From: an uncultured Ignavibacteria bacterium
GTDB lineage: Bacteria; Bacteroidota; Ignavibacteria; UBA10030; UBA6906
Assembly (NCBI GenBank): GCA_963780165.1
Contig: CAWABB010000001.1
Coordinates: 2,219,591-2,283,590, forward strand
Length of the DNA stretch: 64,000 bases
Direction of reading: 5' to 3'
Shown: positions 1 through 64,000 of the stretch, one piece after another
Layout of the letters: every line of letters starts with the position of its first letter
Position numbering within the stretch: the stretch's first letter is position 1
The notes under the pieces: generated by a model
The model's input: only the letters and a program-made list of their open reading frames with translations
The model's database searches: none
Told to the model about the DNA's origin: nothing
Made by a program: the position numbers and the translations under genes

Positions 1-996
1 ACGGTCGAGGAGCAGCTGCGGGGGGCGCTCCTGCTGATCCCAAACATCCCGCATGCCGACGTTCCCGACGGGAGAACCCCGGCCGACAACAAGGTCATCG
101 CCGAATGGGGGAGCGATCCGGTGATCGACTTCACGCCGAAGCCGCATTGGGAGCTTCTCGAGACATTGCATCTTGTCGACTTCGCGCGGGGAACCAAAGT
201 AACGGGAGCCGGGTTCCCGATATATACGGGCCGCGGCGCGAGACTGGAACGCGCGCTGATCAATTTTTTCCTGGACACGGCGAGCGCCTCCGGCTATACC
301 GAAATGTTTCCGCCGATCGTCGTGAACGAGGACAGCGCGAGAGGGACGGGGCAGCTGCCGGACAAGGAAGACCAGATGTACGTCGTGACGCGCGACAATC
401 TGTATCTGGTTCCGACGGCCGAAGTGCCCGTGACCAATTTCCATCGCGACGAAATCCTCCGCGAGGAGGAGCTGCCGGTGAAGATCTGCGCGTACACGCC
501 GTGCTTCCGACGGGAAGCCGGATCGTACGGCAAGGACGTGCGGGGTCTCAACCGGGTACATCAGTTCAATAAAGTGGAGCTGGTCAATCTCGTCCATCCC
601 GGGACATCGTATCAGGAACTCGAGGCGATGCGCGGGCAGGCCGAACGCTTGCTGCGGCAACTGGGGCTCCGGTACCGCGTGCTGCTCATGTGCTCCGGTG
701 ATCTCGGCTTCACGCAGGCGAAGAAGTACGACCTCGAGGTATGGTCCATCGCGCAACAGCGCTGGCTCGAAGTGTCGTCGGTCAGCAACTTCGAGGCATA
801 CCAGGCCCGCCGCATGAACATCCGTTTCCGTCCCCGCGCCGGCGGCAAGCCCGAAATCGTCCATACGCTCAACGGCTCCGCCCTCGCGCTCCCGCGCACC
901 ATGGCTGCGCTTCTCGAGGCGTACCAGACGCCAGAGGGGAAAGTCCTGATCCCGAAGGTTCTTCATCGTTACACCGGTTTCGAAGTTCTGGGCTGA
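1..996 (+). CDS. serS: Seryl-tRNA synthetase, C-terminal catalytic core (5' end lies outside the window)
   Basis: Frame-1 translation from base 1 continues into ORF 121..996. Class-II aaRS motifs are visible (…FRREAGSYGKDVRGLNRVHQFNKVELV…, …SNFEAYQARRMNIRFR…) and the C-terminus is typical of SerS. Confidence 0.9.
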   Translation, partial: TVEEQLRGALLLIPNIPHADVPDGRTPADNKVIAEWGSDPVIDFTPKPHWELLETLHLVDFARGTKVTGAGFPIYTGRGARLERALINFFLDTASASGYTEMFPPIVVNEDSARGTGQLPDKEDQMYVVTRDNLYLVPTAEVPVTNFHRDEILREEELPVKICAYTPCFRREAGSYGKDVRGLNRVHQFNKVELVNLVHPGTSYQELEAMRGQAERLLRQLGLRYRVLLMCSGDLGFTQAKKYDLEVWSIAQQRWLEVSSVSNFEAYQARRMNIRFRPRAGGKPEIVHTLNGSALALPRTMAALLEAYQTPEGKVLIPKVLHRYTGFEVLG

Positions 997-1001
997 GCCG
1001 C

Positions 1002-2762
1002 ATGAAACCGCTGCTCCGTCTCCGACCGTACCTCGCGCGGTACCGCCGCACCGTCATTCTCGGCATTCTGACGGTCGTGGCCAGCAACCTGTTTACGGTG
1101 GGGCAGCCCCTGGTGGTCGGCCGCGCGATCGACACGCTCAAGACCGGCCTCGAAACGCACTCGCTCGCGGGGGGCGATCTGCTGCTCTATGCCCTGCTCG
1201 TCGTGGGGCTCTCGCTCGTGGCGGGCGTCTTCACGTTCCTGACCCGCCAGACCATCATTGTCATGTCGCGCAAGATCGAGTTCGATCTGCGCAACGACTT
1301 CCTCGCCCATCTCCAGCGCCTTCCGCTCTCGTTCTACCAGAACACGCCGACCGGGGACCTGATGGCGCACGCGACGAACGATATCGGTGCCGTGCGGAAC
1401 ACGCTGGGGCCCGGCGTCATGTATCCCACCGACACGCTGATGACGTTCACGATGGTCCTTGCGATCATGTTCACCACGGACTGGCAGCTGACACTGCTGG
1501 CGCTGGTGCCGATGCCTTTTGTTTCGCTCGCTGTCTACCGTCTGGGGAAGCTGGTGCACAAGAAGTTCGAAGAGCGGCAGGCGAAGTATTCGGAGTTGAC
1601 CACGCGGGCGCAGGAGAATCTCTCGGGCATCCGGGTCGTGCGGGCGTACGTGCGGGAAAGCTTCGAAATCCTCCGCTTCCGGACGCTGAGCCGGGAGTAT
1701 CTCGAGAAGAACCTCGTCCTCGCGCGCGTGCAGTCCATCATGTGGCCGCTGATGTTCATGCTGGTGGGCTTCTCGCTGGTCATCACCCTCTATGGCGGAG
1801 GCCTCAAGGTCATCGAGGGCCGGATGACCATCGGAACGCTGACCGCATTCTTCGGATACCTCGTGATGCTCATCTGGCCGATGATCGCGTTCGGATGGGT
1901 GATTAATCTGCTCCAGCAGGGCTCCGCCTCGATGGGACGGCTGGCGAAGATCTTCGATACGGTGCCCGAGGTCGCGGACGGCCCGAACACGGACACGGCC
2001 ATCACGACGCTGCATGGCGACATCGAGTTCCGGGACGTCACGTTCACCCATACGGGGGCGAATCGTCAGACGCTCTCCGGGGTCAACCTGAGGATCCCGT
2101 CCGGGACGTCGCTTGCGATCGTCGGGTACACGGGCTCAGGGAAGAGCACGATGGTAAACCTGATCCCGCGGCTGTACGACGTTACCTCCGGGGCGGTGCT
2201 GATCGACGGGCGCGATGTCCGCACAATCCCGCTTGCCGTGCTGCGGCAGCACATCGGATGCGTCCCGCAGGAGACGTTCCTGTTCTCTCAGACGCTCGCT
2301 CAGAACATCGCGTACGGGCGCGACAGCGTCCCGCATGACGAGATTCTGGAATCGGCGCACATCTCGAGGATTGCGCGCGATGTTGAGGAGTTCCCATCGG
2401 GCTACGATACGATGCTGGGGGAGCGCGGCATCACCCTTTCGGGCGGACAGAAGCAGCGTACCAGCCTTGCGCGGGCCCTCATGCGGAAGCCGAGCATCCT
2501 GATCCTGGACGACGCGCTCTCGGCGGTGGACACCGTGACCGAGGAGGAGATCCTCTCCGGGCTCAGGGTTGTGATGAAGGAACGGACCAGTATCCTGATC
2601 AGCCACCGCATTTCCACGGTGAAGGATGCCGACCAGATCGTCGTGCTGCACGAAGGGAATATCGCAGAGCGCGGCAACCATGATGAGCTCGTGGAGCACG
2701 GGGGGATCTATGCGGATCTCTTCCGGAAACAGCAGCTTGAAGAGGAGCTGGAGCACCTGTAG
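1002..2762 (+). CDS. ABC exporter, fused permease + ATPase (MsbA/MdlA-like), first of a pair
   Basis: ATG at 1002 lies 5 nt after the serS stop, in the same frame as ORF 741..2762. The N-terminal half has 6 hydrophobic helices. Walker A GYTGSGKST, signature LSGGQKQR, Walker B ILILDDALSAVD. Confidence 0.9.
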   Translation: MKPLLRLRPYLARYRRTVILGILTVVASNLFTVGQPLVVGRAIDTLKTGLETHSLAGGDLLLYALLVVGLSLVAGVFTFLTRQTIIVMSRKIEFDLRNDFLAHLQRLPLSFYQNTPTGDLMAHATNDIGAVRNTLGPGVMYPTDTLMTFTMVLAIMFTTDWQLTLLALVPMPFVSLAVYRLGKLVHKKFEERQAKYSELTTRAQENLSGIRVVRAYVRESFEILRFRTLSREYLEKNLVLARVQSIMWPLMFMLVGFSLVITLYGGGLKVIEGRMTIGTLTAFFGYLVMLIWPMIAFGWVINLLQQGSASMGRLAKIFDTVPEVADGPNTDTAITTLHGDIEFRDVTFTHTGANRQTLSGVNLRIPSGTSLAIVGYTGSGKSTMVNLIPRLYDVTSGAVLIDGRDVRTIPLAVLRQHIGCVPQETFLFSQTLAQNIAYGRDSVPHDEILESAHISRIARDVEEFPSGYDTMLGERGITLSGGQKQRTSLARALMRKPSILILDDALSAVDTVTEEEILSGLRVVMKERTSILISHRISTVKDADQIVVLHEGNIAERGNHDELVEHGGIYADLFRKQQLEEELEHL

Positions 2763-2779
2763 GCGCTCCGGGCAGGACC

Positions 2780-4588
2780 ATGCACGAAGAAGAAGTTCTC
2801 GGCAAAGCCTACGACGGGGCGCTCATGCGGCGCCTGCTAACGTACCTCCGGCCCTACCGGTGGCACGTGGCGCTCGGCGTTCTCCTGAGCGTCCTCGTAT
2901 CCGCCATGGAGGCGGTTCGCCCGTACTTCACGAAGGTGGCCGTGGACGAGAACATCGCGAGCGGCGACACTCACGGGCTGCTTCTTACGAGCGTCTACTT
3001 TCTGGTCATCCTGATTGCGCGCGGCGTCCTGCAGTACTTCAATGCCTATCTCACACAGTGGATCGGCCAGCAAACGATCTTCGACCTGCGGATGCAGGTG
3101 TTCGAGCACCTGCAGCGCCTGAGCACGAAGTTCTTCGACCGGAATCCCATCGGGCGGCTGATCACCCGCGTGACGAGCGATGTCGAGGTCCTGAACGAGA
3201 TGTTCTCCTCGGGGATCGTGATGGTGTTCAGCGACGTCTTCACGATCATCGGAATCCTGTGGTTCATGTTCTCCATGAACTGGACGCTGGCGATCGTCTC
3301 CCTGAGCGTGCTGCCGCTGCTGTTCTACGGGACGTTCCTGTTCCGCAGGCATGCGCGCGACGCGTACCGGGAGGTGCGCCTCCAGGTCGCCCGGATCAAC
3401 ACGTTCATGCAGGAGCACATTACCGGGATGACGGTGGACCAGCTGTTCAACAAGGAGCAGGAGGCCTACCGCCGGTTCAGCGGGATCAACGGGGCGCACC
3501 GGGACGCGAACATCCGGTCGATCTTCTACTATGCGCTCTTCTATCCCGGGGTGGAGCTGATCGGCGCGATCGCCGTGGGGCTGATCCTCTGGTATGCGGG
3601 CGTGGGGGCGCTGGAGGGGACGGTGACGATCGGGACGGTGATGGCCTTTTTTCAGTTCAACGAAATGTTCTGGCGTCCGATCCGTGACCTGTCCGAAAAG
3701 TACAACATCATGCAGACGGCCATGGCGTCGTCCGAGAGGGTCTTTAAGCTCCTGGACGACACCACGCTCGTGCGGGATCCCGAAACCCCCGTCCCACTGA
3801 GGGATGTGAGGGGGGATATCGAGTTCCGGAACGTGTGGTTTTCGTACACCACCACGGCGAACGGCGAGGAACCGGCCCAGTGGGTGCTGAGGGACGTGTC
3901 GTTCACGATCAAGGCGGGGGAGGCTGTCGCGATCGTTGGGCACACCGGCGCGGGGAAGACAACCATCATCAGCCTGCTCACCCGCTTCTACGACATCCAG
4001 CGCGGCGAGATCCTCATGGACGGCGTGAACATTGCGCATGTCCGCCAGGCCGACCTCCGCCGGCAGATGGCGGTCGTGCTGCAGGACGTCTTCCTGTTCT
4101 CGGGCGACATCACCGGGAACATCGCCCTCGGGGACGAACACATTTCCGACGACCGCGTCCGCGCCGCGTCGCGCGTGGTGGGCGCCAATGTGTTCATCGA
4201 AAAGCTGCACGGCGGATATCTGGCAGAAGTCAAGGAGCGGGGAGCGACGCTCTCCGTGGGCCAGAAGCAGCTCATCTCGTTCGCTCGCGCGCTCGCGTAT
4301 CATCCGAAGATTCTGATCCTGGACGAAGCGACCTCAAGCGTGGACACCGAGACGGAGCTGCTCATCCAGGGAGCGATCAGGAAGCTGCTCCGCGGCCACA
4401 CCTCCATCGTGATCGCCCATCGCCTCTCTACCATCCAGTCGGCCTCGAAGATCATCGTGATGCACAAGGGGGAGATCAGGGAGATGGGGACGCATCAGGA
4501 GCTCCTCGGGCGGGGCGGGATCTATTCGAAGCTCTACCAGCTGCAGTACAAAGATCAGGAACAGGCAGTGCCTGGCGTGCCGCGCTGA
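2780..4588 (+). CDS. ABC exporter, fused permease + ATPase (MdlB-like), second of the heterodimeric pair
   Basis: Walker A GHTGAGKTT, signature LSVGQKQ, Walker B ILILDEATSSVD. Starts 18 nt after the preceding ABC gene. Confidence 0.9.
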   Translation: MHEEEVLGKAYDGALMRRLLTYLRPYRWHVALGVLLSVLVSAMEAVRPYFTKVAVDENIASGDTHGLLLTSVYFLVILIARGVLQYFNAYLTQWIGQQTIFDLRMQVFEHLQRLSTKFFDRNPIGRLITRVTSDVEVLNEMFSSGIVMVFSDVFTIIGILWFMFSMNWTLAIVSLSVLPLLFYGTFLFRRHARDAYREVRLQVARINTFMQEHITGMTVDQLFNKEQEAYRRFSGINGAHRDANIRSIFYYALFYPGVELIGAIAVGLILWYAGVGALEGTVTIGTVMAFFQFNEMFWRPIRDLSEKYNIMQTAMASSERVFKLLDDTTLVRDPETPVPLRDVRGDIEFRNVWFSYTTTANGEEPAQWVLRDVSFTIKAGEAVAIVGHTGAGKTTIISLLTRFYDIQRGEILMDGVNIAHVRQADLRRQMAVVLQDVFLFSGDITGNIALGDEHISDDRVRAASRVVGANVFIEKLHGGYLAEVKERGATLSVGQKQLISFARALAYHPKILILDEATSSVDTETELLIQGAIRKLLRGHTSIVIAHRLSTIQSASKIIVMHKGEIREMGTHQELLGRGGIYSKLYQLQYKDQEQAVPGVPR

Positions 4589-4730
4589 GCCTGTGTTCCA
4601 TGTCACGATCCGGCGGACCTGCCTTGCAACTCCCGGGTCGATTGCGTAGCATGCCTGTACCCCCTCCCGAGTGCGAATCCAACGCGGAGATCGTGCGATG
4701 ACCTCACGAGTGCCGAGTGCCTCCAAGTTC

Positions 4731-5711
4731 ATGACCCTCGAGCGCCACATTCTGGAGGGCGGCCGCATGCACCCTCATGCGACAGGGCAATTCTCCGGGC
4801 TGCTGCACGACCTCTCCCTCGCGGCGAAGCTTGTGTGGCGCGAAGTGACCAAGGCCGGCCTGGTGAACATCCTGGGGGCGACGGACCGCATGAACATCAG
4901 CGGCGACATCGTCAAGAAGCTGGACGAGTTCGCCGACCAGACGATCTTCCGGATGATGGACCACGGCGGCCACCTGTGTGTCATGGCCTCCGAGGAGAAC
5001 GAGGACCTGCTGCACATCCCTGAGGATTATCCGCACGGCAAATACGTGCTTCTGTACGATCCGCTGGACGGGTCAGGGAACATCGACGCGAATGTGACGA
5101 TCGGATCGATCTTCTCGATCTATCAGCGCACCTCGATCTCAGGCAAGGGGACGATGGAAGATGTGCTGCAGCCGGGGGTCCGACAGGTGGGGGCGGGATA
5201 TGTGCTGTTCGGGTCGAGCATGATGTTTGTCTATTCGACCGGTCACGGCGTGCACGGGTTCACGCTCGATCCAAGCGTGGGCGAATTCCTCCTGTCGCAC
5301 GAGAACATCAGAATTCCGAAACGCGGGAGCATTTACAGCGCGAACGAGGGGAACTTCAACCGCTGGAGCCCGGCGGTGCAACGGTACGTTCGGCACCTGA
5401 AAGAGGAATCCGCCGCTGACGGGCGCCCGTACTCGCAACGGTACGTCGGGTCGCTGGTGGCCGACATTCACCGGACGCTGCTGTACGGCGGAATCTATTT
5501 CTATCCCGGGGACACGAAGAACCCTGACGGAAAGCTGCGGCTTGTGTACGAATGCAATCCGCTGTCGTATCTCGTTGAGCAGGCCGGAGGGGCGGCCTCG
5601 GATGGGCGGGTCAGGATCATGGAGAAGACGCCGCTCACGCTGCATGAGCGCACGCCGATATTCATCGGGAGCACTGAGGATGTGGAGGGGGCGGTGACGT
5701 TTCTCGCGTGA
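4731..5711 (+). CDS. fbp: Fructose-1,6-bisphosphatase class 1
   Basis: MTLERHILEG…ATGQFSGLL…LYDPLDGSGNIDANVTIGSIFSIY… aligns with the E. coli Fbp N-terminus and metal-binding loop. Start chosen by that alignment (internal Met of ORF 4671). Confidence 0.88.
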   Translation: MTLERHILEGGRMHPHATGQFSGLLHDLSLAAKLVWREVTKAGLVNILGATDRMNISGDIVKKLDEFADQTIFRMMDHGGHLCVMASEENEDLLHIPEDYPHGKYVLLYDPLDGSGNIDANVTIGSIFSIYQRTSISGKGTMEDVLQPGVRQVGAGYVLFGSSMMFVYSTGHGVHGFTLDPSVGEFLLSHENIRIPKRGSIYSANEGNFNRWSPAVQRYVRHLKEESAADGRPYSQRYVGSLVADIHRTLLYGGIYFYPGDTKNPDGKLRLVYECNPLSYLVEQAGGAASDGRVRIMEKTPLTLHERTPIFIGSTEDVEGAVTFLA

Positions 5712-5810
5712 GCGGGTGAGAACCATGAGCCGGGTGCGCACCACCGGGCCCGAAGGGCAATCAGGTCAGGACGTCACCAGGCGAATGTGCGGGCAGGCAC
5801 GAGAGGTGTG

Positions 5811-5860
5811 GCACACACACAACACCCCCGTCGGCATTCCGGCGGGGGTGTTGTGTGTGC
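5811..5860. terminator. Intergenic GC-rich stem-loop between convergent fbp and cpoB-like genes
   Basis: GCACACACACAACACCCCCG–12 nt loop–CGGGGGTGTTGTGTGTGC forms a nearly perfect ~18-bp inverted repeat. There is no U-tract. Confidence 0.45.
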
Positions 5861-5875
5861 GGCGGCACGCGAAGG

Positions 5876-6606
5876 TCAGTACAGGCGCGACAGTTTCGCC
5901 TGGGCCTTCGGCACGAGCGGGCTGGTGGGATACGACGACACAACCGCGTTGAACGCGTCGCGAGCGGCGTCGCGGTTGCCGAGCGCCAGCTGTGAGTTGC
6001 CGATCATGTACTGGGCATACGGCTTCTTCCCTGACGACGCGTACTCCAGCACGCGGCCGAACTGGCGCGTCGCTTCGCTGTAGTTTTTCAACGCGTAGTA
6101 CGATTCGCCAATCCAGTACGTGCAGTTGTCCGCGAGCTCCGTCCGGGGATTCGCCTGCAGGATGGCCTCGAATTGCTGGATGGCTGGCTGATAATTCCGC
6201 TTCATGTATTGATCCAGCGCTTCCGCGTAGGCCGCCTTGAGGTCGGACGATGGGTTGACATACGCGGCTGCAGGCGTCGCGGGCGCAGGACCCTGTCCCG
6301 CGCGCAGCTTCGTTTCGAGCTCGGCGATCCGTCCGCGCATGGTCCTGTTCTCAACCGTCAGTGCATCCACCTGTCCCTGGAGCATCAGGTTCGCCTTCAT
6401 CAGGCTGTCGGCTCTGGAAGACAGGGCGGCAGTGGAGGGGTCGGCCGTCGTCGGAGGGAGCACCGGCGCGGGAGACATCACGGGCGCGTCTGATGGCGGC
6501 GGTGTGGAGGTCGTCTCCCACTCCTCGTCTTCGAAGGCCTCTTCCGTCGGTCCGCATCCGGTCACGCAGACTGCTGCGCCGAGCAGCAAGACCGCGGCCA
6601 GCATCG
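5876..6606 (-). CDS. CpoB/YbgF-like lipoprotein (coiled-coil + C-terminal TPR, Tol-Pal-associated)
   Basis: Signal MLAAVLLLGAAVCVTGC (lipobox). C-terminal …YWIGESYYALKNYSEATRQFGRVLEYASSGKKPYAQYMIGNSQLALGNRDAARDAFNAVVSSYPTSPLVPKAQAKL matches the CpoB TPR domain. Start taken at the internal Met of ORF 5876..6760. Confidence 0.6.
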
Positions 6607-6790
6607 GCACTGTGGAGCGCCCTGCGTCGGGGGAGAGAGTGACCATTATGGGACTCCTTGTGACCGTTTGTGATGAGCCAATGTATCGAACCATGCTCCG
6701 AATGTCAAGGGAACGCGGCCCCGGAGCGGTGCGCAGCTGGCGCGAGCAGAGGTTTGTCATTCAGAGGGTGAAGTGGTATATTTATTTTCT

Positions 6791-8518
6791 ATGGACATGC
6801 ACAGAGTGCGGATCACGCTTGTCGCTGGCGTGACGGCGATGATGATCAGTGGGTGCGGGAGCGGTCAGGCGGTTGCACCGCAGTCTCCGCCAGGCGCCGA
6901 GCGCACGCGGGCGCAGCAGGAGGCGATGTCGGAGGCGGCTCTCGGGCACCTCGTCGACGGATCGGTCTATGAACTTCAGGGCGACTGCGCGCGCGCGGTC
7001 CTGGAGTATCAGGACGCGCTCCGGTACGCCGCCGACCCTGCCGTCTACTTCGCGCTCGCGAAGTGCTACACCGCGCTCGGCAAGTACTCGCTCGCAATCG
7101 GGGCAGGCCGCGAAGCGGTGGACCGCGCGCCCGACCGCCTCGAGTACCGGCGGATCCTCGCGCAGGCACAGGTCGCGGCGTTCGATATCGACGGCGCGAT
7201 CGCCCAGTATAACGAGATCGTCACACGAGACTCGAGCGCGGCGGACGCATGGTTCGCCCTTGCGCGGCTCTACCAGGCCCGCAAACCCCTGCAGGCGCTC
7301 GAGATCTACGAGGAGATCCTCCATCGGTTCGGACCGGAATGGGAAGTCCTCCTCCAGATCGCCGAGCTCCGGTCACGCATGGGCCAGCATGAGCAGGCGG
7401 CCGAAGCCCTGGCGGAACTGTCCAGCCTCGATCCAGCAAACCAGTCCCTCCGCAAGAGTCTCGCGCAGGCATATGTCCGCGCCGGACAGCTCGACTCCGC
7501 GTACGCGCTGTATACGGAGTTGCTCGAGCGCGATCCGGGCAACCTGGAGTACACGACGGAACGCGCCGGTGTCCTGCTCCTGCAGCACGACTATGTGGGC
7601 GCATCCCGCGCGTTCGACGACGTGCTGTCGCGCGACAGCGTCACCGTCGACCTCAAGGTGCATATCGGCGAGCTGTATTTTGCGCAGCTGGACAAGGATT
7701 CCACGCTCGTGCCCCTGACGCGTTCGCTCTTCGAGCGGATCCGGGAGAAGCATCCCGACGATTGGCGGGCGTACTTCTATCTTGGCGCGATCGGATCGAT
7801 GTCCGGCCAGGACAGCACTGCGGTCAGCAATTTCAGGCGCGTCACCGAGCTGGCAGCGTGGAACGCCGACGCCTGGGTCTACCTGTCGACCGCGTATCTC
7901 GGGAAGAACAAATTCGACGAAGCGGTGCGCGTGCTGGAACCGGCCGTGAAGGCGGTGCCCGACGACTTCCGGGTGAACTTCTTCCTGGGGGTTGCCTACA
8001 ACCGGCTGAACAGGCAGACCGACGCCGTGCGCGTGCTGGAACGCGCCAGGAGTATCGATCCGACGAACATCGATGCCGCCGCGCAGCTTGCCATGGTGTA
8101 CGACGGCCTCAAGATGTATGAGGAATCTGACAGTCTCTACGAGATCGCGCTGCGGCTCCGCCCCGACTACCCGCTGGTGCTGAACAACTTCGCCTACAGT
8201 CTGGCCGTGCGCGACATGCAGCTCGAACGGGCCCTCGGGATGTCCCAGAAGGCTGTGGGCATCGAACCGGAAAATGCGTCATATCTGGACACGATCGGCT
8301 GGATCTATTTCCGCCTCGGCCGCTATCCCGAGGCGGAGGAGAACATTGCCCGCGCGCTCGCAAAGGGCGAGGCGAACGCCGAAGTGCTGGAGCATATGGG
8401 GGATGTGCAGTACAAGTTGAACCGGCCGGACCAGGCCATGGAGTACTGGCGCCGTGCGCTCGAGCTGACCCCCGAGAACGCGACGCTCAAAGAGAAGGTG
8501 TCGCGCGGAACACTATGA
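6791..8518 (+). CDS. TPR-repeat lipoprotein (first gene of the TPR–DUF4292–M23 cluster)
   Basis: Signal/lipobox MHRVRITLVAGVTAMMISGC, followed by more than 10 TPR-like helical repeats. The stop overlaps the next start (8515/8518). Confidence 0.75.
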   Translation: MDMHRVRITLVAGVTAMMISGCGSGQAVAPQSPPGAERTRAQQEAMSEAALGHLVDGSVYELQGDCARAVLEYQDALRYAADPAVYFALAKCYTALGKYSLAIGAGREAVDRAPDRLEYRRILAQAQVAAFDIDGAIAQYNEIVTRDSSAADAWFALARLYQARKPLQALEIYEEILHRFGPEWEVLLQIAELRSRMGQHEQAAEALAELSSLDPANQSLRKSLAQAYVRAGQLDSAYALYTELLERDPGNLEYTTERAGVLLLQHDYVGASRAFDDVLSRDSVTVDLKVHIGELYFAQLDKDSTLVPLTRSLFERIREKHPDDWRAYFYLGAIGSMSGQDSTAVSNFRRVTELAAWNADAWVYLSTAYLGKNKFDEAVRVLEPAVKAVPDDFRVNFFLGVAYNRLNRQTDAVRVLERARSIDPTNIDAAAQLAMVYDGLKMYEESDSLYEIALRLRPDYPLVLNNFAYSLAVRDMQLERALGMSQKAVGIEPENASYLDTIGWIYFRLGRYPEAEENIARALAKGEANAEVLEHMGDVQYKLNRPDQAMEYWRRALELTPENATLKEKVSRGTL

Positions 8519-9303
8519 CCTGGCGGATGGCGTTGCGGGCGGCATGGCTGGCGCTGCCACTCCTGGTGACTGCCTGCGGCACAACCCGCGAGGGGCTCGT
8601 CCTTGATACCGGGCGCGTGCCCGCCGATGAACTGATCGAGCGTGTCCGCGAAGCATCGGAGAGGGTGCGGACGATCGCCGGCTCCGGGACGCTGGTCTTT
8701 GACAGCCCGCGGGTGAGCGGCTCGGCGGAGTTTACGCTCGCACTGCACAAGCCCGACTCCTTGCTCGTCAGGCTGGAGGGGCCGTTCGGGATGGACGTGG
8801 GATTGCTGTTCATGGACGGCGAAAGCTACGTCGCGTACAACAGCCTGGAGAACGAAGTGATCGTCGGGGCGTCCGACAGCGCTGCCTTGCGCGCGCTGAT
8901 CCCGGTCCCTCTCTCTCCAGCCCAGATCGTCAATGCGTTCTCCGGACGGTATCCGATCGATCCCGACGCGCGCGTTCTCCGGTACGGCATCGACGATGAC
9001 CGCTTCCTCCTGACGGCGCTGTGCGGAACGGACACCTGCCGGTACTGGGTCGATCCCGAGGCGCTCGTTGTGACGTCATACCGGCGCACGGGGCCCGACG
9101 GCCGCGTGGTCCTCGAGGGGGAGCTGACGAAGTTGACGACCATCGACGACATCCAGCTTCCGCGCAGCATTGTCCTGCGTGCACCGTCGCGCCGATCCAC
9201 CCTGCACATCCTCTTTGCGGACCTTGATGTCAACGGGGACGCGCCCGACTTCTCCTACACGGTCCCGGCGAACGCACGCCACAGAACCCGCCCGCGTCCA
9301 TGA
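8515..9303 (+). CDS. DUF4292-like (LolB-fold) outer-membrane lipoprotein
   Basis: Lipobox LLVTACG. Size, position between a TPR protein and an M23 peptidase, and sequence character all match the conserved DUF4292 gene of this cluster. Overlaps neighbours by 4 nt on both sides. Confidence 0.6.
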   Translation: MTWRMALRAAWLALPLLVTACGTTREGLVLDTGRVPADELIERVREASERVRTIAGSGTLVFDSPRVSGSAEFTLALHKPDSLLVRLEGPFGMDVGLLFMDGESYVAYNSLENEVIVGASDSAALRALIPVPLSPAQIVNAFSGRYPIDPDARVLRYGIDDDRFLLTALCGTDTCRYWVDPEALVVTSYRRTGPDGRVVLEGELTKLTTIDDIQLPRSIVLRAPSRRSTLHILFADLDVNGDAPDFSYTVPANARHRTRPRP

Positions 9304-10493
9304 GGCTCGCACTGATACTGCTGCTGTCGACACTGGTTGTCCGGCCGGGCACGGCGGGCGAACAGGGCAACGACGACGAGATCAAGAAGCGCCAGGCCGA
9401 GCTGGAAACGCTCCGGGACCAGATCAAGACGTACGAAGAGCGCATCGCCCGACAGACAACGACCGAGTCCACGACCCTGGAGCTGCTTGACTCGTACGAT
9501 AAGAAAGGGACGCTGCTCCGGCGGTTGCTGTCCCAGCTCCGGCGCGAGGAGGTGGAGTTGCAGAAGACTATCGGGACGACGCGCGAGGAGCTGGAGTCGC
9601 TCGGGAGGGAGCTGCAGTTCCTGCGCGACCAATACGCCCGCTACGTCGTGTCAGTGTACGCCGGCGGCCCGGAGCGCGACATGGAGCTGCTACTCGCCTC
9701 ACGCTCCCTGAACCAGGCGTCGATCAGGAACGAGTATCTGAAGCGCTTCGCTGCGCAGCGCAAGGCCGATGTCGGACGCATCCTTGCCAAGCGGAGCGAG
9801 ATCGAGGAAGTCGAGGCACGGGCGCAGCAGGAACTGACCGAGGAGCGGCGGTTGATCGCCGAAAAGGGGGCGGAGGAAGAGCGCCTCGCGTCCCTGGCGG
9901 AAGACCGCCGGACCCTCCTGAACCGCATCCGGCGCGACAAATCGCAGCTGCAGCGCGAAATCGAGCGGAAGAACCGCGCCGCCCGCGACCTGGAGGGCAT
10001 GATCACCCGGCTGATCGAGAGCGAACGCGCCCGCGAAGAGCGGGCGCTGGGGCAAGCGAAGACGCCTCCTACCATCCCTCCCGGCACAGGGTTCGACGCG
10101 CGCAAAGGCAGGTTGCGATGGCCGGTGAGTGAAGGAAGAGTCGTGGCGCGCTTCGGGAATCAACGGCACCCGACGTTGAAGACCGTCACGCAGAATACTG
10201 GGATCGACATCGCGGTCAGGTCCGGCTCCCCCGTGATGGCCGTTGCACGCGGCGAGGTGGCGACAATCTGGTGGCTCCCCTCGTTCGGCAACCTCGTCAT
10301 CCTCAATCATTACGGCGGTTACCGTACGGTGTACTCCCACCTCGAGGAAATTCATGTGGCGGAAGGTCAGGAAGTCGCGGAGGGTGAGGTGATCGGCGAG
10401 AGCGGCGAGTCGGTGGACGGCCCACGACTCCACTTCGAGATCTGGAAGGGGAAAGAGAAACAGAACCCCGAAACATGGCTGAGCGATCGATGA
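9300..10493 (+). CDS. M23/LytM-domain protein with long N-terminal coiled-coil, EnvC-like (degenerate metal site)
   Basis: N-terminal signal plus ~230 aa of heptad-rich coiled-coil. The C-terminal LytM domain reads …TGIDIAV…[13 protein letters not shown]…RLHFEIW. The HxxxD His is replaced (N-T-G-I-D) and the first His of HxH is Arg (RLH). Confidence 0.8.
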
Positions 10494-13168
10494 CGCCCTC
10501 CTGGAAAGCGGTCGCCCTCCCGGCGCTTGTAGCCGTGGCTGCGGGGCTGCTTCTCGTCGCGAGCCTGCCCGCGCTCGAAGACGGCGTGACGCGCGGGAAG
10601 TACGCGGTCCGCGGTCCGATCCCCGCAGACACCAACATCGTTCTCGTGTACATCGACGATCAGGCCGTACAGACACTCGGCTGGCCGGTCCGGCGGAACT
10701 TCTACGCTCTCATGGTCACCGTGCTGCGCGAGCTCAAGGTCCGCGCGATCGGGCTTGAGCCGGTATTCGAGGCCCGCCAGCATGAGTATCTGGAGTACGA
10801 TGACCTCCTTGCGACCGTCAGCGCATCGGCCGGCAATGTCGTCGCGACCTCATACTTCGACAGGGTGTCGATGGAAGGGGCCGAGCTCGAGGCTGACAGC
10901 GTCGGCGGCGGCAGGATGCAGGCCAACGTCCGGCTCGTCGCGATGCGGGGGAAAGGGTATCACGGACCGTTCGACGCGCTGCGCGGGTCCGTCGCTGGCG
11001 TGGGTCACGTCAACTTCACCGAGCGCGGCGACGTTCCGGTGTTCATTCAGACAGGGCTCGACCTGGAGCCGTCGTTCGGCCTCGAGATGCTGAGGGTTGC
11101 GAGCGGCGGGCAGGTGAAGTTTCTCGGGTCGGGGGAGGATGGCCGTCCCGGGATCGATGACGGCCGCGTCATCGTGAGCGGGGACTCCGGCGATCGAGCG
11201 TTTGACGCGCCGGGCGGGATCGTGCGGCTCTCGTATCCGGGCCCCCTGACGTCGTTCACGCGATATCCCTTTCTCGAGGTCCTCAGGTCCTACGACGCCC
11301 TGCGCGCGGACAGGGAACCCGTCCTTCCCGTCGCACGCCTGAAGGACAAGATCGTCCTGGTCGGCCTCCTGGCTGAAGGACGCGGGCAATTTTTTCCCAC
11401 TCCTGTTGATCCGCGAATGCCATCGCTGGCCGTGCACGCGTCGTTTGTCGACAACGCTCTGAACGGACGGCTTCCCACGCCGATCCCATTCTGGCTGCTC
11501 GCGCTCGCGTTGCTGGCGTTTGCCGTCCTCTGCATGCTGGCCGCGACCCGATGTCGTCCGTTGCCGGGCGCCGGACTGATCGCTCTTGCGCTCCTCTCGT
11601 GGGCGGGGCTGTCGCAGGCTCTCTTTGCGGCCGTCTCGATCGTGCTGCCAGTGGTCCCGGCCCTGGTGATTGCCCTCGTGGCCGGCGGGTGGATGCTCGC
11701 ACGGGGTCACAGGGAAACCAGGACCACGGTGACGGCGTTGACAGAAGAGAAGGGCCGGATCCTCGAACAGTTGCGGGATCGCGAGGCGAGAGTCGCAATG
11801 CTCGAGCGCGAACTGGCGGGGGCGGAGAGCTCCGGGGCCGCCGAGCGCACCAGGGAGTTGCTTGAGGAAATCAGGGCGTACAAGTCCGAGATCCGGACCC
11901 TTGCCTCGCGCGCCGACGATATGGAGCCGTACGCCGCAGGCCCCTCCGCGGCAGCCGGCCCTCCTGCCGTGTTCGAAGGGATGGTGTACGCGCAGCACGG
12001 AGCGTTGCGGCAGGTTGTTGAGTTTGTCGGCAAGATCGCGGATAGTACGGCACCCGTCTTGATCCTTGGCGAGAGCGGTACCGGGAAGGAGATGATCGCC
12101 AGGGCGATCCACGCACGGAGCGGCAGGAAGTCCGGCCCGTTCGTTGCGGTCAACTGCGGGGCACTCTCGGAGGGGCTTCTGGAGAGCGAGCTCTTCGGGC
12201 ACGAAAAAGGAGCCTTCACGGGTGCGGTCAAGGACCGGATGGGGCGGTTTGAGCTGGCCCATCAGGGCACCATCCTTCTCGACGAGATCGGGGAGACCAC
12301 CGACGGATTCCAGGTGAAGCTGTTGCGCATCCTGCAGCGCGGCGAGTTCGAGCGCGTCGGCGGAGCGCAGACGCTGCACGCAGATGTTCGCGTCGTCGCC
12401 GCGACGAATCGGAACCTCAAGGAGCTCGTCCGCACAGGGGGATTCCGGGAGGACCTCTTCTACCGGCTGAACGTCCTCACGGTGGAGATCGCTCCCCTGC
12501 GGGAGCGGAGAGAAGACATCCCGTTGCTTGTGCAGCACTTCCTCCGGAGCGAGGGCGATGGGTTGAGCATCTCGCGGAACGTCATGGAAGCGCTCGAAGC
12601 GTACAGCTGGCCCGGGAACATTCGCGAGCTCGAGAGCGCAATCCGGCGGGCCGCGCTGCTTGCGCGCGCGGATCAGCGGTCGATGATCAGCGTGAAGGAC
12701 CTCACGGACGAAGTCGCTGCCGTCGTTCGGGGAAGGGTCCCTCTTGAAGAGCAGATCCTCACAAGCCTGCGTGAGAAAGAGTTTTCGCGCAGCGCCATCA
12801 CGGCCACGGCCACGGAGGTGGGCGGACTCAACCGGGGCACCGTCGCCGAGTATCTCCGCGGCGAAGCAATCCGTGCGTTTGTTGAACACCGGTTCGATGT
12901 GGAGAAGGCCGTCCGTGCGGTGTCGCTTTCGGCTGAGGTGAAGGTCAACGACCGCATCAGGAAACGGCTGATCGACTACCTGGCGAACCTGGTCGAGGCA
13001 CTCGATCGTGGTCGTCCCTGGAACGAGGTGCGTGAGGGATTGAAACCGAAGATGAAGAATCTCCCGCAGCGGTATCACAAGCATCTTGAAGAGGCTGCAG
13101 AGGCGTATTTTCGAGGGCTCTGGCAGCTCCCCGCAGAGCCTTCTGGCGGCCCCGGGGGTTCACTCTGA
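10475..13168 (+). CDS. σ54-dependent enhancer-binding protein with periplasmic CHASE2 sensor domain and transmembrane segments
   Basis: N-terminus is CHASE2-like (…[31 protein letters not shown]…). Three hydrophobic helices ([19 protein letters not shown]…[12 protein letters not shown]…[20 protein letters not shown]), then a coiled-coil. AAA+ σ54 activator core: GESGTGKE, the GAFTGA motif, …[12 protein letters not shown]…[11 protein letters not shown]…, arginine finger. A weak helix-turn-helix-like C-terminus. Overlaps the M23 gene by 19 nt. Confidence 0.85.
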
Positions 13169-13261
13169 AACACGGTAAACCTTTCCATGTCGCGGCGTGT
13201 CCAATATGATAGCGGGAATGAAGAGTCAACTTTTGTGACATTTCTCCAGAGGCCTCTGACC

Positions 13262-13651
13262 ATGCGTACAACCACCTCTTTTCTTAGCGCGCTCGTCCTG
13301 ATTCTTGTCGCTTCCACCCTTGCAGATGCGCAGCCTTCCGGCCCCACCGCGCCACCCGATAGCGCACGGATTGAGCAGACGATTGCCGACATGAAAGCAA
13401 AGGTAAAGATTTCCGACGCTCAGGCGACGAAGATCCGCCCCATTCTCCAGGACAACATGGCTGCCATGCAGAGGGACCGGGCTTCGGGTCAGATGAACCG
13501 CGAGGCGGCCCGGGAGCGGATGCTCGCCATGGACGAGAAGATCAAAGCGGTGCTGACCGCCGAGCAGTTGCCGTTGTACGACAAATACCGCGAGGAGCGG
13601 CGCCAGATGATGCGAGACCGGATGCGTGAGACGCAGGAGAGACCGCAGTGA
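13262..13651 (+). CDS. Small periplasmic Spy/CpxP-family-like protein (LTXXQ motif)
   Basis: Signal MRTTTSFLSALVLILVASTLADA. A helical, charged protein with LTAEQLPLY (LTXXQ) and a similar …ISDAQATKIRPIL… element. Start taken at an internal Met of ORF 13187. Confidence 0.5.
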   Translation: MRTTTSFLSALVLILVASTLADAQPSGPTAPPDSARIEQTIADMKAKVKISDAQATKIRPILQDNMAAMQRDRASGQMNREAARERMLAMDEKIKAVLTAEQLPLYDKYREERRQMMRDRMRETQERPQ

Positions 13652-15096
13652 AGAGAGCAGTGATTGTCGCCGCCGCGGTCGTCGTTGTTGCGGTCGGAGC
13701 CTGGGTTGTCTTCGGGGTCGGGCGAAATGACGCTGAGCCGACCTCGCCGGCCAGCCAGCTGCAACGGGAGGCAAGGCTCGTTCGGGGGGATCTCGAGTTG
13801 ACCGTCTCTGCCGACGGCGTCGTGCAGCCGATCAACAAGGTCGAAGTGAAATCAAAAGCGAGCGGCCAGATTCTGGAACTGAACTTCGTCGAAGGGCAGG
13901 AGGTCACGAAAGACGAGCTGCTGATCGCCCTCGATCAAAGGACGGCGCTCAACGATTATGAGCAGGCGAAGGCGGATCTCGAGCTCGCTCAGGCGAACGC
14001 CGCCCAGCAGGAGAACAACTACCGGCGCTCCGGTGAGCTGTTCGAAAAGCACATGATCTCCCAGCAAGAGCTGGATCTGGCGAACGTCGAGTTCGTGCGG
14101 GCCAAGTCGTCGCTCGTCAAGGCCCGCGCGGCGCTGTCGTCGGCCGACGAGCGCCTGCGCGACACGCGGATCCGCGCGCCCATCACGGGGATCATCCTCA
14201 CGAAGAATGTGGAGATCGGGCAGATCATCTCTTCGGGTGTGTCGAACGTGGGCGGGGGATCGTTGCTTGCGACCCTTGCCGACATGACGCAGGTGTACGT
14301 CGAGACGAATGTGGACGAAGTGGACATCGGCCGGGTTGCCGTAGGGCAGACTGCAAAGGTCGTGGCGGACGCGTATCCGGACGATGCATTCACGGGCGAA
14401 GTGATCCGGATCGCGCCCCTCGGCAAAACTGCGCAGAATGTGACGGTGTTCAGCGTCATCATCCTGGTGAAGAACCGCGGCGGGCGGCTCAAGGCCGGGA
14501 TGAGCGCGTCGGTGGACATCGAGATCTTCCGACGTCAGAATGTGCTCCTGGCTCCCAATGAAGCTCTCATCGATCCGAAAAGCGAGCAGGGACGCGAGCT
14601 GATAGCCTCACACGCGGAAGGGAATGGCGGTAGTGTCGATTCGGCCGGCGGGCTGCAGGCGCCACCCGCGGGCATGATGCCGGATCCGGGATCGTTCAGG
14701 GAGCGGATGCAGTCGATGTCGCCCGAGGAGCGTGAGAAGATGCGTGAGGAATTCCGGAAGCGGGTGGAGCAGATGTCGCCGGAGGAGCGCGAGCGCTTCC
14801 GCGCCATGCGCGGAGGTGGAGGAGGCGAGGGCGGAAGCCCCGGCCGCAGATCGGGCCAGGCTCCACGGCAGGAGGAAGCGCGGCGCAGGCTCGTGCTGGT
14901 CCGCGACTCGAGCGGGTTTTCCCCCAGGATGGTCAGGGTTGGCGTGGCCAACTACGACTACAGCGAAGTACTCGAGGGCCTGCGCGAAGGCGACGAAGTC
15001 CAGATCACGACAGTCTCGCGCGCGAAACAGGATGCCGAAGCCTTCAATGAACGCATGAGAAGCAGGCAGGGTATGGGAGGAGTCCGCGTCCGGTGA
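13648..15096 (+). CDS. Efflux periplasmic adaptor subunit (HlyD/MacA family) with C-proximal SPEERE-repeat insert
   Basis: GTG start overlapping the upstream stop. TM anchor, coiled-coil hairpin (…DLELAQANAAQQENNYRRSGELFEKHMISQQELDLANVEFVRAKSSL…), β-barrel and MP domains. An insert repeats MSPEEREKMREEFRKRVEQMSPEERERFRAMRG. Confidence 0.85.
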   Translation: MKRAVIVAAAVVVVAVGAWVVFGVGRNDAEPTSPASQLQREARLVRGDLELTVSADGVVQPINKVEVKSKASGQILELNFVEGQEVTKDELLIALDQRTALNDYEQAKADLELAQANAAQQENNYRRSGELFEKHMISQQELDLANVEFVRAKSSLVKARAALSSADERLRDTRIRAPITGIILTKNVEIGQIISSGVSNVGGGSLLATLADMTQVYVETNVDEVDIGRVAVGQTAKVVADAYPDDAFTGEVIRIAPLGKTAQNVTVFSVIILVKNRGGRLKAGMSASVDIEIFRRQNVLLAPNEALIDPKSEQGRELIASHAEGNGGSVDSAGGLQAPPAGMMPDPGSFRERMQSMSPEEREKMREEFRKRVEQMSPEERERFRAMRGGGGGEGGSPGRRSGQAPRQEEARRRLVLVRDSSGFSPRMVRVGVANYDYSEVLEGLREGDEVQITTVSRAKQDAEAFNERMRSRQGMGGVRVR

Positions 15097-16310
15097 AAGC
15101 AGGAGAGAGCTTCGCTACCGCCTTCCGGGCCATCCTGGCGAACAAATTCCGGGCGCTCCTGACGATGCTGGGGATCATCATCGGCGTTGCCGCCGTGATC
15201 ACAATGATCGGCATCGGGGAGGGAGCTCAGCAGGCCGTGGTGGAGCGCATTCAGTCGCTCGGGTCGAACCTCCTCTTCATCTCGCCCGGAGTGCACCGGG
15301 AAGGCGGTTCTCCCGTCACGCAGGCGGGCTCAAGCGTTCGCCTGAAGGTGAAGGATGCCGACGCCATCCGGGAGCAATCCACGTACGTGGATGCGGTCGT
15401 TCCGGAGCTCTCCCGACAGGCCCAGGTGAAGTACGAGAATCGAAACTGGGGCACCAGAATCATCGGTACTGTCCCGGAGTACGAATCCGTCCGCAGCTTC
15501 CGGGCCGTCCGCGGCAGGTTCTTCAGCCATTCGGAAGAGCGTGGGGTCGCGAAGGTCTGCCTTCTCGGGGCGACCGTCGCCGAAACCCTCTTCCCCGAGA
15601 GCGACCCCCTCGGCGCGCAGATTCGTATCCAGGGACAGACCTTCACCGTCATCGGACTCCTGGAAAGCAAGGGGCAAAGCGGGTGGCAGAATCCGGACGA
15701 CCAGATCATCGTTCCCCTCTCGACGGCCCAGCGCCGTCTCTTCGGTCTCGACTATCTCTCCCAGATCACTGTTCGCGCGCCGAGCGACAAGATGATGGAC
15801 AAGGCGTTCCTGGACATCGAGCGGATCCTCCGGAGGGAACACAGGCTCCGCCCGGAGTGGGACAACGATTTCACCATCAGGAACCAGGCGGATATCATTC
15901 AGACGTTCCAGGAAACGCAGGAAACGTTCACGCTGCTGCTCGCGGGAATCGCCGCCGTGTCGCTGGTCGTCGGCGGCATCGGCATCATGAACATTATGCT
16001 GATTTCGGTCACCGAACGCACGCGTGAGATCGGGATCAGGAAGGCCGTCGGTGCACGGAAGCGGGACATCATGCTCCAGTTTCTGATCGAGTCCGTCGTG
16101 CTGAGCGTGGCCGGAGGAATTATCGGCATCGGGGTCGGCATCGCCGCGTCGTTTGTGATCACCAGGTACGGCGAATGGAATCCGATTATCTCTCCGAACT
16201 CCATTGTGCTCAGCTTCCTCTTTGCCTCGTTCGTCGGGATTTTTTTCGGACTGTACCCCGCATGGAAAGCTGCGATGTCCGACACCATCGAGGCGCTGCG
16301 CTATGAATAG
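15093..16310 (+). CDS. ABC transporter permease, MacB/FtsX family (permease only, no fused ATPase)
   Basis: TM1 LLTMLGIIIGVAAVITMIG, a large periplasmic domain, then 3 C-terminal TMs containing the FtsX motif region …ERTREIGIRKAVGARKRDI…. Confidence 0.85.
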   Translation: MKAGESFATAFRAILANKFRALLTMLGIIIGVAAVITMIGIGEGAQQAVVERIQSLGSNLLFISPGVHREGGSPVTQAGSSVRLKVKDADAIREQSTYVDAVVPELSRQAQVKYENRNWGTRIIGTVPEYESVRSFRAVRGRFFSHSEERGVAKVCLLGATVAETLFPESDPLGAQIRIQGQTFTVIGLLESKGQSGWQNPDDQIIVPLSTAQRRLFGLDYLSQITVRAPSDKMMDKAFLDIERILRREHRLRPEWDNDFTIRNQADIIQTFQETQETFTLLLAGIAAVSLVVGGIGIMNIMLISVTERTREIGIRKAVGARKRDIMLQFLIESVVLSVAGGIIGIGVGIAASFVITRYGEWNPIISPNSIVLSFLFASFVGIFFGLYPAWKAAMSDTIEALRYE

Positions 16311-17091
16311 TGCAACCGGCGCATCAGGCACGACGCCCTCGCGGCAACCGGTCAGCGCGGTCATCATCACGATGAATGAGGGGGTGAACATCGAGCGCTG
16401 CCTCGACTCCGTCCGGTGGTGCGACGAGATCGTTGTGGTCGACTCCGGTAGCTCGGACGCCACCGTCGGGATCGCACGGCGGTACGGGTGCCTCGTGTCG
16501 ATTCGACCGTTTACCGGCTACGGTGACCAGAAGCAGTTCGCCGTCGACCAGGCGTCGCACGATTGGATCCTCAGCATCGATGCCGATGAAGTGATCACTC
16601 CCGGACTTCGCGATGAGCTGCTCGCGTTTCTGGGGATGGGGAGCGCGGATGCCGCGGGCGTGGAGATTCCGCGCACGATGGTGTTTCTCGGCCGGGAATT
16701 CAAGCGCGGCGCGGAACATGCTTCCCCGCTGCTCAGGATGTTCCGGCGTTCGCTGGGGGGGTTCACGTCGGCCGCGGTTCACGAGCGGATCGATGTGCGG
16801 GGAAAGGTGACGCGCTGCGGCGGGGAGATGCTTCACTACAGCTATGTCTCGATCGAACAGTATCTTCAGAAGTTCAACGCTTACACAACGGCGGCCGCGC
16901 GGATGCAGCATGCGCAGGGCAATCGCGCCTCCGTGGCCTCGATCGCGCTGGCGTTTCCTCTCGGCTTCGTCAGGCAGTATTTCCTCAAGGGCAACTTCCT
17001 GAACGGCTATCCCGGGTTTCTCTGGGCGTTCCTCTCGGCCGTCTATCCGGTCGTGAAGTACGCGAAGCTCCGGCAACTCTCCCGCACGTAA
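16303..17091 (+). CDS. Glycosyltransferase family 2
   Basis: VSAVIITMNEGVNIERCLDSV…VVDSGSSDAT…DADE (DxD). ATG at 16303 overlaps the MacB stop. Confidence 0.8.
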   Translation: MNSATGASGTTPSRQPVSAVIITMNEGVNIERCLDSVRWCDEIVVVDSGSSDATVGIARRYGCLVSIRPFTGYGDQKQFAVDQASHDWILSIDADEVITPGLRDELLAFLGMGSADAAGVEIPRTMVFLGREFKRGAEHASPLLRMFRRSLGGFTSAAVHERIDVRGKVTRCGGEMLHYSYVSIEQYLQKFNAYTTAAARMQHAQGNRASVASIALAFPLGFVRQYFLKGNFLNGYPGFLWAFLSAVYPVVKYAKLRQLSRT

Positions 17092-17342
17092 GGCCCCGCC
17101 CGGGGGCGTGTCTTCTCTACCGACATTGTTCGGTCATCGGTCTCCGGCCTTCAGGGGATGAGGGTGCCCTGTCACCTCTCTCGGGCATCCCATCGCTTCC
17201 GCGGGGTTTTTGGGCGTCCCGCACTTCGTCTGCCACTTCCCGCAGTTCGCCGGGCCTCCAGTGACCCCCCGCGCAACGCAAAACGGCTGTAACTCATTTA
17301 CCGGAAAAGGGTTGTCCGGGTCACGCCACCGGTCCACATCTC

Positions 17343-17358
17343 TGGCACGGCCATTGAA
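17343..17358 (+). promoter_or_regulatory. Candidate σ54 −24/−12 element (TGGCACG-N4-TTGA)
   Basis: TGGCACGgccaTTGAa has correct spacing, a perfect −24 box and a GA instead of GC at −12. It lies ~80 nt upstream of the ATG at 17440. Confidence 0.3.
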
Positions 17359-17439
17359 AGAACTATGGGCGCTGGCGCGTTCGAATTCGAACTGCCGTTG
17401 CACATTCCAATCACCATTCAGTATGCGGGGGAGACAGTC

Positions 17440-18438
17440 ATGAGCAAGCGCGGAGAGCTGTGGACGCTGGCAGGTCTGGCCGTGATGGGCCTTCTGATTG
17501 CCGGCTGTTCTGACAACCAGACCGGGCCTGGGGACGGCGGTGCGGCTCCGCTGGGGGTGACCACCGAAAAGCAGGCAATCGAGTATTACGCGGTGAACGA
17601 CGGCTTTGTCGCGAACGATGAAGAGACCTTCGCAGACCGCGAAGTGACACCTGTCGACGCCGGCTCGTTTGGAAAGATTGATGCCGCGGTAACGCCGATC
17701 CGGTTCGCCAGGGTCATCACGGGCATCACGAAGACTGTGGAGACCACGTTCGAGCCCGGCGATGAGGTCGCGATCGCGCATATCACGAAGGACATCACGG
17801 GCATCTTCAAGATTCTCGTCGTGACGGCGGAGAACGAAACGCTGATGGTGGAAAAACCGTTCAACGACGTGTCCGAACGCAACGTGGTGTTCAAGCGTCT
17901 CGCACGCAACCCGAACCGCTTCTGGCAGAACTGGATGCCGGTCTCGTCGTCGCTCGTGAGAGGCGAAACGATGCCCCCGAACAATTCCATCACGATCAAG
18001 CAGCTGGAGTTGATCACGGGGGACACCACGATCGTGATCACCGACCCGCTCGAGCATTACCTGTACTACGGTTGGATGGGGCAGCACCAGCTTCGCGCCG
18101 GCTTGAGGAAGTGTATGGTCCCAGAGCTGGTTGGCGGCCAGGAGGTGCGTATCCGCGTGACACTTGAGAGCACGTCGCCTGATACCGACTTCGTTGCGGT
18201 CCGATATGGCTTCAAGAACCTGAATTGGAAGAGGTTCCCGATGACCATGGTGGAGCAGCTGCAGAGCGGCGACGTGTACACGCGTGTCTACGAAACGGTC
18301 CGGGATCATCCGCTCTTCATGCACTACCACCGCGGCTGGTTCAACCTTGGGATCGACGCGGTGACGCATGAAACCCTGTTCGACGATCAGGCTCCGTATT
18401 CCGCGAGCTGGTGGGGGGTCCCGTACAGGGTTCTCTAG
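17440..18438 (+). CDS. Hypothetical lipoprotein (first gene of the uncharacterised envelope cluster)
   Basis: MSKRGELWTLAGLAVMGLLIAGCSDN (lipobox). High GC3 on this strand. The long opposite-strand ORF 17134..18555 is judged spurious. Confidence 0.7.
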   Translation: MSKRGELWTLAGLAVMGLLIAGCSDNQTGPGDGGAAPLGVTTEKQAIEYYAVNDGFVANDEETFADREVTPVDAGSFGKIDAAVTPIRFARVITGITKTVETTFEPGDEVAIAHITKDITGIFKILVVTAENETLMVEKPFNDVSERNVVFKRLARNPNRFWQNWMPVSSSLVRGETMPPNNSITIKQLELITGDTTIVITDPLEHYLYYGWMGQHQLRAGLRKCMVPELVGGQEVRIRVTLESTSPDTDFVAVRYGFKNLNWKRFPMTMVEQLQSGDVYTRVYETVRDHPLFMHYHRGWFNLGIDAVTHETLFDDQAPYSASWWGVPYRVL

Positions 18439-18460
18439 AGTCGCCGCCGGTCTGCGCAAC

Positions 18461-18489
18461 GACCCCGGGCTGGAATCCAGTCCGGGGTC
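18461..18489 (+). terminator. Strong GC hairpin between cluster genes 1 and 2
   Basis: GACCCCGGGCTGGAaTCCAGTCCGGGGTC: ~12–14 bp stem with one G·U. No U-tract. Followed by a σ70-like TTGAAT-N18-TATCTT. Confidence 0.4.
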
Positions 18490-18555
18490 GCGCGTTGTCC
18501 GGCGCGGTTGAATATCATACGGTGAATCGTGTATCTTGACAGCACAGGCGGACAC

Positions 18556-19443
18556 ATGAAACGCGCGCGCGACATTCTATCGACCCTCACCATCGTTCTC
18601 CTGACGGGATGCCAGCAGCCATCCGACATCGTGGTGGCCCCTGCATCGGCCGACCAGGCCAGCGTGGAAATTGTCCCGGTCGTCGTTCCGGACACCGCCT
18701 CGTCAGGCGCGTGGTCCGATTCGACTGCTCTCTTGCCGCAGGAACAGTCGCTGCGAGGCGGATCGTTCCTGCTGAATCGGGTGACCCACGATACCGGAAC
18801 GGGCAGCGTGAAATTCGCGTTTGCGCACGCCTTCTTTGCCGACAGCGCCGTGCAGATGTGGGGCAAGAACTGCGGGTTCAGCGGGCGCGATCTCGGGGCG
18901 ATCGCCTTCGACGGGGGGCTGATGCTCCGATACCCTCACGTACTCCACGCCAGGACGAACCTCGGCATCGATACCGCCCTGGCACGCGGCGTTGCCTATA
19001 TCTCCAATGGGACCCAGACGTACGCGCCAAACCGCGAGTTCTCCTGGGTGCTCAATCCTGCGGGCAATCATTTCGTGACGGTGTCGGTCAGGACGCCCGA
19101 CGACCTGGTGGTGCGTGCGCCGCTCGGGGGGACTCGTGTGTCCAGAACCCAGGACCTCGAGCTGCGGTGGACAGGGGCGAACGGCAGGATGGACATCGTG
19201 ATCAGCACCTATGAGCCGATGCGGCGTAAGAGCCGCCCGATTCTCACGCTGAATCCGCCTGCAAGCGCGGGACGTGTTGTGCTTCCAGCGCGGCTTCTCT
19301 CGGGCCTGCCTGCGACAGCCCGGTTCTATATCATCACGTTCATCCTCTCGAATCGCACGGAATCGATCTCTGTGCCGCAGTATCCGGCGCGGGTGTTCGC
19401 CCGGGCGGCCGACGTCTACAACAGCTACGTCGAGATCCGGTGA
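18556..19443 (+). CDS. Hypothetical lipoprotein
   Basis: MKRARDILSTLTIVLLTGCQQ (lipobox). Its stop overlaps the next start (ATGA at 19440–19443). Confidence 0.65.
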   Translation: MKRARDILSTLTIVLLTGCQQPSDIVVAPASADQASVEIVPVVVPDTASSGAWSDSTALLPQEQSLRGGSFLLNRVTHDTGTGSVKFAFAHAFFADSAVQMWGKNCGFSGRDLGAIAFDGGLMLRYPHVLHARTNLGIDTALARGVAYISNGTQTYAPNREFSWVLNPAGNHFVTVSVRTPDDLVVRAPLGGTRVSRTQDLELRWTGANGRMDIVISTYEPMRRKSRPILTLNPPASAGRVVLPARLLSGLPATARFYIITFILSNRTESISVPQYPARVFARAADVYNSYVEIR

Positions 19444-21449
19444 GAGTAGCGGCAGCGATCATCCTGACGGGGTGTGTGATGGGAATCCGAGGGGAGGTCC
19501 TGAGCCAGTCGTTGTCAGATGCGCGCGCCGTCGGTGTGGGCGCATACGCGCCGCTGGCCAGCGACAGCCGGGCTTTCTCGATCAATCCCGCGGGGCTTGC
19601 GGGAGTCCGCGACTGGGAGACCGCGTTCGGCACGTACTTGACGACGACCAGCTCAGACGCCGGTTTTGTCTTTCATGGATTGACGCTCGCCAAGCGCTTC
19701 GGCGACTTCTCCGCCGCCTTTCAGTACTCCCCGGGGACCTCGGTGCGGTTCGTCGTCCCCCCGACGCTGGTGATCGGCCAGTCTGACAACCCCTCCAGGA
19801 ACGACCAGACCATCGAGTACTCCGAACCATTTGCGCTCGGTCTATCATACCGGTTGAGTGATCGCATTGTGGTCGCGCTCGGTGGCCGCAACCGGCGCGA
19901 GATCGTTGACGATACGCGGTATGAGATTGTGCTGAATGACACCGTGGCGATTCCGGTCATCTACCAGACGACGTCGGAGGCACGCTACTGGAACGTCGAT
20001 GCCGCGCTTGCATGGACGCCATCGCAGGCCGTTTCTGTGTCGCTCCTCGGACGGAATATCATCGCTTCGCTGGGCAGTGATCTCCCTGAGGCCATCGACA
20101 GCCTTGCCCTGAGCACCCATGCAATCGGGGAGCTTGGACTTGCGGTCCGACCTGCAAGGAAGATTGCGCTCGCGGCGGCGATCACCACCGACGTGACAGG
20201 GGGAGCAGGCGCGGAGTGGACGCCCGGTCTCGGCCTCGCGTTCCGTGGAGGGCTCTACTTCGATGACGACGGCGCCCCATTCGTGAATGCCGTGGCTGTG
20301 GGAGTGGGTTGGTCCTACGAATTTGTGGAGATCGGGGCCGGGTATCTGCACTTCCTTGACCAGACCGGCAGGCAGGGCTCGACGGAGGGGACCGCGTTCG
20401 ATCCGTCCGGGATTTCGACCATTGATATGAACCCATATTCAAGTGACCGGATTGCGATCTCCGTGAAGGCCATGTTCGGGCAGATCCGTGAAAGCCTTGC
20501 CCGGATTGAGGGAGTGAAGGTGACCAGCGTGGTGTATCCGGCCTCGGCGGCGACGCTCGCCTTCAAGCCCATAGGTACGGCCCAGATACGCAACGTCAGT
20601 GACCGGCAGATTCAGGCGAAGGCGTCGTTCTACGTCGAACGATACATGGATGAGCCGACTGAAACACTGCCTGTCACGCTCCAGCCCGGGCAGGTGGTGG
20701 AAGTGCCCCTGACCGCGCTCTTCAACGACCAGGTCCGCCGCGTCTCAAGTCAGGCGCTTCGGGACGCAACGGTTACCGTGATTGCCACGCCGTCCGGAGA
20801 GCAGGATGACACATTCCAAACGCGCATCCTGATTCAGGGAAAGAATGCATGGGACGGCGACGTGCTCTCTCTCAGGTACTTCGTGACGCCGGACGATCCC
20901 GCTGTCATCAAGTACACGAGGGATGTGCTTGTTCAATCCCGTGATTCGCTCGCGAATGTGAACCGCTCGCTCGAGCAGTTCGTGAAGGCGCGCGTGCTGA
21001 TCGACACGTTCGGCGGCGGGCTGACATATATCGGGGATCCGCGGCAGAGTGCGGACCATGTGCAGTATCCGTCGGAAACGCTCGCGCTCAGGAGCGGCGA
21101 CTGCGACGACATGACGGTCTGCTTTGCGTCCCTGCTGACGAGCATCGGCATCCCGGTGGCGTTTGTGGATGTTATTCCCCCGGGACGGCCCGAGGAGAGC
21201 CACATCTATCTGCTCTTCGATACCGGCGTGGAGCCGAGGTTCGGATCCAGTATTGCTGACAATCCAAAACGCTATGTCGTCCGCGCCACGCGGGAAGGGA
21301 AGGAGACCGTCTGGGTTCCGATCGAGACGACGGTCATTGCCGAGGGATTCAAGGAGGCATGGGACCGCGGAGCACAGGAATATTATGAACACGTCGAGGT
21401 CGGCCTCGGGCTTGTGAAGGGCTGGGTCCGGATCGTGGACGTCTATTGA
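19440..21449 (+). CDS. Fusion protein: N-terminal FadL/PorV-like outer-membrane β-barrel region + C-terminal transglutaminase-like cysteine-protease domain
   Basis: Signal MRVAAAIILTGC. N-terminus …AYAPLASDSRAFSINPAGLAGV… carries an NPA motif and alternating amphipathic β-strands. C-terminus …LRSGDCDDMTVCFASLLTSIGIPVAFVDV…ESHIYLLFDTG… is a transglutaminase-core-like Cys…His arrangement. Stop overlaps the next start. Confidence 0.55.
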   Translation: MRVAAAIILTGCVMGIRGEVLSQSLSDARAVGVGAYAPLASDSRAFSINPAGLAGVRDWETAFGTYLTTTSSDAGFVFHGLTLAKRFGDFSAAFQYSPGTSVRFVVPPTLVIGQSDNPSRNDQTIEYSEPFALGLSYRLSDRIVVALGGRNRREIVDDTRYEIVLNDTVAIPVIYQTTSEARYWNVDAALAWTPSQAVSVSLLGRNIIASLGSDLPEAIDSLALSTHAIGELGLAVRPARKIALAAAITTDVTGGAGAEWTPGLGLAFRGGLYFDDDGAPFVNAVAVGVGWSYEFVEIGAGYLHFLDQTGRQGSTEGTAFDPSGISTIDMNPYSSDRIAISVKAMFGQIRESLARIEGVKVTSVVYPASAATLAFKPIGTAQIRNVSDRQIQAKASFYVERYMDEPTETLPVTLQPGQVVEVPLTALFNDQVRRVSSQALRDATVTVIATPSGEQDDTFQTRILIQGKNAWDGDVLSLRYFVTPDDPAVIKYTRDVLVQSRDSLANVNRSLEQFVKARVLIDTFGGGLTYIGDPRQSADHVQYPSETLALRSGDCDDMTVCFASLLTSIGIPVAFVDVIPPGRPEESHIYLLFDTGVEPRFGSSIADNPKRYVVRATREGKETVWVPIETTVIAEGFKEAWDRGAQEYYEHVEVGLGLVKGWVRIVDVY

Positions 21450-22162
21450 AGAGGGAGCAGCCAATGAAACGACTTGCGATCTTCGTTGTATCCGCATTCC
21501 TGACGGCGCAAGCCTCGGGCGAGGGTATCACCGTGCAGAGCGCCAGGGGGGAGGTCAGCGTGCGCCACGGCGTCACAGAATCCTGGATGCCCGTCGGAGC
21601 CGGCGATCTCCTGCGGTCGCACGACAGCATGAAAACCGGCGGGAGCGGTGCGGCCGTGCTCTCGGTAGCAACGGCGTCCGGCGCGAAAACCATCACGCTT
21701 CCGTCTGAAGTCATCGTCGACATATCGGATATCCGGGACCTCTCGCAGGAGGAGCTGATGCTGAAGCTCACGATGGAGAAGGTGCGCGGATCGGGCTATC
21801 AATGGGACGAATCGGACCCCTCGATTCCGAATGCCGGCGTAATTCACGGAACGAACAAAGGGGCGGCTCGCGAGCTGACCGAAAACAAGCTCCGGACAGG
21901 GCGGATGCAGCTGAACGGTGCGCGGGTGCTGTTCGAGAACGGGTTCTTTTCCACGTGTGTCCTGCGGTCGATGGAAGTCTTCCGACTCTACCCGGATCTC
22001 AGCAGGTCGTTCGAGGACCGGCTCATGGTGGCCCGGGCACTTGAGCGTGCGAAGTTGACCGGGGAGGCCCTCTCGGAATACGGCGCAATGGCGGGCTTTG
22101 AAGGCCTTACGGCCCAGCAGCAGGCGCTCGTCCGGGAGCAGATGCAGGCTCTGCGCAAGTAG
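21446..22162 (+). CDS. Secreted FecR-domain-like protein
   Basis: Signal MKRLAIFVVSAFLTAQA. …GEVSVRHGVTESWMPVGAGDLLRSHDSMKTGGSGAAVLSVATASGAKTITLPSEVIV… resembles the FecR β-sandwich. Confidence 0.45.
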   Translation: MKREQPMKRLAIFVVSAFLTAQASGEGITVQSARGEVSVRHGVTESWMPVGAGDLLRSHDSMKTGGSGAAVLSVATASGAKTITLPSEVIVDISDIRDLSQEELMLKLTMEKVRGSGYQWDESDPSIPNAGVIHGTNKGAARELTENKLRTGRMQLNGARVLFENGFFSTCVLRSMEVFRLYPDLSRSFEDRLMVARALERAKLTGEALSEYGAMAGFEGLTAQQQALVREQMQALRK

Positions 22163-22334
22163 CGATCGTGGGCGCGACACCCCGGAAGGACAGAAGCTCC
22201 AACCGCTTCACCCCGTGGGGATTGGCCGCCCTGGTGTGGGAAAGTTCGAGAGGCGGAAACTCCGCACGCTGTGATGGGGTTGTGTCAGGTGTGGCGCAGC
22301 GATCTGTCTGTTCTTACATTTCAGGAGTGCAAGC

Positions 22335-23786
22335 ATGAGGCATCTCCGACACATTCTCGTTGTGTTTCTGGCGTTCTGTGTCGGACACGGGCGCGCGCAG
22401 TATGCGCTACAGGATGCATTCCCCGCACTTCCTGCGTTCTCTCTCCCCGTTGAGCTCGTCGGTGCCGGGGACGGCGCCGACCGGCTGTTCGTGGTCGAAC
22501 AGCGAGGCCGCATCTATGTCTTCGACAACACCGCATCTGTTACCACCCGCCGGTTGTTTTTGAATCTGAGCGATGTCGTCTCCGCGAGCGGCGGTGAGAC
22601 CGGTCTGCTCGGTCTTGCATTTCATCCCTCGCATGCGTCCAACGGCTCTTTTTATGTGTACTACACCAGCTCGCGCTCGGGGTCGCTGAAGAGTTACGTC
22701 TCACGATTCAGCGTGAGTGCGACAGATCCGGATTCCGCGGTCACGTCGAGTGAGGTCATTCTCCTCACGGCGGACCAGCCGTTTGAAAACCACAACGGCG
22801 GGAAGATCGGGTTCGGTCCGGACGGATATATGTACGTGTCTCTCGGCGACGGCGGTTCCGGGAACGACCCGCTGAACAACGGGCAATCACTCACCACGCT
22901 GCTTGGCAAGATTCTCCGGATCGATGTTGATGCGCAGGAGCGCCCGCTTTCCTACGGCATTCCCTCCACCAACCCGTTCGCAGGCAATACGCAGGGGTTC
23001 CGTCGGGAGATCTACGCGTACGGACTGAGAAACCCGTGGAAGTTCAGCTTTGATTCCGAGACCGGGACGCTCTGGGCCGGGGACGTGGGGCAGGGCGCGC
23101 GCGAGGAGATTGACACAATCGTGCCCGGAGGCAACTACGGCTGGCGGCTTATGGAGGGGATGATCTGCACGCCGGGCGTGAACCCGACATGCCAGGACAC
23201 GGCAGGGCTCCTGCGGCCTGTGTGGGATTACAATCGCTCTGCCGGCGACGCCTCAGTAACGGGAGGCTCTGTGTATCGCGGGGCTGCCATGTCGGAGCTC
23301 ACAGGCAAATATGTGTATGGCGACTTCGCCAGCGGGCGCATCTGGGCGCTGACCTCGGACGGCGTCAACCCTGCGACGAACGAGCTGCTGCTTGACACGC
23401 CTCATCAGATCTCGACGTTCGGCATCGACCGACAGAAGGAAATGTATGTCGTGGCATACGGCTCCGGGAAGATCTACCGCCTGACCGGGCCGGCCACATC
23501 GGTCGAGCCCCGGGCTGTGCCGGCGGCGTACGGACTCGAACAGAACTATCCGAATCCATTCAATCCGTCAACGCAGATCGAATACCGGATTGCAGAATCC
23601 GGGCCCGTGCGATTGAGCGTACACGATCTGCTCGGACGGGAGGTGGCACTGTTGGTGGACCAGGCGAAGCCGGCGGGGAGTTACAGGGTGAGGTTGGAGG
23701 CACACGACCTCCCCAGCGGGGTGTACGTATGCCGCCTGACTTCTGGGAAGTTCGTGGAGGCCCGCAGGATGCTCCTTCTGAAGTAG
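22335..23786 (+). CDS. PQQ-dependent soluble sugar (glucose/sorbosone) dehydrogenase with T9SS C-terminal sorting domain
   Basis: …GLAFHP…NHNGG…GDGGSGNDP…LRNPWKFSFD… are GSDH β-propeller motifs. C-terminus …NYPNPFNPSTQIEY…VYVCRLTSGKFVEARRMLLLK. Confidence 0.8.
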   Translation: MRHLRHILVVFLAFCVGHGRAQYALQDAFPALPAFSLPVELVGAGDGADRLFVVEQRGRIYVFDNTASVTTRRLFLNLSDVVSASGGETGLLGLAFHPSHASNGSFYVYYTSSRSGSLKSYVSRFSVSATDPDSAVTSSEVILLTADQPFENHNGGKIGFGPDGYMYVSLGDGGSGNDPLNNGQSLTTLLGKILRIDVDAQERPLSYGIPSTNPFAGNTQGFRREIYAYGLRNPWKFSFDSETGTLWAGDVGQGAREEIDTIVPGGNYGWRLMEGMICTPGVNPTCQDTAGLLRPVWDYNRSAGDASVTGGSVYRGAAMSELTGKYVYGDFASGRIWALTSDGVNPATNELLLDTPHQISTFGIDRQKEMYVVAYGSGKIYRLTGPATSVEPRAVPAAYGLEQNYPNPFNPSTQIEYRIAESGPVRLSVHDLLGREVALLVDQAKPAGSYRVRLEAHDLPSGVYVCRLTSGKFVEARRMLLLK

Positions 23787-23983
23787 TCCTGGCAAGGTTG
23801 CCCGCGAGGTCAGTTCCCGGTGCCGGACTGACCAGCGGCGTGTGCCTCTACAAGCTTTGCGCGAACGATCATGTCCAGGCCAGGCAGATGATCGTTATGA
23901 GGTAGGTCGCCGGGTCTTGGGCCGCGTCCCGGGGCTGCAGTGCTTGTGAAGCTTTTTCCATCTTCGATGCGTATCTTGTCTGC

Positions 23984-25321
23984 ATGAGATACGCATTGTT
24001 GTTTCTTGCCGGCGCGGTGGCGGTTGCCTCGGCACCCGATGCCACCGTGGCCGGTGGAGCCTCCCGCTCCCGCACCCTGGCTATGATCGACTCCGTGTCG
24101 CTGGTCCGCATGAGCGCCGACATCCGATGGCTCGAAGCGCCGGGGGGACACAACAGCCGCGTGACGCTTACGCCGGGGAACGACAGTGCAGTCGCCTACA
24201 TCTATCGTGCCTTCCTCGCAATCCCCGGCCTCACGTCGGTCAGGCTTGACACGTTCTTCATCGACGCCGATCCTCCATACACGGCACGGCCCCACGTCAA
24301 TGTCGTGGCGACGCTTGCGGGCAACACAGATCCGGCACGAAGTATCGTCATCGGTGGCCACTATGACGCCTCGGCCAGCCGCGTTCAGGGCATGTCCTGG
24401 AATTCACTCTGGAGCACGATTCGTGCACCGGGGGCGGACGACAACGCGTCCGGGATTGCCGCCATCCTTGAGGCGTCCCGGCTGATGAGCGATCCCGCGT
24501 TCGGGATTGCCAACGACTACACGATCACGTTCGTGGCGTTCGGGTCCGAGGAATCCGGGCCGGTCCACCGCGGCGGGCACGGCGGGAGCAAGCACTTTGC
24601 CGCTCAGGCACGCGCCCGCAACGACCAGATCCTGGGCATGATATCGGTCGACATGATAGCGCACAACAGGGTCTTCAGCACGACCGATGTCGTCTCCAAC
24701 GCCGCATCCCAGTGGCTCGGGCAGGCCTTCGTGGACGCAAGGGATTCTCTCGCGATCCCGCTGATCACGAACCCCTCACCGTTTGCATACGGCACATACA
24801 GCGATCACGCTTCGTTCTGGGACGAAGGATACGATGCAATCCTGTTGATCGAGCATGCACCGCCATGGAACAGCACGGATCAATACATTGCCAACCCGTA
24901 CTATCACACGCCCGCCGACACGATCGAGACGCTGAACTATTCCCTGCTGAAGAGAGCGACGCAGGTCCTGACCGGAACTCTTGTATCTCTCTCTACGGTG
25001 CCGACTGGAGTTGCCGGCGAGCGGACTCCTGCGGTCGCGCAGCTCGAGCAGAACTATCCGAACCCGTTTAATCCCGTAACGCGCATCCGGTATGCGGTTG
25101 CCGGAGATCGTGGGAGCGAGTCAGGCGGCCACGTGCGTCAGACCACCCTTGCAGTTTATGATCTGCTCGGGAGGGAGGTCGCGGTGCTGCTGGACGAGAA
25201 GAAGCCGGCGGGGACCTATGAAGTGATTTTTGACGGGGGGGATCTCCCGAGCGGCGTGTATGTGTACCGGTTGACTTCCGGGACGCTTGTCGAAACGCGT
25301 CGGATGCTGCTGCTGAAGTAG
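23984..25321 (+). CDS. M28-family aminopeptidase with T9SS C-terminal domain
   Basis: …GGHYDASA…GADDNASGIAAILEASR…GSEESG… are M28 metal ligands. C-terminus NYPNPFNPVTRIRY…VYVYRLTSGTLVETRRMLLLK. Confidence 0.8.
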   Translation: MRYALLFLAGAVAVASAPDATVAGGASRSRTLAMIDSVSLVRMSADIRWLEAPGGHNSRVTLTPGNDSAVAYIYRAFLAIPGLTSVRLDTFFIDADPPYTARPHVNVVATLAGNTDPARSIVIGGHYDASASRVQGMSWNSLWSTIRAPGADDNASGIAAILEASRLMSDPAFGIANDYTITFVAFGSEESGPVHRGGHGGSKHFAAQARARNDQILGMISVDMIAHNRVFSTTDVVSNAASQWLGQAFVDARDSLAIPLITNPSPFAYGTYSDHASFWDEGYDAILLIEHAPPWNSTDQYIANPYYHTPADTIETLNYSLLKRATQVLTGTLVSLSTVPTGVAGERTPAVAQLEQNYPNPFNPVTRIRYAVAGDRGSESGGHVRQTTLAVYDLLGREVAVLLDEKKPAGTYEVIFDGGDLPSGVYVYRLTSGTLVETRRMLLLK

Positions 25322-25677
25322 TATGGAAACGGCTGGAAGGGGGCCGGTGTGATGCGATCCCGCTCTTCCTGTGCGAAAATGGGGCCCCGGCGGGGGTTTG
25401 CCATGCAGAGAAACCCCTGGCCAGCCGGAACTTTCCGGTTGACTTCGTGCAGGGATTTCGTTTCTTTTTGAGTCACTGTTTCAGAGTAGTCTGTTCTTGC
25501 CATTCGCGAAGGGATCGCTGTGACGGACCGTGTCCACCTGCCATCCGTTGCCATGTACGGCGTCGCTGGCTATGCCCCTTCGTGGACACCTCCCGCTGCA
25601 CAACCTGCGCACCTGTCCCGATCATCCAATCGCGCGCTTTCCCTCTGTTCCACATACTTCCGGAGCTGCACCCTTTC

Positions 25678-28600
25678 ATGAACGCATCATGGTTGTTCAG
25701 GGGCCCGCGTGCGGGTACCTCTGTTCTATTGCTGCTCGTCCTGTGTCTCGCCGGGACGATCGGTTTCGCCCAGCGCAAGTCGATCAAACAATACGTACAT
25801 GACAATTGGAACACCGACAGGGGCCTCCCGCAGAACTCGGCCTCCGATATGGTCCAGACTCGCGATGGCTACCTCTGGCTGGCGACACAGGAGGGGCTCG
25901 CGCGGTTCGATGGTGTGGAATTCACCGTGTTCGACCGCGCGAACACGCCCGCGATCAGCAACTCACACATCGTTCGATTGCTGGAGGATTCTGACGGTGG
26001 GCTGTGGATCAGGCCCACGGGTCCGACCCCGCCGCTCGTGAGGTACATCGGCGGGACGTTCGAATCGTTCGACACGACGACAGGGATTGCAAGTCTCCGG
26101 ACAAACTCCTGGATTGCGGATTCTTCGGGCGGGATCTGGGTCGGCTCGCTCGGCGGGCTTGCTCGTTTCAAGGATGGTGCCTTCAAGACCTACACGACCA
26201 ACGACGGCCTGCCATCCGACACCGTCTTTGCCATGATGATGGACACCAGGAAGACGCTCTGGGTGAGCACGCGGGCGGGGTTTGCACGAATGGTGAACGG
26301 TACCATCGAGCGGCTCACCGGCCGGGCCGATTTTCCCGACACGATCATCGCCCGTATCAACGGTTTTGAAAACGTCTTTGAAGACAGCCGGGGCATGCTC
26401 TGGATGGCCGGCCCCAGGCACCTCATCACGTATGACGGGAAGACGTTCACCCGCGTCCAGATGCCGGCCGCTCTGGCAGACGCGGCGATCAACAGGATCT
26501 TCGAGGATGCGAAGCGGAACATCTGGTTCGCTACCGGTCGTGGCCTCGTGCGGTACTCTGACGGGAGGTTCACACGCCTCACGCCATCGTCGGATCCTGA
26601 CGAGAATACCATTCTGGAGGTTCACCAGGACAGGGAGGGAAGCCTCTGGCTCTCGACCGGGAAAGGCATCGCGCGGTACGCCAACGGATCGTTTGAGAAG
26701 TATCAGGGGTCTGACGGCCTTTCGGATGACGCGGTACAGCGGATGCTCCTCGATGCGGAAGGCAATATCTGGGTCAGCACCTTCGGCGGCGGACTGGACC
26801 GATTCCGCGATGAGAAGTTCGTGACCTATTCGTCCAAAGTCGGCCTCAGCTATGACAACGTGAACACCGTGATGGGCGACCATACGGGCACGATGGTGGT
26901 CGGCACGACTTTCGGAGGGGTCAACCTGATCAAGGACGGCAAGGTGACCGTGATCGATGCTCGCAAGGGCCTGCCTTCCAGTGAGGTTGGCTCGCTTGCG
27001 GAGGACCGCGAGGGCCGCATCTGGATCGGTACGCGACGGGGGGTGGTGACCTACCAGAACGGAACCGTGACCCCGCGGTTCACCATGCAGGACAACGAGC
27101 CGTATCCGCTTGGGAATGCGCTCCTGGCGCGCTCTTCCGGGGAAGTCCTGGTGGCGTCCAACAACGCCGTGCTTTCGTTTCGGAACGGCCGGTACTCGCC
27201 GCTCGTCACTCCGGAGCCGGTCAGAAACTTCAACTCGTACATCACCCATCTGTTCGAAGCCCGCGATGGGACGCTCTGGATCTCCACCCGCTCCATGCTG
27301 TACTGGTATAAGGATGGCACGCTCACCCGCGTGTCCGGCAAGGAGGGATTCCCGGAGCGCTGGTACATGGCGTTCTACCAGGACCCGGAGGGCACGATCT
27401 GGCTGGGCGTCGCAGACGTCGGGCTGATCCGCTACAAGGACGGGAAAGCGCGGTCGATTTCGGTGGAGCAGGGGCTATTCGACTACGTCGCGTACGTCGT
27501 GCTCGAAGACTCCTCGGGTTACTTCTGGATGAGCTCGAACAAGGGGGTCTACCGGGTAAAGAAATCGGAGCTGAACGATGTTGCGGATGGCAAAGCCACA
27601 CGAGTGACGTCCGTCGCCTACGGTCGATCGGACGGCATGGAAACGTTTGAGACGAACGGCGGAACGTGGCCCTCTGGCTGGCGGTTCCAGGATGGACGCC
27701 TTGCGTTCTGTACGTTGAAAGGAGTCGCCGTCGTCAACCCTGCCGATATCCGGATTAACCAGATCCCGCCTCCGGTGGTGATCGATCGGTTCGTCGTCGA
27801 AGGGGAGCGAAAGGATATCCGCAAGCATCTCACCATTCCGCCGGGTGCAAGCCGGTTTGAGTTCCATTACGCCGGTATCAACTTCGCCGGCGCAAAGGAC
27901 GTTCGCTACAAGTATCAGCTGGTCGGGATCGATGAAGACTGGATCGATGCGGGCTCCCGTCGGAGCGCCTACTACACGCATCTTGACCCGGGCACGTACA
28001 CGTTCCGCGTGAAGGCCGCAAACAGCGACGGCATCTGGAACGAGGAAGGGGCTTCGATGTCGTTTCAGCTCGAGCCGCGCTTCTATCAGACCGCCTGGTT
28101 TGTCGGTCTGGCTATCTTCGCCTTCCTGACAGTGGGCCCGTCATTCTATTTCTACCGCATGCGCGCGATGAAGAAGCGGCGGGAGGAACTTGAGCGGACC
28201 GTCCGCGAGCGGACCTCCGAACTTCAGAAAACCGTGAGTGACCTGAAAGAGACGCAGAACCAGTTGATCCTGTCAGAGAAGATGGCCTCGCTCGGACAGC
28301 TGACCGCCGGTATCGCGCACGAGATCAAGAACCCGCTCAACTTCATCACAAACTTCGCGGTCTTGTCCCAGGATCTGACACAGGATCTCCGGCAGGAACT
28401 CCATGCGGAGCGCGACAGGGTGGACCCCGCGCGCGCGAAAGAGATCGCGGGCCTGTTGGACGACCTGCAGCAAAACGTCACGAAGATCAATGAGCACGGG
28501 AAGCGCGCCGACAGCATCGTACGCGGGATGCTCCTGCACTCGCGGGGGAAAGCGGGCGAGCGTCAGGACACCGATCTCAACGCGTTACTCTCCGAGTACA

Positions 28601-29079
28601 CCAACCTGGCGTACCACGGGATGCGGGCGCAGGATCAGTCGTTCAACGTGAAGATCGAAACGGATTTCGATCCGACTGTTGGGAAGATGAGCGTGGTGCC
28701 GCAGGACCTGAGCCGTGCGTTCCTGAACATCGTCAACAACGCCTGCTATGCGGCCTTCGACAAGCGGCGATCGGGCGGCGCGAACGGGTTCATGCCCACC
28801 GTGCGTGTCAGCGCGAAAAGCCTCCCCGGAGGTGTGGAGATACGCATCCGGGACAACGGGAACGGCATCCCGAAATCGATCCGTGACAAGATCTTCAACC
28901 CCTTCTTCACGACGAAACCCGCCGGGGTCGGGACGGGTCTCGGGCTTTCTCTGTCGTATGACATCATCACACAGGTGCACAAAGGGACCATCGCGATAGA
29001 CACGAAGGAAGGCGAGTTTACGGAGTTCATCATCACGTTGCCACGTGGTTCAGGAAAGGACGAGAGGACTGCCGCATGA
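25678..29079 (+). CDS. Sensor histidine kinase with periplasmic two-component-regulator β-propeller repeats and Y_Y_Y domain
   Basis: Signal MNASWLF…LLLVLCLAGTIGFA. About 14 repeats of the …DG.LW..T..GL..F… type. TM FVGLAIFAFLTVGPSFYFY. HisKA: SEKMASLGQLTAGIAHEIKNPL. HATPase: N-, G1- and G2-boxes (…GTGLGLSLS…). There is no REC or HTH, so this is not a hybrid kinase. Confidence 0.85.
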   Translation: MNASWLFRGPRAGTSVLLLLVLCLAGTIGFAQRKSIKQYVHDNWNTDRGLPQNSASDMVQTRDGYLWLATQEGLARFDGVEFTVFDRANTPAISNSHIVRLLEDSDGGLWIRPTGPTPPLVRYIGGTFESFDTTTGIASLRTNSWIADSSGGIWVGSLGGLARFKDGAFKTYTTNDGLPSDTVFAMMMDTRKTLWVSTRAGFARMVNGTIERLTGRADFPDTIIARINGFENVFEDSRGMLWMAGPRHLITYDGKTFTRVQMPAALADAAINRIFEDAKRNIWFATGRGLVRYSDGRFTRLTPSSDPDENTILEVHQDREGSLWLSTGKGIARYANGSFEKYQGSDGLSDDAVQRMLLDAEGNIWVSTFGGGLDRFRDEKFVTYSSKVGLSYDNVNTVMGDHTGTMVVGTTFGGVNLIKDGKVTVIDARKGLPSSEVGSLAEDREGRIWIGTRRGVVTYQNGTVTPRFTMQDNEPYPLGNALLARSSGEVLVASNNAVLSFRNGRYSPLVTPEPVRNFNSYITHLFEARDGTLWISTRSMLYWYKDGTLTRVSGKEGFPERWYMAFYQDPEGTIWLGVADVGLIRYKDGKARSISVEQGLFDYVAYVVLEDSSGYFWMSSNKGVYRVKKSELNDVADGKATRVTSVAYGRSDGMETFETNGGTWPSGWRFQDGRLAFCTLKGVAVVNPADIRINQIPPPVVIDRFVVEGERKDIRKHLTIPPGASRFEFHYAGINFAGAKDVRYKYQLVGIDEDWIDAGSRRSAYYTHLDPGTYTFRVKAANSDGIWNEEGASMSFQLEPRFYQTAWFVGLAIFAFLTVGPSFYFYRMRAMKKRREELERTVRERTSELQKTVSDLKETQNQLILSEKMASLGQLTAGIAHEIKNPLNFITNFAVLSQDLTQDLRQELHAERDRVDPARAKEIAGLLDDLQQNVTKINEHGKRADSIVRGMLLHSRGKAGERQDTDLNALLSEYTNLAYHGMRAQDQSFNVKIETDFDPTVGKMSVVPQDLSRAFLNIVNNACYAAFDKRRSGGANGFMPTVRVSAKSLPGGVEIRIRDNGNGIPKSIRDKIFNPFFTTKPAGVGTGLGLSLSYDIITQVHKGTIAIDTKEGEFTEFIITLPRGSGKDERTAA

Positions 29080-29447
29080 AGATCATGATTGTCGATGATG
29101 AGCGCGACGTCGAAATCCTCTTCCGCCAACAGTTCCGCAAGGAGGTAAGGGATGGACGGGTCGAGTTGTGTTATGCGTTTTCGGGGGAGGAGGCCCTCAA
29201 CTACCTGCAGACGTTCAATCCTCCCGACGTGGTCTGCATTCTATCGGACATCAACATGCCGGGGATCACGGGGCTGGACCTCCTGAGAGCAGTGAAGGAA
29301 AAGTACCCCAGTATTCGGGTCTCGATGATCACTGCGTACGGTGACGACCACAATTTCAAGACCGCCATGTCGACCGGCGCCGAGCACTACTTCACGAAGC
29401 CGATCGACTTCGATGCGGTCAAGCGCGACGTTCTCAATAACGGCTAG
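29076..29447 (+). CDS. Single-domain response regulator (CheY-like receiver)
   Basis: MKIMIVDDE…ILSDINMPGITG…TAYGD…K; overlaps the HK stop. Confidence 0.85.
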   Translation: MKIMIVDDERDVEILFRQQFRKEVRDGRVELCYAFSGEEALNYLQTFNPPDVVCILSDINMPGITGLDLLRAVKEKYPSIRVSMITAYGDDHNFKTAMSTGAEHYFTKPIDFDAVKRDVLNNG

Positions 29448-29464
29448 CAGGCCGCAGACAGACC

Positions 29465-30646
29465 ATGATGAAGGCGCCGAAAATACTCGTCGTGGATGAC
29501 GAGCCGGATCTGGAGGTCCTGATCAAGCAGCGGTTCCGGAAGCAGATCCGGGACGACGAGCTCCGGTTCGAATTCGCTCAGAACGGCGTCCAGGCGCTGC
29601 AGAAGCTGGAAGAACACCGGGACATCACGATGATCCTTTCGGACATCAACATGCCTGAAATGGACGGCCTGACGCTCCTGGAGCGCGTAGCGGAGCGTAA
29701 CAACCCGGCGCTCAAGTCGGTCATTATTTCGGCGTATGGCGACATGGAAAATATCCGGACCGCGATGAACCGGGGGGCGTTCGATTTTCTCACCAAGCCG
29801 ATCGACTTCGGTGATCTCGAGTTGACCATGCGAAAGACCATGCAGCAGCTTGAGGTCATCGCAAGTGCGCTCACGGTGCGGGACGAGCTCGTCGCAGTGC
29901 AGCGCGACCTGACGACCGCATCACGGATTCAACAGCAGTTGCTGCCGAAGACATTTCCACCATTCCCTGAGCGGCCCGAGGTGGATCTGTTTGCCCGGAT
30001 GCTGACCGCGAAGGAAGTCGGGGGAGACTTCTATGACTTCTACTTCGTGGACGACGACCACCTGGCGTTTGCCGTAGGCGACGTCTCCGGCAAGGGGATC
30101 CCGGCAGCAATCTACATGGCGGTGAGCCGGACGCTTCTGAAGGCGATCGCGCATCAGGTCGCTGATCCCGGAGAGGTCCTGCAACGCCTGAACACGCTGC
30201 TGATCCCCGAGAGCGATGCCCACACGTTTGTGACGGTTTTCTTCGGGATCCTGAACGTGCGCACGGGCGAAGTGCAATACGGCAGCGGCGGGCACAATCC
30301 GCCGTACGTGGTCCGGTCGGGGGGAGCGGTGGAGCAGGTGCCGATGTGCGATGGCGCCCTGCTGGGAAAGATCATGAGGGTCAAGTTTGAAACGAAGCGC
30401 CTGCAGCTCCAGCCGGGGGATTCGATGTTTCTCTACACCGACGGCGTGAGCGAGGCGATGGACCCGGAGATGAACATGTACGATGAGTCGCGCCTGGAGG
30501 CGTACCTGCGGACTGCGACAGGCGCCTCGATCGAGAACCTTGTGCAGGGGAGCATCGCGGACCTGAAGAAACACACGCGCGACGCGTCACAATCGGACGA
30601 CATCACCGTGCTGACGCTGCGGTACGCGGGCCAGAATGGCCGGTAA
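29465..30646 (+). CDS. Response regulator with PP2C/SpoIIE-type phosphatase output (RsbU-like)
   Basis: REC (ILVVDDEPD…ILSDINMPEMDG…) followed by PP2C motifs (…EVGGDFYDF…AVGDVSGKG…YTDGVSEA…). Confidence 0.85.
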   Translation: MMKAPKILVVDDEPDLEVLIKQRFRKQIRDDELRFEFAQNGVQALQKLEEHRDITMILSDINMPEMDGLTLLERVAERNNPALKSVIISAYGDMENIRTAMNRGAFDFLTKPIDFGDLELTMRKTMQQLEVIASALTVRDELVAVQRDLTTASRIQQQLLPKTFPPFPERPEVDLFARMLTAKEVGGDFYDFYFVDDDHLAFAVGDVSGKGIPAAIYMAVSRTLLKAIAHQVADPGEVLQRLNTLLIPESDAHTFVTVFFGILNVRTGEVQYGSGGHNPPYVVRSGGAVEQVPMCDGALLGKIMRVKFETKRLQLQPGDSMFLYTDGVSEAMDPEMNMYDESRLEAYLRTATGASIENLVQGSIADLKKHTRDASQSDDITVLTLRYAGQNGR

Positions 30647-30707
30647 GATTCCATGTGCGTCACCTAGGTGACGCACGTGGGGGTCGTTATGTAAACTCCG
30701 GGGGCCG

Positions 30708-32373
<1,666 letters not shown>

Positions 32374-32381
<8 letters not shown>

Positions 32382-33159
32382 GCGGAATCATTACGATAGA
32401 ATGAGTGGTATCAATGAACGGTTCTCCCTCGTAGTACACATGCTCGAGGAACAGTCCTGATGGGGGGGCGGTGTGTTCTGCAGGACCGTCCGAGGGCTTG
32501 GACAACCACGCCTGCAATTGCTCGGTGCTGATTGATCCGCGGCCGATGCCTGCCAGTGTCCCGACCATGCGGCGCACCATCTTCCAGAGGAAGTGCGACC
32601 CGCGCACATGAACCAGAAGGAGAGCTCCATCTTCGAGAACGGCGCATCGGTCGAGCTGGACGATCGTGCTCTTCTCCTCGGGGTCGTCGTCGGTGAACGA
32701 ACGGAAGTTGTGTCGCCCGAGGAACACCCGCGCGGCCGCCTGCATGGCCGGGGCGTCCAGGGGGTCCTTGATCCACCATACGTACTTCTTTCCGAATGCC
32801 GTCCGTCGGCGCGAGATCTGATAGAGATAGCTTCGGGCAACCGCATGATGCCTGGCGTGGAAGCGGGCATGCACCGGCTCCACGCGTCTGATGTGGATGT
32901 CCGCCGGGAGGCCGTCGTTCAATTTCAGCCGCAGGACCTCAGGCGGCATCATGGTTGTGAAGTCGAGGTGCGCCACCTGACCCAGCGCGTGCACGCCGGC
33001 GTCGGTTCGTCCGGACCCCTGGAGCTCGAACGTGGTGGCTCCCAACGCCCGGGAGAGCGCCTGCTGGATCTCGCCCTGGACGGTCCGGGATGTCTTCTGG
33101 ACCTGCCAGCCGCTGTAGCGGGTTCCGTCGTATTCGATCGTGAGCTTGAGGCGCGGCAC
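32374..33159 (-). CDS. truA: tRNA pseudouridine(38-40) synthase
   Basis: …EYDGTRYSGWQVQ…RTDAGVHALGQVAHLD…; 8-nt overlap with ettA. Confidence 0.88.
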
Positions 33160-33200
33160 CGGGGGTCTTGGGAGTCGGGGTTGTTCAGGATGACAGTGGG

Positions 33201-33226
33201 AAAAAAAAGCCCCGCCTCAGCGGGGC
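33201..33226 (-). terminator. Rho-independent terminator (minus strand) after the lipoprotein gene 33248..33736
   Basis: Minus-strand read GCCCCGCtgagGCGGGGC followed by TTTTTTTT. Confidence 0.75.
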
Positions 33227-33247
33227 CTGGCATCTCGTCTCGCGGGG

Positions 33248-33736
33248 TTACTTCTTCTTCTTGTCGAACTTCGCCATGACCTCCTCAGCGGCCTTCGCGT
33301 GGCTGGTGATGACGTCGCTCGCGCCCTTCATCGCGGCAGCGAGCTGGGTCTGTGTTCCCATCAGCCCTTCCATGTCCTTGTTAAGCTGTGCCATGACCTG
33401 CTCGTGCGGGAGGCCCTCGTCATACGGCTTGTACGCTTTCATCCAGCCGTCCATGGCCGATTTCGCGCCGGCGATCTGCTCTTTCGCGGCGGCAATATCA
33501 TCGGCCGAATGGCCCTCGAGGGCCTTCGGAAACTTCGCCGCGAGCTCTGTGTGCTTTGCCATGGCTGCATCCAGCGCCGCCGTCAGGCTGTCGAGCACCT
33601 TCATCGACGCCATCTGCGTCTCGTGGGCCTTCTGGACCTCAGCGTTCAGGTCCGCTTCGAGCTTCTTCATGTCCGCCGACTTTCCGCACCCGACAAGCGC
33701 GGCGGCGACAACCAGTAATAGCCAACGGGATTTCAT
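33248..33736 (-). CDS. Hypothetical helical lipoprotein
   Basis: MKSRWLLLVVAAALVGCG (lipobox). Ala/Lys-rich helical; ends KKKK. Confidence 0.6.
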   Translation of the reverse strand: MKSRWLLLVVAAALVGCGKSADMKKLEADLNAEVQKAHETQMASMKVLDSLTAALDAAMAKHTELAAKFPKALEGHSADDIAAAKEQIAGAKSAMDGWMKAYKPYDEGLPHEQVMAQLNKDMEGLMGTQTQLAAAMKGASDVITSHAKAAEEVMAKFDKKKK

Positions 33737-33920
33737 GATCCCTCCTATGTGTGAACATCACTCGTGGGACTACGTCCGTGAATATACCAGAAATCCGAAC
33801 CGAATGAAAGGCCAGCCATGCAGCCCACATTGGGCGATTTCCTTACATCCACGTGCAATTTCCCGGCATTGAAGTTGCTGAGACTTGGAGCACTGTACCA
33901 CACCTCTCCAGGAAGCACGC

Positions 33921-35645
33921 ATGGATCGGCACAAAGTCCTCGCTCTCGTCACGGGTCGGGCGGATCAAGAAGTGGAAGTCGCGGGTGCAGCTGCGGTCCC
34001 GGACGCTGCGAACAAGACGCTCCCGAAGGTTCTTCGGACGACGGCGGGTGTTGAGCCGTACGCGGGACCCTGGGGACCTCTGCAGATCGGGCACCTCCTC
34101 CGGCGCACCACATTTGGAGCGTCGCGAGCAGACCGCGAGAATCTAACCGCGTTGTCGATCGACCAGGCCATTGACCGCGTCCTTGACGATGCGGTGCCCG
34201 ACACAACCCTTCCGCTCAACGCTGACACCCGGGACCTGGTCCCGGTTGGAGTCACGTGGGTCAATGCGATTGCCAGGGATCCTGCGTCGACGTTCAGCCC
34301 AACCGGTGTGCGGATGAACTCGTTGCGCTCCTGGTGGATGCAGCGGATGATTCAGCAACAGGCATCGGTCCGGGAGAAGATGGTCCTCTTCTGGCACAGC
34401 CATTTCGTCACGGAAATACCGGATGTTGGCGACCCGAGATTCTCATACCGCTATGTTGACCTGATCCGCCGGAATGCCCTCGGCAATTTTCGTGCGTTCG
34501 CCCGCGACATGACGTTCGAAGGAGCGATGTTGCTCTACCTGAACGGCAACACCAACACGCGCACCAACCCGAACGAGAACTATGCCCGTGAGCTGCAGGA
34601 GCTATTCACGATCGGGAAGGGGCCGGAGGTCGCGCCCGGAGATTACACCAACTACACAGAGGTCGACGTCAGGGCGGCGGCGCGTGTGCTGACCGGCTGG
34701 AGGACGCAGACGAATACCGACGGGACGGTGGGCGCGGTGACCTGGAGGTTCGACTCGACACGACACGATCCCACCGACAAGCAGTTCTCCCATCGATACC
34801 AGGACCGGGTCGTCACCGGCCGGAGCGGCGAGGCGGGGGCGCAAGAGTTGGACGACCTGATCGCGATGATCTTCGATCAGCCTGAGACGGCCCGCTACCT
34901 GTGCCGGAAGCTGTACCGCTGGTTCGTGTACTACGTGATCGACGACCAGGTGGAAGACACGGTCATCGCTCCGATGGCGGACCTGCTCCGAGCCTCACAC
35001 TACGAAGTGAAGCCGGTGCTGCGCCTCCTCTTCCGTAGCGCGCACTTCTTCGATCCCGTGAACACGGGATGTGTCATCAAGAGTCCGCTGGATCTGACTG
35101 TGGGGATGGTGCGGGAGTTCGAGATGGCGATCCCCGCCGCCGATCTGGCGCAGGAATACACGTTCCTCCTCTACCTCGTCAATCAGGCATCAGCGATGCA
35201 GCAGTCTCTCGGGCAGCCGCCCGATGTGGCCGGGTGGTCCGCGTACTATCAGTCGCCCCAGTACTATGAACTGTGGATCAACTCTGACACGCTGCCGCGG
35301 AGGACGAGGCTGAGCAACACGTTCGCGCGCACAGGGTATACGACGGGAGGGTCCACACTCATCATCGATCCGCTCGCGTTTGCGGCGGGGCTGACCATGC
35401 CGGAGGAGCCGGATCGCCTGATCGATGAGCTGTGCGAGTATCTGTATGCGCTTCCGCTCACGGCGGGACAGAGAGCATTCCTGAAGAACACGCTGATCCC
35501 CGGGCTGCCGGATTACGAATGGACGGTAGAGTGGATGGACTACGTCAACGACCCGACGAACCCGCTGAAGGCCACGCCGGTCAAGACCAAGCTGCAGACA
35601 TTGCTCTCGACAATGATGCAGATGCCCGAATATCAGTTGCACTGA
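33921..35645 (+). CDS. DUF1800-family protein
   Basis: …IGHLLRRTTFGAS…WHSHFVT…NENYARELQELFTIGKG… is characteristic of DUF1800. Paired with the downstream DUF1501 gene. Start uncertain (ORF 33885). Confidence 0.65.
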   Translation: MDRHKVLALVTGRADQEVEVAGAAAVPDAANKTLPKVLRTTAGVEPYAGPWGPLQIGHLLRRTTFGASRADRENLTALSIDQAIDRVLDDAVPDTTLPLNADTRDLVPVGVTWVNAIARDPASTFSPTGVRMNSLRSWWMQRMIQQQASVREKMVLFWHSHFVTEIPDVGDPRFSYRYVDLIRRNALGNFRAFARDMTFEGAMLLYLNGNTNTRTNPNENYARELQELFTIGKGPEVAPGDYTNYTEVDVRAAARVLTGWRTQTNTDGTVGAVTWRFDSTRHDPTDKQFSHRYQDRVVTGRSGEAGAQELDDLIAMIFDQPETARYLCRKLYRWFVYYVIDDQVEDTVIAPMADLLRASHYEVKPVLRLLFRSAHFFDPVNTGCVIKSPLDLTVGMVREFEMAIPAADLAQEYTFLLYLVNQASAMQQSLGQPPDVAGWSAYYQSPQYYELWINSDTLPRRTRLSNTFARTGYTTGGSTLIIDPLAFAAGLTMPEEPDRLIDELCEYLYALPLTAGQRAFLKNTLIPGLPDYEWTVEWMDYVNDPTNPLKATPVKTKLQTLLSTMMQMPEYQLH

Positions 35646-35656
35646 GGACGTTTCGT

Positions 35657-37234
35657 ATGGATCGAAGAGGATTTCTTGCCCGTGCAGTGCCGGTAACGAC
35701 AATCCCGTTCCTGGTCGGCGGGTTCAGGCTGCGCGCCTATGCACGGGGACCCCTGCTGAAGGCTCTGTCGGCCTCGTCCGTCGAGGACCGGGTCCTCGTG
35801 ATCGTTCAGATGAACGGCGGGAACGACGGCTTGAACACTGTCATACCGCTGGATCAGTACTCAGCGTTGAGTGCGGTCCGGGGGAACATCCTGATCCGGG
35901 AGGACAAGGTGCTTCGGTTGTCGAGCGCAACCGGGCTGCACCCGGCGATGTCCGGCATGCACCGGCTGTACGGTGACGGAAAGCTCGGGATCGTCCAGGG
36001 GGTGGGGTATCCGAGCCCGAATTTCTCGCACTTCCGTGCAACGGACATCTGGCTCACGGCGGCGGATTCCGGGCAGGTGCTGTCGACGGGATGGATGGGA
36101 CGATACGTCTCTGAGGAATACCCCGGCTATCCCGCCGCCTATCCGACCACCGGAATGCCCGACCCGCCCGCGATACAGATCGGCTCCGTTGTGTCGCCAG
36201 GGCTTGTCGGCCATGATGGCCCTGGCGGAATTGCTGTCTCAAACACAAGTTCGACATTCACGCTTCCGGGCGGGTTCGACATCCCGCCTGATTCACCGGC
36301 CGGCCACGAGCTTACGTATATCAGGACGGTAGCGGAGCAGACGGAGCAGTATTCGGCGGTGATACGATCCGCCGCCGGGCGTGCGCGTAATCTCTCGGCC
36401 CTCTATCCCAACCCCGGCCGGAACCCGCTGGCCGATCAGCTCAAGATCGTGGCGCAGCTGGTTGCCGGCGGATTGAAGACACGAATCTTTGTCGTGAACA
36501 TAGGGGGGTTCGACACACATTCGGGGCAGGTCGCGTCGGGCGCGACAGAGACGGGGGCGCATGCCACGCTCCTGGACCGGCTGTCGGTTGCCATCACAGC
36601 GTTCATGGACGACCTGCGTTTGCTCGGCATCGATCATCGGGTGGTGGGGATGACATTCTCGGAGTTCGGGCGGCGCATCACATCAAACGCGAGCCTGGGC
36701 ACCGATCACGGCACATCGGCGCCGATGTTCCTCTTCGGCACGCCCGTGAGTCCACGGATCTTCGGATCGAACCCGGAGATTCCCCCAACGGCGACGAGCA
36801 GGGACAACCTTGGGATGCAGCACGACTTCCGTTCGGTCTACGCGTCGATTCTGAAGGACTGGCTCGGGGCCTCAAGCGCTGAAACGGAGTCTGTGCTGTT
36901 GAAGAACGACCTCGCGACGCTGCCGCTGATCGACTACGCTGCCCGCGCATCGGGGATGGACGTGGTTCCGGCATCATACGCCCTGATGCAGAATTATCCC
37001 AATCCGTTCAATCCGCTCACGACGATCGTGTACGAGCTTCCGGAGCCTGCGCACGTGCGGATTGCGGTATACGACAGTGCGGGCGAGGAGGTGGCTGTAC
37101 TTGTGGATGGCGGGATAGCGGCGGGGAGGAAGTCCGTGGACTTCAACGGGTTCAATCTGGCGAGCGGCGTGTACTTCTACCGCATGACAGCGGGGAGCTT
37201 CAGCGAATCGAAGAGGATGGTGCTGGTTCGGTAA
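35657..37234 (+). CDS. DUF1501-family protein with twin-arginine signal and T9SS C-terminal domain
   Basis: MDRRGFLARAV (RRxFL). …VIVQMNGGNDGLNTV…FDTH…GTDHG… is the DUF1501 core. C-terminus …NYPNPFNPLTTIVY…VYFYRMTAGSFSESKRMVLVR. Confidence 0.7.
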   Translation: MDRRGFLARAVPVTTIPFLVGGFRLRAYARGPLLKALSASSVEDRVLVIVQMNGGNDGLNTVIPLDQYSALSAVRGNILIREDKVLRLSSATGLHPAMSGMHRLYGDGKLGIVQGVGYPSPNFSHFRATDIWLTAADSGQVLSTGWMGRYVSEEYPGYPAAYPTTGMPDPPAIQIGSVVSPGLVGHDGPGGIAVSNTSSTFTLPGGFDIPPDSPAGHELTYIRTVAEQTEQYSAVIRSAAGRARNLSALYPNPGRNPLADQLKIVAQLVAGGLKTRIFVVNIGGFDTHSGQVASGATETGAHATLLDRLSVAITAFMDDLRLLGIDHRVVGMTFSEFGRRITSNASLGTDHGTSAPMFLFGTPVSPRIFGSNPEIPPTATSRDNLGMQHDFRSVYASILKDWLGASSAETESVLLKNDLATLPLIDYAARASGMDVVPASYALMQNYPNPFNPLTTIVYELPEPAHVRIAVYDSAGEEVAVLVDGGIAAGRKSVDFNGFNLASGVYFYRMTAGSFSESKRMVLVR

Positions 37235-37327
37235 GCGCGTGCAGGCCAACACGCTCATCGCCCATCCGCGCGAGGGAACGGCAGGTGATGAGGTCCCCGC
37301 GTTGGACGTGAGTGGTTCTCCGGATCT

Positions 37328-38617
37328 CTAGACGCCTCCCGGCGGCGAGACCAGGATGGTTCCCCCTTCACCCACCGCGACGTACTGGAAGTCGTGCCAG
37401 ATGACGTCCCGGAGCCGTTGCGGCACCTGCGTGGTGGTGCGGTTCCAGGTGCGGCCATCCTGTGAGGTGAGAATATTCCACCCGACCGTGACGAGCGGCC
37501 CCTCGCCGGACGCGACGCCATATTGCGTGGTCGCATCCAGGGTGTAGCGCTGCCAGTCCGTCCCATTGCCGGAGACGAATGACACGCCCCCCGTGCCTGC
37601 CGTGATAAATGCGCTGCCCGCCCATGTGATGTCGAAAATACTGTAGTCCGTTCCTGGCAGCGTGACCGGCACCCAGGTGAGCCCGTCCGGCGAGGTCAGA
37701 ACGATCACGTCCGCCGGGAAGCTCTCCTGCATAGCAGCTGCGACGAACCGGGTCCCCGACCACACAACCGACTGCAGGCTCCGGTACTGCAGCGAGGGAC
37801 CGCGCTCGGTCCACGCGAGGCCATCCGGGGACGTGAGAATCACCGTGGTATCAGTGCTCCCGCCAGGCAGCATGGGGGAGCTGCCCACGGCAACAATCAA
37901 TCCTCCTCCCGCGGTCACGCCGTAAAGGGCGCCCTCCGCCCGAGGCGCGCTGGCGGGCGTCCACGATATCCCGTCCGGCGACACAAGAATCGCTATGTTA
38001 TCGCCCACGGCGATAAACTGCTGTCCGGACCAGGCGATCGCCCGCAGGTGTGCGCCGATTCCGGAGGCCCTGGGTGCCCATGCCCGACCGTCAGGGGACG
38101 TCACGATTGTCCCGCCTGTTCCGACCGCGACAATCATCGACTCACTGGCTGCAACACCGAGGAGTCCAGCGGTGGTACCAGAGGGGCGGTATCCCCATGA
38201 GGCTCCGGACCGGTCGCGCGCGACGCGGAAGATCTTCGACGTCGGATTGGATCGGTTTCCTTTGCTGTCGATCAGCGTGACGGTCACGTTGAACGATCCC
38301 ACGGCGCCTGTTGCCACGCGGAGTTCTCCGATCAACGTGCCGGCCGTCATGCCTGCTGCACTGGTGGCCGCGATGGTATCTGAGCCGCCCGGCGTAATGG
38401 ACAGGAGGAGTGTCGCGAGGTCGCCGTCGATATCCGAGAACGTGACTGATCCGCGCACGGTCACAATATCCCCCCATGGATAGTAGGCCGCAGAATCCGG
38501 GGAAAACGTAAAGTTCGTGATCACGGGAGCGTTGCCGCGAGAGCTGTCGGGCCCTGTGCTGTCATCGCATCCGGCAACCACAACGGCCATCAGAAGGAGG
38601 GAAGCGAATGATCTCAT
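37328..38617 (-). CDS. β-propeller lipoprotein with BNR/Ycf48-like SxDGxxW repeats
   Basis: MRSFASLLLMAVVVAGC (lipobox). Repeats I[VL]TSPDG[RLI][AST]W…. Confidence 0.6.
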   Translation of the reverse strand: MRSFASLLLMAVVVAGCDDSTGPDSSRGNAPVITNFTFSPDSAAYYPWGDIVTVRGSVTFSDIDGDLATLLLSITPGGSDTIAATSAAGMTAGTLIGELRVATGAVGSFNVTVTLIDSKGNRSNPTSKIFRVARDRSGASWGYRPSGTTAGLLGVAASESMIVAVGTGGTIVTSPDGRAWAPRASGIGAHLRAIAWSGQQFIAVGDNIAILVSPDGISWTPASAPRAEGALYGVTAGGGLIVAVGSSPMLPGGSTDTTVILTSPDGLAWTERGPSLQYRSLQSVVWSGTRFVAAAMQESFPADVIVLTSPDGLTWVPVTLPGTDYSIFDITWAGSAFITAGTGGVSFVSGNGTDWQRYTLDATTQYGVASGEGPLVTVGWNILTSQDGRTWNRTTTQVPQRLRDVIWHDFQYVAVGEGGTILVSPPGGV

Positions 38618-39006
38618 CGAGGTATGACCTGTAAGGCAGAGCGCGGGTACACGGGATATTCCATGCGCAAATGTAGGGATTTCGGAAGGGAAAGTCGAGG
38701 CAGCCAGCCCGTTGCAACTGTCACTGCGCCGCGTGCCTGCACGGCCCGGACCTGGAAACACCCGGCAGAAGGATCTCGCACGCCTCTCAGTTTCACCTCA
38801 GCCGGTTCACATCGGCTGGCGATCAACGGAACGGAACTTGCATTTGTTGATCTCGGCGAAGTACATTGCTATCAGAGACTCCATCGCGCCCGAGGCCCCG
38901 CATACACGGGCCGCCGCTCCTGACCCCGATCCGGATCCCTCCGCTCTCGAGCCCGCCCCGACGACCCATAGGCGCCTGCACTGTTGTGAAACAGTCAAGG
39001 GAGGCA

Positions 39007-39119
39007 CCATGCGTACGCTCATGCCGGCGTCCCTGGCTGCGTTGCTCTCTGTCCCCATCGCAGCCCAGGTCGACACGATCACGATATTTTATGTCAACGA
39101 CTCCCACTCCAGCGCTTGA
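39007..39119 (+). pseudogene. Remnant of a 5'-nucleotidase/metallophosphoesterase gene (signal peptide + first motif only)
   Basis: AAGGGAGG-N6-ATG MRTLMPASLAALLSVPIAAQVDTITIFYVNDSHSSA* is a signal peptide plus the ITI..NDxH metallophosphoesterase motif I, then a stop after 36 codons. No continuation in any frame. Confidence 0.45.
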
Positions 39120-39198
39120 GGGCGGGGGACTTCACTGAGACAAAGAAGCTTGTGGTCGCGAAGTAAGCCGGGGTGTTTGGGAAACTGCAAAGTGCATA

Positions 39199-39675
39199 TT
39201 GCGAAAGGCCTTCCGTCCCATGACATACTCTCATACGCAGGTTGGCGCGCCCATGATAGCGGGGCTGGTGACCATGACCGTGGCGGCGTTCGTCGTAACG
39301 GCGGTTGCTCCCCCACCCGGCGGTCCCCTGACGGGCGTGATCGTGCTGCTCGGAGCGCTCGTGATGGCCTCCTTCGTATCGCTGACCGTCGAGATCCACG
39401 GGGGATCACTCACCTGCCGTTTCGGTCCCGGCTTCATCAAGAAAGACATTCCTCTCGTGGAGATCGCGAACGCGACGGCGGTCAAGAATCCCTGGTTTGT
39501 TGGTTGGGGAATCCGCTGGTATCCAGGCCGCTGCTGGATCTGGAACGTCTCCGGTCTCCAGGCGGTCGAGCTCGAGTACAGGAATGGCCGCAGGTTCCGG
39601 ATCGGCACGGATGAGCCGGAAGCACTTGTGCGGGCCATTCAATCGCTTATTGGTCCGGGCAACCCTGCAGGGTAA
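39199..39675 (+). CDS. Small hypothetical membrane protein (2 TM + C-terminal soluble domain)
   Basis: …MIAGLVTMTVAAFVVTAV…GVIVLLGALVMASFVSL…; followed by a terminator. Start could be the Met at 39220. Confidence 0.5.
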   Translation: MRKAFRPMTYSHTQVGAPMIAGLVTMTVAAFVVTAVAPPPGGPLTGVIVLLGALVMASFVSLTVEIHGGSLTCRFGPGFIKKDIPLVEIANATAVKNPWFVGWGIRWYPGRCWIWNVSGLQAVELEYRNGRRFRIGTDEPEALVRAIQSLIGPGNPAG

Positions 39676-39747
39676 CCCTGCCTCTTCTTCCGCCTCGAGT
39701 GTGACTCAAGTGTGTCACCTCACTGACACACCTGGATGAAGTCCAGA

Positions 39748-39777
39748 GGGCCCCTTTCCGCGGGGCCTTGCTTTTGT
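39748..39777 (+). terminator. Rho-independent terminator
   Basis: GGGCCCCtttccgcGGGGCC followed by TTGCTTTTGT. Confidence 0.65.
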
Positions 39778-40035
39778 CGGTGGCCGCAGCGTACATTCTG
39801 GCGACACACCGTTTGGCGCCTGACGGTTTCCCCGGCCGGATGGCCGCCGAAGCTGGACCCTGATCCAGTACCTCTGTCGTAGAGCCCACCTCCGACGACC
39901 ACCGGTTGTACATGTGGATGAAGAACGTCCCTGGGGGGACATACGAGCGAACAGGCGCGATTGACGACTCGGCAACGAACCGACGTCTGCACACATCGAC
40001 CTCCTCGGTCCGGTGTGCGCATTAAGGTGGGAACA

Positions 40036-42243
40036 ATGAAAGGACATCTCCTCTGCCTCGTGGTTGCCGGCGTGCTGCTCCGCGCTGTTGCCTCCGGTCA
40101 ATGGGTACAAACCAGCGGACCCTCGGGCGCGTTCGTCCAGGCGCTCGCCATCAACGGCACGGACCTCTATGCGGGGACGTACCGCGGAGGCGTCTTTCTT
40201 TCCACCAACAACGGGGAGAGCTGGACCGCGGTCAACCGGGGACTGTCCGACAGAGATGTAAATTGTCTGGCCGTCCGTGGCGAGAATCTCTTTGCCGGCA
40301 CCAATAGTGGCATCTTCCTCTCCACCAACAGCGGAGCAATCTGGAATCCCGTCAATGCGGGAATGTCCAATGCGATCGTGAACTGTCTTGCCTTCAGCGG
40401 GTCGGATGTCTTTGCCGGGACGTGGAACAACGGCGTCTTCCGTTCGACGGATGACGGTGCGCACTGGACAAAGGTGGCGAACGGCCTGACGAACATGGAC
40501 GTCCAGGCGCTCGCCGTTGTGGATACGATGCTTCTTGCCGGCACAAACAACGGTGTGTTCGTGTCCTCCAACAACGGTGCCGACTGGACGGAGGTCAACG
40601 ATGGCCTTGCGAGCAAGGTCGTCAAATGCCTCACTGCCAGCCGTGCCGGTGACGGGACGGGTGGGACCCATCTCTTCGTCGGGACGCGAGGTGGCGTCTT
40701 CCTCTCAACGGACAACGGCGCACACTGGGCCCCGGCCAGCGAAGGACTTAAGCACAGGGATGTCCAGTGTCTGGCCGTTGTCCCTGACGATAGCGGGGCC
40801 GGTGGCACGAGGCTCCTTGCCGGGACCCTGGGTGGACTCTTTGTTTCTGGCGATGACGGTGGTGGTTGGACTGAAGTCGCTTCGAGTCTCGTGAATGCGG
40901 ATGTCTATTCCATCGTGTCAAATGGCGTGAACCTGTTCGTGGGCACGTCCAGCGGGGTGTTTCTCTCGACTGATGGAGCGATGAATTGGGATCCGGCGAA
41001 TGCCGGCTTGACGGGGACAAGCGTGCTCTGTTTTGCCGTGAGTGGTACGGAACTGTTTGCGGGAACGATGTACGGCGGCGTGTTCTCTTCCACCAACAGC
41101 GGGATGACCTGGATCGGCGGCTGGGTGGACATGAGAAACACATCGGTTGTGTCGCTCGCGGTGAGTCCTGCCGGTGGAGCGGCAGGCGGGATAGACCTTC
41201 TTGCTGGAACCTCAAGCGCAGGCGTCTTCCTTTCCGCGGATAGCGGGCGAACCTGGAAGACCGTTAACGCAGGTCTGACGAATATCCGGATACTGTCGCT
41301 CGTCGTGAGCCCCGGCGGTGGCGGGACGGGCGGGACAAAGCTCTTTGCCGGCATCGCCGACAATGGAGTGTTTGTCTCGTCTGACCATGGCGCACACTGG
41401 GTTGCTTCGAATGAAGGTTTTCCCCTGGATCAGTACGGCCGATATCCCAGTGTCACATGCCTGGCCGCATCGGGGACGACTCTCTTTGCAGGCACCAAGG
41501 GTTCCGGAGTCTTTGTATCCACCGACAGGGGCACAACCTGGAGCCAGCCGGGTTCGGGTCCGTATCCATACATCCTGTCGCTAGCGGTCAGCGGCTCGAA
41601 TCTCTACGCCGGCACAAGCGGCGCCCGCGTGTTTGTGTCCACAGACAAGGGCGCAAGTTGGCGCTCGGTCAGCAGCGGACTCACCGAATTCGTAATCAGG
41701 TCGCTCGTTGTGAGCGGGACGAGCCTCTTTGCGGGCACAACGGGGGGAATCTTCGTGACCAGCAACAAGGGGGCGAGCTGGACGAGAGTCAATGAGGGTC
41801 TCGCGAATGTGAATATCCTGTCGCTCGCGGTCATAGGGGTAGATCTCTTCGCGGGAACGTTCGGCGCCGGTGTGTGGCAGCGGACTCTCTCGGAAATGGT
41901 CACCTCGGCGCAGCCTTCTGAAGACCGGCTCCCCGATGCATTTGAGTTATTCCAGAACTACCCGAATCCCTTCAACCCGAGCACGACGATCGAGTACGCG
42001 CTGCCGGAGCGTTCGTACGTGACGCTGACCGTCTTCGACGCACTCGGACAGTGCGTTGTGACGCTTGTTCAGGATGAGAAGGAGGCCGGATATCATCGGG
42101 CCATCTTTGATGCCGCCGGACTCGCCAGCGGTGTCTACCTGTACCGGTTACAGGTCCGCACCAGGGACGCTGCAACCGGCCGCGAATCCGGGGGCGGACC
42201 TAGAGAGTCCGTGCGGACGCGGAAGCTCGTTTTGGTTCGATGA
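40036..42243 (+). CDS. BNR/Asp-box repeat β-propeller protein with T9SS C-terminal domain
   Basis: Signal MKGHLLCLVVAGVLLRAVASG. At least 12 tandem ~45-aa units …LFAGT..GVF.ST[ND].G..W…GL…V..LAV… each with an Asp-box S-x-D-x-G-x-[TS]-W. C-terminus NYPNPFNPSTTIEY…VYLYRLQV…. Confidence 0.8.
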   Translation: MKGHLLCLVVAGVLLRAVASGQWVQTSGPSGAFVQALAINGTDLYAGTYRGGVFLSTNNGESWTAVNRGLSDRDVNCLAVRGENLFAGTNSGIFLSTNSGAIWNPVNAGMSNAIVNCLAFSGSDVFAGTWNNGVFRSTDDGAHWTKVANGLTNMDVQALAVVDTMLLAGTNNGVFVSSNNGADWTEVNDGLASKVVKCLTASRAGDGTGGTHLFVGTRGGVFLSTDNGAHWAPASEGLKHRDVQCLAVVPDDSGAGGTRLLAGTLGGLFVSGDDGGGWTEVASSLVNADVYSIVSNGVNLFVGTSSGVFLSTDGAMNWDPANAGLTGTSVLCFAVSGTELFAGTMYGGVFSSTNSGMTWIGGWVDMRNTSVVSLAVSPAGGAAGGIDLLAGTSSAGVFLSADSGRTWKTVNAGLTNIRILSLVVSPGGGGTGGTKLFAGIADNGVFVSSDHGAHWVASNEGFPLDQYGRYPSVTCLAASGTTLFAGTKGSGVFVSTDRGTTWSQPGSGPYPYILSLAVSGSNLYAGTSGARVFVSTDKGASWRSVSSGLTEFVIRSLVVSGTSLFAGTTGGIFVTSNKGASWTRVNEGLANVNILSLAVIGVDLFAGTFGAGVWQRTLSEMVTSAQPSEDRLPDAFELFQNYPNPFNPSTTIEYALPERSYVTLTVFDALGQCVVTLVQDEKEAGYHRAIFDAAGLASGVYLYRLQVRTRDAATGRESGGGPRESVRTRKLVLVR

Positions 42244-42512
42244 TTCGCTGTGATGTGGCCGTTGTCAGTGTCGGCGGGCCGCCGTTGCTGGACCCTGAAC
42301 CAGCACCTACGTTCAAGGGCCCCCTTCGACGACCCGTCGGGACGTGTCGTTGACAAATCTGTGACAGTCGCTCGCTTCCCTGTGTGTATACTGGACCTAG
42401 AAGGCTATTGGGAGCACGGAGCCGACTTCTTGTGTCATCTCTTGCGGCGACTTTAGCGTACAATGAGAACCAGACTCATCTCAGAAGACGCAATGAAAAG
42501 GAACTCAACCTC

Positions 42513-44024
42513 ATGGCTACCGCGCGGCCTAGCTTGTTGCATTTCGGGGCGACACTCCTTGTGATTCTCCTGTCGTCCCCGTTTGCCTGGTCCCACAAGC
42601 AGCCGGTTCATCAATACCTTGTTCGTGAAGGGTACACCCTGCTTGTGAAGACATACGGAAACGATATCCCGCAGCTCTCGCGGTTCATAGGATCAGCGGA
42701 CCAATCCACGATCGGAGACTCCGCGTGGCAACAAGGCTATGTCACGACGGGGGCATGGCGGGAGGACGAGGAAGACGTCGTCTACCATTACGATATCCTT
42801 CCCGGCGTGAACTATGCGCTCACCAGCATTACGCATTTCTGGTCTGCCGATCGTGGCGATGGCGCCGACAATATGTTCAGACTGGTTATCGAGCAGCCGC
42901 CGTTGCCTCCGATCAACACCGATATCGGACCCTTCCCGAATGCATATGCCAGACTCAGGAGGTTTGCTGAGGGCGGGTGGGTGCTGAACTACCCCCGGCT
43001 CTTCGTCTGCCGCAACACGGCGAACAACCACTGGCTGGTCATCACTCCACTTGTTTCGGATGCCGGCTTTGGGGTTCCACTGTCGTACGACGGACTGGTC
43101 GACTTTTATTCAAGCGCAAGGCTCACGGTGCGAGCGGACCAGCCAAATGTCTGCACGGTCCTTGATGTCACAGACCTGAAGACTATCGAGCTGAGTGACC
43201 TGACGGAGATCGAGGTCGCTGACGACGTCCGGAATATCGTGGCCTGGGAAGTGCTTGGGAGGATGTGTCACTTGCTGGCCGACATGAGTGTTCCTGCTCA
43301 TGCGCATCTGGACGAGCATGGTCTGCTGGCGGATAGCTACGAAGACTATGTTGGCGGGGCTGGCGATCCCTACACAGCCTGGAGTGCTGACAATGTTGAT
43401 TCAGCGATTGTGCTGAACGGCCCGACAGACGAAGTGCTTCACACCCTGATGTACACCACACAGCAGCAGGCCGACCATTTTGGCAGCAACGGACCCGCCA
43501 ATGGGGACGGCAACGACGTCATCGGGGGAGATGCTGCGGCGGCGGAGCGGGAGATCCTGAATGCCATCGACCTGGGATCCCTCGGCGGGCCGACCACCAA
43601 TGCCGGGCCCTGGTCGTCCGGGGATCTGGACATCATCAGGGACAAAACCCTCCCGTATGCGATCAGGGCGACGGCTGGATTGCTGTACTGGTTCTCTGTT
43701 TCCACCGGACTGATGTCTCCAATCGTTTCGGTCGCGTCGGGTCAGGACCAGAATGGGCCGGCTGCGACACACCTCGCGCAGAACTACCCGAACCCATTCA
43801 ATCCGGCGACGACAATCGCATACGCGGTGCCGGAGAGATCGCACGTAACGCTCACGGTGTATAATACGCTCGGAGAGAGAGTTGAAGAACTGGTGAACTG
43901 TGAGCTGGAGGCTGGCTATCATGAGGTCCTGTTTGATGCCAGTGGCCTGGCGGGCGGAGTCTATCTGTACCGTCTGCAAGCGGGAGACGTCGTACAATCA
44001 CGGCGATTGCTGTTCCTGAAGTAG
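42513..44024 (+). CDS. Secreted zinc-dependent phospholipase C / S1-P1 nuclease-like protein with T9SS C-terminal domain
   Basis: The predicted signal peptide ends …SSPFA|WSHKQPVH, so the mature N-terminus is Trp followed by His, as in Zn-PLC/S1-P1 enzymes. Later …THFWSAD… and …PAHAHLDEHG… are His/Asp clusters. C-terminus NYPNPFNPATTIAY…VYLYRLQAGDVVQSRRLLFLK. Confidence 0.45.
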   Translation: MATARPSLLHFGATLLVILLSSPFAWSHKQPVHQYLVREGYTLLVKTYGNDIPQLSRFIGSADQSTIGDSAWQQGYVTTGAWREDEEDVVYHYDILPGVNYALTSITHFWSADRGDGADNMFRLVIEQPPLPPINTDIGPFPNAYARLRRFAEGGWVLNYPRLFVCRNTANNHWLVITPLVSDAGFGVPLSYDGLVDFYSSARLTVRADQPNVCTVLDVTDLKTIELSDLTEIEVADDVRNIVAWEVLGRMCHLLADMSVPAHAHLDEHGLLADSYEDYVGGAGDPYTAWSADNVDSAIVLNGPTDEVLHTLMYTTQQQADHFGSNGPANGDGNDVIGGDAAAAEREILNAIDLGSLGGPTTNAGPWSSGDLDIIRDKTLPYAIRATAGLLYWFSVSTGLMSPIVSVASGQDQNGPAATHLAQNYPNPFNPATTIAYAVPERSHVTLTVYNTLGERVEELVNCELEAGYHEVLFDASGLAGGVYLYRLQAGDVVQSRRLLFLK

Positions 44025-44257
44025 CTGTTTCAACTCCTGGCGCGCTCTGACCACTTCCAAGTGTCGGCGCGCTGCTGAGCGCTTCTGAGGCACCGTTCCA
44101 CCCGACGACCCAACGACTCTTCCGGAAGGAGGGTTGGCATATCTGGGCTGTGCGGGAGCATCTCCCTGCCACACGCAGAACAACGGTGCCCGATGGTAAT
44201 CCATCCTCTGGGCCGCCGCCCTGGAGAGCGCTCGATCAGTTCGCCATAGCTGAAAGG

Positions 44258-45145
44258 GGCATGCCTCACAGCGTAGAGGTCCTCGGAGCCAAGACCGCGG
44301 TTGCATCGGTCGACGGGCGATGGGAAGATGCGTTGGAAAGCGTGTGCGAAGCTGTTGAACTCAGTCCGCGAGACGGGTCGCTGATGGTCGATCAGGCTGA
44401 GGTGTACTGGGTGCTCCGGCGATATGAGGAGGCTGTCAGGACCTGCGATCTGGCCATCGAGCTCGCGCCGGATGACGCCTGGCCCTATCTCATGAAGACG
44501 TTCTCGCTCTGGAGCTGGAGAGGCGCATTTGCTGAGACGCGGACAATTCTACAGGCCGTCCCGGTCTCTCACGACTGGGCGGCCTGGGTGTGGTACTGGC
44601 AGACCATGTTTGAAAGAGACTATGGTGCGGCCATCGAAGGACTTTCTACAGACCCCAATGGCTGGGTTCGCACCAAGTGCTGGGCGATGCCGAAATCGCT
44701 TCTGGCCGGCTACGCCTGGAGGCTCTCGGGAGACCGGGAGAAAGCTCTGAAGGCGTACGAATCGGCTCGATCTCTTCTCGAAGCCGAGGCCAAGCGATGG
44801 CCGGACGATCCACGTTACCACAGCTCACTTGGCATTGCCTACGCCGCTCTTGGCAGGAAGGCTGATGCGGTTCGTGAGGGGAGGAGCGCGGTGGAGCTCC
44901 TTCCGGTCGCCACGGACTCCTTCTACGGTCTCCCGTACGTGCAGGACCTGGCCTTCATCTACACGCTGAACGGGGATACCGAAGCCGCGGTGCAGCAGCT
45001 TGAGTATCTCCTTTCCATTCCGTCATGGATGTCCGTGTCATGGCTCCGAATGGACCCGGAGTGGGACCTGCTACGCGACAGGCCGGCGTTCAACCGAATC
45101 CTGGTGCGTACCACAGAAGCAGGGACAGGCAGATCATGGCGTTGA
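44258..45145 (+). CDS. Hypothetical TPR-like protein
   Basis: Helical-repeat character (…ALKAYESARSLLEAEAKRWPDDPRYHSSLGIAYAALGRKADAVREGRSAVELLP…). Start uncertain (ORF 44150). Confidence 0.45.
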   Translation, partial: GMPHSVEVLGAKTAVASVDGRWEDALESVCEAVELSPRDGSLMVDQAEVYWVLRRYEEAVRTCDLAIELAPDDAWPYLMKTFSLWSWRGAFAETRTILQAVPVSHDWAAWVWYWQTMFERDYGAAIEGLSTDPNGWVRTKCWAMPKSLLAGYAWRLSGDREKALKAYESARSLLEAEAKRWPDDPRYHSSLGIAYAALGRKADAVREGRSAVELLPVATDSFYGLPYVQDLAFIYTLNGDTEAAVQQLEYLLSIPSWMSVSWLRMDPEWDLLRDRPAFNRILVRTTEAGTGRSWR

Positions 45146-45189
45146 CTTCCCTTCCCTGAGTACGTATCTTGACGTGTTGATGCTGTTAG

Positions 45190-45264
45190 CAACGGATCTC
45201 GGGGTGTAGCTCAGCCCGGTTAGAGCGCTTGCTTTGGGAGCAAGAAGTCGCTGGTTCGAATCCA
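45190..45264 (+). tRNA. tRNA-Pro (anticodon TGG)
   Basis: CGGGGTG acceptor pairs with CACCCCG. D-arm GCTC/GAGC. Anticodon stem CTTGC/GCAAG with loop TTTGGGA. TΨC loop TTCGAAT. Discriminator A. Confidence 0.85.
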
Positions 45265-45300
45265 GTCACCCCGACTCACACTCGACTGTTGTTGCCCTCC

Positions 45301-46002
45301 TCAGAAGGCCGTGTAGAGGTAATACACGCCGCCAAGTATCACCATCACGCCGGCGACCCGTTTCATCCACAGCGCCCCATCCGAGCGGTCGGTCCAGTGA
45401 AGGTACCGCTGCACGGCTCCGACGGAACCCCCGGCTCCGGCAATCACGGTGCAGTGCCCGATGCCAAACGCCGCAATGAGCCCCAGCGCCTCGAGGGGAT
45501 TCGCCGACGCCACGCTGAACACCACTCCAAGCACCGGTGCCATGTATGCAAACGTGCACGGTCCCAGACCGATGCCGAAGATCAACCCGAGCAGCAGCGC
45601 ACCCCTCCACCCCCGGGCGAGCGACGTCCGAGGTACGGCGCCTCGCCACGATACATGGATGACATCCAGGAAGTAGAGCCCGACGATGAAGAACACCCCG
45701 GCCACGATGAGATTGCCCCAGACGCCGACATCGCCCATCATCCTGCCCGCGGAAGCCGTGATCACTCCAATGAGCCCGATGGTGACCAGAATCCCCGTGG
45801 CGAAGATCAACGAGAGGAGGTACGGCCGCACCGTGCCGTTCTGTTCCTGACTGCTGATGTAGCCGACAACAAGGGGGATGCTGGAGAGATGACAGGGACT
45901 GAGAAGGATGCTCAAGACACCCCAACCTGCTGCGGCAAGGAGAGCGATGCCGAAGCTGTCACTCATGGCCATCGTCAGCCATGTGAAGAGTTCATTGAGC
46001 AT
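45301..46002 (-). CDS. ccdA: Cytochrome c-type biogenesis / thiol-disulfide electron transporter CcdA (DsbD-β family)
   Basis: 6 TM with …LLSPCHLSSIPL… and …LGPCTFAYMAPVL… conserved Cys pairs. Confidence 0.85.
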   Translation of the reverse strand: MLNELFTWLTMAMSDSFGIALLAAAGWGVLSILLSPCHLSSIPLVVGYISSQEQNGTVRPYLLSLIFATGILVTIGLIGVITASAGRMMGDVGVWGNLIVAGVFFIVGLYFLDVIHVSWRGAVPRTSLARGWRGALLLGLIFGIGLGPCTFAYMAPVLGVVFSVASANPLEALGLIAAFGIGHCTVIAGAGGSVGAVQRYLHWTDRSDGALWMKRVAGVMVILGGVYYLYTAF

Positions 46003-46005
46003 GAG

Positions 46006-46416
46006 TCATCCCGCAGTGCGGATTTTCAGGCCGCGCTTCTGCAGAAGGCTGTCGATTGCCGGTTCGGGATAGAATCCCTCGTGTCGGAAGAACTCCCTCC
46101 CGTCCTTGTCGAGAAATACCTGCGTGGGGATGACCCGTATGCCATACGTCTCGGCGTATTCATGCTGGTCGGGCTTCCAGACGTCGTAGAATACGACGGC
46201 GATCTGGTTACCATACTTCTTCTCGATGGCCGCCATGACAGGCTGCATCTGCCTGCACGGAACGCATTTGACGGATCCGAGTTCGACGAATGTCACAAGC
46301 GGCTTCCTGGCTTCGCCGGTCTTTGCCGGCGACGTCTCGTGCTTTTCTTGAGACAGGACCATGCCTCCGCCCATGATGAACGCCATAAGAATCAGGAGTG
46401 TCCTTTGAGTTGTCAT
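46006..46416 (-). CDS. Periplasmic thioredoxin-fold thiol:disulfide oxidoreductase (TlpA/ResA-like)
   Basis: Signal MTTQRTLLILMAFIMGGGMVL. Active-site motif CVPC in …FVELGSVKCVPCRQM…. Confidence 0.8.
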   Translation of the reverse strand: MTTQRTLLILMAFIMGGGMVLSQEKHETSPAKTGEARKPLVTFVELGSVKCVPCRQMQPVMAAIEKKYGNQIAVVFYDVWKPDQHEYAETYGIRVIPTQVFLDKDGREFFRHEGFYPEPAIDSLLQKRGLKIRTAG

Positions 46417-46482
46417 GGAATCCTTCCACCCGTGAGTGTGATGCGTGCCTGGCCGCACAGGGCCTGCAGCATTGCTGCAGGT

Positions 46483-47601
46483 TCACGAAAACTCGCCGAA
46501 CAGCCATCCGGCGATCACGGAAAGCGTGATGATGGTCAGGATGTATACTGGGGCCTGTCTTCTCCCCATGATCTTGAAAAGGACGATCATGCTCGGAAGG
46601 CTCAGAGCGTTTCCCGTCAGGAACAGCGTGAGTGCCGGCCCCCGCCCCATGCCCAGCCCCATCAGCTTTTGGATGATCGGCACTTCCGTCAGCGTGGCGA
46701 AGTACATGAATGCGCCGAAGGTTGAGGCAACAAGATTGGCGAGGAGCGTGTTCTCCCCGACGAGCCCGACCACGAAGTCCCTTGGAATGGCAACTTCGAT
46801 AATGCCGGCGATGAACACGCCCACAAAGAGGTAGGGGAGGATCTTCTTGGTCAGCTCCCACGTCTCGCGCAGCCATTCCAGGTTGTGTTCTCTCCGGAAT
46901 TTGAAGAACACGATGCCCAGCACAGCCCCCACCATCACGATGATGAGCACCGCCTTGAGGGTTTGGTCAAGCGATAGCCCGAACACCACCAGGGTGGCAA
47001 GTTGAAGCAGGAAGAACGTGAGGATGGTGGAATTCGAATAGGGCACGTCCCCACTCATCCCTGCGGCGAATGGTTCCTGGGAGTTCTTTTTGTCGTGCCC
47101 GCGGAAGAGCGCAGCCATCAGGAGTCCGGCGAGCCCCGAGATGACGAGTGCGGCAACAAGCCGCCCCACGGCAAAATCCCAGCCGAGCACGCTACCGGTC
47201 AGCAGTATTGCAGTAACGTTGATGGCGGGGCCTGTGAAGAGAAATGCGACGGCGGGGCCGATACCCGCTCCGCGTCTGTAGATGCCGGTGAAGAGGGGAA
47301 GGATCGTGCAGGAGCAGACGGCAAGGATTCCTCCTGAAACACTGGCGATCGGATAGGCAATCCACTTGTTGGTTTTCGGGCCCAGAAGCCGCACGATGGC
47401 ATCCTTCTTCACGTACACCGCAATCGTGCCGGCGATGAAAAAGGCCGGCACAAGACACGTGAGCACATGAAGCCGTGCGTATTCATGGAGAAGGGAAAGC
47501 CCGGCGGAGATCGACTGCAGCACGATGGGCGCATCGATGGGTGCGAAGTAGAAGAAGACAAACACTGCCGCAAGCAGTGTGACTTTTCCCCACTCCTTCA
47601 T
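46483..47601 (-). CDS. Permease of the DUF318 (YraQ-like) family
   Basis: ~10 TM, with …LAVCSCTILPLFTGIYRRGAGIGPAVAFLFTGPAIN… typical of DUF318 permeases that pair with ArsR and small thioredoxins. Confidence 0.75.
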   Translation of the reverse strand: MKEWGKVTLLAAVFVFFYFAPIDAPIVLQSISAGLSLLHEYARLHVLTCLVPAFFIAGTIAVYVKKDAIVRLLGPKTNKWIAYPIASVSGGILAVCSCTILPLFTGIYRRGAGIGPAVAFLFTGPAINVTAILLTGSVLGWDFAVGRLVAALVISGLAGLLMAALFRGHDKKNSQEPFAAGMSGDVPYSNSTILTFFLLQLATLVVFGLSLDQTLKAVLIIVMVGAVLGIVFFKFRREHNLEWLRETWELTKKILPYLFVGVFIAGIIEVAIPRDFVVGLVGENTLLANLVASTFGAFMYFATLTEVPIIQKLMGLGMGRGPALTLFLTGNALSLPSMIVLFKIMGRRQAPVYILTIITLSVIAGWLFGEFS

Positions 47602-47867
47602 TGGACTGCCCGGACGTTTGCGGTTATCAGTTCTTTGATCTTGTCGATGGACGGCACGCCTCCCTGCCAGACGAGCTTCTCATCGATGACCAGTCCAGGT
47701 GTTCGCATCACGCCGTAGGACGCAATGCCCTCAAGGTCGCTGACCTTCGACACGGTGGCCTGAAGATTCATCTCTGCCACAGCGTCCAGCGTCCGCCGCT
47801 CCAGTGTGCGGCAGTTCATGCAACCTGGTCCAAGTACTTTGATGGTCATGGTTCCTCCTGCTGTCAT
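47598..47867 (-). CDS. Small thioredoxin-fold 'redox-active disulfide protein 2'-like protein
   Basis: MTIKVLGPGCMNCRTLE… (CxxC: CMNC), ~80 aa. Likely start at Met 47849. Confidence 0.75.
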   Translation of the reverse strand: MTAGGTMTIKVLGPGCMNCRTLERRTLDAVAEMNLQATVSKVSDLEGIASYGVMRTPGLVIDEKLVWQGGVPSIDKIKELITANVRAVQ

Positions 47868-48181
47868 GGTTCCTGTAATGCTTCGGCTCGCTTTTCGATG
47901 TCCCGACGTACAAGCGCTGTGGCAATGTCCAGCAGCCTGAACGTTCGGGCGTCCACGACCTTGAAGTTGACCCGCAATCCGTCTTTCCAGGAGAACAGGA
48001 TGCCCGCCTGCACGAGAATCTTCAGGTGGCGCGAGAGATTGGACTGCTCCATGCCGAGCTCAGGCGCAATCTCGCAGTTGCACCGTGGACCCTGGCGGAG
48101 GAACTCCAGAATGCGGATCCGGTTCGGGTGTGCCAGCGCCTCGAAGATATCGCTCTTGAGCTCGGCGGCGGTCGTTACCAT
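47864..48181 (-). CDS. ArsR/SmtB-family transcriptional regulator
   Basis: …ALAHPNRIRILEFLRQGPRCNCEIAPELGMEQSNLSRHLKILVQAGIL… is a winged HTH with a CNC metal-site-like motif. Confidence 0.85.
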   Translation of the reverse strand: MVTTAAELKSDIFEALAHPNRIRILEFLRQGPRCNCEIAPELGMEQSNLSRHLKILVQAGILFSWKDGLRVNFKVVDARTFRLLDIATALVRRDIEKRAEALQEP

Positions 48182-48204
48182 CAGGAGGCCCTATGATTGT
48201 TGAA

Positions 48205-48228
48205 CTATATGAGTATATATGCATATAG
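48205..48228. promoter_or_regulatory. AT-rich palindromic candidate ArsR operator / arsR promoter
   Basis: CTATATGagtaTATATGCATATAG: outer 7-bp inverted repeat plus an inner perfect palindrome TATATGCATATA, 24–47 nt upstream of the arsR start. Confidence 0.45.
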
Positions 48229-48614
48229 TGTGCCCGCGAGGAGGGTGCGCCTGCAGCCGGGAAATGCCGATTCTCCGGCCGTTCTTTCTCGGAATCCGTA
48301 GGCCATTGTCGTTTTCAAGAGAGGCCGAACGCCGGGGAACGTCTGCAGAGGGGATGAATAGCCGCGTATGAAAAGGGGCAATCGCAGGTGCGATTTCACG
48401 GCATCGAAGCGATCGTACCGGTGGAACCCTGTCTCTACGCGTCTGTTGATCGCCTCGTCTGTATCAGCGAAGATCAGGGAATATCGTGGCAGAGCACCGA
48501 CCCCATCAGGGCCAGGAGGCTCCGATCACATCGCTCTTAAAGTTCCCGTCGGGCACCATCGTGCACCGGCTCACCTTCGGCTTGCGCACTGAAAGCCTGA
48601 GGATGCTCCTCCTG

Positions 48615-48644
48615 AAACGAAAAGCCCCGGCGCATGGCCGGGGC
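48615..48644 (-). terminator. Rho-independent terminator of the methyltransferase gene (minus strand)
   Basis: Minus-strand read GCCCCGGCcatgcGCCGGGGC followed by TTTTCGTTT, ~28 nt after the stop at 48672. Confidence 0.7.
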
Positions 48645-48671
48645 TCCGCCGCGCAACCTGCGATGTGTCAG

Positions 48672-49787
48672 TCACTTCTTCTGAAACGTCAGCATCTCGC
48701 GACACTCGGATGCCATCCACTTCACGCCGTCGGTTCTGAGTCGCTGCCTCCCGCTGTCGGCACGCTTCGGCAGATAGACCTTCCCGATCACCTCCATTCC
48801 GAGCTCCTTCGCGACGCCGGTCACGTCTGACGGGTAATCCAGCAGGCCGAACGGTCCGCCGACCGCCTCAGTAATCACCGAGACCCGACCGCCCGGCTTC
48901 AGAATCCGAGCGCTCTCGCGCATCAACGACTTCAACTTCATCATCGTCTCCGACCGCGCCGCGGCAGGGGAGAAATCAGTGTCCTCGCCGTGCGCGAAAA
49001 ACTCGGCCGGCGGGTCAAGCAGTACATAATCCACAGACAAGCTCTGCTCCGGAATTCCCGTCTGCAGGACGTTGGCCCTGTTGATCCTGCCGTCGGCGGG
49101 ATCAACATCGTACATGCGCACCGAACGGTCCTTGAAATAGGGGAGGGTCTCGATCACATCTCCTGTCGTGCCGCTGCCGGCCATCGGGTCCACGACGACG
49201 CCTCCCGGCGGGCAGTAATAATAGAGGGCGTTGGCCACGATCTGACCCGCCAACCGACCTTTGTACCCCGGCTTTCCGAACCGCGGATCGGGCGAATCGA
49301 TCGACCAGATATTTTTTTCCTTCAGATCAAACCCATACTTCGTGCGTTCATCCTCTCTCTTTGCCAGCTCATCTTCGCGGATCTTCTTCTGCAGATCGGA
49401 GATGGTCCACTTTGCGTGAATTGCCATCTTCTCGTAGTGATCGCGGCGCTTGCTCTCGTCCACCTTCGTGCCCAGCTCGAAGTAGAAGATGTCGGGCAGC
49501 GGACGCTTTTCGACGTCAGGGTAATATGTGTAGAACTGCTGGCACTGTTTCAGCATGTGGTACGGGAACTTGAAGCCTGGCATCTCGGAGAGTTTCTTGA
49601 GAATCTGGTCGGCGAAGATGCCTTCCTTGAGGGCCGCCGGAATGACACGGTCAACGAGGAATTTCCCGAGGTCCCAGTAGTTGTCCGCCGAAAACGTGCT
49701 CAACTTCTCGATGAGAGGTTCGAGCGACGACACATGAGTGGGACGGGGTGCCGGACGGGGTGCGGGTTTGCGCGCGGTTTTCTTCAT
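48672..49787 (-). CDS. Atypical SAM-dependent methyltransferase (motif I DPMAGSGTT, motif IV DPPA) with Lys/Pro-rich N-terminal extension; apparent orphan
   Basis: …GGVVVDPMAGSGTTGDV… (FxGxG-type SAM loop) and ~55 aa later …VLLDPPAEFFAHGED… (a (D/N)PP(Y/F) variant). N-terminal ~170 aa is KPAPRPAPRP-containing and helical. No restriction enzyme or second MTase adjacent. Confidence 0.55.
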   Translation of the reverse strand: MKKTARKPAPRPAPRPTHVSSLEPLIEKLSTFSADNYWDLGKFLVDRVIPAALKEGIFADQILKKLSEMPGFKFPYHMLKQCQQFYTYYPDVEKRPLPDIFYFELGTKVDESKRRDHYEKMAIHAKWTISDLQKKIREDELAKREDERTKYGFDLKEKNIWSIDSPDPRFGKPGYKGRLAGQIVANALYYYCPPGGVVVDPMAGSGTTGDVIETLPYFKDRSVRMYDVDPADGRINRANVLQTGIPEQSLSVDYVLLDPPAEFFAHGEDTDFSPAAARSETMMKLKSLMRESARILKPGGRVSVITEAVGGPFGLLDYPSDVTGVAKELGMEVIGKVYLPKRADSGRQRLRTDGVKWMASECREMLTFQKK

Positions 49788-49955
49788 GGCATCCTCGCGA
49801 AGAGTAGAGGAGAAAGATTGACAAAACAGGAGAGATTAAACCTATATACGCGAATTGTGAGTCTGACGCAAGAGGAAATGCCCCACTCGGGGTCGGGACA
49901 CCATGATCACAGGTGGCGTCGTGCTCCGCGAATTCCGCCAGCCGGGGACGGTGCG

Positions 49956-49984
49956 GTTTGAAAGGAACCGTCAGAAATGGTATA
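49956..49984 (+). promoter_or_regulatory. σ70-type promoter for the tRNA-Arg/tRNA-Glu pair
   Basis: TTGAAA-17 nt-TATATT, 12 nt upstream of the tRNA-Arg 5' end. Confidence 0.6.
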
Positions 49985-49996
49985 TTTAAATTCTTG

Positions 49997-50069
49997 GGGC
50001 CCGTAGCTCAACGGATAGAGCAACAGCCTTCTAAGCTGTAGGTTGCGCGTTCGATTCGCGCCGGGCCTA
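49997..50069 (+). tRNA. tRNA-Arg (anticodon TCT)
   Basis: Acceptor GGGCCCG/CGGGCCT (G1·U72). Anticodon stem ACAGC/GCTGT with loop CTTCTAA. T-arm GCGCG-TTCGATT-CGCGC. Confidence 0.85.
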
Positions 50070-50125
50070 CACGGCGTCACAGCGATTTCCTTTGTCCGTA
50101 CCCCACAGCGCGTCGTTGCTTTCCC

Positions 50126-50198
50126 GCCCCCATCGTCTAGAGGCCTAGGACACGAGCTTTTCAAGCTTGGAACACCGGTTCGAATCCGGTTGGGGGCA
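50126..50198 (+). tRNA. tRNA-Glu (anticodon TTC)
   Basis: Acceptor GCCCCCA/TGGGGGC. D-region TCTAGAGGCCTAGGAC is typical of tRNA-Glu. Anticodon loop TTTTCAA. T-loop TTCGAAT. Confidence 0.85.
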
Positions 50199-50208
50199 CA
50201 TCGCTTTC

Positions 50209-51750
50209 TCACCCACGAGGCTTGACAGACGCATCCTCACGAGCCTCATCCAACACCCGCCTGGTCCCGGCACTCCACAGAATCACGGCGGGCACACCTA
50301 TGGCCAGCGCCTGTGCTGGGAGGAAACCGGCTGCCTGTACCAGGAACGGCGCATCACGCGAGATCAGAAACGGCAGACAGACCATCAGCCAGATGGCAAC
50401 CGCTGCGGCGGGGCGGAATAGCTCCCGGTTCATGCACACTATTGCCACCAGCGACACCAGGATGTAGTTCCCGGGCGCAAACGGACTCGCCAGCGTCCCG
50501 AGGCTCACGAGCGAAAGCCAGACAGAGACTGCTTCTGTACCAGAACGTGGCTGGCGCTGCCCTGCCCAGATGGCCAGCGCAATGATTCCCGCAAGATAGA
50601 CCATCGAAACCACCCGCCCGACCTCGGGCGTCATTCCGGGAATCCCCAGCATACCGAGTTTGAGCGGAATCCCGAAGGGCGCCATATTCCTGGCAACTCC
50701 AAAACTCCGGGAGAGCGGGCGAGCAAATGCCTCCCCGCTGGAGAGGCGGGGGAGCTCGTATTCGAAGAATGCCTTGAAGGATGCCGGCCCCGCGACCAGG
50801 AATGCGATTACGGTCAGGAGAATCCCGGCCGCGGTGGTCCATGCCACCTCGCGCCACTGCCGGCGGGCAAGCAAATAGAGGAAGAGCATTCCAGGGAAGA
50901 TCTTTGCAACCATGGTGATGGCCAGCGCCAGTCCGCCGGCCGGGACGCGAAGGGAGAAAAGCACGAGCGCGATGGCGGAAGTCGCGAAGACGAGGATCTG
51001 GACGTTTGACATTTGCAGACCGACCAGCACCGGCATCGAGCACCACAGAAGCGGGGCCATGCCGATCACGCGGAGCCTGCCTTCGGGTTCCAGGCGGAAG
51101 GCAATCAAGCCTATTGCGAGCATAAGGGTGAGCGCACCCGCCGAAAACCAGACGGCACGCACCGCGAGAAACTCGCCACCGGTAATCGCCCGTATCGCGA
51201 TGGGGAGAAGAAGGAAGGTCGGGGGATAGTGGTAGAGGTCGACGTCGAACCCCTCCAGCTTCCTGTCGACGTAGTGTTCCTCCCTGTACACGTTCGGCTC
51301 GCCTTCAACGGCGAGTCGCGCGCTTTCAGTGTATGCAGTCAGGCAGCAGTGGTGAACGAGCCACTGGTCGCCCGGGAAGATGGAATGCTGATGCGCGCCG
51401 GTGTCGAGCATGAACATCGAGAGTCGTGCGGTCTGCACGACAGCTACCGCTGCAAGCACTACCCATGCGGCGCTGAGCGCGGGCTTCGTCTTCCGGACCC
51501 CGTCCAGTGTCCGGGGCAGTCGCCGTGCGAGCCAGAAGATTCCGATCACGACAATGGCAAGCACTAGGGGGATGGCCGCAAACGAGGGAAGGCCCGCACC
51601 CTGCAGGCCGACGTACCCGGGGAGGCCGGCACATGCGCCCACGACAGACGCGACCATGAAGCGCTCGATTCCAGGATGAACCCTCGGCGAGGGAGAGGCC
51701 GTCACATCGGCAGAGAGACCAGGCAGGATCTGGGAGGGATGATTGTCCAT
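50209..51750 (-). CDS. Polytopic membrane glycosyltransferase, GT87/DUF2029-like
   Basis: About 12 TM with DUF2029-like loops (…YHYPPTFLLLP…, …KIFPGMLFLYLLARRQW…). Start taken at the Met giving a sensible N-terminus (ORF 50209..52116). Confidence 0.6.
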   Translation of the reverse strand: MDNHPSQILPGLSADVTASPSPRVHPGIERFMVASVVGACAGLPGYVGLQGAGLPSFAAIPLVLAIVVIGIFWLARRLPRTLDGVRKTKPALSAAWVVLAAVAVVQTARLSMFMLDTGAHQHSIFPGDQWLVHHCCLTAYTESARLAVEGEPNVYREEHYVDRKLEGFDVDLYHYPPTFLLLPIAIRAITGGEFLAVRAVWFSAGALTLMLAIGLIAFRLEPEGRLRVIGMAPLLWCSMPVLVGLQMSNVQILVFATSAIALVLFSLRVPAGGLALAITMVAKIFPGMLFLYLLARRQWREVAWTTAAGILLTVIAFLVAGPASFKAFFEYELPRLSSGEAFARPLSRSFGVARNMAPFGIPLKLGMLGIPGMTPEVGRVVSMVYLAGIIALAIWAGQRQPRSGTEAVSVWLSLVSLGTLASPFAPGNYILVSLVAIVCMNRELFRPAAAVAIWLMVCLPFLISRDAPFLVQAAGFLPAQALAIGVPAVILWSAGTRRVLDEAREDASVKPRG

Positions 51751-51958
51751 GCGAATACTCCTCCACCTCAGGTGGAACGATCGGTGCGGGATCAAGGGCG
51801 GAAATCGTGCCCCCGCGCGCACCCTTGCACCGTGGATTTTCAAAGGACAGACTGTGAAGGGGCCAAGGAAGGAAAATAGACTGTAAAACACAAATCCTGG
51901 ATTGCTTCTCAGAGGTCCAGGCTGGATATTATGTGCAAACTCCAAGGAGGGTATCCCC

Positions 51959-52633
51959 ATGTTCATTGGACACGCCGCAGTTGCGTTCGCAGCCAAGAAA
52001 GCGGCGCCGAAGGCGTCGCTCGGATCCCTCATGATGGCCGCCCAGTTCATCGATCTCCTCTGGCCCGTCTTCCTCCTCTTTGGCCTGGAACATGTCCGCA
52101 TTGATCCCGGCAACACGGCGCTGACACCGCTTGACTTCTACGACTACCCGTTCTCGCACAGCCTTCTTGCGGTCGTTGTATGGGGATTCGTGTTCGGCGG
52201 GGCGTACTTCGCCGCACGACGCTACCGCACCGGCGCTATCGTGCTCGGCCTGCTCGTCATCAGTCACTGGGTGCTGGACTTCCTGACGCACCGTCCGGAC
52301 CTCCCGCTCGCACCCGGCAGCGAGACGCATGTCGGGCTCGGACTGTGGAACTCCGTTGCTGCGACATTGATCGTCGAAGGTTTGCTGTTCGCTGGATGCG
52401 TTGCCCTGTACGTACGAACGACGAAGGCGATCGACCGGATCGGAACCTATGCCCTCTGGGGATTGGTGGCGTTCCTTGTGGTGATCTACTCGATGAATGT
52501 CTTTGGGCCCCCCCCGCCCGACACCGGCGTCATCGCATACGCGGGGAACGCAAGCTGGCTCTTCGTTCTCTGGGGGTACTGGATCGACAGGCATCGTGCT
52601 GTGCGTGTGCAGGTTCTCTCCCCGGCATCATAA
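51959..52633 (+). CDS. Membrane-bound metal-dependent hydrolase, DUF457 (YbcI-like)
   Basis: AGGAGG-N8-ATG. MFIGHAAVAF…HSLL…HWVLDFLTH… is a DUF457-type His-rich motif in a 4–5 TM protein. Confidence 0.5.
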   Translation: MFIGHAAVAFAAKKAAPKASLGSLMMAAQFIDLLWPVFLLFGLEHVRIDPGNTALTPLDFYDYPFSHSLLAVVVWGFVFGGAYFAARRYRTGAIVLGLLVISHWVLDFLTHRPDLPLAPGSETHVGLGLWNSVAATLIVEGLLFAGCVALYVRTTKAIDRIGTYALWGLVAFLVVIYSMNVFGPPPPDTGVIAYAGNASWLFVLWGYWIDRHRAVRVQVLSPAS

Positions 52634-52659
52634 TACCACGAATCTATCCGATTCGAGCA

Positions 52660-53022
52660 ATGACACTCCATCGCAGCATTGCATGGGCGCTCGTAGCCCT
52701 TGGCATCTCCCAGCTCATCCTCGGGATCTCCTGGTCGTGGGAAGTCTGGGTGCGCGTCGCGCACGACGGATTCTTCGACGCGATTGACCCATGGATGGAC
52801 CGGAACGCCGCGTTCTGGTTCGCGTACCTGGGTCTGCCGATCATCTTCAGCGGCGCCCTCTGCCTGCGGCTGTTGAAGGATACCGGCAGGCCGCTCCCGC
52901 GCGGCGTGGGGATCTGGATGCTCTGCCTCGGCGCGATTGGCACGCTCTTCTTACCGGCTTCGGGGCTCATCTTCCTTGCCGTCCTCGGGGCGCTGGTTCT
53001 CCTCCCCGTGAAAACACGATGA
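52660..53022 (+). CDS. Small hypothetical membrane protein (4 TM)
   Basis: MTLHRSIAWALVALGISQLILGISW…; overlaps the next start by 4 nt. Confidence 0.5.
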   Translation: MTLHRSIAWALVALGISQLILGISWSWEVWVRVAHDGFFDAIDPWMDRNAAFWFAYLGLPIIFSGALCLRLLKDTGRPLPRGVGIWMLCLGAIGTLFLPASGLIFLAVLGALVLLPVKTR

Positions 53023-54182
53023 CACGCCCTCCGGGCATCCTCCTTCTGGCCGCCGTCGCTGCATTGGCGCTCGCGGCGTGTTCGCGCGACGTCCCGGCGC
53101 TCGTCGAAGAAGTGGAGACCGATTCAACGCAGCACAACCTGCGGGGTGTCTGGCGGGAGGAGGATCTCGCGGGAGGGGTGGACAGCATTATGGCGGAGTA
53201 CGCCGCCCTGGACGGTCCGGGCGCCGCGGTGCTCGTGGCACGTCAGGGGGAACCCCTGGTGATGAAGGGGTACGGCCTTGCTGAACTCGAGACGGCAAGA
53301 GCCGTCACGCCGACCACCAACTTTCGTCTCGCCTCTCTCACAAAGCAGTTCACTGCGACCGCCATCCTTATCTTGCGCGGGGAGGGGTTGCTGTCGCTGG
53401 ACGACCCAATTGTCAGGTACCTTCCCGAGCTCCCCGCCTACGCCAACAACGTAACGGTACAGCAGCTTCTTCAGCACATCTCCGGCCTGCCTGACTACGA
53501 AGATTATCTGAGGATCACTCACCTCGTCCCCGTCCGGGAACGTGAGGTCCCGTTCATGATCGCCGACGCGGAGTCGCTTCTGGCTCGGGAGGGGACGACC
53601 TACCACTACAGCAACACCGGGTACGCGCTGCTTGGCGTGATCGCCGAACGTGCCGCGGGATTGCCGTTCCCGGAGGTCCTTCGGACCCGGATCTTCGCGC
53701 CCGCGGGGATGGACGGATCGATTGCCTATGTAGCCGAGGGTCCGCCCGTGCGCGAGCGGGCGTACGGGTACTCACGCGCTCAGGTCTTGCGAAAGTGGAA
53801 GCGCACTGATCAGAGCATGACGAGCGCCGTGCTGGGCGACGGGGGGATTTATTCTTCGGTGCGCGACGTACTTCAGTGGGACAGGGCGTGGAATAGCTGT
53901 CTGCTTCTCGATTCGCTTACGCAGGAAGAGGCATACACTCCTGGGACGCTCGTGGACGGCTCACGGACGAAGTACGGATACGGCTGGATGATCGAGCACT
54001 ATCGCGGGCTGCGCGCTGTAGCGCACAGCGGCGGGACGATGGGGTTCACGCACTTCATGGTCAGGTTCCCGGAAGACCAGTTCACAGTCGTGATCCTGTC
54101 AAACCGCGACCAAACGAGCGTCGTCCCACTGGTCTTCCGGATCGTGGACCTGTATCTTGCCGGGACGACACCACCGGCATGA
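53019..54182 (+). CDS. Serine hydrolase of the β-lactamase/esterase family (lipoprotein)
   Basis: LALAAC lipobox. …FRLASLTKQFTA… (SxxK). …YSNTGY… (YxN-like). Confidence 0.8.
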   Translation: MTRPPGILLLAAVAALALAACSRDVPALVEEVETDSTQHNLRGVWREEDLAGGVDSIMAEYAALDGPGAAVLVARQGEPLVMKGYGLAELETARAVTPTTNFRLASLTKQFTATAILILRGEGLLSLDDPIVRYLPELPAYANNVTVQQLLQHISGLPDYEDYLRITHLVPVREREVPFMIADAESLLAREGTTYHYSNTGYALLGVIAERAAGLPFPEVLRTRIFAPAGMDGSIAYVAEGPPVRERAYGYSRAQVLRKWKRTDQSMTSAVLGDGGIYSSVRDVLQWDRAWNSCLLLDSLTQEEAYTPGTLVDGSRTKYGYGWMIEHYRGLRAVAHSGGTMGFTHFMVRFPEDQFTVVILSNRDQTSVVPLVFRIVDLYLAGTTPPA

Positions 54183-54240
54183 TGCCGCCACGGGGCACGT
54201 CCTCTCTCCGGCAAACGCCGGTGGCCCGATCCTCGTACCC

Positions 54241-55110
54241 ATGAGTACCGCCCACAGCGCAAAGACCCACCCCCGCCAGGATTCAATCCTCATCCGGGGC
54301 TGCAGTCTTGTGTGTCGGGAGCTGGGGGATGGTGCGCCCATCATCTTCATCCACGGGACGCTTGCGGGGATGGATACGTTCCGGCGGCAACTGCTCTGGT
54401 TCGGGCAGCGGGCCCGGGCAATCGCCTACTCGCGCCGGTTCCATCCGCCAAGCGGACCTAACGGTCCGGCCGGGCCGTACATGCTTGACGATCACGCCGC
54501 CGATCTGATCGCGCTCGTCCGGGCTCTCCGCCTCACCACACCCCATCTGGTCGGTTCGTCCTACGGTGCGTACGTCGCCATCCGGGCGTGCCTCATGGAG
54601 CCCGCCCTTGCCTCGTCGCTCGTTGCCGCCGAACCGCCGATGCTGCGCCTGCTCGGGCTGACACCCGAGGGTCGTGCTGCGCTCAGGGTCTTTCGCGAGA
54701 GGGGACTCGAACCTGCGCGGGAAGCGTTCGGCCGCGGGGATGATGACGGCGGCGTCGCGCATTTCTTCGACGGGATCCGCGGAGAGAGGGGGGCGTTTAG
54801 GGCACTGTCGAATCTGCAGCGTGCGGACCTTCTGCGGTTCGGACCGGAGCTAAGGATGGAACTGGCCTCCGACTTCGATCTCTATATGCCTCCGATCTCG
54901 CTCGAGGAGATGAAAGCGCTGAAGGTCCCGACGTTGCTCCTCTCAGGGGAAAAGAGCCCGAGGCTCTTTCACATCATCACGGACATGGTGCGCACCGCCA
55001 TCCCCGGGTCGGAGATGCGGTCGATCCCCTCTGCGGACCACAGCATCCACACCTCTGCCCCTGCCGCGTACAGCGACGCGGTGTGGGAGTTCATCTCCGC
55101 CCGAGTGTGA
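54241..55110 (+). CDS. α/β-hydrolase fold protein
   Basis: …IIFIHGTLAG…HLVGSSYGAYVA… (GxSxG nucleophile elbow) …SADHSIH…. Confidence 0.75.
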   Translation: MSTAHSAKTHPRQDSILIRGCSLVCRELGDGAPIIFIHGTLAGMDTFRRQLLWFGQRARAIAYSRRFHPPSGPNGPAGPYMLDDHAADLIALVRALRLTTPHLVGSSYGAYVAIRACLMEPALASSLVAAEPPMLRLLGLTPEGRAALRVFRERGLEPAREAFGRGDDDGGVAHFFDGIRGERGAFRALSNLQRADLLRFGPELRMELASDFDLYMPPISLEEMKALKVPTLLLSGEKSPRLFHIITDMVRTAIPGSEMRSIPSADHSIHTSAPAAYSDAVWEFISARV

Positions 55111-55242
55111 GTGGCAGTATCCCCGAGTCCTGCCCTGGACGCAGGGACCCCGAAGTCGTCTCCGGGCGACATCAGCCGGACGCCACAGCCTGGGGCGAGG
55201 CAACCCGGAGCATCGTGGTCCGATCCGAAGAGTTCCGAATCC

Positions 55243-57744
55243 TCAACCCCTGGCTCGAAACGCCCCGAAACCGTACCCCCTCGACCGCAAGGCGCGAATC
55301 AGATCCCCGAGGCGCGCGTAGAGTTTGTCGGTCCGTCGCGGATCGGTTCCAATATGCAGAAGCAACAACGCTCCGTTCAATCCCCTGCTTGAGGATTCCT
55401 CCACTCGCATCATTCGAGCCATGATCGAGTCGCTGCTTGCGTACTGCGCGCCCATCTCCGGGTGCGTGTAGTCCGCATTCGTGTACGTGCCCGGCGTGAG
55501 GTTCACGAGGGTGACCCCTACCGAATCGCACCATCGCGCCACCTCCAAATTGTACCATTCGTACGGCGGCAGGAAATACGGAGCCCGCTCCTTCGTAAGC
55601 CCGAACGGCGTCATGGCGCTGTAGTTTGCAGCCAGGTCCGCGAGGAATTCCCCCCTGGTCACCAGCAAGGAATCGCGTCGCGACCAGTCGGCATACAATA
55701 GATGCCGATCGGAGTGGGGGCCAAGATAGTGGCCGTCTGCCGCAAGCGAGCGGATGAGCGGGGCGAAGGCGGGATTTCTGTAGAAGTCTCCGGTAAAGAA
55801 GAATGACGCACGGACGGATTCCTCCTGAAGAGTCTTCCGTATGCTCTCTCCGCCGTCGGCGTATTCGTGCCCCGAGAACATCAGGTATACCACCCTGGAA
55901 ATTGTGTCCATCCTGACAATGCCGCCCTGATCGACGCGCGACGTTTGCAGCAATCGCTGTCCGTTTCCGTCCTGTTCCAGGAGTGCGAACGGGAGCGTGA
56001 GGCTCGCAGTCCCGTCCATTGTCGGTTCGTTCGTAGAGTAGTCGCCCCAGTCGTCGTGGTAGACCGCGAGATCAGACTGGAACGCACCAAACACGTCCGG
56101 CTTGCTGAGATGGATGCCGATGAGACCGTTGAATGTCGATCCGTAGACGGGTCCGTCCACCAACCCGCCGTCGATCGGGTACCCATACACATGGGAGAGG
56201 GCCGAATGGGGATCCTTCGGGGCCGTGCCCCACGGGGGGAGTCCGACGATCATGCTGGTCCCCCATGGATTGCACCCCAGGAGCCAGTCGCGCAACGAAC
56301 CCTGCATGGCCATATACGTGGAATCGATCGAGAGTTGCCCGTACAGCATGCTTTGGGCAAGCAACGCGCTCACGAGGTTGTTCGAGCACCAGATGAACGG
56401 GACTCCGAAGAGGAACGGGTTCGCGCGACCGCGGGCATACACAGTGTCGATGCCCCGTCGGAGTGACGCGATTGTGGAATCAGTTGTGCCGGGAGCGGAT
56501 GTCCGGCTATTGGCACGAGCGCGGAGAACGCGACCGTGATTCATGAATGGATACCACTGGTAGTGCCGCGCGCGGTCGGCCCCCATCCACGGCGTGAGCG
56601 GCTCGATCGCTGCATACGTCATCGCCTTCGCCTGGTAGCTGGTATCGCCCGTGAGCTCCCAGAGGGCTGCGGCGGCGAGCTCCATGTCGTCTGCCCAGCT
56701 GTCCTCCTCGTAGAAGTACGGTGCCTTGCAGGGGGCTGTCTGGCACACGCCGGGATGCTCTTCGCCGAACGCGAAAGCTGTCACCGCGCGTTCGTGGAGG
56801 AGGCGTGCGGCATCCGGATCCGACCCGGCGAACACGAGCGCGGCGAGGGCGAATGCGGAAGCGAACTTTCCTGCAGTCGAGGCGACCCCGGTGGTGCGGT
56901 TCTTGAACTCGAAGATCCCCTGCGGCTCGCCGTTGACAAAGTACACGGGGCGTTCCCGCCCGCGGCCGTAGTCGACGGTATCCTCGGTGGGAAGGCGAAA
57001 GCCCCGATGGTCCCGGTCGTCGGCAATCTGGTTGTACATCTCGCGCGGCGCGGGGTTCATCTTCAGGAGCCACGCGATTCCCCAGCCGGCCTCGTCAAGG
57101 ATGTCGGGGACGCCGTTCGCTCCGGGTCTGCCCGACGCGTCGAATGCATCCCGAAAAACTCCGGGCGCGACCCGGTAGGCGATCAGCATCGAGACGACGG
57201 CCGTGGCCGAGGTCGTCACATACTGCAGGTAGTCCGATGCATCATGCCATCCGCCAACGACGTCGATGAACGCGGAGTCGAATCCCGGGCGGTACACGAT
57301 GTATCCGTCTCGCGTATGACAGGAGTCGTTCAGGAAGGGGTTATAGCCGCACCTCTGCTGGCGCATGTAGCGAAGCAGGAAGTCCGCCGCCCCGTCGTAC
57401 ACATGGGGCCCGATGCGAAACGAGGGCGAGACCTCCCCGCCGGCGCGGATATAGTACGCTCCGTCGCTCGTGAACCGGGAGAAGTCAAGTCGATACGATG
57501 CGCGGAACGGTCCGTACGCTCCGCACGAGGCGATGGCGGTCGATCGCCAGACCGGATCGTGCGTGAGGGCATCGTGCAGGGCAAACTCCCCGACGTGCAG
57601 CGAGGTGTCCGACGTTCCGAGCACGGCCACTTTCGTCGAGACAGGCAGATAGCCGAGTTGATTGACGCGAATCCACGTGCCGCTCTGTGCGGTGGTGACG
57701 AGTGCCAGCGTGAGAAGCGTCGCGAGGCTGTTGGCCCTGGGCAT
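55243..57744 (-). CDS. Glycoside hydrolase family 9 endoglucanase (with N-terminal Ig-like CelD_N domain) fused to a C-terminal CE4-like polysaccharide deacetylase domain
   Basis: Signal MPRANSLATLLTLALVTTAQS. Ig-like N-domain. …DVVGGWHDASDYLQYV… is the GH9 DAGD-motif region with G→S. (α/α)6 barrel body. The C-terminal ~230 aa include …HSDRHL…, an H-S-x-x-H deacetylase-type motif. Confidence 0.7.
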   Translation of the reverse strand: MPRANSLATLLTLALVTTAQSGTWIRVNQLGYLPVSTKVAVLGTSDTSLHVGEFALHDALTHDPVWRSTAIASCGAYGPFRASYRLDFSRFTSDGAYYIRAGGEVSPSFRIGPHVYDGAADFLLRYMRQQRCGYNPFLNDSCHTRDGYIVYRPGFDSAFIDVVGGWHDASDYLQYVTTSATAVVSMLIAYRVAPGVFRDAFDASGRPGANGVPDILDEAGWGIAWLLKMNPAPREMYNQIADDRDHRGFRLPTEDTVDYGRGRERPVYFVNGEPQGIFEFKNRTTGVASTAGKFASAFALAALVFAGSDPDAARLLHERAVTAFAFGEEHPGVCQTAPCKAPYFYEEDSWADDMELAAAALWELTGDTSYQAKAMTYAAIEPLTPWMGADRARHYQWYPFMNHGRVLRARANSRTSAPGTTDSTIASLRRGIDTVYARGRANPFLFGVPFIWCSNNLVSALLAQSMLYGQLSIDSTYMAMQGSLRDWLLGCNPWGTSMIVGLPPWGTAPKDPHSALSHVYGYPIDGGLVDGPVYGSTFNGLIGIHLSKPDVFGAFQSDLAVYHDDWGDYSTNEPTMDGTASLTLPFALLEQDGNGQRLLQTSRVDQGGIVRMDTISRVVYLMFSGHEYADGGESIRKTLQEESVRASFFFTGDFYRNPAFAPLIRSLAADGHYLGPHSDRHLLYADWSRRDSLLVTRGEFLADLAANYSAMTPFGLTKERAPYFLPPYEWYNLEVARWCDSVGVTLVNLTPGTYTNADYTHPEMGAQYASSDSIMARMMRVEESSSRGLNGALLLLHIGTDPRRTDKLYARLGDLIRALRSRGYGFGAFRARG

Positions 57745-58037
57745 GAGAATCCTCCGTTGAGGGACAGTCTACAGGAGTGGCGCAAGAAAGGCAAGACGGG
57801 ATCGCAGTATGGGCGAGGAGACGGGGACGTTGGGTCGATGCCGCACCCCCGGGGTGCATTCTCCGAAGCAGTTAATTTCCCCCGACGCGCCGTGCTGGCC
57901 CATCCTGCGGGCAAAAACCAGCAGGAGGCGGGTTGCCGGCGAGTTTGAGCGGCAGGAGCGCGCCGTGCGGGGTGGCGCTTGACTCACACTCCCCGGATTG
58001 GTATCATAAACCCTGTTCTTTTGAAAGGACCCATTGT

Positions 58038-58610
58038 ATGCGTCATGGTAGCGTCGTGTTCGCCGCGACAGTCGCGGCGCTAATTGTGCTTGCAGGATGT
58101 CAGTCCAAGAAATCAGACGCGTCGGGTTCCGGCGCGGATCTGCTGGGAAAGACCACGGGCACGGTTGCGGGCGTGAAGTGGACGGTGCCGGGTCGCTGGA
58201 CCGCGCAGGCGGAACGACCGATGCGCGTTGCCACGTACACGATTCCCGCGACCGAAGGGGATCAGGAAGGTGCGGAGTGCGTCGTGTCGTTCTTCGGTTC
58301 AGGTCAGGGTGGCCCCGTGGAGATGAACATCGATCGCTGGAAAGGGCAGTTTGAGAAGCCCGAAGAGGTGGCAAGAAACTCCGCAGACGTGAACGGCGTA
58401 CCGGTCACGACCGTCGAGCTTGCCGGAACGTATCTCGCTCCCGGGGGACCGATGATGCAGTCCACCGGGAAGAAGGAGGGCGCGCGGCTCCTCGGGGCGG
58501 TCATCACCGCACCGGAAGGGATGGTGTTCTTCAAGATGACCGGGCCGTCGAAGACGGTCGACGCGGGACGGAAGGAATTCCACGCGATGGTGAATTCGCT
58601 CAGCAAGTAG
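58038..58610 (+). CDS. Hypothetical lipoprotein
   Basis: MRHGSVVFAATVAALIVLAGCQSKK (lipobox). Confidence 0.6.
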   Translation: MRHGSVVFAATVAALIVLAGCQSKKSDASGSGADLLGKTTGTVAGVKWTVPGRWTAQAERPMRVATYTIPATEGDQEGAECVVSFFGSGQGGPVEMNIDRWKGQFEKPEEVARNSADVNGVPVTTVELAGTYLAPGGPMMQSTGKKEGARLLGAVITAPEGMVFFKMTGPSKTVDAGRKEFHAMVNSLSK

Positions 58611-58688
58611 CAGAAACAGCATCTGGGCATCTGAACGCCTCGTCCCCGGTCAGCGCGGGACGGGGCGTTCGTGTTTTGCCGCTCGTGG

Positions 58689-59000
58689 CTACGTCACGGC
58701 CTGAGGTCGCTGCCCGGCCGCGGTGCTCGTCCGGCGCGCGAACTCGACATCCAGCGCGGTGAGCCCCCCGGCGTCGTGCGTCATGAGTTCAATCCGGACT
58801 CTGTTGTAGACGTTCGACCACTCCGGATGATGGTTCATGGACTCCGCGATCAGCGCGACGCTCGTCATGAACCCGAACGCCTGCACGAAATCCTGGAACA
58901 CAAAATCCTTGCGCAGTTTCCCTTCGACCAGCTCCCATCCGGGGATCGAGGGAAGGGTGGCGTAGATCTGATCAGGGGTGAGTTGAGTGCGGGCGGGCAT
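58689..59000 (-). CDS. phhB: Pterin-4a-carbinolamine dehydratase
   Basis: …[28 protein letters not shown]… is the canonical PCD motif. Confidence 0.85.
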
Positions 59001-59141
59001 GGCAGTCTCCTCGAGTCGTGATGATGATCTATACAGACGGCGTCGAACAATGTCAAGGCACCGTGGCGCCCCGGGTCCGGTGCATCTCACATCAGGGTTT
59101 GCTATATTGCCCCATTCTCGCACCACGTCGCGGATCCGACC

Positions 59142-60137
59142 ATGTCTTCCCCTCTGATTCTCTCAGGCGATATCGGCGGGACCAAAACCCATCTTGCGGC
59201 CTATGCCAGCAACGGCGACGATCTCATCCCGGTGTTCGAACGCACGTACCGCAGCCGTGATTTCAACGGACTTCCGGCGGTTCTCAAGGCATTGCTCGAT
59301 GAGCGGCCGATGGAGGTCACCGCCGCGGCGTTCGGAATCGCCGGTCCGATCGTCGAATACAGGAGCAAGCTGACCAACCTCGGGTGGGACGTGGACGGGC
59401 AGGAGGTGGCGGACTGCCTCAAGGTGAAGCACGTCGGCCTCCTGAATGACCTCGAGGCGATGGCGTATGGGACGCTCAGGCTGCGAGAGAACGAGCGGGT
59501 CGTACTGCAAAAAGGGAAGCGCCAGGACGGACGGACGATCGCGGTCATCGCCGCGGGCACGGGGCTCGGCGAGGCGGGCTTGCTCTGGGACGGACGCCGC
59601 TATCTTTCGATCCCGACGGAGGGCGGACACAGCGACTTCGGTCCGCGGAACGAACTGGAGATCGAGTTGCTGCGCTTTCTGCTCGGGCGACACAAACGCG
59701 TGAGCTACGAGCGGATTGTGTGCGGACCCGGCCTGAAAAACACCTACGACTTCTTCCGCCACCGGTCGGGTCTACCGGAGCCCGACTGGCTCACCTCCGA
59801 GTTCTCCACCGGTGATCCTGCCGCGGTCATCGCGCGTGCGGGAAGCAACGGCAAGGATGCGGTCTGCAAGGAAACGCTTGACCTCTTTGTTTCGCTCTAC
59901 GGAGCAGAGGCAGGAAACCTGGCGCTCAAGTTATGTTCGACGGGCGGCGTCTTCGTCGGAGGCGGTATTGCCCCGAAGCTCCTCCCGCTCATCCAGCAGG
60001 GCTCTTTCATGCATTCGTTCGTGTTCAAGGGACGCTACCAGCCGCTGCTGGAACAGATGCCTGTGGAGGTGATCTTGAATGAGAAGGCCGGGCTCATCGG
60101 AGCGGCACATTACGCGCAGGTCTTCGAGATGCAGTGA
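59142..60137 (+). CDS. glk: Glucokinase (Glk family)
   Basis: [21 protein letters not shown]… N-terminus like E. coli Glk; ~330 aa. Confidence 0.8.
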
Positions 60138-60159
60138 CCCCCCGGAGGAGTCCCCCCCC

Positions 60160-61671
60160 ATGCCTACACTCGCGGCCATCGATGTTGGTTCGAACGCCAT
60201 CCGGCTCGCCATCGCCGAGGTGGATGGTAACCAGCTCATCACTGTCGTCAACCTCGTGCGGGAATCTGTCCGACTGGGGCAGGATGTCTTTACCACCTCG
60301 ATGATTTCGGAAGAGACGATCGACAAGGCGGTTCAGTCGTTCAAGAACTTCCGGGAGGCGATTGACCAGGCCGGCGTACGGTGGACACGAGCCGTGGCGA
60401 CGAGCGCGATGCGGGAAGCGCTCAACCGTGACATCTTTGTCGACCGCATTGCCCAGGCATCGGGCATCGATGTCGCCACCATCACCAGCGAGGAGGAAGC
60501 GCGGTTGATCCACCTTGCCGTGGCGCAGCGGATCAGCATGCGGAACAAGGCCGCGCTGCTGGTGGATATCGGCGGCGGCAGCACGGAAGTGACGCTCGCG
60601 ACCGGAGGGAACATCCTCTCCACGGAAAGCTTCAAGATGGGCGCGGTACGGATGCTGCAGCAGCTGGAGGGGAAGAAACACGGCGAGCGACACTTCAATC
60701 AGCTCGTGCAGGAGTACGTGGACGCCACGCAGAAGCGGATCAAGCGGGAGGTCGGCAATCGCACCATCGACCTGTGCGTTGGGACGGGAGGCAACGTGGA
60801 CACGATTGGGGAGCTGCGGAAGCAGATCCTTGGTAAGGATCGGGATACGGTCGTCACGCTCTCCGACCTTGACTCCCTGATCAAGCGCCTGCAGGCCCTC
60901 ACGTACGAGGAGCGGGTCTCGCAGCTGCGCCTACGGCCGGACCGGGCCGACGTGATCGTGCCGGCGGCGGTGATCCTGCAGCAGATCATGAAGCAGGCGC
61001 GGGTCGACGAGGCACAGATTCCGCACGTGGGGCTGAAGGACGGGCTCCTCATCGACATGGTGCAGGAGCTGTACGGCGACAAGCGCGCCCTCAACCGCGA
61101 ACAGGTGATCGCCTCCGCGACACAGCTGGGGCGGAAGTACCTGTTCGACGAGCAGCACGGGACCACCGTGGCGCGGCACGCCGTGGAGCTCTTCGATAGA
61201 ACCCGCAACCTCCACAACCTCTCGCTTGAATACCGGCCTCTGCTGGAAGTGGCGGCACTTCTGCACGACATCGGCAACTTTGTGAACTCCACCGACCATC
61301 ACAAGCACACGCAGTACCTGCTGATGTCGTCGCCGATCGTGGGGCTGACCGAGGATCAGATGTCGCTCGTGTCCAATGTCGCGCGCTACCACCGGAAGTC
61401 GATGCCCAAGCCCCAGCACGACCTGTACCGGATGCTGTCGTCGAAGGACCGGGTGGTAGTGTCGAAGCTGGCGGCAATCCTCAGACTGGCCGACGCGATG
61501 GACAATGAGCACGCGTCAAAGGTCAGCGCTTTCGAGGTGGACTACAGGCGTCCGAAATTCATGGTCCGGCTCCGGGGCGAGGGGGACCTCCTGCTCGAAA
61601 AGTGGTCGCTGATGAAGAAAGCCCAGATGTTTGAAGAAGTATTCAGCGTCCGGTTGGTGCTGGAGGAGTAG
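60160..61671 (+). CDS. ppx: Exopolyphosphatase / guanosine pentaphosphate phosphohydrolase (Ppx/GppA)
   Basis: GGAGGA-N10-ATG. …LAAIDVGSNAIRLAIAEV…VDIGGGSTEV… (ASKHA fold) plus a C-terminal HD-like domain. Confidence 0.88.
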   Translation: MPTLAAIDVGSNAIRLAIAEVDGNQLITVVNLVRESVRLGQDVFTTSMISEETIDKAVQSFKNFREAIDQAGVRWTRAVATSAMREALNRDIFVDRIAQASGIDVATITSEEEARLIHLAVAQRISMRNKAALLVDIGGGSTEVTLATGGNILSTESFKMGAVRMLQQLEGKKHGERHFNQLVQEYVDATQKRIKREVGNRTIDLCVGTGGNVDTIGELRKQILGKDRDTVVTLSDLDSLIKRLQALTYEERVSQLRLRPDRADVIVPAAVILQQIMKQARVDEAQIPHVGLKDGLLIDMVQELYGDKRALNREQVIASATQLGRKYLFDEQHGTTVARHAVELFDRTRNLHNLSLEYRPLLEVAALLHDIGNFVNSTDHHKHTQYLLMSSPIVGLTEDQMSLVSNVARYHRKSMPKPQHDLYRMLSSKDRVVVSKLAAILRLADAMDNEHASKVSAFEVDYRRPKFMVRLRGEGDLLLEKWSLMKKAQMFEEVFSVRLVLEE

Positions 61672-62736
61672 ATGAGGCGCGCCTCATCATCGGGTCGGCG
61701 GTCGGCACCGGGATCCCGGGTCAGGGTGGTGGCTCCGGGACCGCCTGACATCGGGGCTATCCTGATCGCGTCGCTCGAGGAGCGGTGGCACACGTTTCAG
61801 ATGCAGCTCCGCCGCACGCGCCGCAGGAGTACCGAGGCCTCGGTGCACGGCCTGAGAGTGTCAATGCGCCGGCTGATGGCGACCGCTGACATGATCCGCA
61901 CGCTCATTCCGGACGAGGGGCTTGAGAGGACACGGCGGTCGTTGCGGAAGCACCTCAAGGCGTTCAATCGGCTGCGCGATACGCACATCCAGATCCTCGC
62001 GTTGCGCGCACTCGCGCGGGAGTATCCACCGCTTCGTCAGCTTGGTGCGGAATTGCGCACGCGCGAGGCGAAGCTGATCCGCGCGGCGCGCGGGACCATC
62101 GCCTCGATCAAGCCGACGCAGCTGGAGCGCTCGCTGGCAGACGTGTCGGTGCGACTTGGCACGCTCCTGCATCTTCCCGGGATGGAGGGTGTTGCGACGG
62201 CGACTGTCGTCGGAGCGATGGGCGCCGCGTTTGCGCGGGCGTTTGAGTTGCGCCAGCAGGTGAACCCAGGCGACCCTTCGAGCATCCACCGTCTGAGGGT
62301 TGTGTTCAAGAGGTGCCGCTACATGATGGAGGTGCTGCAGCCGATCCTGCCCGGCGTCGACAAGCGCTTCCTGAAATCGCTGAACGCTTATCAGACGCGG
62401 ATGGGTAACATCCAGGATATGCAGGTGATCACGGCGTGCGTGAACAGCTTCACACTGAACAGCCGATACGCGCCGACGCTCTCACTCGTGCCCGTCCAGC
62501 AGCGCCTCGCAGAAATGCGGAAGCTGAGAGTCGACGAGTTCCTCGCCCGTGCGGACGAGCTGTACGCTCTCTGGGGGACGGCGGGAGTCGAGCCGCACAT
62601 CCCCGCATCCCCGGTGGCCAGGCCACGCAGGACGTCACGCGCAGAGAGTGGTCCCGGCGTCGTGCGCAAAGCGCGCACGGCCGTCGCGCGGCGTCCTGCG
62701 CGTCGCAGGATCAGGCGGCGTCCCGCGCGCCACTGA
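61672..62736 (+). CDS. CHAD-domain protein
   Basis: …HGLRVSMRRLMATADM… and …HRLRVVFKRCRYMMEVL… are the conserved-His α-helical motifs. Basic Arg-rich tail. Starts at the ppx stop. Confidence 0.75.
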   Translation: MRRASSSGRRSAPGSRVRVVAPGPPDIGAILIASLEERWHTFQMQLRRTRRRSTEASVHGLRVSMRRLMATADMIRTLIPDEGLERTRRSLRKHLKAFNRLRDTHIQILALRALAREYPPLRQLGAELRTREAKLIRAARGTIASIKPTQLERSLADVSVRLGTLLHLPGMEGVATATVVGAMGAAFARAFELRQQVNPGDPSSIHRLRVVFKRCRYMMEVLQPILPGVDKRFLKSLNAYQTRMGNIQDMQVITACVNSFTLNSRYAPTLSLVPVQQRLAEMRKLRVDEFLARADELYALWGTAGVEPHIPASPVARPRRTSRAESGPGVVRKARTAVARRPARRRIRRRPARH

Positions 62737-62760
62737 CGCACCTTCACCTCAAGGGCTGCA

Positions 62761-63264
62761 ATGGAACTCTACATTCTTCGGCATGGGATTGCCGCCGAGC
62801 GCGGATCCGGGGAGTTTCCGTCGGACAGCCAGCGCCCTCTGACGCCCGATGGCATCAAGAAGTTCAGGCGGATTGTCGGCGCGATGCAATCGCTTGATCT
62901 CACGTTCGATCTGATCCTCTCCAGCCCGTACGCACGCGCGCGGCAAACGGCGGACATCGTGGCCAAGGGCCTCGGCCTGGAGCGCGGGCTCGCGCTCTCA
63001 GCGCTGCTGGAGCCGGGGGCGGACCTGGAGGCGTTGATTGCCGATCTCGCATCACGAAGGAAGGACGCCGAACGTGTCCTCCTCGTGGGCCACGAGCCGA
63101 TGCTGAGCTCGTTGATCTCATTGCTGGTGTCAGGCGAAGCCGACCTCGAGATCACGCTCAAGAAGGGCGGGCTCTGTAAGCTCGCGATCCGCACCATGTC
63201 ACCGGGTCGGTGCGCCACGCTCGAGTGGCTCCTCACGCCCAAGCATCTTGCAGCCATCCGGTAG
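62761..63264 (+). CDS. sixA: Phosphohistidine phosphatase SixA
   Basis: MELYILRHGIAAE… (RHG catalytic motif) …LLVGHEPML…. Confidence 0.85.
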   Translation: MELYILRHGIAAERGSGEFPSDSQRPLTPDGIKKFRRIVGAMQSLDLTFDLILSSPYARARQTADIVAKGLGLERGLALSALLEPGADLEALIADLASRRKDAERVLLVGHEPMLSSLISLLVSGEADLEITLKKGGLCKLAIRTMSPGRCATLEWLLTPKHLAAIR

Positions 63265-63446
63265 GGTCGCGACGTCTGCGCCAGGTCGCCGCGTTGCATC
63301 CCGACCCTTCGCCTGGCCCCATACAACCCCCGCTTCAGTCGCGCGCCTGCACCCCAGCTCACGTCCGGTTTCATTGATTTTCCTGGCCAACTTTCGTACT
63401 ATACAAATCAAGCAAATTTTCGCGATTCCACTTCGAACTGACGCGC

Positions 63447-64000
<554 letters not shown>

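Follow-up and report, generated by a model that had tools for sequence, protein, structure and literature searches.

The open reading frame at 10475-13168 of the window (the whole 64-kb stretch of DNA that was analysed) encodes a bacterial enhancer-binding protein (bEBP), here called EBP, that is integral to the membrane and of the one-component type, its input sensor lying in the same polypeptide as its σ54 activator core. Comparison of about 80 related metagenome loci suggests that EBP most likely switches on a conserved four-gene operon, gA-gD, located at 17440-22162 of the window. The CHASE2–σ54 architecture represents a conserved family that is unnamed and uncharacterised.

Architecture of the enhancer-binding protein

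The sequence-only reading had described a complete σ54 activator with a CHASE2 and transmembrane (TM) input, and Pfam matches, motifs and hydropathy all agree with it. From its N-terminus, the protein runs through TM1, CHASE2 in the periplasm, a further three TM helices and a helical linker to the σ54 AAA+ core, a helix-turn-helix (HTH) and a helical extension.

10490..13168, + strand: CHASE2–σ54 enhancer-binding protein (EBP) gene, likely ATG start; longest ORF 10475..13168, 897 aa
10508..10573, + strand: TM1, residues ~12-33 of the 897-aa ORF (hydropathy)
10574..11533, + strand: periplasmic CHASE2, residues 34-353 (PF05226, E 4e-32)
11486..11698, + strand: hydrophobic block read as TM2-TM4, residues ~338-408 (hydropathy)
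11717..11944, + strand: charged helical (coiled-coil-like) linker, residues ~415-490 (sequence and conservation)
11990..12721, + strand: σ54-interaction AAA+ core and lid; Walker A at 12068-12091, GAFTGA at 12209-12226
12728..13165, + strand: C-terminal DNA-binding region; HTH at ~12743-12886 and a family-specific helical extension of ~90 aa

The CHASE2 match (E 4.2e-32, 112 bits, Pfam cutoff 26.3) recurs in all homologs, and the hydrophobic block is kept hydrophobic in all of them. One TM helix precedes CHASE2 and three follow it, and hydropathy therefore predicts an extracytoplasmic CHASE2 and a cytoplasmic AAA+ core. The linker is probably the element that transmits the signal and controls assembly. 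The core matches Sigma54_activat (PF00158) over residues 506-670 (E 1.3e-67, 227 bits, cutoff 20.2) and AAA_lid_14 over residues 676-749 (E 1e-19). The Walker A motif, GESGTGKE, is at residue 532; GAFTGA follows at 579, the ILLDE of Walker B at 600 and FREDLFYRL, with the arginine fingers, at 657. The full length of the protein is conserved across 21 aligned homologs (48-92% identity), among which G579, F581, T582, G583, A584, R658 and R664 are invariant. Pfam gives no Response_reg (REC) match in EBP, the N-terminus being occupied by CHASE2 and TM helices. NCBIfam equivalogs such as NtrC, ZraR and AtoC align to the AAA+ core only, far below their cutoffs.

C-terminal DNA-binding region

The earlier impression that the C-terminus is only weakly HTH-like by sequence is borne out. 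Pfam finds no HTH_8 match in EBP; a confident structural model reveals an NtrC/Fis-like HTH with a novel extension. For the C-terminal 146 aa, AF2 (pLDDT 91.5) models a Fis/NtrC-like three-helix HTH, resembling the DNA-binding domains of NtrC1 and NtrC4, and a helical extension of ~90 residues that has no structural match. The BurrH/TALE-like and TetR matches of the HTH segment are weak and were read as generic helix-turn-helix resemblance. This domain is the most family-specific part of EBP and among its best conserved, the motif GGLNRGT.AE.LRG being near-invariant. At 50% identity it falls into no fewer than 256 clusters, and all 10 sampled proteins that carry it, the most distant included, combine CHASE2 with Sigma54_activat. 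Hence, the domain appears to be confined to the CHASE2–σ54 architecture.

Gene start and upstream operon

EBP is the last gene of an operon encoding a TPR lipoprotein, a LolB-like DUF4292 protein and an EnvC-like protein.

6754..6782, + strand: σ70-like promoter TTGTCA-17-TATATT, 5' of the TPR gene (consensus scan only)
6791..8518, + strand: TPR lipoprotein, opening the operon that EBP closes
8515..9303, + strand: DUF4292 protein, LolB-like, with a sub-threshold NCBIfam LolB1_Flavo match
9300..10493, + strand: EnvC-like coiled-coil/LytM (M23) protein with degenerate Zn ligands

The ATG at 10490 is probably the true start of EBP, because M6 is where the aligned homologs begin. The overlap of 19 nt that had been noted before with the M23 gene is true of the longest ORF (M23 stop at 10493), but the likely start shortens it to 4 nt (ATGA); an overlap of 4 or 19 nt is also seen in three other loci (L081-L083). 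The proposed co-transcription of EBP with the TPR–DUF4292–M23 genes is supported by this conserved stop/start overlap and by synteny. The M23 gene lies immediately 5' of EBP in 35 of 39 loci, and all three genes are upstream in 26 of 29. The site at 6754..6782 is likely the promoter of the whole operon. A search 5' of the TPR operon for a σ54 promoter or repeat, which would indicate autoregulation, found none; the few TGGTATATTTTTTG[AC] matches there resemble housekeeping −7-type promoters.

The Pfam DUF4292 match of the 8515..9303 protein clears its cutoff. Its alignment with LolB1_Flavo is full-length (26 bits, E 5.7e-6) but below the cutoff of 50, and the protein is best called LolB-like rather than a demonstrated LolB. 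The M23 protein (PF01551, E 5e-28) aligns with the NCBIfam EnvC model over residues 32-394, below cutoff. Inspection finds NTGID in place of HxxxD and RLHFE in place of HxH; together with the N-terminal coiled coil, such degenerate Zn ligands in a LytM domain are those of an EnvC/NlpD-type protein.

Candidate enhancer, σ54 promoter and target operon

The conserved partner of EBP is a downstream operon, absent from the sequence-only reading. The gene immediately 3' of EBP is gA in 55 of 67 loci, and three or more of gA-gD are found downstream in 27 of 28.

17216..17249, + strand: candidate enhancer (UAS), direct repeat TTCCCGCACTTC-N9-TTCCCGCAGTTC with half-sites 21 bp apart; core TTCCCGCA-N13-TTCCCGCA at 17216-17244
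17343..17357, + strand: σ54-type −24/−12 promoter TGGCACGGCCATTGA, 5' of gA
17440..18438, + strand: gA, lipoprotein of ~330 aa belonging to no known family; opens the σ54 operon
18556..19443, + strand: gB, lipoprotein of ~295 aa without known family
19479..21449, + strand: gC, secreted, ~656 aa, PorV-like outer-membrane barrel and transglutaminase/LapG-like Cys protease domain
21464..22162, + strand: gD, secreted, 232 aa, N-terminal β domain and C-terminal TPR-like helices

Lipoboxes are present in gA and gB. The N-terminal half of gC is the barrel, and its C-terminal protease domain has invariant Cys, His and Asp; the fusion of a barrel with a transglutaminase-like protease is unusual. A signal peptide and a β+TPR fold are found in gD. 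Its assignment as a FecR-domain protein was rejected, since only 1 of 28 members matches FecR (E 0.12) and the fold searches are dominated by the TPR half.

The −12 element in the window is TTGA, not TTGC. Taken alone, the −24/−12 site of the window is not above chance, and its support is wholly comparative. Comparison provides candidates for what is expected of a bEBP, a cognate −24/−12 promoter and an upstream enhancer: the strict pattern TGG[CT]A[CT]-N5-TTG[ACT] occurs 5' of gA in 56 of 68 loci (it is absent there in the other 12), and the repeat occupies a fixed position in 53 loci. This pattern has 73 matches on both strands of 863 kb, 46 of which sit 77-156 nt 3' of the repeat. The repeat itself, as CCCGCA-N14-16-CCCGCA, occurs 54 times in the same 863 kb, against a chance expectation that we estimate at ~1.5, and 53 of these occurrences fall on the + strand in the slot between EBP and gA (or gA's position). 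In the window, exact TCCCGCANTTC is found at 17217 and 17238 only. The match TGGCACAGCCATTTC, at window position 34392, belongs to a DUF1800-like coding sequence, where it encodes FWHSHF, and was read as coincidence. The repeat stands ~100-125 bp 5' of the −24 element, which is a typical enhancer distance.

A distant low-GC relative (L165), whose C-terminal domain is 32% identical and which has no TPR, DUF4292 or M23 genes, shows the same arrangement. Here TTCCCGCAT-N12-TTCCCGCAT is followed by TGGTACGGCTGTTGC and directly downstream by a barrel and transglutaminase gene, the gC counterpart, annotated OMP_b-brl and Transglut_core. This relative also retains R-x-T-[VI]-x-E-x-[LF]-R-G, the motif of the recognition helix. 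From such co-conservation, the C-terminal domain of EBP probably binds the repeat. For HTH dimers of the NtrC type, direct repeats would be an unusual target.

Proposed mechanism

We consider it probable that EBP is a membrane-integral one-component bEBP that acts through the repeat on the σ54 promoter of gA-gD. A periplasmic or envelope cue would act on CHASE2, and the TM bundle and coiled-coil linker would relay the signal, freeing the AAA+ domains to form an active ring; such linker-controlled assembly would be analogous to that of NtrC1 and DctD. The C-terminal domain would bind the two same-face direct repeats, and the ring, by DNA looping, would remodel Eσ54 at the −24/−12 promoter and turn on gA-gD. 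Tethering of the activator to the membrane presumably explains why its target adjoins the EBP gene.

The envelope products of gA-gD may in turn feed back on the sensor, as in known CHASE2 systems, where the partner is an outer-membrane barrel, NsrA, or a FecR/LysM protein of the periplasm (PMC13001267; PMC5192318). A partner of the EBP sensor may be gC or gD. A more speculative extension, which we hold to be doubtful as a whole, is a self-contained trans-envelope σ54 circuit. It would join the membrane-embedded EBP, same-face repeats, the new HTH-plus-extension domain and activation in cis, with the gA-gD products forming the outer part of the sensor and closing a feedback loop on CHASE2. If true, this would be the first defined envelope-integrity input for CHASE2, and it would demonstrate that bEBP rings can assemble, and DNA can loop, at the membrane.

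The Spy-like/MacA/MacB insertion and alternative explanations

Between EBP and its presumed target, the window carries a lineage-specific insertion that lies outside the conserved system.

13182-13210: σ70-like site between EBP and the Spy-like gene (consensus scan only)
13262..17091, + strand: insertion with Spy-like, MFP, MacB-type permease and GT2 genes
13262-13651, + strand: weakly Spy-like periplasmic protein
13648-15096, + strand: MFP
15093-16310, + strand: MacB-type permease
~16303-17091, + strand: GT2 glycosyltransferase
17093..17107, + strand: terminator-like GC hairpin, 3' of the GT2 gene (consensus scan only)

Because of the insertion, the target is 4 kb from the EBP gene in the window. 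The hairpin may mark off the σ54 unit from the transcription unit that precedes it. The sequence-only reading had placed EBP directly upstream of a Spy-like/MacA/MacB envelope module and suggested an envelope-sensing σ54 regulon. The neighbours are as described and the idea of such a regulon is upheld in spirit, but the module is not the conserved partner, and the regulon is most likely gA-gD. It is very improbable that the module is itself the regulon, with EBP turning on an efflux pump and a chaperone of the periplasm in the manner of Zra or Cpx. The Spy-like gene does begin ~95 nt past the EBP stop, its product has some similarity to Spy, and MacB-type permeases (COG0577) are enriched among the predicted σ54 targets in Bacteroidia (PMC12316311), which would suit such a circuit. 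However, the module sits between EBP and the downstream operon in only 7 of 67 loci, and there the repeat and σ54 promoter stay with gA, 3' of the insertion. No −24/−12 site or repeat was found between EBP and the Spy-like gene in the six loci inspected, and no σ54 promoter 5' of the Spy-like or MFP genes; the gap in the window contains the σ70-like site instead. The Spy-like protein itself reaches only a sub-threshold NCBIfam Spy match (E 4.7e-5, 23.7 bits, cutoff 174), with no match in Pfam. Three loci (L127, L135 and L138) do have a small periplasmic protein, CpxP/Spy-like by eye, with its own σ54-type promoter 3' of gD, but it has no detectable homology to the Spy-like protein of the window.

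Two further explanations concern how EBP would reach its promoter. EBP could be an inactive membrane precursor from which cue-triggered proteolysis frees a soluble AAA+–HTH fragment, an ordinary cytoplasmic bEBP. Proteolytic release of membrane-tethered regulators is an established mechanism (anti-σ and RIP systems), a soluble protein would ease hexamer assembly and looping, and a long conserved linker of ~80 residues lies between TM4 and the AAA+ core. We regard this as unlikely, given that no site-2-type protease is conserved nearby and that the catalytic residues of the neighbouring M23 protein are degenerate; the strict adjacency of gene and target is what a membrane-retained regulator would be expected to show, though it is compatible with cleavage. 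Alternatively, the repeat could be the site of another regulator, or an RNA or DNA element, with EBP activating from the membrane without specific DNA binding or having its targets elsewhere. The missing HTH_8 match and the direct orientation of the repeats, atypical for NtrC-like dimers, lend this some plausibility, and so does the existence of activators that need no enhancer binding, for example FlgR and CtcC, which have no DNA-binding domain. Against it stand the family-specific C-terminal domain with its invariant motif and NtrC/Fis-like HTH, the typical enhancer distance, and the joint occurrence of repeat, promoter and EBP in 53 loci and in L165, which differs in neighbourhood and base composition. 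We consider this explanation highly unlikely, and the membrane-integral bEBP acting through the repeat is preferred.

Family size and literature

The architecture had been thought uncommon. It is indeed uncharacterised, but the family is large: metagenomes yield at least 139 clusters of it when grouped at 90% identity, and no fewer than 256 at 50%. Where the source names them, the MAG labels are Bacteroidota or Ignavibacteria. A further set of loci (L001-L080), retrieved through generic AAA+ motifs, holds unrelated bEBPs and was left out of the comparison. The claim that CHASE2 is not a described bEBP input agrees with the literature searched, in which no paper was found that pairs CHASE2 or membrane anchoring with σ54 or a bEBP. 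The top-ranked CHASE2 literature describes only cyclases, GGDEF proteins, kinases, metacaspases and HD-GYP proteins as outputs. No ORF with an RpoN box was found in the window or in any locus retrieved; σ54 is presumed in this genome from the conserved promoter and the phylum only, σ54 being functional in Bacteroidota (PMC12316311).

Comparison with known systems

Like bEBPs of the NtrC1/DctD/ZraR type, EBP has a complete σ54 AAA+ core and lid with a helical linker N-terminal to the core, a C-terminal three-helix HTH, and a −24/−12 target with an element ~100-125 bp upstream. Unlike them, it has neither a receiver domain nor a partner kinase, and carries CHASE2 and four TM helices in the same polypeptide; its HTH is missed by HTH_8 and bears the ~90-aa extension, and the candidate enhancer is a direct rather than an inverted repeat. 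Textbook bEBPs are soluble regulators, controlled through receiver, GAF, PAS or V4R domains or by partner proteins. An AAA+ activator that is a polytopic membrane receptor therefore raises the question of how ring assembly, enhancer binding and Eσ54 contact take place at the membrane.

The arrangement of a TM helix, CHASE2 and three TM helices is shared with CyaD1, CyaD2 and CyaK of S. meliloti and with a CHASE2 histidine kinase of Burkholderia, one TM before and three after CHASE2 being the layout of the CHASE2 kinase (PMC5192318). These receptors are likewise linked genetically to a barrel (NsrA there, gC here) or to proteins of the periplasm (LysM/FecR in those systems, gD in this one). The output of EBP differs, as a σ54 AAA+ activator is absent from the top-ranked CHASE2 literature. 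In EBP, CHASE2, a sensor whose ligands are largely unknown, gains a new output class.

ToxR, CadC and TcpP also combine a periplasmic sensor, an anchor and a DNA-binding output in one protein, with a target that adjoins the regulator gene. They are single-pass, σ70, OmpR-type winged-helix activators, whereas the output of EBP comes from an AAA+ machine, driven by ATP, which has to oligomerise and to work on Eσ54.

The envelope stress systems ZraSR–ZraP and Cpx/Spy resemble the predicted EBP circuit in the σ54-dependent control of envelope proteins by an extracytoplasmic cue. Because the EBP system comes with a predicted enhancer, promoter and four-gene target, it is directly testable in any cultivable member. 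The genes gA-gD define four uncharacterised envelope families, apparently widespread in environmental Bacteroidota with EBP. In contrast to ZraSR and Cpx, EBP is a single component, and its predicted target operon encodes two lipoproteins, a fusion of barrel and transglutaminase, and a β+TPR protein rather than a ZraP/Spy chaperone.

Domain Architecture and Family

The enhancer-binding protein (EBP) is encoded by the following reading frame.

10475-13168, + strand: EBP open reading frame, 897 aa

Pfam places CHASE2 at residues 34-353 (E 4e-32; 112 bits vs a gathering score of 26), Sigma54_activat at 506-670 (E 1e-67) and AAA_lid_14 at 676-749. HTH_8 gave no Pfam match on the protein, and residues 750-897 carry no Pfam domain. 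The motifs Walker A GESGTGKE (532), GAFTGA (579), Walker B ILLDE (600) and FREDLFYRL (657) are intact. By hydropathy, one TM helix spans about 12-33, and the hydrophobic stretch 338-408 was taken to be three further TM helices; this layout predicts a periplasmic CHASE2 and a cytoplasmic portion from about residue 410 onward, in which residues 415-490 form a conserved charged helical linker. Pfam, motifs and hydropathy confirm the sequence-only reading of a complete σ54 activator with CHASE2/TM input. The 19-nt overlap with the upstream M23 gene described there holds for the longest reading frame and not for the likely start: the aligned first residue of the homologs is M6, so the EBP probably begins at ATG 10490, in an ATGA overlap with the M23 stop. 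Such a stop-start overlap was seen again in the three loci with gene calls. NCBIfam equivalogs (NifA, AtoC, NorR, NtrC, ZraR, PspF and others) matched the AAA+ core only and far below their cutoffs, which sets the EBP outside every named subfamily of bacterial enhancer-binding proteins (bEBPs).

With a word-indexed search, the family came to at least 139 clusters at 90% identity. The full-length homologs listed (834-900 aa, 48-92% identity over at least 94% of the query) all contain CHASE2 and Sigma54_activat; their names in the sources are generic, and only a few bear an organism label, that of a Bacteroidota, Bacteroidetes or Ignavibacteria MAG. In an alignment of 21 members the whole length is conserved, linker included. 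Judged from these homologs, the architecture is a conserved family and not a one-off fusion.

The Predicted C-Terminal DNA-Binding Domain

The 21-member alignment shows conserved C-terminal stretches, namely a motif starting FSRS..TA. followed by about 100 more residues including AEAYFRGLW. The last 146 residues were modelled with AlphaFold2 from a 16-sequence alignment; the model is confident (pLDDT 91.5, pTM 0.84) and has eight helices. A sequence-profile search of the PDB gave weak HTH-level matches only, to a TetR regulator (E 0.003) and BurrH repeats. An HMM of the domain, run exhaustively against 1.84 billion representative proteins, found 256 clusters at 50% identity; its full-length matches span 790-910 aa and end in the domain, and 10 of 10 sampled proteins, the weakest matches included, carry CHASE2, Sigma54_activat and the lid. 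From model and survey, the domain is a predicted diverged Fis-type HTH with a family-specific extension, confined to the CHASE2-σ54 architecture.

Within the HTH segment (12743-12886), L.EKGFSRS.v.etA.elGG resembles the repeat unit of Burkholderia TALE-like BurrH. The summed E value of 0.002 comes from 16 weak repeat matches, and the resemblance was read as generic helix-turn likeness.

Gene Order and the Downstream Operon

Gene order was compared in three homolog loci (48-92% identity) and in 80 metagenome loci specific to the family, which were collected by means of the C-terminal domain, counting only loci where the contig leaves room. By tblastn the order is fixed: FBPase, a BamD/YfiO-like TPR gene (− strand), TPR lipoprotein, DUF4292, M23, EBP, and four downstream genes, gA, gB, gC and gD. 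The M23 gene lies immediately 5' of the EBP gene in 35/39 loci, and TPR, DUF4292 and M23 are complete in 26/29. Downstream, gA follows the EBP gene immediately in 55 of 67 loci, and at least three of gA-gD are found in 27 of 28.

5876-6782 region, − strand: BamD/YfiO-like TPR gene, conserved, divergent from the TPR operon
6708-6680, − strand: σ70-like promoter, back-to-back with the next
6754-6782, + strand: σ70-like promoter TTGTCA-17-TATATT, preceding the TPR gene

No conserved σ54-type site was found before the TPR gene. NCBIfam LolB1_Flavo aligns with the whole of the DUF4292 protein, at a score below cutoff; LolB1 is an outer-membrane lipoprotein insertase in Bacteroidota (PMC11885536). 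The M23 protein (9300-10493) has a coiled coil of about 230 aa, and its Zn ligands are degenerate by inspection (NTGID for HxxxD, RLHFE for HxH), which suggests an EnvC/NlpD-like activator and not an active peptidase.

17440-18438: gA, lipoprotein with signal sequence and lipobox Cys
18556-19443: gB, lipoprotein with signal sequence and lipobox Cys
19479-21449: gC, signal peptide; N-terminal half and C-terminal domain matched separately

No Pfam or PDB relatives of gA and gB were found. In gC, the N-terminal half contains an NPAGL motif and matches, by profile, the barrel PorV of type IX secretion (6h3i, E 8e-5); the C-terminal domain matches Transglut_core in two orthologs (E 6e-4 and 2e-3) and LapG (4u65) at E 0.02, with Cys542, His575 and Asp581 invariant. 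All four genes are predicted to encode envelope proteins.

Candidate Enhancer and Predicted σ54 Promoter

17216-17249: candidate direct repeat, consensus ttCCCGCACTTC-N9-ttCCCGCA.TT, core TTCCCGCA-N13-TTCCCGCA
17343-17357: predicted −24/−12 promoter TGGCACGGCCATTGA, upstream of gA

CTGGCAC-N5-TTGAA precedes gA in all four loci first inspected, and the strict form TGG[CT]A[CT]-N5-TTG[ACT] is upstream of gA in 56 of 68. Taken alone, the window promoter is not above chance, and its support is comparative. The direct repeat lies about 100-125 bp upstream of the promoter. In 863 kb, on both strands, CCCGCA-N14-16-CCCGCA occurs 54 times vs a chance number estimated at about 1.5 from base composition, and 53 of the 54 are on the + strand in the slot upstream of gA; such a repeat lies 77-156 nt upstream of 46 of the 73 strict promoter matches in the same 863 kb. 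The 64-kb window has exact TCCCGCANTTC at 17217 and 17238 only, and with one mismatch there are 16 matches vs 6.5 ± 2.2 expected.

GGCAGA is conserved 10-13 nt past the −12 element in most loci (for example, L082:12810-12816), close to where transcription is expected to begin; in the window lineage GGGCGCT takes its place (17366-17375). A second σ54-type promoter was noticed downstream of gD in three metagenome loci (L127:16830, L135:6819, L138:15586); one (C)CCGCA half-site stands 40-60 nt before it. The promoter precedes a gene for a secreted K/R/E/Q-rich protein of about 103 aa with two 'LTPxE..L.R.Q' motifs, CpxP/Spy/ZraP-like by eye and absent from the window; BLAST gave no link to the window's Spy-like gene.

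A Distant Relative and the Inserted Module

A distant member of the family, low in GC, is found at the metagenome locus L165; its C-terminal domain, at 32% identity, keeps the recognition-helix motif R-x-T-[VI]-x-E-x-[LF]-R-G. No TPR, DUF4292 or M23 genes lie upstream of its EBP gene. Directly after that gene come TTCCCGCAT-N12-TTCCCGCAT and then TGGTACGGCTGTTGC, followed by genes for a small barrel protein, for a barrel plus Transglut_core protein with 33% identity to gC, and for a protein of 231 aa. This arrangement is the strongest single datum for the proposed EBP-operon link, and suggests that it is the downstream operon to which the EBP is functionally tied, the upstream-cluster link belonging to the main lineage only.

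The sequence-only reading had placed the EBP gene directly upstream of a Spy-like/MacA/MacB envelope module and suggested an envelope-sensing σ54 regulon. That the EBP controls this module, which lies between its gene and gA, is contradicted by synteny and promoter evidence. The module is present in 7 of 67 loci (the window's close relatives, L081 and L084-L088, with L105, L143/L144 and L148), and in these the repeat and σ54 promoter stay directly upstream of gA; neither was found in the short spacer between the EBP and Spy-like genes in the six loci inspected. On this comparison the module is an insertion. The Spy assignment itself is sub-threshold (23.7 bits vs a cutoff of 174).

13182-13210: σ70-like site, EBP/Spy-like region
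17093-17107: terminator-like hairpin, closing the Spy-like/MacA/MacB unit

Other Features of the Window

Many proteins of the window have type IX secretion C-terminal sorting domains, which points to a Bacteroidota/FCB-group genome, consistent with the phylum labels. At least five such genes (22335-25321, 35432-37234, 39961-44024) encode a GSDH-like dehydrogenase, an M28 peptidase, DUF1501, a sortilin/BNR protein and an unknown protein. A DUF1800-like coding region with an FWHSHF motif (34260-35430) pairs with the DUF1501 gene at 35432; simple ORF calling missed it, which may reflect a frameshift or overlapping-ORF artefact. TGGCAC-N5-TTTC inside it was dismissed as a chance match. Positions 25447-30646 hold a large hybrid sensor kinase with Reg_prop β-propellers, Y_Y_Y, HisKA and HATPase, then a small ORF and a fusion of a response regulator to a PP2C/SpoIIE phosphatase; neither kinase nor fusion is conserved with the EBP cluster. 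The gene at 55243-57744 (− strand) joins a GH9 cellulase, which carries a CelD_N Ig-like domain, to a polysaccharide deacetylase domain.

45200-45275, 49997-50199: tRNA genes Pro-TGG, Arg-TCT and Glu-TTC, the sole Rfam or ARAGORN matches in the window

Proposed Mechanism and Comparison with Known Systems

The EBP is rated a membrane-integral bEBP of the one-component type, whose DNA-binding extension is new and whose enhancer and regulon are predicted. What the analysis shows is the architecture with its predicted topology, intact ATPase and σ54-contact motifs, an HTH, and a repeat, promoter and operon that are conserved together. In the proposed mechanism, CHASE2 would sense an envelope or periplasmic cue, and the TM bundle and coiled-coil linker would govern how the AAA+ ring assembles. 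The linker of NtrC1 and DctD keeps the core as an inactive dimer. The C-terminal domains would sit on two same-face half-sites, 21 bp apart, and looping would bring the ring to Eσ54 at −24/−12. The target nearly always abuts the regulator gene, plausibly because the EBP is membrane-tethered. Activation after proteolytic release is improbable, and action without an enhancer is disfavoured, as the conserved DNA-binding domain and the repeat argue against it. No rpoN was found in the window or any fetched locus; σ54 is functional in Bacteroidota (PMC12316311).

Every component class is already known, and the family is abundant in databases. A literature search for CHASE2 or membrane anchoring in combination with σ54 or bEBPs found nothing relevant, and none of the outputs described in the top-ranked CHASE2 literature is a σ54 activator. 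The EBP system is open to immediate testing.

By membership tests the EBP has both the bEBP core and CHASE2; it fails that for NtrC-type response regulators because, unlike them, it has no REC domain. Among published CHASE2 systems, the outer-membrane barrel NsrA is needed by the CHASE2 proteins CyaD1/D2/K (PMC13001267), and another CHASE2 gene lies beside that of a periplasmic LysM/FecR protein (PMC5192318). Where those systems have the NsrA barrel or the LysM/FecR neighbour, the EBP system has gC and gD as candidate counterparts; from these published partners, gC and gD might, speculatively, act as co-sensors and feedback partners of the EBP.

What the first reader, a model, noticed from the sequence alone, without database searches (positions are those of the whole stretch)
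17343..22162. Uncharacterised four-gene envelope cluster with an OM-barrel/transglutaminase fusion, preceded by a partial σ54 −24/−12 match
Four co-directional genes are translationally coupled (ATGA overlaps at 19440 and 21446). They encode two lipoproteins, a 669-aa protein and a FecR-like secreted protein. The 669-aa protein has a FadL/PorV-like N-terminus (NPAG motif, amphipathic β-strands) and a transglutaminase-like Cys-protease core (GDCDDMTVCF…SHIY…) at its C-terminus. I recognise none of these as a characterised family. About 80 nt upstream, TGGCACG-N4-TTGA matches the σ54 consensus in spacing and in the −24 box, but the −12 GC is GA. A σ54 activator is encoded 4 kb upstream. An outer-membrane-anchored transglutaminase-like enzyme with a FecR-like partner could be a surface protein cross-linking/processing system or a signalling module.
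Basis: partly seen in the sequence, partly recalled or inferred. Interest (0 to 1): 0.7.

Follow-up and report, generated by a model that had tools for sequence, protein, structure and literature searches.

The report
Sigma-54 envelope operon with barrel-tethered protease
A five-gene module conserved across Ignavibacteria pairs a membrane-bound sigma-54 activator with an operon for two lipoproteins, an outer-membrane barrel fused to a periplasm-facing cysteine-protease-like domain, and a small protein built like that protease type's known substrates, which suggests an undescribed proteolytic switch in the cell envelope.

Summary
The four genes are real, co-directional and uncharacterised. They form a conserved module with the sigma-54 activator: in 60 of 80 related genomes it lies directly upstream, and a 4-kb insertion separates it here. 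The "partial" sigma-54 match is a real footprint. TGGCA[CT]-N5-TTG precedes gene 1 in 49 of 63 orthologous loci (0.015 expected), and the -12 "C" is usually A. Two TTCCCGCACTTC repeats lie about 120 nt further upstream.

Best reading: a LapG/LapA-like protease-substrate pair rebuilt as an outer-membrane-tethered system under CHASE2/sigma-54 control. It has no LapD, c-di-GMP domain, adhesin or type 1 secretion genes. The regulation is well supported; the proteolysis is inferred.

The parts
10475..13168 (+). Membrane-bound sigma-54 enhancer-binding protein (EBP, 897 aa). It has an N-terminal TM segment, a periplasmic CHASE2 domain (aa 34-353), three TM segments, a coiled coil, an AAA+ sigma-54 interaction domain (aa 506-670, GAFTGA), a lid, and an unannotated C-terminal region of about 150 aa.
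   Evidence: Pfam hits: CHASE2 E 4e-32, Sigma54_activat E 1e-67. The TM segments, coiled coil and GAFTGA were read by eye from the translation. The gene lies directly upstream of g1 in 60 of 80 orthologous loci. No Pfam HTH was found in the C-terminal 157 aa.
17217..17248 (+). Putative upstream activator sequence: two direct repeats, TCCCGCACTTC (17217-17227) and TCCCGCAGTTC (17238-17248), spaced 21 nt start to start, about 125 nt upstream of the -24 box.
   Evidence: One search gives the coordinates. A CCGCA-N14-18-CCGCA pair occurs upstream of g1 in 43 of 63 loci (background 0.02 per 450 nt), at a median of 122 nt before TGGCA. Binding by the EBP is inferred.
17343..17358 (+). Sigma-54-type -24/-12 element TGGCAC-GGCCA-TTGAA (GG at 17344-17345; GA at 17356-17357 where the consensus has GC).
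   Evidence: TGGCA[CT]-N5-TTG lies within 400 nt upstream of g1 in 49 of 63 loci, against 0.015 expected. In the 39 loci that have both this element and the repeat pair, the base after TTG is A in 20, C in 11, G in 6 and T in 2.
17440..18438 (+). g1: lipoprotein of 332 aa with unknown fold and a conserved C-terminal WWGVPYRV motif.
   Evidence: Lipobox and alignment A3. No Pfam, NCBIfam or PDB match. Found next to g3 in 67 of 80 loci.
18446..18503 (+). Stable hairpin in the g1-g2 spacer (core 14-bp stem at 18460-18490).
   Evidence: RNA fold of 18436-18560: MFE -61.4 kcal/mol, z -4.4. The spacer is structured (z < -2) in 40 of 59 orthologous loci. Its function as an attenuator or stabiliser is inferred.
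18556..19443 (+). g2: lipoprotein of 295 aa with unknown fold.
   Evidence: Lipobox and alignment A4. No Pfam, NCBIfam or PDB match. Present in 67 of 80 loci.
19440..20477 (+). g3 N-terminal part (aa 1-346): signal peptide, hatch with NPAG (aa 49-52), and a 14-strand FadL/PorV-type outer-membrane barrel.
20499..20834 (+). g3 middle beta-sandwich (Ig-like) domain, aa 354-465.
20862..21446 (+). g3 C-terminal transglutaminase-fold cysteine-protease-like domain, aa 475-669. Cys555 is at 21102-21104 within GDCDD, His588 at 21201-21203, and Glu629 at 21324-21326 within WxPxET.
21464..22162 (+). g4 (232 aa): signal peptide; retention-module-like beta-sandwich (aa 22-86, 21527-21721); near-invariant helix (aa 87-107); flexible linker (aa 109-136) holding the conserved I-P-N-A-G-V-I-H-G motif (aa 121-129; P122-G129 at 21827-21850); TPR-like helical domain (aa 140-231).

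Best explanation
This is a conserved Ignavibacteria envelope module of five genes. A membrane-bound activator with a periplasmic CHASE2 sensor and a sigma-54 AAA+ domain drives a sigma-54 promoter in front of g1-g4, probably by binding the tandem TTCCCGCACTTC repeats.

The operon encodes two lipoproteins (g1, g2), g3 and g4. g3 is a FadL/PorV-type outer-membrane barrel whose C-terminal beta-sandwich and transglutaminase-fold Cys-His-Glu domain hang into the periplasm. g4 is a periplasmic protein.

I propose that the g3 enzyme domain works like LapG, a calcium-dependent periplasmic cysteine protease, and that g4 is its substrate or docking partner. g4 has the layout LapG-type proteases recognise: a retention-module beta-sandwich, then a helix, then an exposed small-residue motif (P-x-A-A/G-V). 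Cleavage in that linker would separate the beta-sandwich from the TPR-like domain.

Shown: the synteny, the promoter and repeat footprints, the domain folds and the invariant catalytic residues. Inferred: sigma-54 dependence, periplasmic orientation, protease activity and g4 as substrate. Speculative: the output of the cleavage, which could be feedback to the CHASE2 sensor or remodelling of an outer-membrane lipoprotein complex.
For: Regulation:
- The order EBP-g1-g2-g3-g4 is conserved across the 80 loci kept from 203 hits in a one-genome-per-species collection. Protein identity runs from 96% down to about 37%.
- The -24/-12 element is present in 49 of 63 loci, against 0.015 expected. The repeat pair is present in 43 of 63, against 0.02.
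- The EBP has CHASE2, an AAA+ domain and GAFTGA.

g3:
- The DSSP strand and turn pattern fits 14 strands with short turns on one side, so the C-terminus is periplasmic.
- G553, D554, C555, D557 and H588 are invariant; D556 and E629 (Asp in P0086) are nearly so.
- The two best PDB sequence matches to the domain profile are both LapG, with GDCDD aligned to LapG's GDCED and His aligned to His. In LapG and DvhG the acidic residues flanking the catalytic Cys bind calcium (PMC13090378).

g4:
- 23 of 32 relatives give in-register sub-threshold hits to NF033682.
- A near-invariant helix and the conserved P122, A124, V126, H128 and G129 sit in a low-pLDDT linker.
- LapG-type substrates consist of a retention module, a targeting helix and [T/A/P]AAG, and the retention domain docks on the protease (PMC13090378).
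- g3 and g4 are adjacent in 76 of 80 loci.
Against: - The window's own g4 gives no NF033682 hit. All hits in relatives are 13-20 bits against a cut-off of 50.
- The putative scissile pair is Ala-Ala in only about half of the sequences (A-T, T-A and A-G also occur; the window has A-G). The 'DP' motif is present only in the window's subclade (19 of 192).
- The module has no LapD-like receptor, c-di-GMP domain, giant adhesin or type 1 secretion genes.
- No co-fold or biochemical test was possible.
- The -12 GC, normally the most conserved part of sigma-54 promoters (from general knowledge), is usually GA here. No transcript start is known, and rpoN was not looked for.
- The EBP has no recognisable HTH.
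Confidence: 0.45

Rival explanations
1. Barrel-lipoprotein uptake or assembly platform. g3 would be a FadL-family channel or scaffold that holds g1 and/or g2 as surface lipoproteins, as PorV and BamG hold partners in Bacteroidota. The periplasmic transglutaminase-fold domain would modify an imported hydrophobic compound or a client protein, and g4 would be a TPR chaperone or adaptor.
For: - The FadL hallmark NPA(G) hatch motif is invariant or nearly so.
- FadL-like barrels in Bacteroidota act as platforms for surface lipoproteins, and a BamG2-BamH2 barrel-lipoprotein pair is co-encoded in a putative operon (PMC12578637).
- Many g1 orthologues carry K-D-D/E just after the lipidated Cys.
- The g4 C-terminal domain resembles BamD, CpoB and LpoP-type TPR scaffolds.
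Against: - It does not explain the retention-module fold and near-invariant helix and linker of g4, or the LapG-like GDCDD motif.
- No substrate-metabolism genes are linked to the module.
- The acidic signal after the lipid Cys is inconsistent across orthologues and weak in the window.
Confidence: 0.17
2. Structural cross-linker. The periplasmic transglutaminase-fold domain would act as a transglutaminase or transpeptidase that covalently ties outer-membrane proteins or lipoproteins (g1, g2) to each other or to peptidoglycan. This would strengthen the envelope under a stress sensed by CHASE2.
For: - The EBP sits in a conserved envelope gene block with an M23 peptidoglycan peptidase and a DUF4292 protein.
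Against: - From general knowledge, characterised bacterial transglutaminase-fold periplasmic enzymes with acidic residues flanking the Cys are proteases (LapG, DvhG).
- The profile's best solved sequences are LapG, not cross-linking enzymes.
- The g4 architecture is unexplained.
Confidence: 0.13
3. Type 9 secretion accessory. g3 would be a PorV paralogue that shuttles or anchors T9SS cargo, with the Cys-His domain acting like a PorU-type sortase or peptidase on cargo C-terminal domains.
For: - The organism has T9SS cargo: Por_Secre_tail proteins lie immediately downstream.
Against: - The PorV_fam score is far below its cut-off (33.6 versus 90).
- From general knowledge, PorU works on the cell surface, whereas the g3 enzyme domain is predicted to be periplasmic.
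- g1, g2 and g4 have no Por_Secre_tail hit.
- The downstream T9SS-cargo genes are not conserved neighbours.
Confidence: 0.08
4. FecA-FecR-style cell-surface signalling. g4 would be a FecR-family regulator relaying a signal from the barrel to a transcription factor.
For: - FecR-domain periplasmic proteins are co-encoded with CHASE2 sensors in Burkholderia and Pseudomonas (PMC5192318).
- The module does link an outer-membrane barrel, a periplasmic protein and a membrane-bound transcription activator.
Against: - None of 32 g4 relatives hits Pfam FecR at E <= 1.
- hhalign against E. coli FecR gives probability 0.15%.
- g4 has no TM segment or anti-sigma domain.
- The barrel is FadL-type, not a TonB-dependent transducer.
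- A signalling role for g4 through a different fold remains possible; that case is covered under the novel reading.
Confidence: 0.07

Closest known systems
Lap system (LapG protease / LapA adhesin retention module / LapD) and the Desulfovibrio Dvh variant
   Same: - A periplasmic transglutaminase-fold Cys-His-acid enzyme with acidic residues flanking the catalytic Cys (GDCDD here, GDCED in LapG).
- It is encoded next to a protein whose N-terminal beta-sandwich has the retention-module fold, followed by a helix and an exposed small-residue motif.
- DvhG shows that LapG-type proteases can be membrane-anchored and can dock on the retention domain (PMC13090378).
   Different: - The protease domain is fused to an outer-membrane FadL/PorV barrel through an Ig-like domain.
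- The candidate substrate is a 232-aa Sec-exported periplasmic protein with a TPR-like domain, not a giant type 1-secreted adhesin.
- There is no LapD or DvhD receptor and no c-di-GMP domain. Control is instead transcriptional, through a CHASE2/sigma-54 activator.
- The third catalytic residue is Glu.
- Pfam's BTLCP model is not hit.
- The Ala-Ala pair and the 'DP' motif are not conserved.
FadL-family barrels of Bacteroidota used as protein platforms (PorV of the T9SS; BamG of the BAM complex)
   Same: - It is co-encoded with lipoproteins, as BamG2 is with BamH2.
   Different: - None of these has a C-terminal periplasmic enzyme domain.
- The PorV family score is far below its cut-off.
- No T9SS or BAM genes are linked to the module.
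CHASE2 sensor operons with a periplasmic partner protein (Burkholderia 'BiofilmReg' operon: LysM-FecR protein plus CHASE2 histidine kinase)
   Same: A CHASE2 membrane sensor is conserved next to genes for secreted or periplasmic envelope proteins.
   Different: - The output here is a sigma-54 AAA+ activator in the same polypeptide, not a histidine kinase. No paper in the searched library holds 'CHASE2', 'sigma-54' and 'enhancer-binding protein' together.
- The partner is not a FecR-domain protein.
FecA-FecR-FecI cell-surface signalling
   Same: An outer-membrane barrel, a periplasmic protein and a dedicated transcription factor are encoded together.
   Different: The barrel family differs (FadL-type, not TonB-dependent), there is no FecR domain, no ECF sigma or anti-sigma factor, and transcription would be sigma-54-dependent.

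Membership tests
Sigma-54-dependent promoter | GG at -24 and GC at -12 with fixed spacing (TGGCAC-N5-TTGCW) | tested here: inconclusive
   TGGCAC and the N5 spacing match exactly, but -12 reads TTGA rather than TTGC. Among the 39 orthologous loci scored at this position, the base is A in 20, C in 11, G in 6 and T in 2.
Sigma-54-dependent promoter | Conserved position in front of the regulated operon, with a cognate enhancer-binding protein and upstream activator sites | tested here: met
   The element is present in 49 of 63 loci against 0.015 expected. The repeat pair is present in 43 of 63, at a median of 122 nt upstream. An EBP gene with GAFTGA is adjacent in 60 of 80 loci.
Sigma-54-dependent promoter | Transcript start about 12 nt downstream of the element, and dependence on RpoN and the activator | not testable with these tools
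   This needs 5'-RACE or RNA-seq and mutants. The presence of rpoN in this genome was not checked.
Transglutaminase-like superfamily (Pfam PF01841, papain-like Cys-His-Asp fold) | Profile match and a conserved Cys-His-acid triad on the transglutaminase core fold | tested here: met
   [not shown]
BTLCP / LapG family (Pfam PF06035) | Match to the family profile | tested here: not met
   No relative hit PF06035 at E <= 1. Only a weak profile match to LapG PDB sequences was found (E 9e-4 and 0.017), although these were the top two hits.
BTLCP / LapG family (Pfam PF06035) | Calcium-binding acidic residues flanking the catalytic Cys (D-C-E) | tested here: met
   G553-D554-C555-D556-D557 aligns to LapG's G-D-C-E-D. 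D554 and D557 are invariant and D556 is nearly invariant. Calcium binding itself was not tested.
BTLCP / LapG family (Pfam PF06035) | Periplasmic location and cleavage of a retention-module protein at a di-alanine | not testable with these tools
   The periplasmic location is inferred from the 14-strand topology. Cleavage was not tested.
FadL / PorV outer-membrane barrel family | 14-strand barrel with an N-terminal hatch carrying the NPA motif | tested here: met
   [not shown]
PorV/PorQ family (NCBIfam NF033709) | Score above the curated cut-off | tested here: not met
   The score is 33.6 bits against a cut-off of 90, and only aa 26-159 match.
LapA-type retention module (NCBIfam NF033682) | N-terminal beta-sandwich with the MpIBP/LapA anchoring-domain fold | tested here: met
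   [not shown]
LapA-type retention module (NCBIfam NF033682) | Profile score above the curated cut-off | tested here: not met
   23 of 32 relatives hit in register, but at only 13-20 bits against a cut-off of 50. The window protein gives no hit.
LapA-type retention module (NCBIfam NF033682) | Part of a large type 1-secreted adhesin held in a TolC-like pore | tested here: not met
   g4 is 232 aa with a Sec-type signal peptide. No adhesin or T1SS genes lie in the conserved module.
FecR family (Pfam PF04773) | Profile match to the FecR domain | tested here: not met
   None of 32 relatives hits at E <= 1, and neither does the window protein. hhalign against E. coli FecR gives probability 0.15%.
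NtrC-type sigma-54 enhancer-binding proteins | AAA+ sigma-54 interaction domain with GAFTGA, plus a DNA-binding HTH | tested here: inconclusive
   The AAA+ domain scores E 1e-67 and GAFTGA is present. No Pfam HTH was detected in the C-terminal 157 aa.

The most novel reading that the evidence does not exclude
The module would be a trans-envelope proteolytic signalling pathway. An outer-membrane FadL/PorV-type barrel, possibly with the g1 and g2 lipoproteins, would sense a surface or outer-membrane cue. Its fused periplasmic LapG-like protease would then cut the retention-module/TPR protein g4, and intact or cleaved g4 would be read by the CHASE2 domain of the membrane-bound sigma-54 activator, which autoregulates the operon. 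This would give CHASE2 its first defined input and would be a sigma-54 counterpart of FecA-FecR-FecI signalling built from Lap-system parts.
Probability: 0.15. Interest if true: 0.85.

Novelty: new variant of a known kind. Interest (0 to 1): 0.62.

Why it matters
- LapG/LapA proteolysis is the textbook example of c-di-GMP 'inside-out' control of adhesion. Finding both halves of that pair rebuilt in another phylum would show that the protease/retention-module pair is a portable switch, not only an adhesin-release device. Here the protease is welded to an outer-membrane barrel, and the retention module stands alone with a TPR-like domain.
- The module gives a conserved genetic handle on CHASE2 sensors, whose signals are unknown. 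It would also add a membrane-anchored sigma-54 activator with a clear target promoter and candidate binding repeats.
- The promoter set shows that a sigma-54-type element can be conserved across many species with a variable -12 'C'. That is useful for promoter models in this clade.
- All proteins in the operon are currently annotated as hypothetical.

Tried and rejected
- Pfam, NCBIfam, PHROGs and PDB-sequence profile searches of g1 and g2 found nothing.
- FecR-likeness of g4 was rejected.
- The PDB sequence search with g4 profiles returned only a spurious 'YQWK' Ig-repeat match.
- The exhaustive HMMER search with the g4 N-domain profile found 156 clusters at E <= 1e-3. Almost all are g4-sized, and no adhesin N-termini appeared. 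Homology to LapA modules therefore rests on fold plus sub-threshold NCBIfam hits.
- The afdb50 fold library was unavailable.
- A sigma-70-type promoter scan found nothing on the + strand before g1. That scan is not suited to this phylum's promoters.
- A conserved gene downstream of g4 was sought and not found.
- PMC3416269 (the LapG structure paper) was not held in the library.
- The last protein-database search was not spent on g1 or g2, because the synteny analysis already established that they are conserved.

Full report
**What is in the sequence**

The region holds four + strand genes:
- g1, 17440-18438. The start is the ATG preceded by GGGGAG.
- g2, 18556-19443.
- g3, 19440-21449 (669 aa).
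- g4, with ATG 21464 as the most likely start.

The g4 start follows from the orthologues, which are 232 aa, and from a GAGGGAG site that precedes this ATG. g1 and g2 carry lipoboxes (LIAGC, LLTGC) that are conserved across orthologues.

The g2/g3 overlap is GTGA, not ATGA. g3 and g4 are most likely separated by 14 nt. g1 and g2 are separated by 117 nt containing a strong hairpin (MFE -61.4 kcal/mol, z -4.4).

The sigma-54-like element is TGGCAC (17343-17348), GGCCA, then TTGA (17354-17357). On its own, one such match in 64 kb is not significant: 41 of 100 shuffles contain at least one.

**The module is conserved and includes the activator**

Full-length relatives of g3 (about 650-670 aa, 40-94% identity, all named 'hypothetical') are common in metagenomes. 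A scan of one genome per species found 203 loci. The 80 kept are all Ignavibacteria-type MAGs, including one assigned to Ignavibacterium album.

tblastn of the window proteins against these loci gave the following:

| Gene | Loci with it beside g3 (of 80) |
|---|---|
| g4 | 76 |
| g1 | 67 |
| g2 | 67 |
| sigma-54 activator (window 10475-13168), directly upstream of g1 | 60 |

In the window and its 96%-identical relative L001, a block is inserted between the activator and g1. It encodes an unknown periplasmic protein, a HlyD/MacA-like protein, a MacB-type permease and a GT2 glycosyltransferase (13187-17091). L002 also carries the macA/macB genes upstream of g1, but its contig ends before any activator.

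No gene downstream of g4 is conserved. Upstream of the activator, a TPR protein, a DUF4292 protein and an M23 peptidase are also frequently conserved.

**Regulation**

The activator has a CHASE2 domain (E 4e-32), an AAA+ sigma-54 interaction domain (E 1e-67) and a lid. Its translation also shows transmembrane segments and a GAFTGA motif. No HTH is detectable in its last 157 aa.

- TGGCA[CT]-N5-TTG lies within 400 nt upstream of g1 in 49 of 63 loci, against 0.015 expected per 400 nt.
- About 120 nt further upstream sit two direct repeats of TTCCCGCACTTC spaced about 21 nt apart. The window copies are at 17217-17227 and 17238-17248.
- A CCGCA-N14-18-CCGCA pair is present in 43 of 63 loci, against 0.02 expected.
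- In the 39 loci that have both the element and the repeat pair, the base after TTG is A in 20, C in 11, G in 6 and T in 2. The window's non-canonical GA is therefore the commonest form in this promoter family.

I take this as strong comparative evidence for a sigma-54 promoter with an enhancer. Binding of the repeats by this activator and the actual transcript start remain inferred. No paper in the searched library mentions CHASE2 together with sigma-54 enhancer-binding proteins.

**g3**

AlphaFold with a 31-sequence alignment gave mean pLDDT 84. The domains are:

| Residues | Feature |
|---|---|
| 17-58 | hatch with NPAG |
| about 59-346 | barrel |
| 354-465 | beta-sandwich |
| 475-669 | alpha/beta domain |

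Counting the strands gives 14 if residues 90-111 form one kinked strand, with 2-5-residue turns on one side and longer loops on the other. The chain therefore leaves the barrel on the periplasmic side. The two C-terminal domains should be periplasmic. This is an inference from standard outer-membrane protein topology.

The C-terminal domain belongs to the transglutaminase-like superfamily:
- All 32 relatives hit PF01841, best E 2.3e-6. The window protein scores 22.3 bits against a cut-off of 23.
- G553, D554, C555, D557 and H588 are invariant. D556 and E629 (Asp in one relative) are nearly invariant.

A profile of this domain searched against all PDB sequences returns Legionella LapG as its two best hits (4u65_E at E 9e-4, 4fgo_A at E 0.017). 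GDCDD aligns to LapG's GDCED, and His aligns to His. In LapG and DvhG the acidic residues flanking the Cys bind the calcium needed for activity (PMC13090378). Pfam's BTLCP model itself is not hit.

**g4**

No relative hits Pfam FecR, and hhalign against E. coli FecR is negative. The model (pLDDT 79.7) shows:

| Residues | Feature |
|---|---|
| 22-86 | beta-sandwich |
| 87-107 | helix |
| 109-136 | low-confidence linker |
| 140-231 | helical repeat domain |

Independently, 23 of 32 g4 relatives give in-register but sub-threshold hits to NCBIfam NF033682 'retention module-containing protein' (best E 5.3e-4, 13-20 bits against a cut-off of 50). The window protein itself gives none.

Across 192 sequences the helix S-D-x-R-x-L-[ST]-Q-E-E-L-M-L-K-L-T-M-E-K-V-R is almost invariant. 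The linker carries I-P-[NS]-A-[A/T/G]-V-V-H-G, with these counts out of 192:

| Position | Residue and count |
|---|---|
| 122 | P 176 |
| 124 | A 152 |
| 128 | H 183 |
| 129 | G 191 |

LapG-type substrates consist of a retention module, a targeting helix, a 'DP' turn and a [T/A/P]AAG scissile motif. The retention domain can dock on the protease (PMC13090378). The resemblance is architectural, not exact. Ala-Ala occurs in about half of the g4 sequences, the window has Ala-Gly, and 'DP' occurs only in the window's subclade.

The g4 N-domain family is small and lineage-specific: 156 clusters at E <= 1e-3 among 1.84 billion representatives, nearly all 220-250 aa.

**Interpretation**

Two adjacent, always co-occurring genes independently resemble the two partners of a known periplasmic protease-substrate system. 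That convergence is the main reason I favour a LapG/LapA-like mechanism. In this reading, the barrel-tethered periplasmic domain of g3 docks on the g4 beta-sandwich and helix and cuts its linker.

The module lacks a LapD-type receptor, c-di-GMP domains, an adhesin and a type 1 secretion system. Control appears to be transcriptional, through the CHASE2/sigma-54 activator. What the cleavage achieves is unknown. Two possibilities are feedback to the CHASE2 sensor and remodelling of a barrel-lipoprotein complex; FadL-like barrels serve as lipoprotein platforms in Bacteroidota (PMC12578637). A precedent exists for CHASE2 sensors being co-encoded with a periplasmic partner protein (PMC5192318).

g1 and g2 remain of unknown fold.

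The rivals are a lipoprotein platform or uptake channel with an accessory enzyme, a cross-linking transglutaminase, a T9SS accessory, and a true FecR-type pathway. Each explains fewer of the observations.

**Verdict**

- The sigma-54 suspicion is upgraded to well supported by comparative evidence.
- The 'surface cross-linking' idea is unlikely, given the predicted periplasmic orientation.
- The system is best described as a new variant of the Lap-type proteolytic switch. Confidence in the proteolytic core is moderate, and confidence that it is a conserved CHASE2/sigma-54-controlled envelope module is high.

Noticed in passing
window 18446-18503 (g1-g2 spacer): A very stable hairpin with no U-tract sits between g1 and g2 (core 14-bp stem, MFE -61.4 kcal/mol, z -4.4). 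The g1-g2 spacer is similarly structured in 40 of 59 orthologous loci. It may be an intra-operon attenuator or mRNA stabiliser that sets g1 levels apart from g2-g4.
   Followed up: partly
window 13187-17091: A four-gene block is inserted between the activator gene and its target operon: an unknown periplasmic protein, a HlyD/MacA-like adaptor, a MacB-type permease without an ATPase domain, and a GT2 glycosyltransferase. In the near-identical L001 the whole block lies between the activator and g1; L002 has macA/macB upstream of g1 but no activator on its contig. The upstream repeats and promoter stayed with g1.
   Followed up: partly
window 6773-10493: A TPR protein (6773-8518), a DUF4292 protein (8515-9303) and an M23 peptidase (9300-10493) precede the activator, and its start overlaps the M23 gene end by 19 nt. 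The three are conserved upstream of the activator in 15, 36 and 41 loci, limited by flank length. The activator may therefore be co-transcribed with cell-wall and envelope genes.
   Followed up: partly
window 17343-17358 and orthologous loci L001-L080: In this promoter family the -12 position that is normally C is A in about half of the loci scored and C in only about a quarter. The TGGCA[CT]-N5-TTG core is kept throughout. This is a possible clade- or promoter-specific relaxation of the sigma-54 -12 element.
   Followed up: partly
g1 orthologues, e.g. L004:4947-5966, L041:4815-5816, L054:4804-5817: Many g1 lipoproteins have K-D-D/E right after the lipidated Cys, which resembles the acidic surface-export signal of Bacteroidota lipoproteins. 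The window's g1 has C-S-D-N-Q. A conserved [AP]-P-x-G-V-T-[DN]-E motif follows about 15-20 residues later.
   Followed up: no
L003:4843-6117 and L058:4719-6037: Two orthologous loci carry an extra stretch of about 1.3 kb between g1 and g2, presumably an additional gene.
   Followed up: no
window 22335-23786 and 23984-25321: Two secreted enzymes with type 9 secretion C-terminal sorting domains lie just downstream: a glucose/sorbosone dehydrogenase-like protein and an M28 peptidase. They are not conserved neighbours of the module.
   Followed up: partly
window 25447-29079 and 29465-30646: A large beta-propeller/Y_Y_Y sensor histidine kinase is followed by a response regulator fused to a SpoIIE-type phosphatase. 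This looks like a separate signalling pair.
   Followed up: no
window 19440-19480: The window's g3 signal peptide contains L-T-G-C, a lipobox-like string. It is absent from orthologues, which have ordinary signal peptides ending A/G-Q-S, so it is probably fortuitous. Many database entries for this family start 13 residues too late and lack the signal peptide.
   Followed up: partly

Follow-up and report, generated by a model that had tools for sequence, protein, structure and literature searches.

Within the window analysed, a stretch of 64,000 nucleotides from an uncultured Ignavibacteria bacterium, a DUF1501-family gene encodes a protein that begins with a predicted twin-arginine (Tat) signal and ends with a type IX secretion system (T9SS) sorting domain. 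From N- to C-terminus, the product has a Tat-type signal, a catalytic domain of the alkaline-phosphatase superfamily, a linker and a T9SS type-A C-terminal domain (CTD). Since the Tat signal and the CTD are both real and are conserved together, Tat export of the folded protein followed by type IX secretion is the best reading of its route. With reasonable confidence, the protein is best explained as a DUF1501-family metallo-hydrolase, secreted or at the cell surface, that would follow this route.

The assignment of the gene to DUF1501 in the original prediction was borne out by Pfam (PF07394, 53.2 bits against a cut-off of 27). The alignment covered only profile positions 243-340 of 390 in this protein, and more of the profile was covered in relatives. 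The terminal sequences that had been quoted for the protein, MDRRGFLARAV at the start and ...NYPNPFNPLTTIVY...VYFYRMTAG...MVLVR at the end, matched the translation of the ORF exactly. The ATG start was in keeping with all homologs, which begin M-x-R-R, and with the length of 525 aa that public gene calls also give to the identical protein. The only longer ORF (600 aa, from a GTG at 35432) was contradicted by both of these observations and was rejected for its 213-nt overlap with the DUF1800 gene. A promoter and terminator scan of positions 33600-37500 stayed at background level. The features of the locus are collected in Table 1.

Table 1. Features of the DUF1800-DUF1501 locus, in positions of the window.
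Feature	Position	Strand	Basis or detail
DUF1800 partner gene, 574 aa	33921..35645	+	PF08811, 334 bits, residues 58-573 of 574
Intergenic spacer, 11 nt	35644..35656	+	read directly from sequence
DUF1501-family gene	35657..37234	+	525 aa plus stop
Predicted twin-arginine signal peptide, residues 1-29	35657..35743	+	invariant R3, R4, F6
Catalytic domain, residues about 43-425	35783..36931	+	alkaline-phosphatase/sulfatase superfamily fold (modelled)
Candidate metal/nucleophile D57	35825-35827	+	invariant column
Candidate metal/nucleophile S124-H125	36026-36031	+	invariant columns
Candidate metal/nucleophile D286-T287-H288	36512-36520	+	invariant columns
Candidate metal/nucleophile D350-H351	36704-36709	+	invariant columns
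Flexible linker between enzyme and sorting domains, residues 426-446	36932..36994	+	pLDDT dip
T9SS type-A C-terminal sorting domain, residues 447-525	36995..37231	+	PF18962, TIGR04183

The N-terminus reads MDRRGFLARAVPVTTIPFLVGGFRLRAYA followed by RG. It contains the RRxFL consensus and an AxA site, its h-region is weakly hydrophobic and its c-region has basic residues. Its parts are an n-region (MDRRGFLAR), an h-region of 14 uncharged residues (AVPVTTIPFLVGGF) and a c-region (RLRAYA), with cleavage predicted after A27-Y28-A29. At the S/T-R-R-x-F-L-K Tat consensus, the window protein reads D-R-R-G-F-L-A. In the structure model the signal region had low pLDDT and a helical N-terminus. Tat signals are discriminated from Sec signals by the consensus, a less hydrophobic h-region and a basic c-region (PMC5539426), and all three were present in the window N-terminus. 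The maximum 10-aa Kyte-Doolittle value of the h-region was 1.91 (family median 1.83), as against 2.76-3.46 in three Sec-type CTD proteins of the same window.

The Tat consensus proposed for this N-terminus was also upheld by its conservation. R3, R4 and F6 were invariant across 120 aligned homologs in which mean column identity was 63%, so the RR motif is far beyond chance. RRxF[LIFV] occurred in 120 of 120 homologs, a basic c-region residue in 119, and most had an A-[YF]-G/A site. DUF1501 proteins elsewhere are likewise predicted Tat substrates (PMC3542564; PMC5122149). Among species orthologs at 42-64% identity, 76 of 82 had RR; in the other six it was replaced by RK or R-x, and some lineages may therefore not depend strictly on Tat. 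No other Tat-like N-terminus was found within the window, and none of the eight other CTD-bearing ORFs in the DNA examined had one, a number too small to give a rate.

Alternatively, the protein could cross the inner membrane by Sec despite its twin arginines, in which case it would be an ordinary Sec-dependent T9SS cargo and the RR an inherited feature with little present role. Paired arginines are compatible with Sec and some Sec signals contain them (PMC5539426), a Sec signal is used by every T9SS cargo protein known from experiment (PMC10515386), and the second arginine is gone in the six orthologs mentioned above. The Tat HMMs were also silent on the window protein: PF10518 and TIGR01409, very short models that are affected by HMMER filters, had no match at E<=10 on the N-terminal 70 aa or on the whole protein. 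In the wider family, TIGR01409 matched two of 88 members, weakly (best E 0.35), and PF10518 reached 20.4 bits on one relative (P0269), under its cut-off of 22.7. Export by Sec was nevertheless judged improbable. The RR-x-F positions stay invariant while the remaining signal varies, and a motif without function would not do so at 42-64% protein identity. The h-region is far less hydrophobic than the Sec signals of the four other CTD proteins in the window, and the basic residues found in nearly every c-region of the family are of the Sec-avoidance kind.

At the C-terminus, the T9SS sorting domain of the original prediction exceeded the curated cut-offs of two models. PF18962 (Por_Secre_tail) scored 32.5 bits against a cut-off of 27 over residues 447-522 of 525. 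TIGR04183, the model that had been named as the check for this domain, scored 40 bits against a cut-off of 23 and matched 88 of 88 homologs tested. The CTD motifs were NYPNPFNP, GVYFYR and KRMVLVR, and its invariant residues were N446, P448, N449, P450, F451, N452, T455, G476, G490, G504 and Y506. The domain was modelled as a beta-sandwich with six beta strands between residues 454 and 523 (pLDDT about 90-97), in agreement with the Ig-like beta-sandwich described in PMC4804311. Within the linker, the pLDDT of the AF2 model fell below 50 at residues 433-435, and on this model the linker is the likely region of CTD removal. By analogy with the general T9SS model, removal would be carried out by a PorU-type sortase (PMC4804311).

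It is also conceivable that the protein is exported by Tat and then remains periplasmic or tethered to the inner membrane, its C-terminal beta-sandwich being a structural or binding module and not a working T9SS signal. A sub-threshold match of the CTD to FlgD_ig (21 bits against a Pfam cut-off of 27) shows that the fold is generically Ig-like. In addition, about 13 of 150 cluster representatives were short forms of roughly 400-450 aa that stop right after the catalytic domain and have no CTD, so the enzyme can exist without it. Against a periplasmic end point, the CTD passes two T9SS type-A models and sits at the extreme C-terminus, and the T9SS signature motifs in it are invariant. The CTD was also retained in 82 of 83 species orthologs, which all belong to Bacteroidota lineages that have T9SS, and the same kind of tail is carried by four neighbouring proteins. 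A periplasmic or membrane-tethered location is very improbable.

The survey of DUF1501 homologs for the CTD that had been proposed with the original prediction gave, besides the species orthologs, 129 CTD-bearing proteins among 150 representatives of 50%-identity clusters. When ten divergent representatives were re-checked with Pfam, nine were above the CTD cut-off and one was at 23 bits. RR and CTD occurred together in 109 of the 150 diverse representatives. The architecture comprised 7,986 clusters at 90% identity, 1,579 representatives of 50%-identity clusters reached E<=1e-30 to the catalytic domain, and the family numbered at least 595 species loci in Bacteroidota. Some Bacteroidota members have extra domains such as fn3 or lectin-like modules, and the family is present in cultured, genetically tractable genera, e.g., Pedobacter and Chitinophaga. 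Cultured members include Pedobacter lithocola CCM 8691, Daejeonella sp. H1SJ63, Longitalea luteola and Lacihabitans sp. CS3-21. Because RR and tail co-occur in a conserved manner, the combination of Tat signal and T9SS tail is a family trait across Bacteroidota and not a peculiarity of the window. The routing had been called uncommon. This is right by comparison with other T9SS cargo and with the literature, in which such cargo is Sec-exported; the architecture itself, at the number of species loci given above, is common.

The catalytic domain of the modelled protein (AF2, pLDDT 83.7) has an alkaline-phosphatase/sulfatase superfamily fold. Foldseek matched the model to sulfatases, LtaS, PlcN (9gy2) and alkaline phosphatase with probability 1.0 and E down to 2e-6; a PDB sequence search with the family profile returned no match. 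In the model, the candidate metal or nucleophile residues lay where strands end or helices begin, and by analogy with these enzymes D57, S124/H125, D286/H288 and D350/H351 would have catalytic roles. The protein is predicted to be metal-dependent and catalytically active. Members of the sulfatase, LtaS, PlcN and alkaline phosphatase families often require folding or metal loading prior to export.

The DUF1501 gene is preceded by a DUF1800 gene, whose product had been said to have no T9SS tail; Pfam and TIGR04183 scans of this protein agreed, giving no sorting-domain match. An identical 574-aa public protein exists (P0121). A GAGGA ribosome-binding-like motif precedes the spacer, overlaps the DUF1800 stop codon and lies 8 nt upstream of the DUF1501 ATG; together with the short spacer, this overlap suggests that the pair is translationally coupled. 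Of 83 orthologous loci, 80 had DUF1800 immediately ahead of the DUF1501 gene in the same orientation, and the gap between the two genes was 16.5 nt at the median. The pairing of DUF1800 with DUF1501 is obligate.

The N-terminus of the DUF1800 protein, MDRHKVLALVTGRADQEVEV, carries an RR-like remnant that is RH in the window copy. An M-x-RR start was found in 90 of 118 close DUF1800 homologs, where the N-terminal peptide takes the Tat-consensus form M-x-R-R-x-F/L-L. Across these 118 homologs, the median length of the longest uncharged run after RR was 8 aa, and the median of the maximum 10-aa hydrophobicity was 0.93. No export-competent signal was found in the window protein or in about 190 relatives. 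The AF2 model (pLDDT 88) was all-alpha with residues 1-27 disordered. No solved structural relative of the model was found, nor any fold similarity to known maturases or Tat chaperones. The invariant polar residues were H58, R61, R62, E152, H159, E219, N220, R223, E224, H282, K287, H375, D378, C384 and K387.

The DUF1800 protein may hitchhike with the DUF1501 protein or may act as a cytoplasmic maturase, and the two options bear on why Tat would be used. As a maturation factor or chaperone that is not itself exported, DUF1800 would resemble the formylglycine-generating enzymes that serve sulfatases, or the proofreading chaperones of Tat, and the DUF1501 protein would be finished and folded in the cytoplasm. 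This is possible but doubtful. The lack of an export-competent signal, the large set of invariant polar residues (as is usual for an enzyme), the obligate and tightly coupled gene pair and the sulfatase-like fold of DUF1501 all fit a maturase. A maturase leaves unexplained the Tat-consensus peptide kept by most close DUF1800 homologs, and the fold is unlike that of known maturases or Tat chaperones. The occurrence of DUF1800 proteins in the vesicle/envelope fraction of Entotheonella (PMC12981691) is a weak pointer to a non-cytoplasmic location.

Export of DUF1800 and DUF1501 as a pre-assembled folded heterodimer is unlikely. The DUF1800 protein, with its RR remnant but no h-region, would then hitchhike first on the Tat signal of DUF1501 and afterwards on its single CTD through the T9SS translocon. 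An example of Tat hitchhiking is the small and large subunit pair of hydrogenase-2, as reported from Rodrigue et al. (1999) in PMC6085387. The two cases are alike in that the gene of a signal-less subunit lies beside that of a subunit with an RR signal, so that folded co-export would be possible. They differ in that the DUF1800 partner retains an RR remnant, the complex is putative and export would go on to a further, T9SS, step, for which no precedent of hitchhiking was found.

A scan of 34 ORFs of the window with Pfam and NCBIfam found neither tatA/tatC nor T9SS core genes (SprA/Sov, PorV, PorU, GldK-N) within the 64 kb. TatA and TatC were also searched for in the window and 81 loci with E. 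coli sequences as queries. The sole TatA-family match was a TatA_B_E gene (53 bits) adjoining the ortholog in a Ca. Kapaibacterium MAG (L066). The window encodes four further CTD proteins with Sec-type signals (five CTD proteins including DUF1501), and these imply that T9SS is used in the source organism.

Passage through Tat and then T9SS, the most likely route, would proceed in three steps, in which the use of both systems and the cleavage sites are as predicted from the protein sequence. The DUF1501 protein, produced alongside the DUF1800 partner to which it is probably coupled in translation, would first fold in the cytoplasm, where it would probably be metal-loaded or otherwise matured. 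Its twin-arginine signal peptide would then direct it across the inner membrane via the Tat translocase, after which signal peptidase I would cut behind AYA at residue 29. In the third step the protein would cross the outer membrane, the CTD would be removed within the flexible linker, and the enzyme would be released or anchored on the cell surface. T9SS carries folded cargo from the periplasm (PMC9251779; PMC9127263), and delivery by Tat is thus mechanistically compatible with it. T9SS cargo is described as Sec-exported (PMC9127263, PMC8047123, PMC9251779). A Tat signal was absent from all 102 T9SS cargo proteins identified by experiment, and the prediction tool T9GPred leaves out Tat-signal proteins (PMC10515386). 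The literature searched contained general statements only, with no report of a Tat-dependent T9SS cargo and no secretome or localisation report for a DUF1501 family member.

Among known systems, the closest likeness is to the Pseudomonas aeruginosa exoproteins that pass through Tat and then the type II secretion system (T2SS), namely PlcH, PlcN, the PhoD-like PA3910, and PA4140 (PMC4899797). There, and by prediction for DUF1501, a folded hydrolase takes an RR-driven inner-membrane step and is then handed to an outer-membrane system that accepts folded periplasmic cargo. T2SS recognises features of the folded cargo, whereas the outer-membrane step of DUF1501, as read from sequence, would be T9SS via a dedicated CTD. 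For type IX secretion, the DUF1501 route probably corresponds to the established Tat-to-type II route. Like canonical T9SS type-A cargo (gingipains, Flavobacterium adhesins and enzymes), the DUF1501 protein has an Ig-like CTD of about 80 aa at the extreme C-terminus behind a linker. Canonical cargo has Sec signal peptides (PMC9127263, PMC8047123, PMC10515386); the DUF1501 family instead has a conserved twin-arginine signal, and the window protein departs from the expected Sec type in its RRxFL motif, low hydrophobicity and basic c-region.

A DUF1501 protein with a predicted Tat motif is also found in Proteobacteria, where DUF1800 is likewise the operon partner (PMC5122149), and in the DUF1501-PSCyt/PSD modules of Planctomycetes-Verrucomicrobia (PMC3542564). 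The DUF1501 proteins of these phyla have no T9SS tail and are assumed to be periplasmic; the CTD was added in the Bacteroidota clade. The missing tail is explained by the phyla themselves, which are not known to have T9SS.

In reviews and prediction tools, Sec is taken to be the sole feeder of type IX secretion. The existence of a large, conserved Bacteroidota family with RR and a T9SS tail implies that T9SS, like T2SS, accepts folded cargo delivered by Tat. Current T9SS cargo inventories would systematically miss Tat-signal proteins. To a specialist, a route through Tat and then T9SS is plausible and not startling. The presence of the family in Pedobacter and Chitinophaga makes the claim directly testable. 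The heterodimer, if true, would be without precedent in two respects, as a Tat-fed T9SS cargo and as a case of piggy-back secretion through T9SS, and would explain the use of Tat by the DUF1501 family. Overall, the architecture gives a handle on DUF1501 and DUF1800, two widespread families: it would place the DUF1501 enzyme outside the cell, and it raises the question of how the signal-less DUF1800 partner travels.

The ORF of the DUF1501 gene, when translated, began with MDRRGFLARAV, as the original prediction had quoted, and its C-terminal part read ...NYPNPFNPLTTIVY...GVYFYRMTAGSFSESKRMVLVR. The ATG at 35657 lay 11 nt past the DUF1800 stop and GAGGA was found 8 nt upstream of it; an identical public protein was also called as 525 aa. 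The sole longer ORF, which overlapped DUF1800 by 213 nt, was rejected. DUF1501 (PF07394) scored 53.2 bits (cut-off 27). The claimed T9SS C-terminal sorting domain (CTD) was borne out by Por_Secre_tail (PF18962, residues 447-522; 32.5 bits, cut-off 27) and by NCBIfam TIGR04183, the type-A sorting domain HMM proposed earlier as a check (40 bits, cut-off 23). Each testable feature of DUF1501 and of the TIGR04183 cargo class was found, save one: the Sec signal that canonical TIGR04183 cargo carries.

Features of the window and of one related contig
Feature	Coordinates	Strand	Description
DUF1501 gene	35657-37234	+	ORF, 525 aa
DUF1800 gene	33921-35645	+	DUF1800, 334 bits
GSDH-type dehydrogenase	22335-23786	+	Type-A CTD; Sec-type signal
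M28 peptidase	23984-25321	+	Type-A CTD; Sec-type signal
BNR/sortilin-repeat protein	39961-42243	+	Type-A CTD with apparent ~20-aa insert (…VRTRDAATGRESGGGPRESVRTRK…) ahead of last strand; Sec-type signal
Protein with no other Pfam match	about 42513-44024	+	Type-A CTD; Sec-type signal, by inspection
Predicted lipoprotein	33248-33736	-	162 aa, LVGC lipobox; divergent, upstream of DUF1800-DUF1501 pair; syntenic in related contigs
Predicted lipoprotein	37328-38761	-	Beta-propeller, about 430-477 aa, VAGC lipobox; convergent, downstream of pair; faint DUF6242/F510_1955 similarity; syntenic in related contigs
GH9 cellulase (with CelD_N Ig-like domain) fused to polysaccharide deacetylase domain	55243-57744	-	Sec-type signal, without CTD
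TatA/TatB/TatE-family gene, Ca. Kapaibacterium sp. JANWLI010000040.1	L066:5637-6101	-	PF02416, 53 bits; ~390 bp downstream of DUF1501-CTD ortholog, opposite strand

The DUF1501 N-terminus was assessed by three published features that set Tat signals apart from Sec signals: the consensus S-R-R-x-F-L-K, lower hydrophobicity in the h-region, and positive charges in the c-region (PMC5539426). The signal read D-RR-G-F-L-A-R, then an h-region (AVPVTTIPFLVGGF; 14 uncharged residues, many of them Pro, Thr or Gly), then RLRAYA/RG. Among 120 DUF1501 homologs, RRxF[LIFV] was present in all 120, a basic residue past the h-region in 119, and an A-[YF]-G/A cleavage motif in most. Arg3, Arg4 and Phe6 were invariant alignment columns, while the remainder of the signal was variable. 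Maximum 10-residue Kyte-Doolittle hydrophobicity had a median of 1.83 in the 120 homologs and was 2.76-3.46 in the short Sec-type signals of three other CTD proteins of the window. No other ORF of the window was found to have a Tat-like N-terminus. Twin-arginine motifs have been independently described for DUF1501 proteins of other phyla (PMC3542564; PMC5122149). The generic Tat profiles PF10518 and TIGR01409 gave no match to the DUF1501 protein even at E≤10; TIGR01409 weakly matched 2 of 88 relatives, and PF10518 scored 20.4 bits, slightly below cut-off, on one distant relative. Sec export despite the twin arginine is improbable: RR-x-F is invariant in these signals, their h-region is weak, and they bear Sec-avoidance charges.

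A word-indexed search returned 7,986 relatives at E≤1e-5, and nearly all of the best 120 had the precomputed architecture PF07394+PF18962. In a species scan (one genome per species), at least 595 orthologous loci were found. The best 80 were almost all labelled Bacteroidota: Chitinophagaceae, Sphingobacteriales (Pedobacter, Daejeonella), Flavobacteriales, Cytophagales, Saprospiraceae, and Ignavibacteria/Kapaibacteria-type MAGs. Other labels were Chromatiales (one record) and Chlorobiaceae (two); several loci came from cultured strains. The closest species-representative genome among the matches listed shared 64% identity with the window protein. The gene order EttA-TruA-lipoprotein-DUF1800-DUF1501 was conserved. 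After correction of start-codon artefacts, the 82 complete ortholog N-termini carried RR (76), RK (4) or R-x (2). Orthologs in which the second arginine was replaced kept the CTD (RK: L008, L022, L041, L056; R-x: L021, L064); they may have natural RK Tat signals or belong to lineages that switched to Sec.

The survey of DUF1501 homologs suggested with the original prediction found the sorting domain at the end of 82 of 83 orthologs. An exhaustive HMMER search, which used the catalytic domain alone and so was not biased towards the tail, hit the representatives of 11,162 clusters (50% identity) at E≤1e-3 and of 1,579 at E≤1e-30. By iterated HMM, 129 of the best 150 representatives ended in a sorting domain; 109 of the 150 combined tail and RR. 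Pfam re-check of ten divergent tail-bearing representatives placed nine above cut-off and one at 23 bits. The double signal of RR and tail is thus conserved across a large clade of Bacteroidota and is no one-off. A rival reading, in which the enzyme would be exported by Tat but stay in the periplasm, its beta-sandwich not working as a T9SS signal, is highly improbable: the curated sorting-domain HMM scores, the invariant T9SS motifs in the CTD and its retention in 82 of 83 orthologs all stand against this.

Some representatives were far longer than 525 aa (600-1089 aa; P0275, P0276, P0284, P0302, P0365, P0373, P0396, P0406). P0365 and P0396 had extra Pfam modules between catalytic domain and tail (fn3/purple-acid-phosphatase-N-like, H-type lectin, FRG1-like/DUF7910), as would suit an enzyme that binds a polymeric substrate at the cell surface. 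A few other long relatives ended in dockerin-like repeats in place of the CTD.

The best supported and probable route is Tat export followed by T9SS. The protein would be exported folded through Tat, its signal peptide would be cut after AYA29, T9SS would recognize the CTD in the periplasm and translocate the protein over the outer membrane, and the CTD would be taken off within the linker. Such a route poses no mechanistic problem, since the cargo that T9SS takes up from the periplasm is folded (PMC9251779, PMC9127263). Its weaknesses are the silent generic Tat HMMs, the absence of Tat or T9SS machinery genes from the 64-kb window, and the lack of any Tat signal among the 102 T9SS cargo proteins known from experiment (PMC10515386). 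The only direct hint of Tat machinery was the TatA-family gene beside a Kapaibacterium MAG ortholog.

DUF1800 was directly upstream of DUF1501 in 80 of 83 loci (median gap 16.5 nt); the remaining three lay at contig ends. The DUF1800 partner lacked the tail, in agreement with the original prediction, and also an export-competent signal. A Tat-consensus-like start (M-[DNK]-R-R-x-x-[LF]; consensus M-x-RR-x-F/L-L) was present in 90 of 118 close homologs, and about half of the more distant partners read MDRRDFLTAKRKK... or similar. Only ~8 uncharged residues followed the RR peptide, then acidic/basic ones, leaving no h-region; the stretch preceding the conserved PYTGPW landmark had a median maximum hydrophobicity of 0.93. 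The window copy was RH and relatives at 92-94% identity were RR; in E. coli, single substitution of the second Tat arginine, His included, prevents export (PMC5539426). The DUF1800 fold was confident and all-alpha, and no solved structural relative was found. On one reading DUF1800 would pass through Tat as a hitchhiker with DUF1501, and this would account for the family's Tat use and the RR relic; on the other it would be a cytoplasmic maturation factor. Co-export of DUF1800 through both Tat and T9SS, the more novel reading, seems rather unlikely.

In the AlphaFold model of the DUF1501 protein (pLDDT 83.7), the signal was disordered or helical, the alpha/beta core was confident, residues 426-446 formed a linker of low confidence, and a beta-sandwich made up the C-terminus. 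Sequence search detected no solved structure. Foldseek matches at probability 1.0 were sulfatases, lipoteichoic-acid synthase, phospholipase C PlcN, and alkaline phosphatase. Residues D57, S124/H125, D286/T287/H288 and D350/H351 are invariant and sit, in the model, at strand ends and a helix start, the superfamily's metal-ligand and nucleophile places. It is reasonable to regard the protein as a putative metal-dependent enzyme, either a hydrolase or a transferase, whose substrate would be a phospho- or sulfo-ester.

Because thousands of proteins in public databases already have the precomputed PF07394+PF18962 architecture, novelty cannot be claimed for the gene as such. In the full-text literature searched, a Tat-fed T9SS route was not found, only statements of T9SS working with Sec (PMC9127263, PMC8047123, PMC9251779); one T9SS cargo predictor admits only proteins that lack a Tat signal (PMC10515386). 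The routing, originally called uncommon, is so with respect to this literature; the architecture that suggests it is common, RR and tail being conserved in a large clade. The proposed route mirrors the experimentally established Tat-to-T2SS secretion of PlcH, PlcN, PA3910, and PA4140 (PMC4899797). The novelty lies in the proposed route, a two-step secretion in which Tat would feed T9SS. To a specialist this route looks plausible, and cultured carriers allow an easy test of it.
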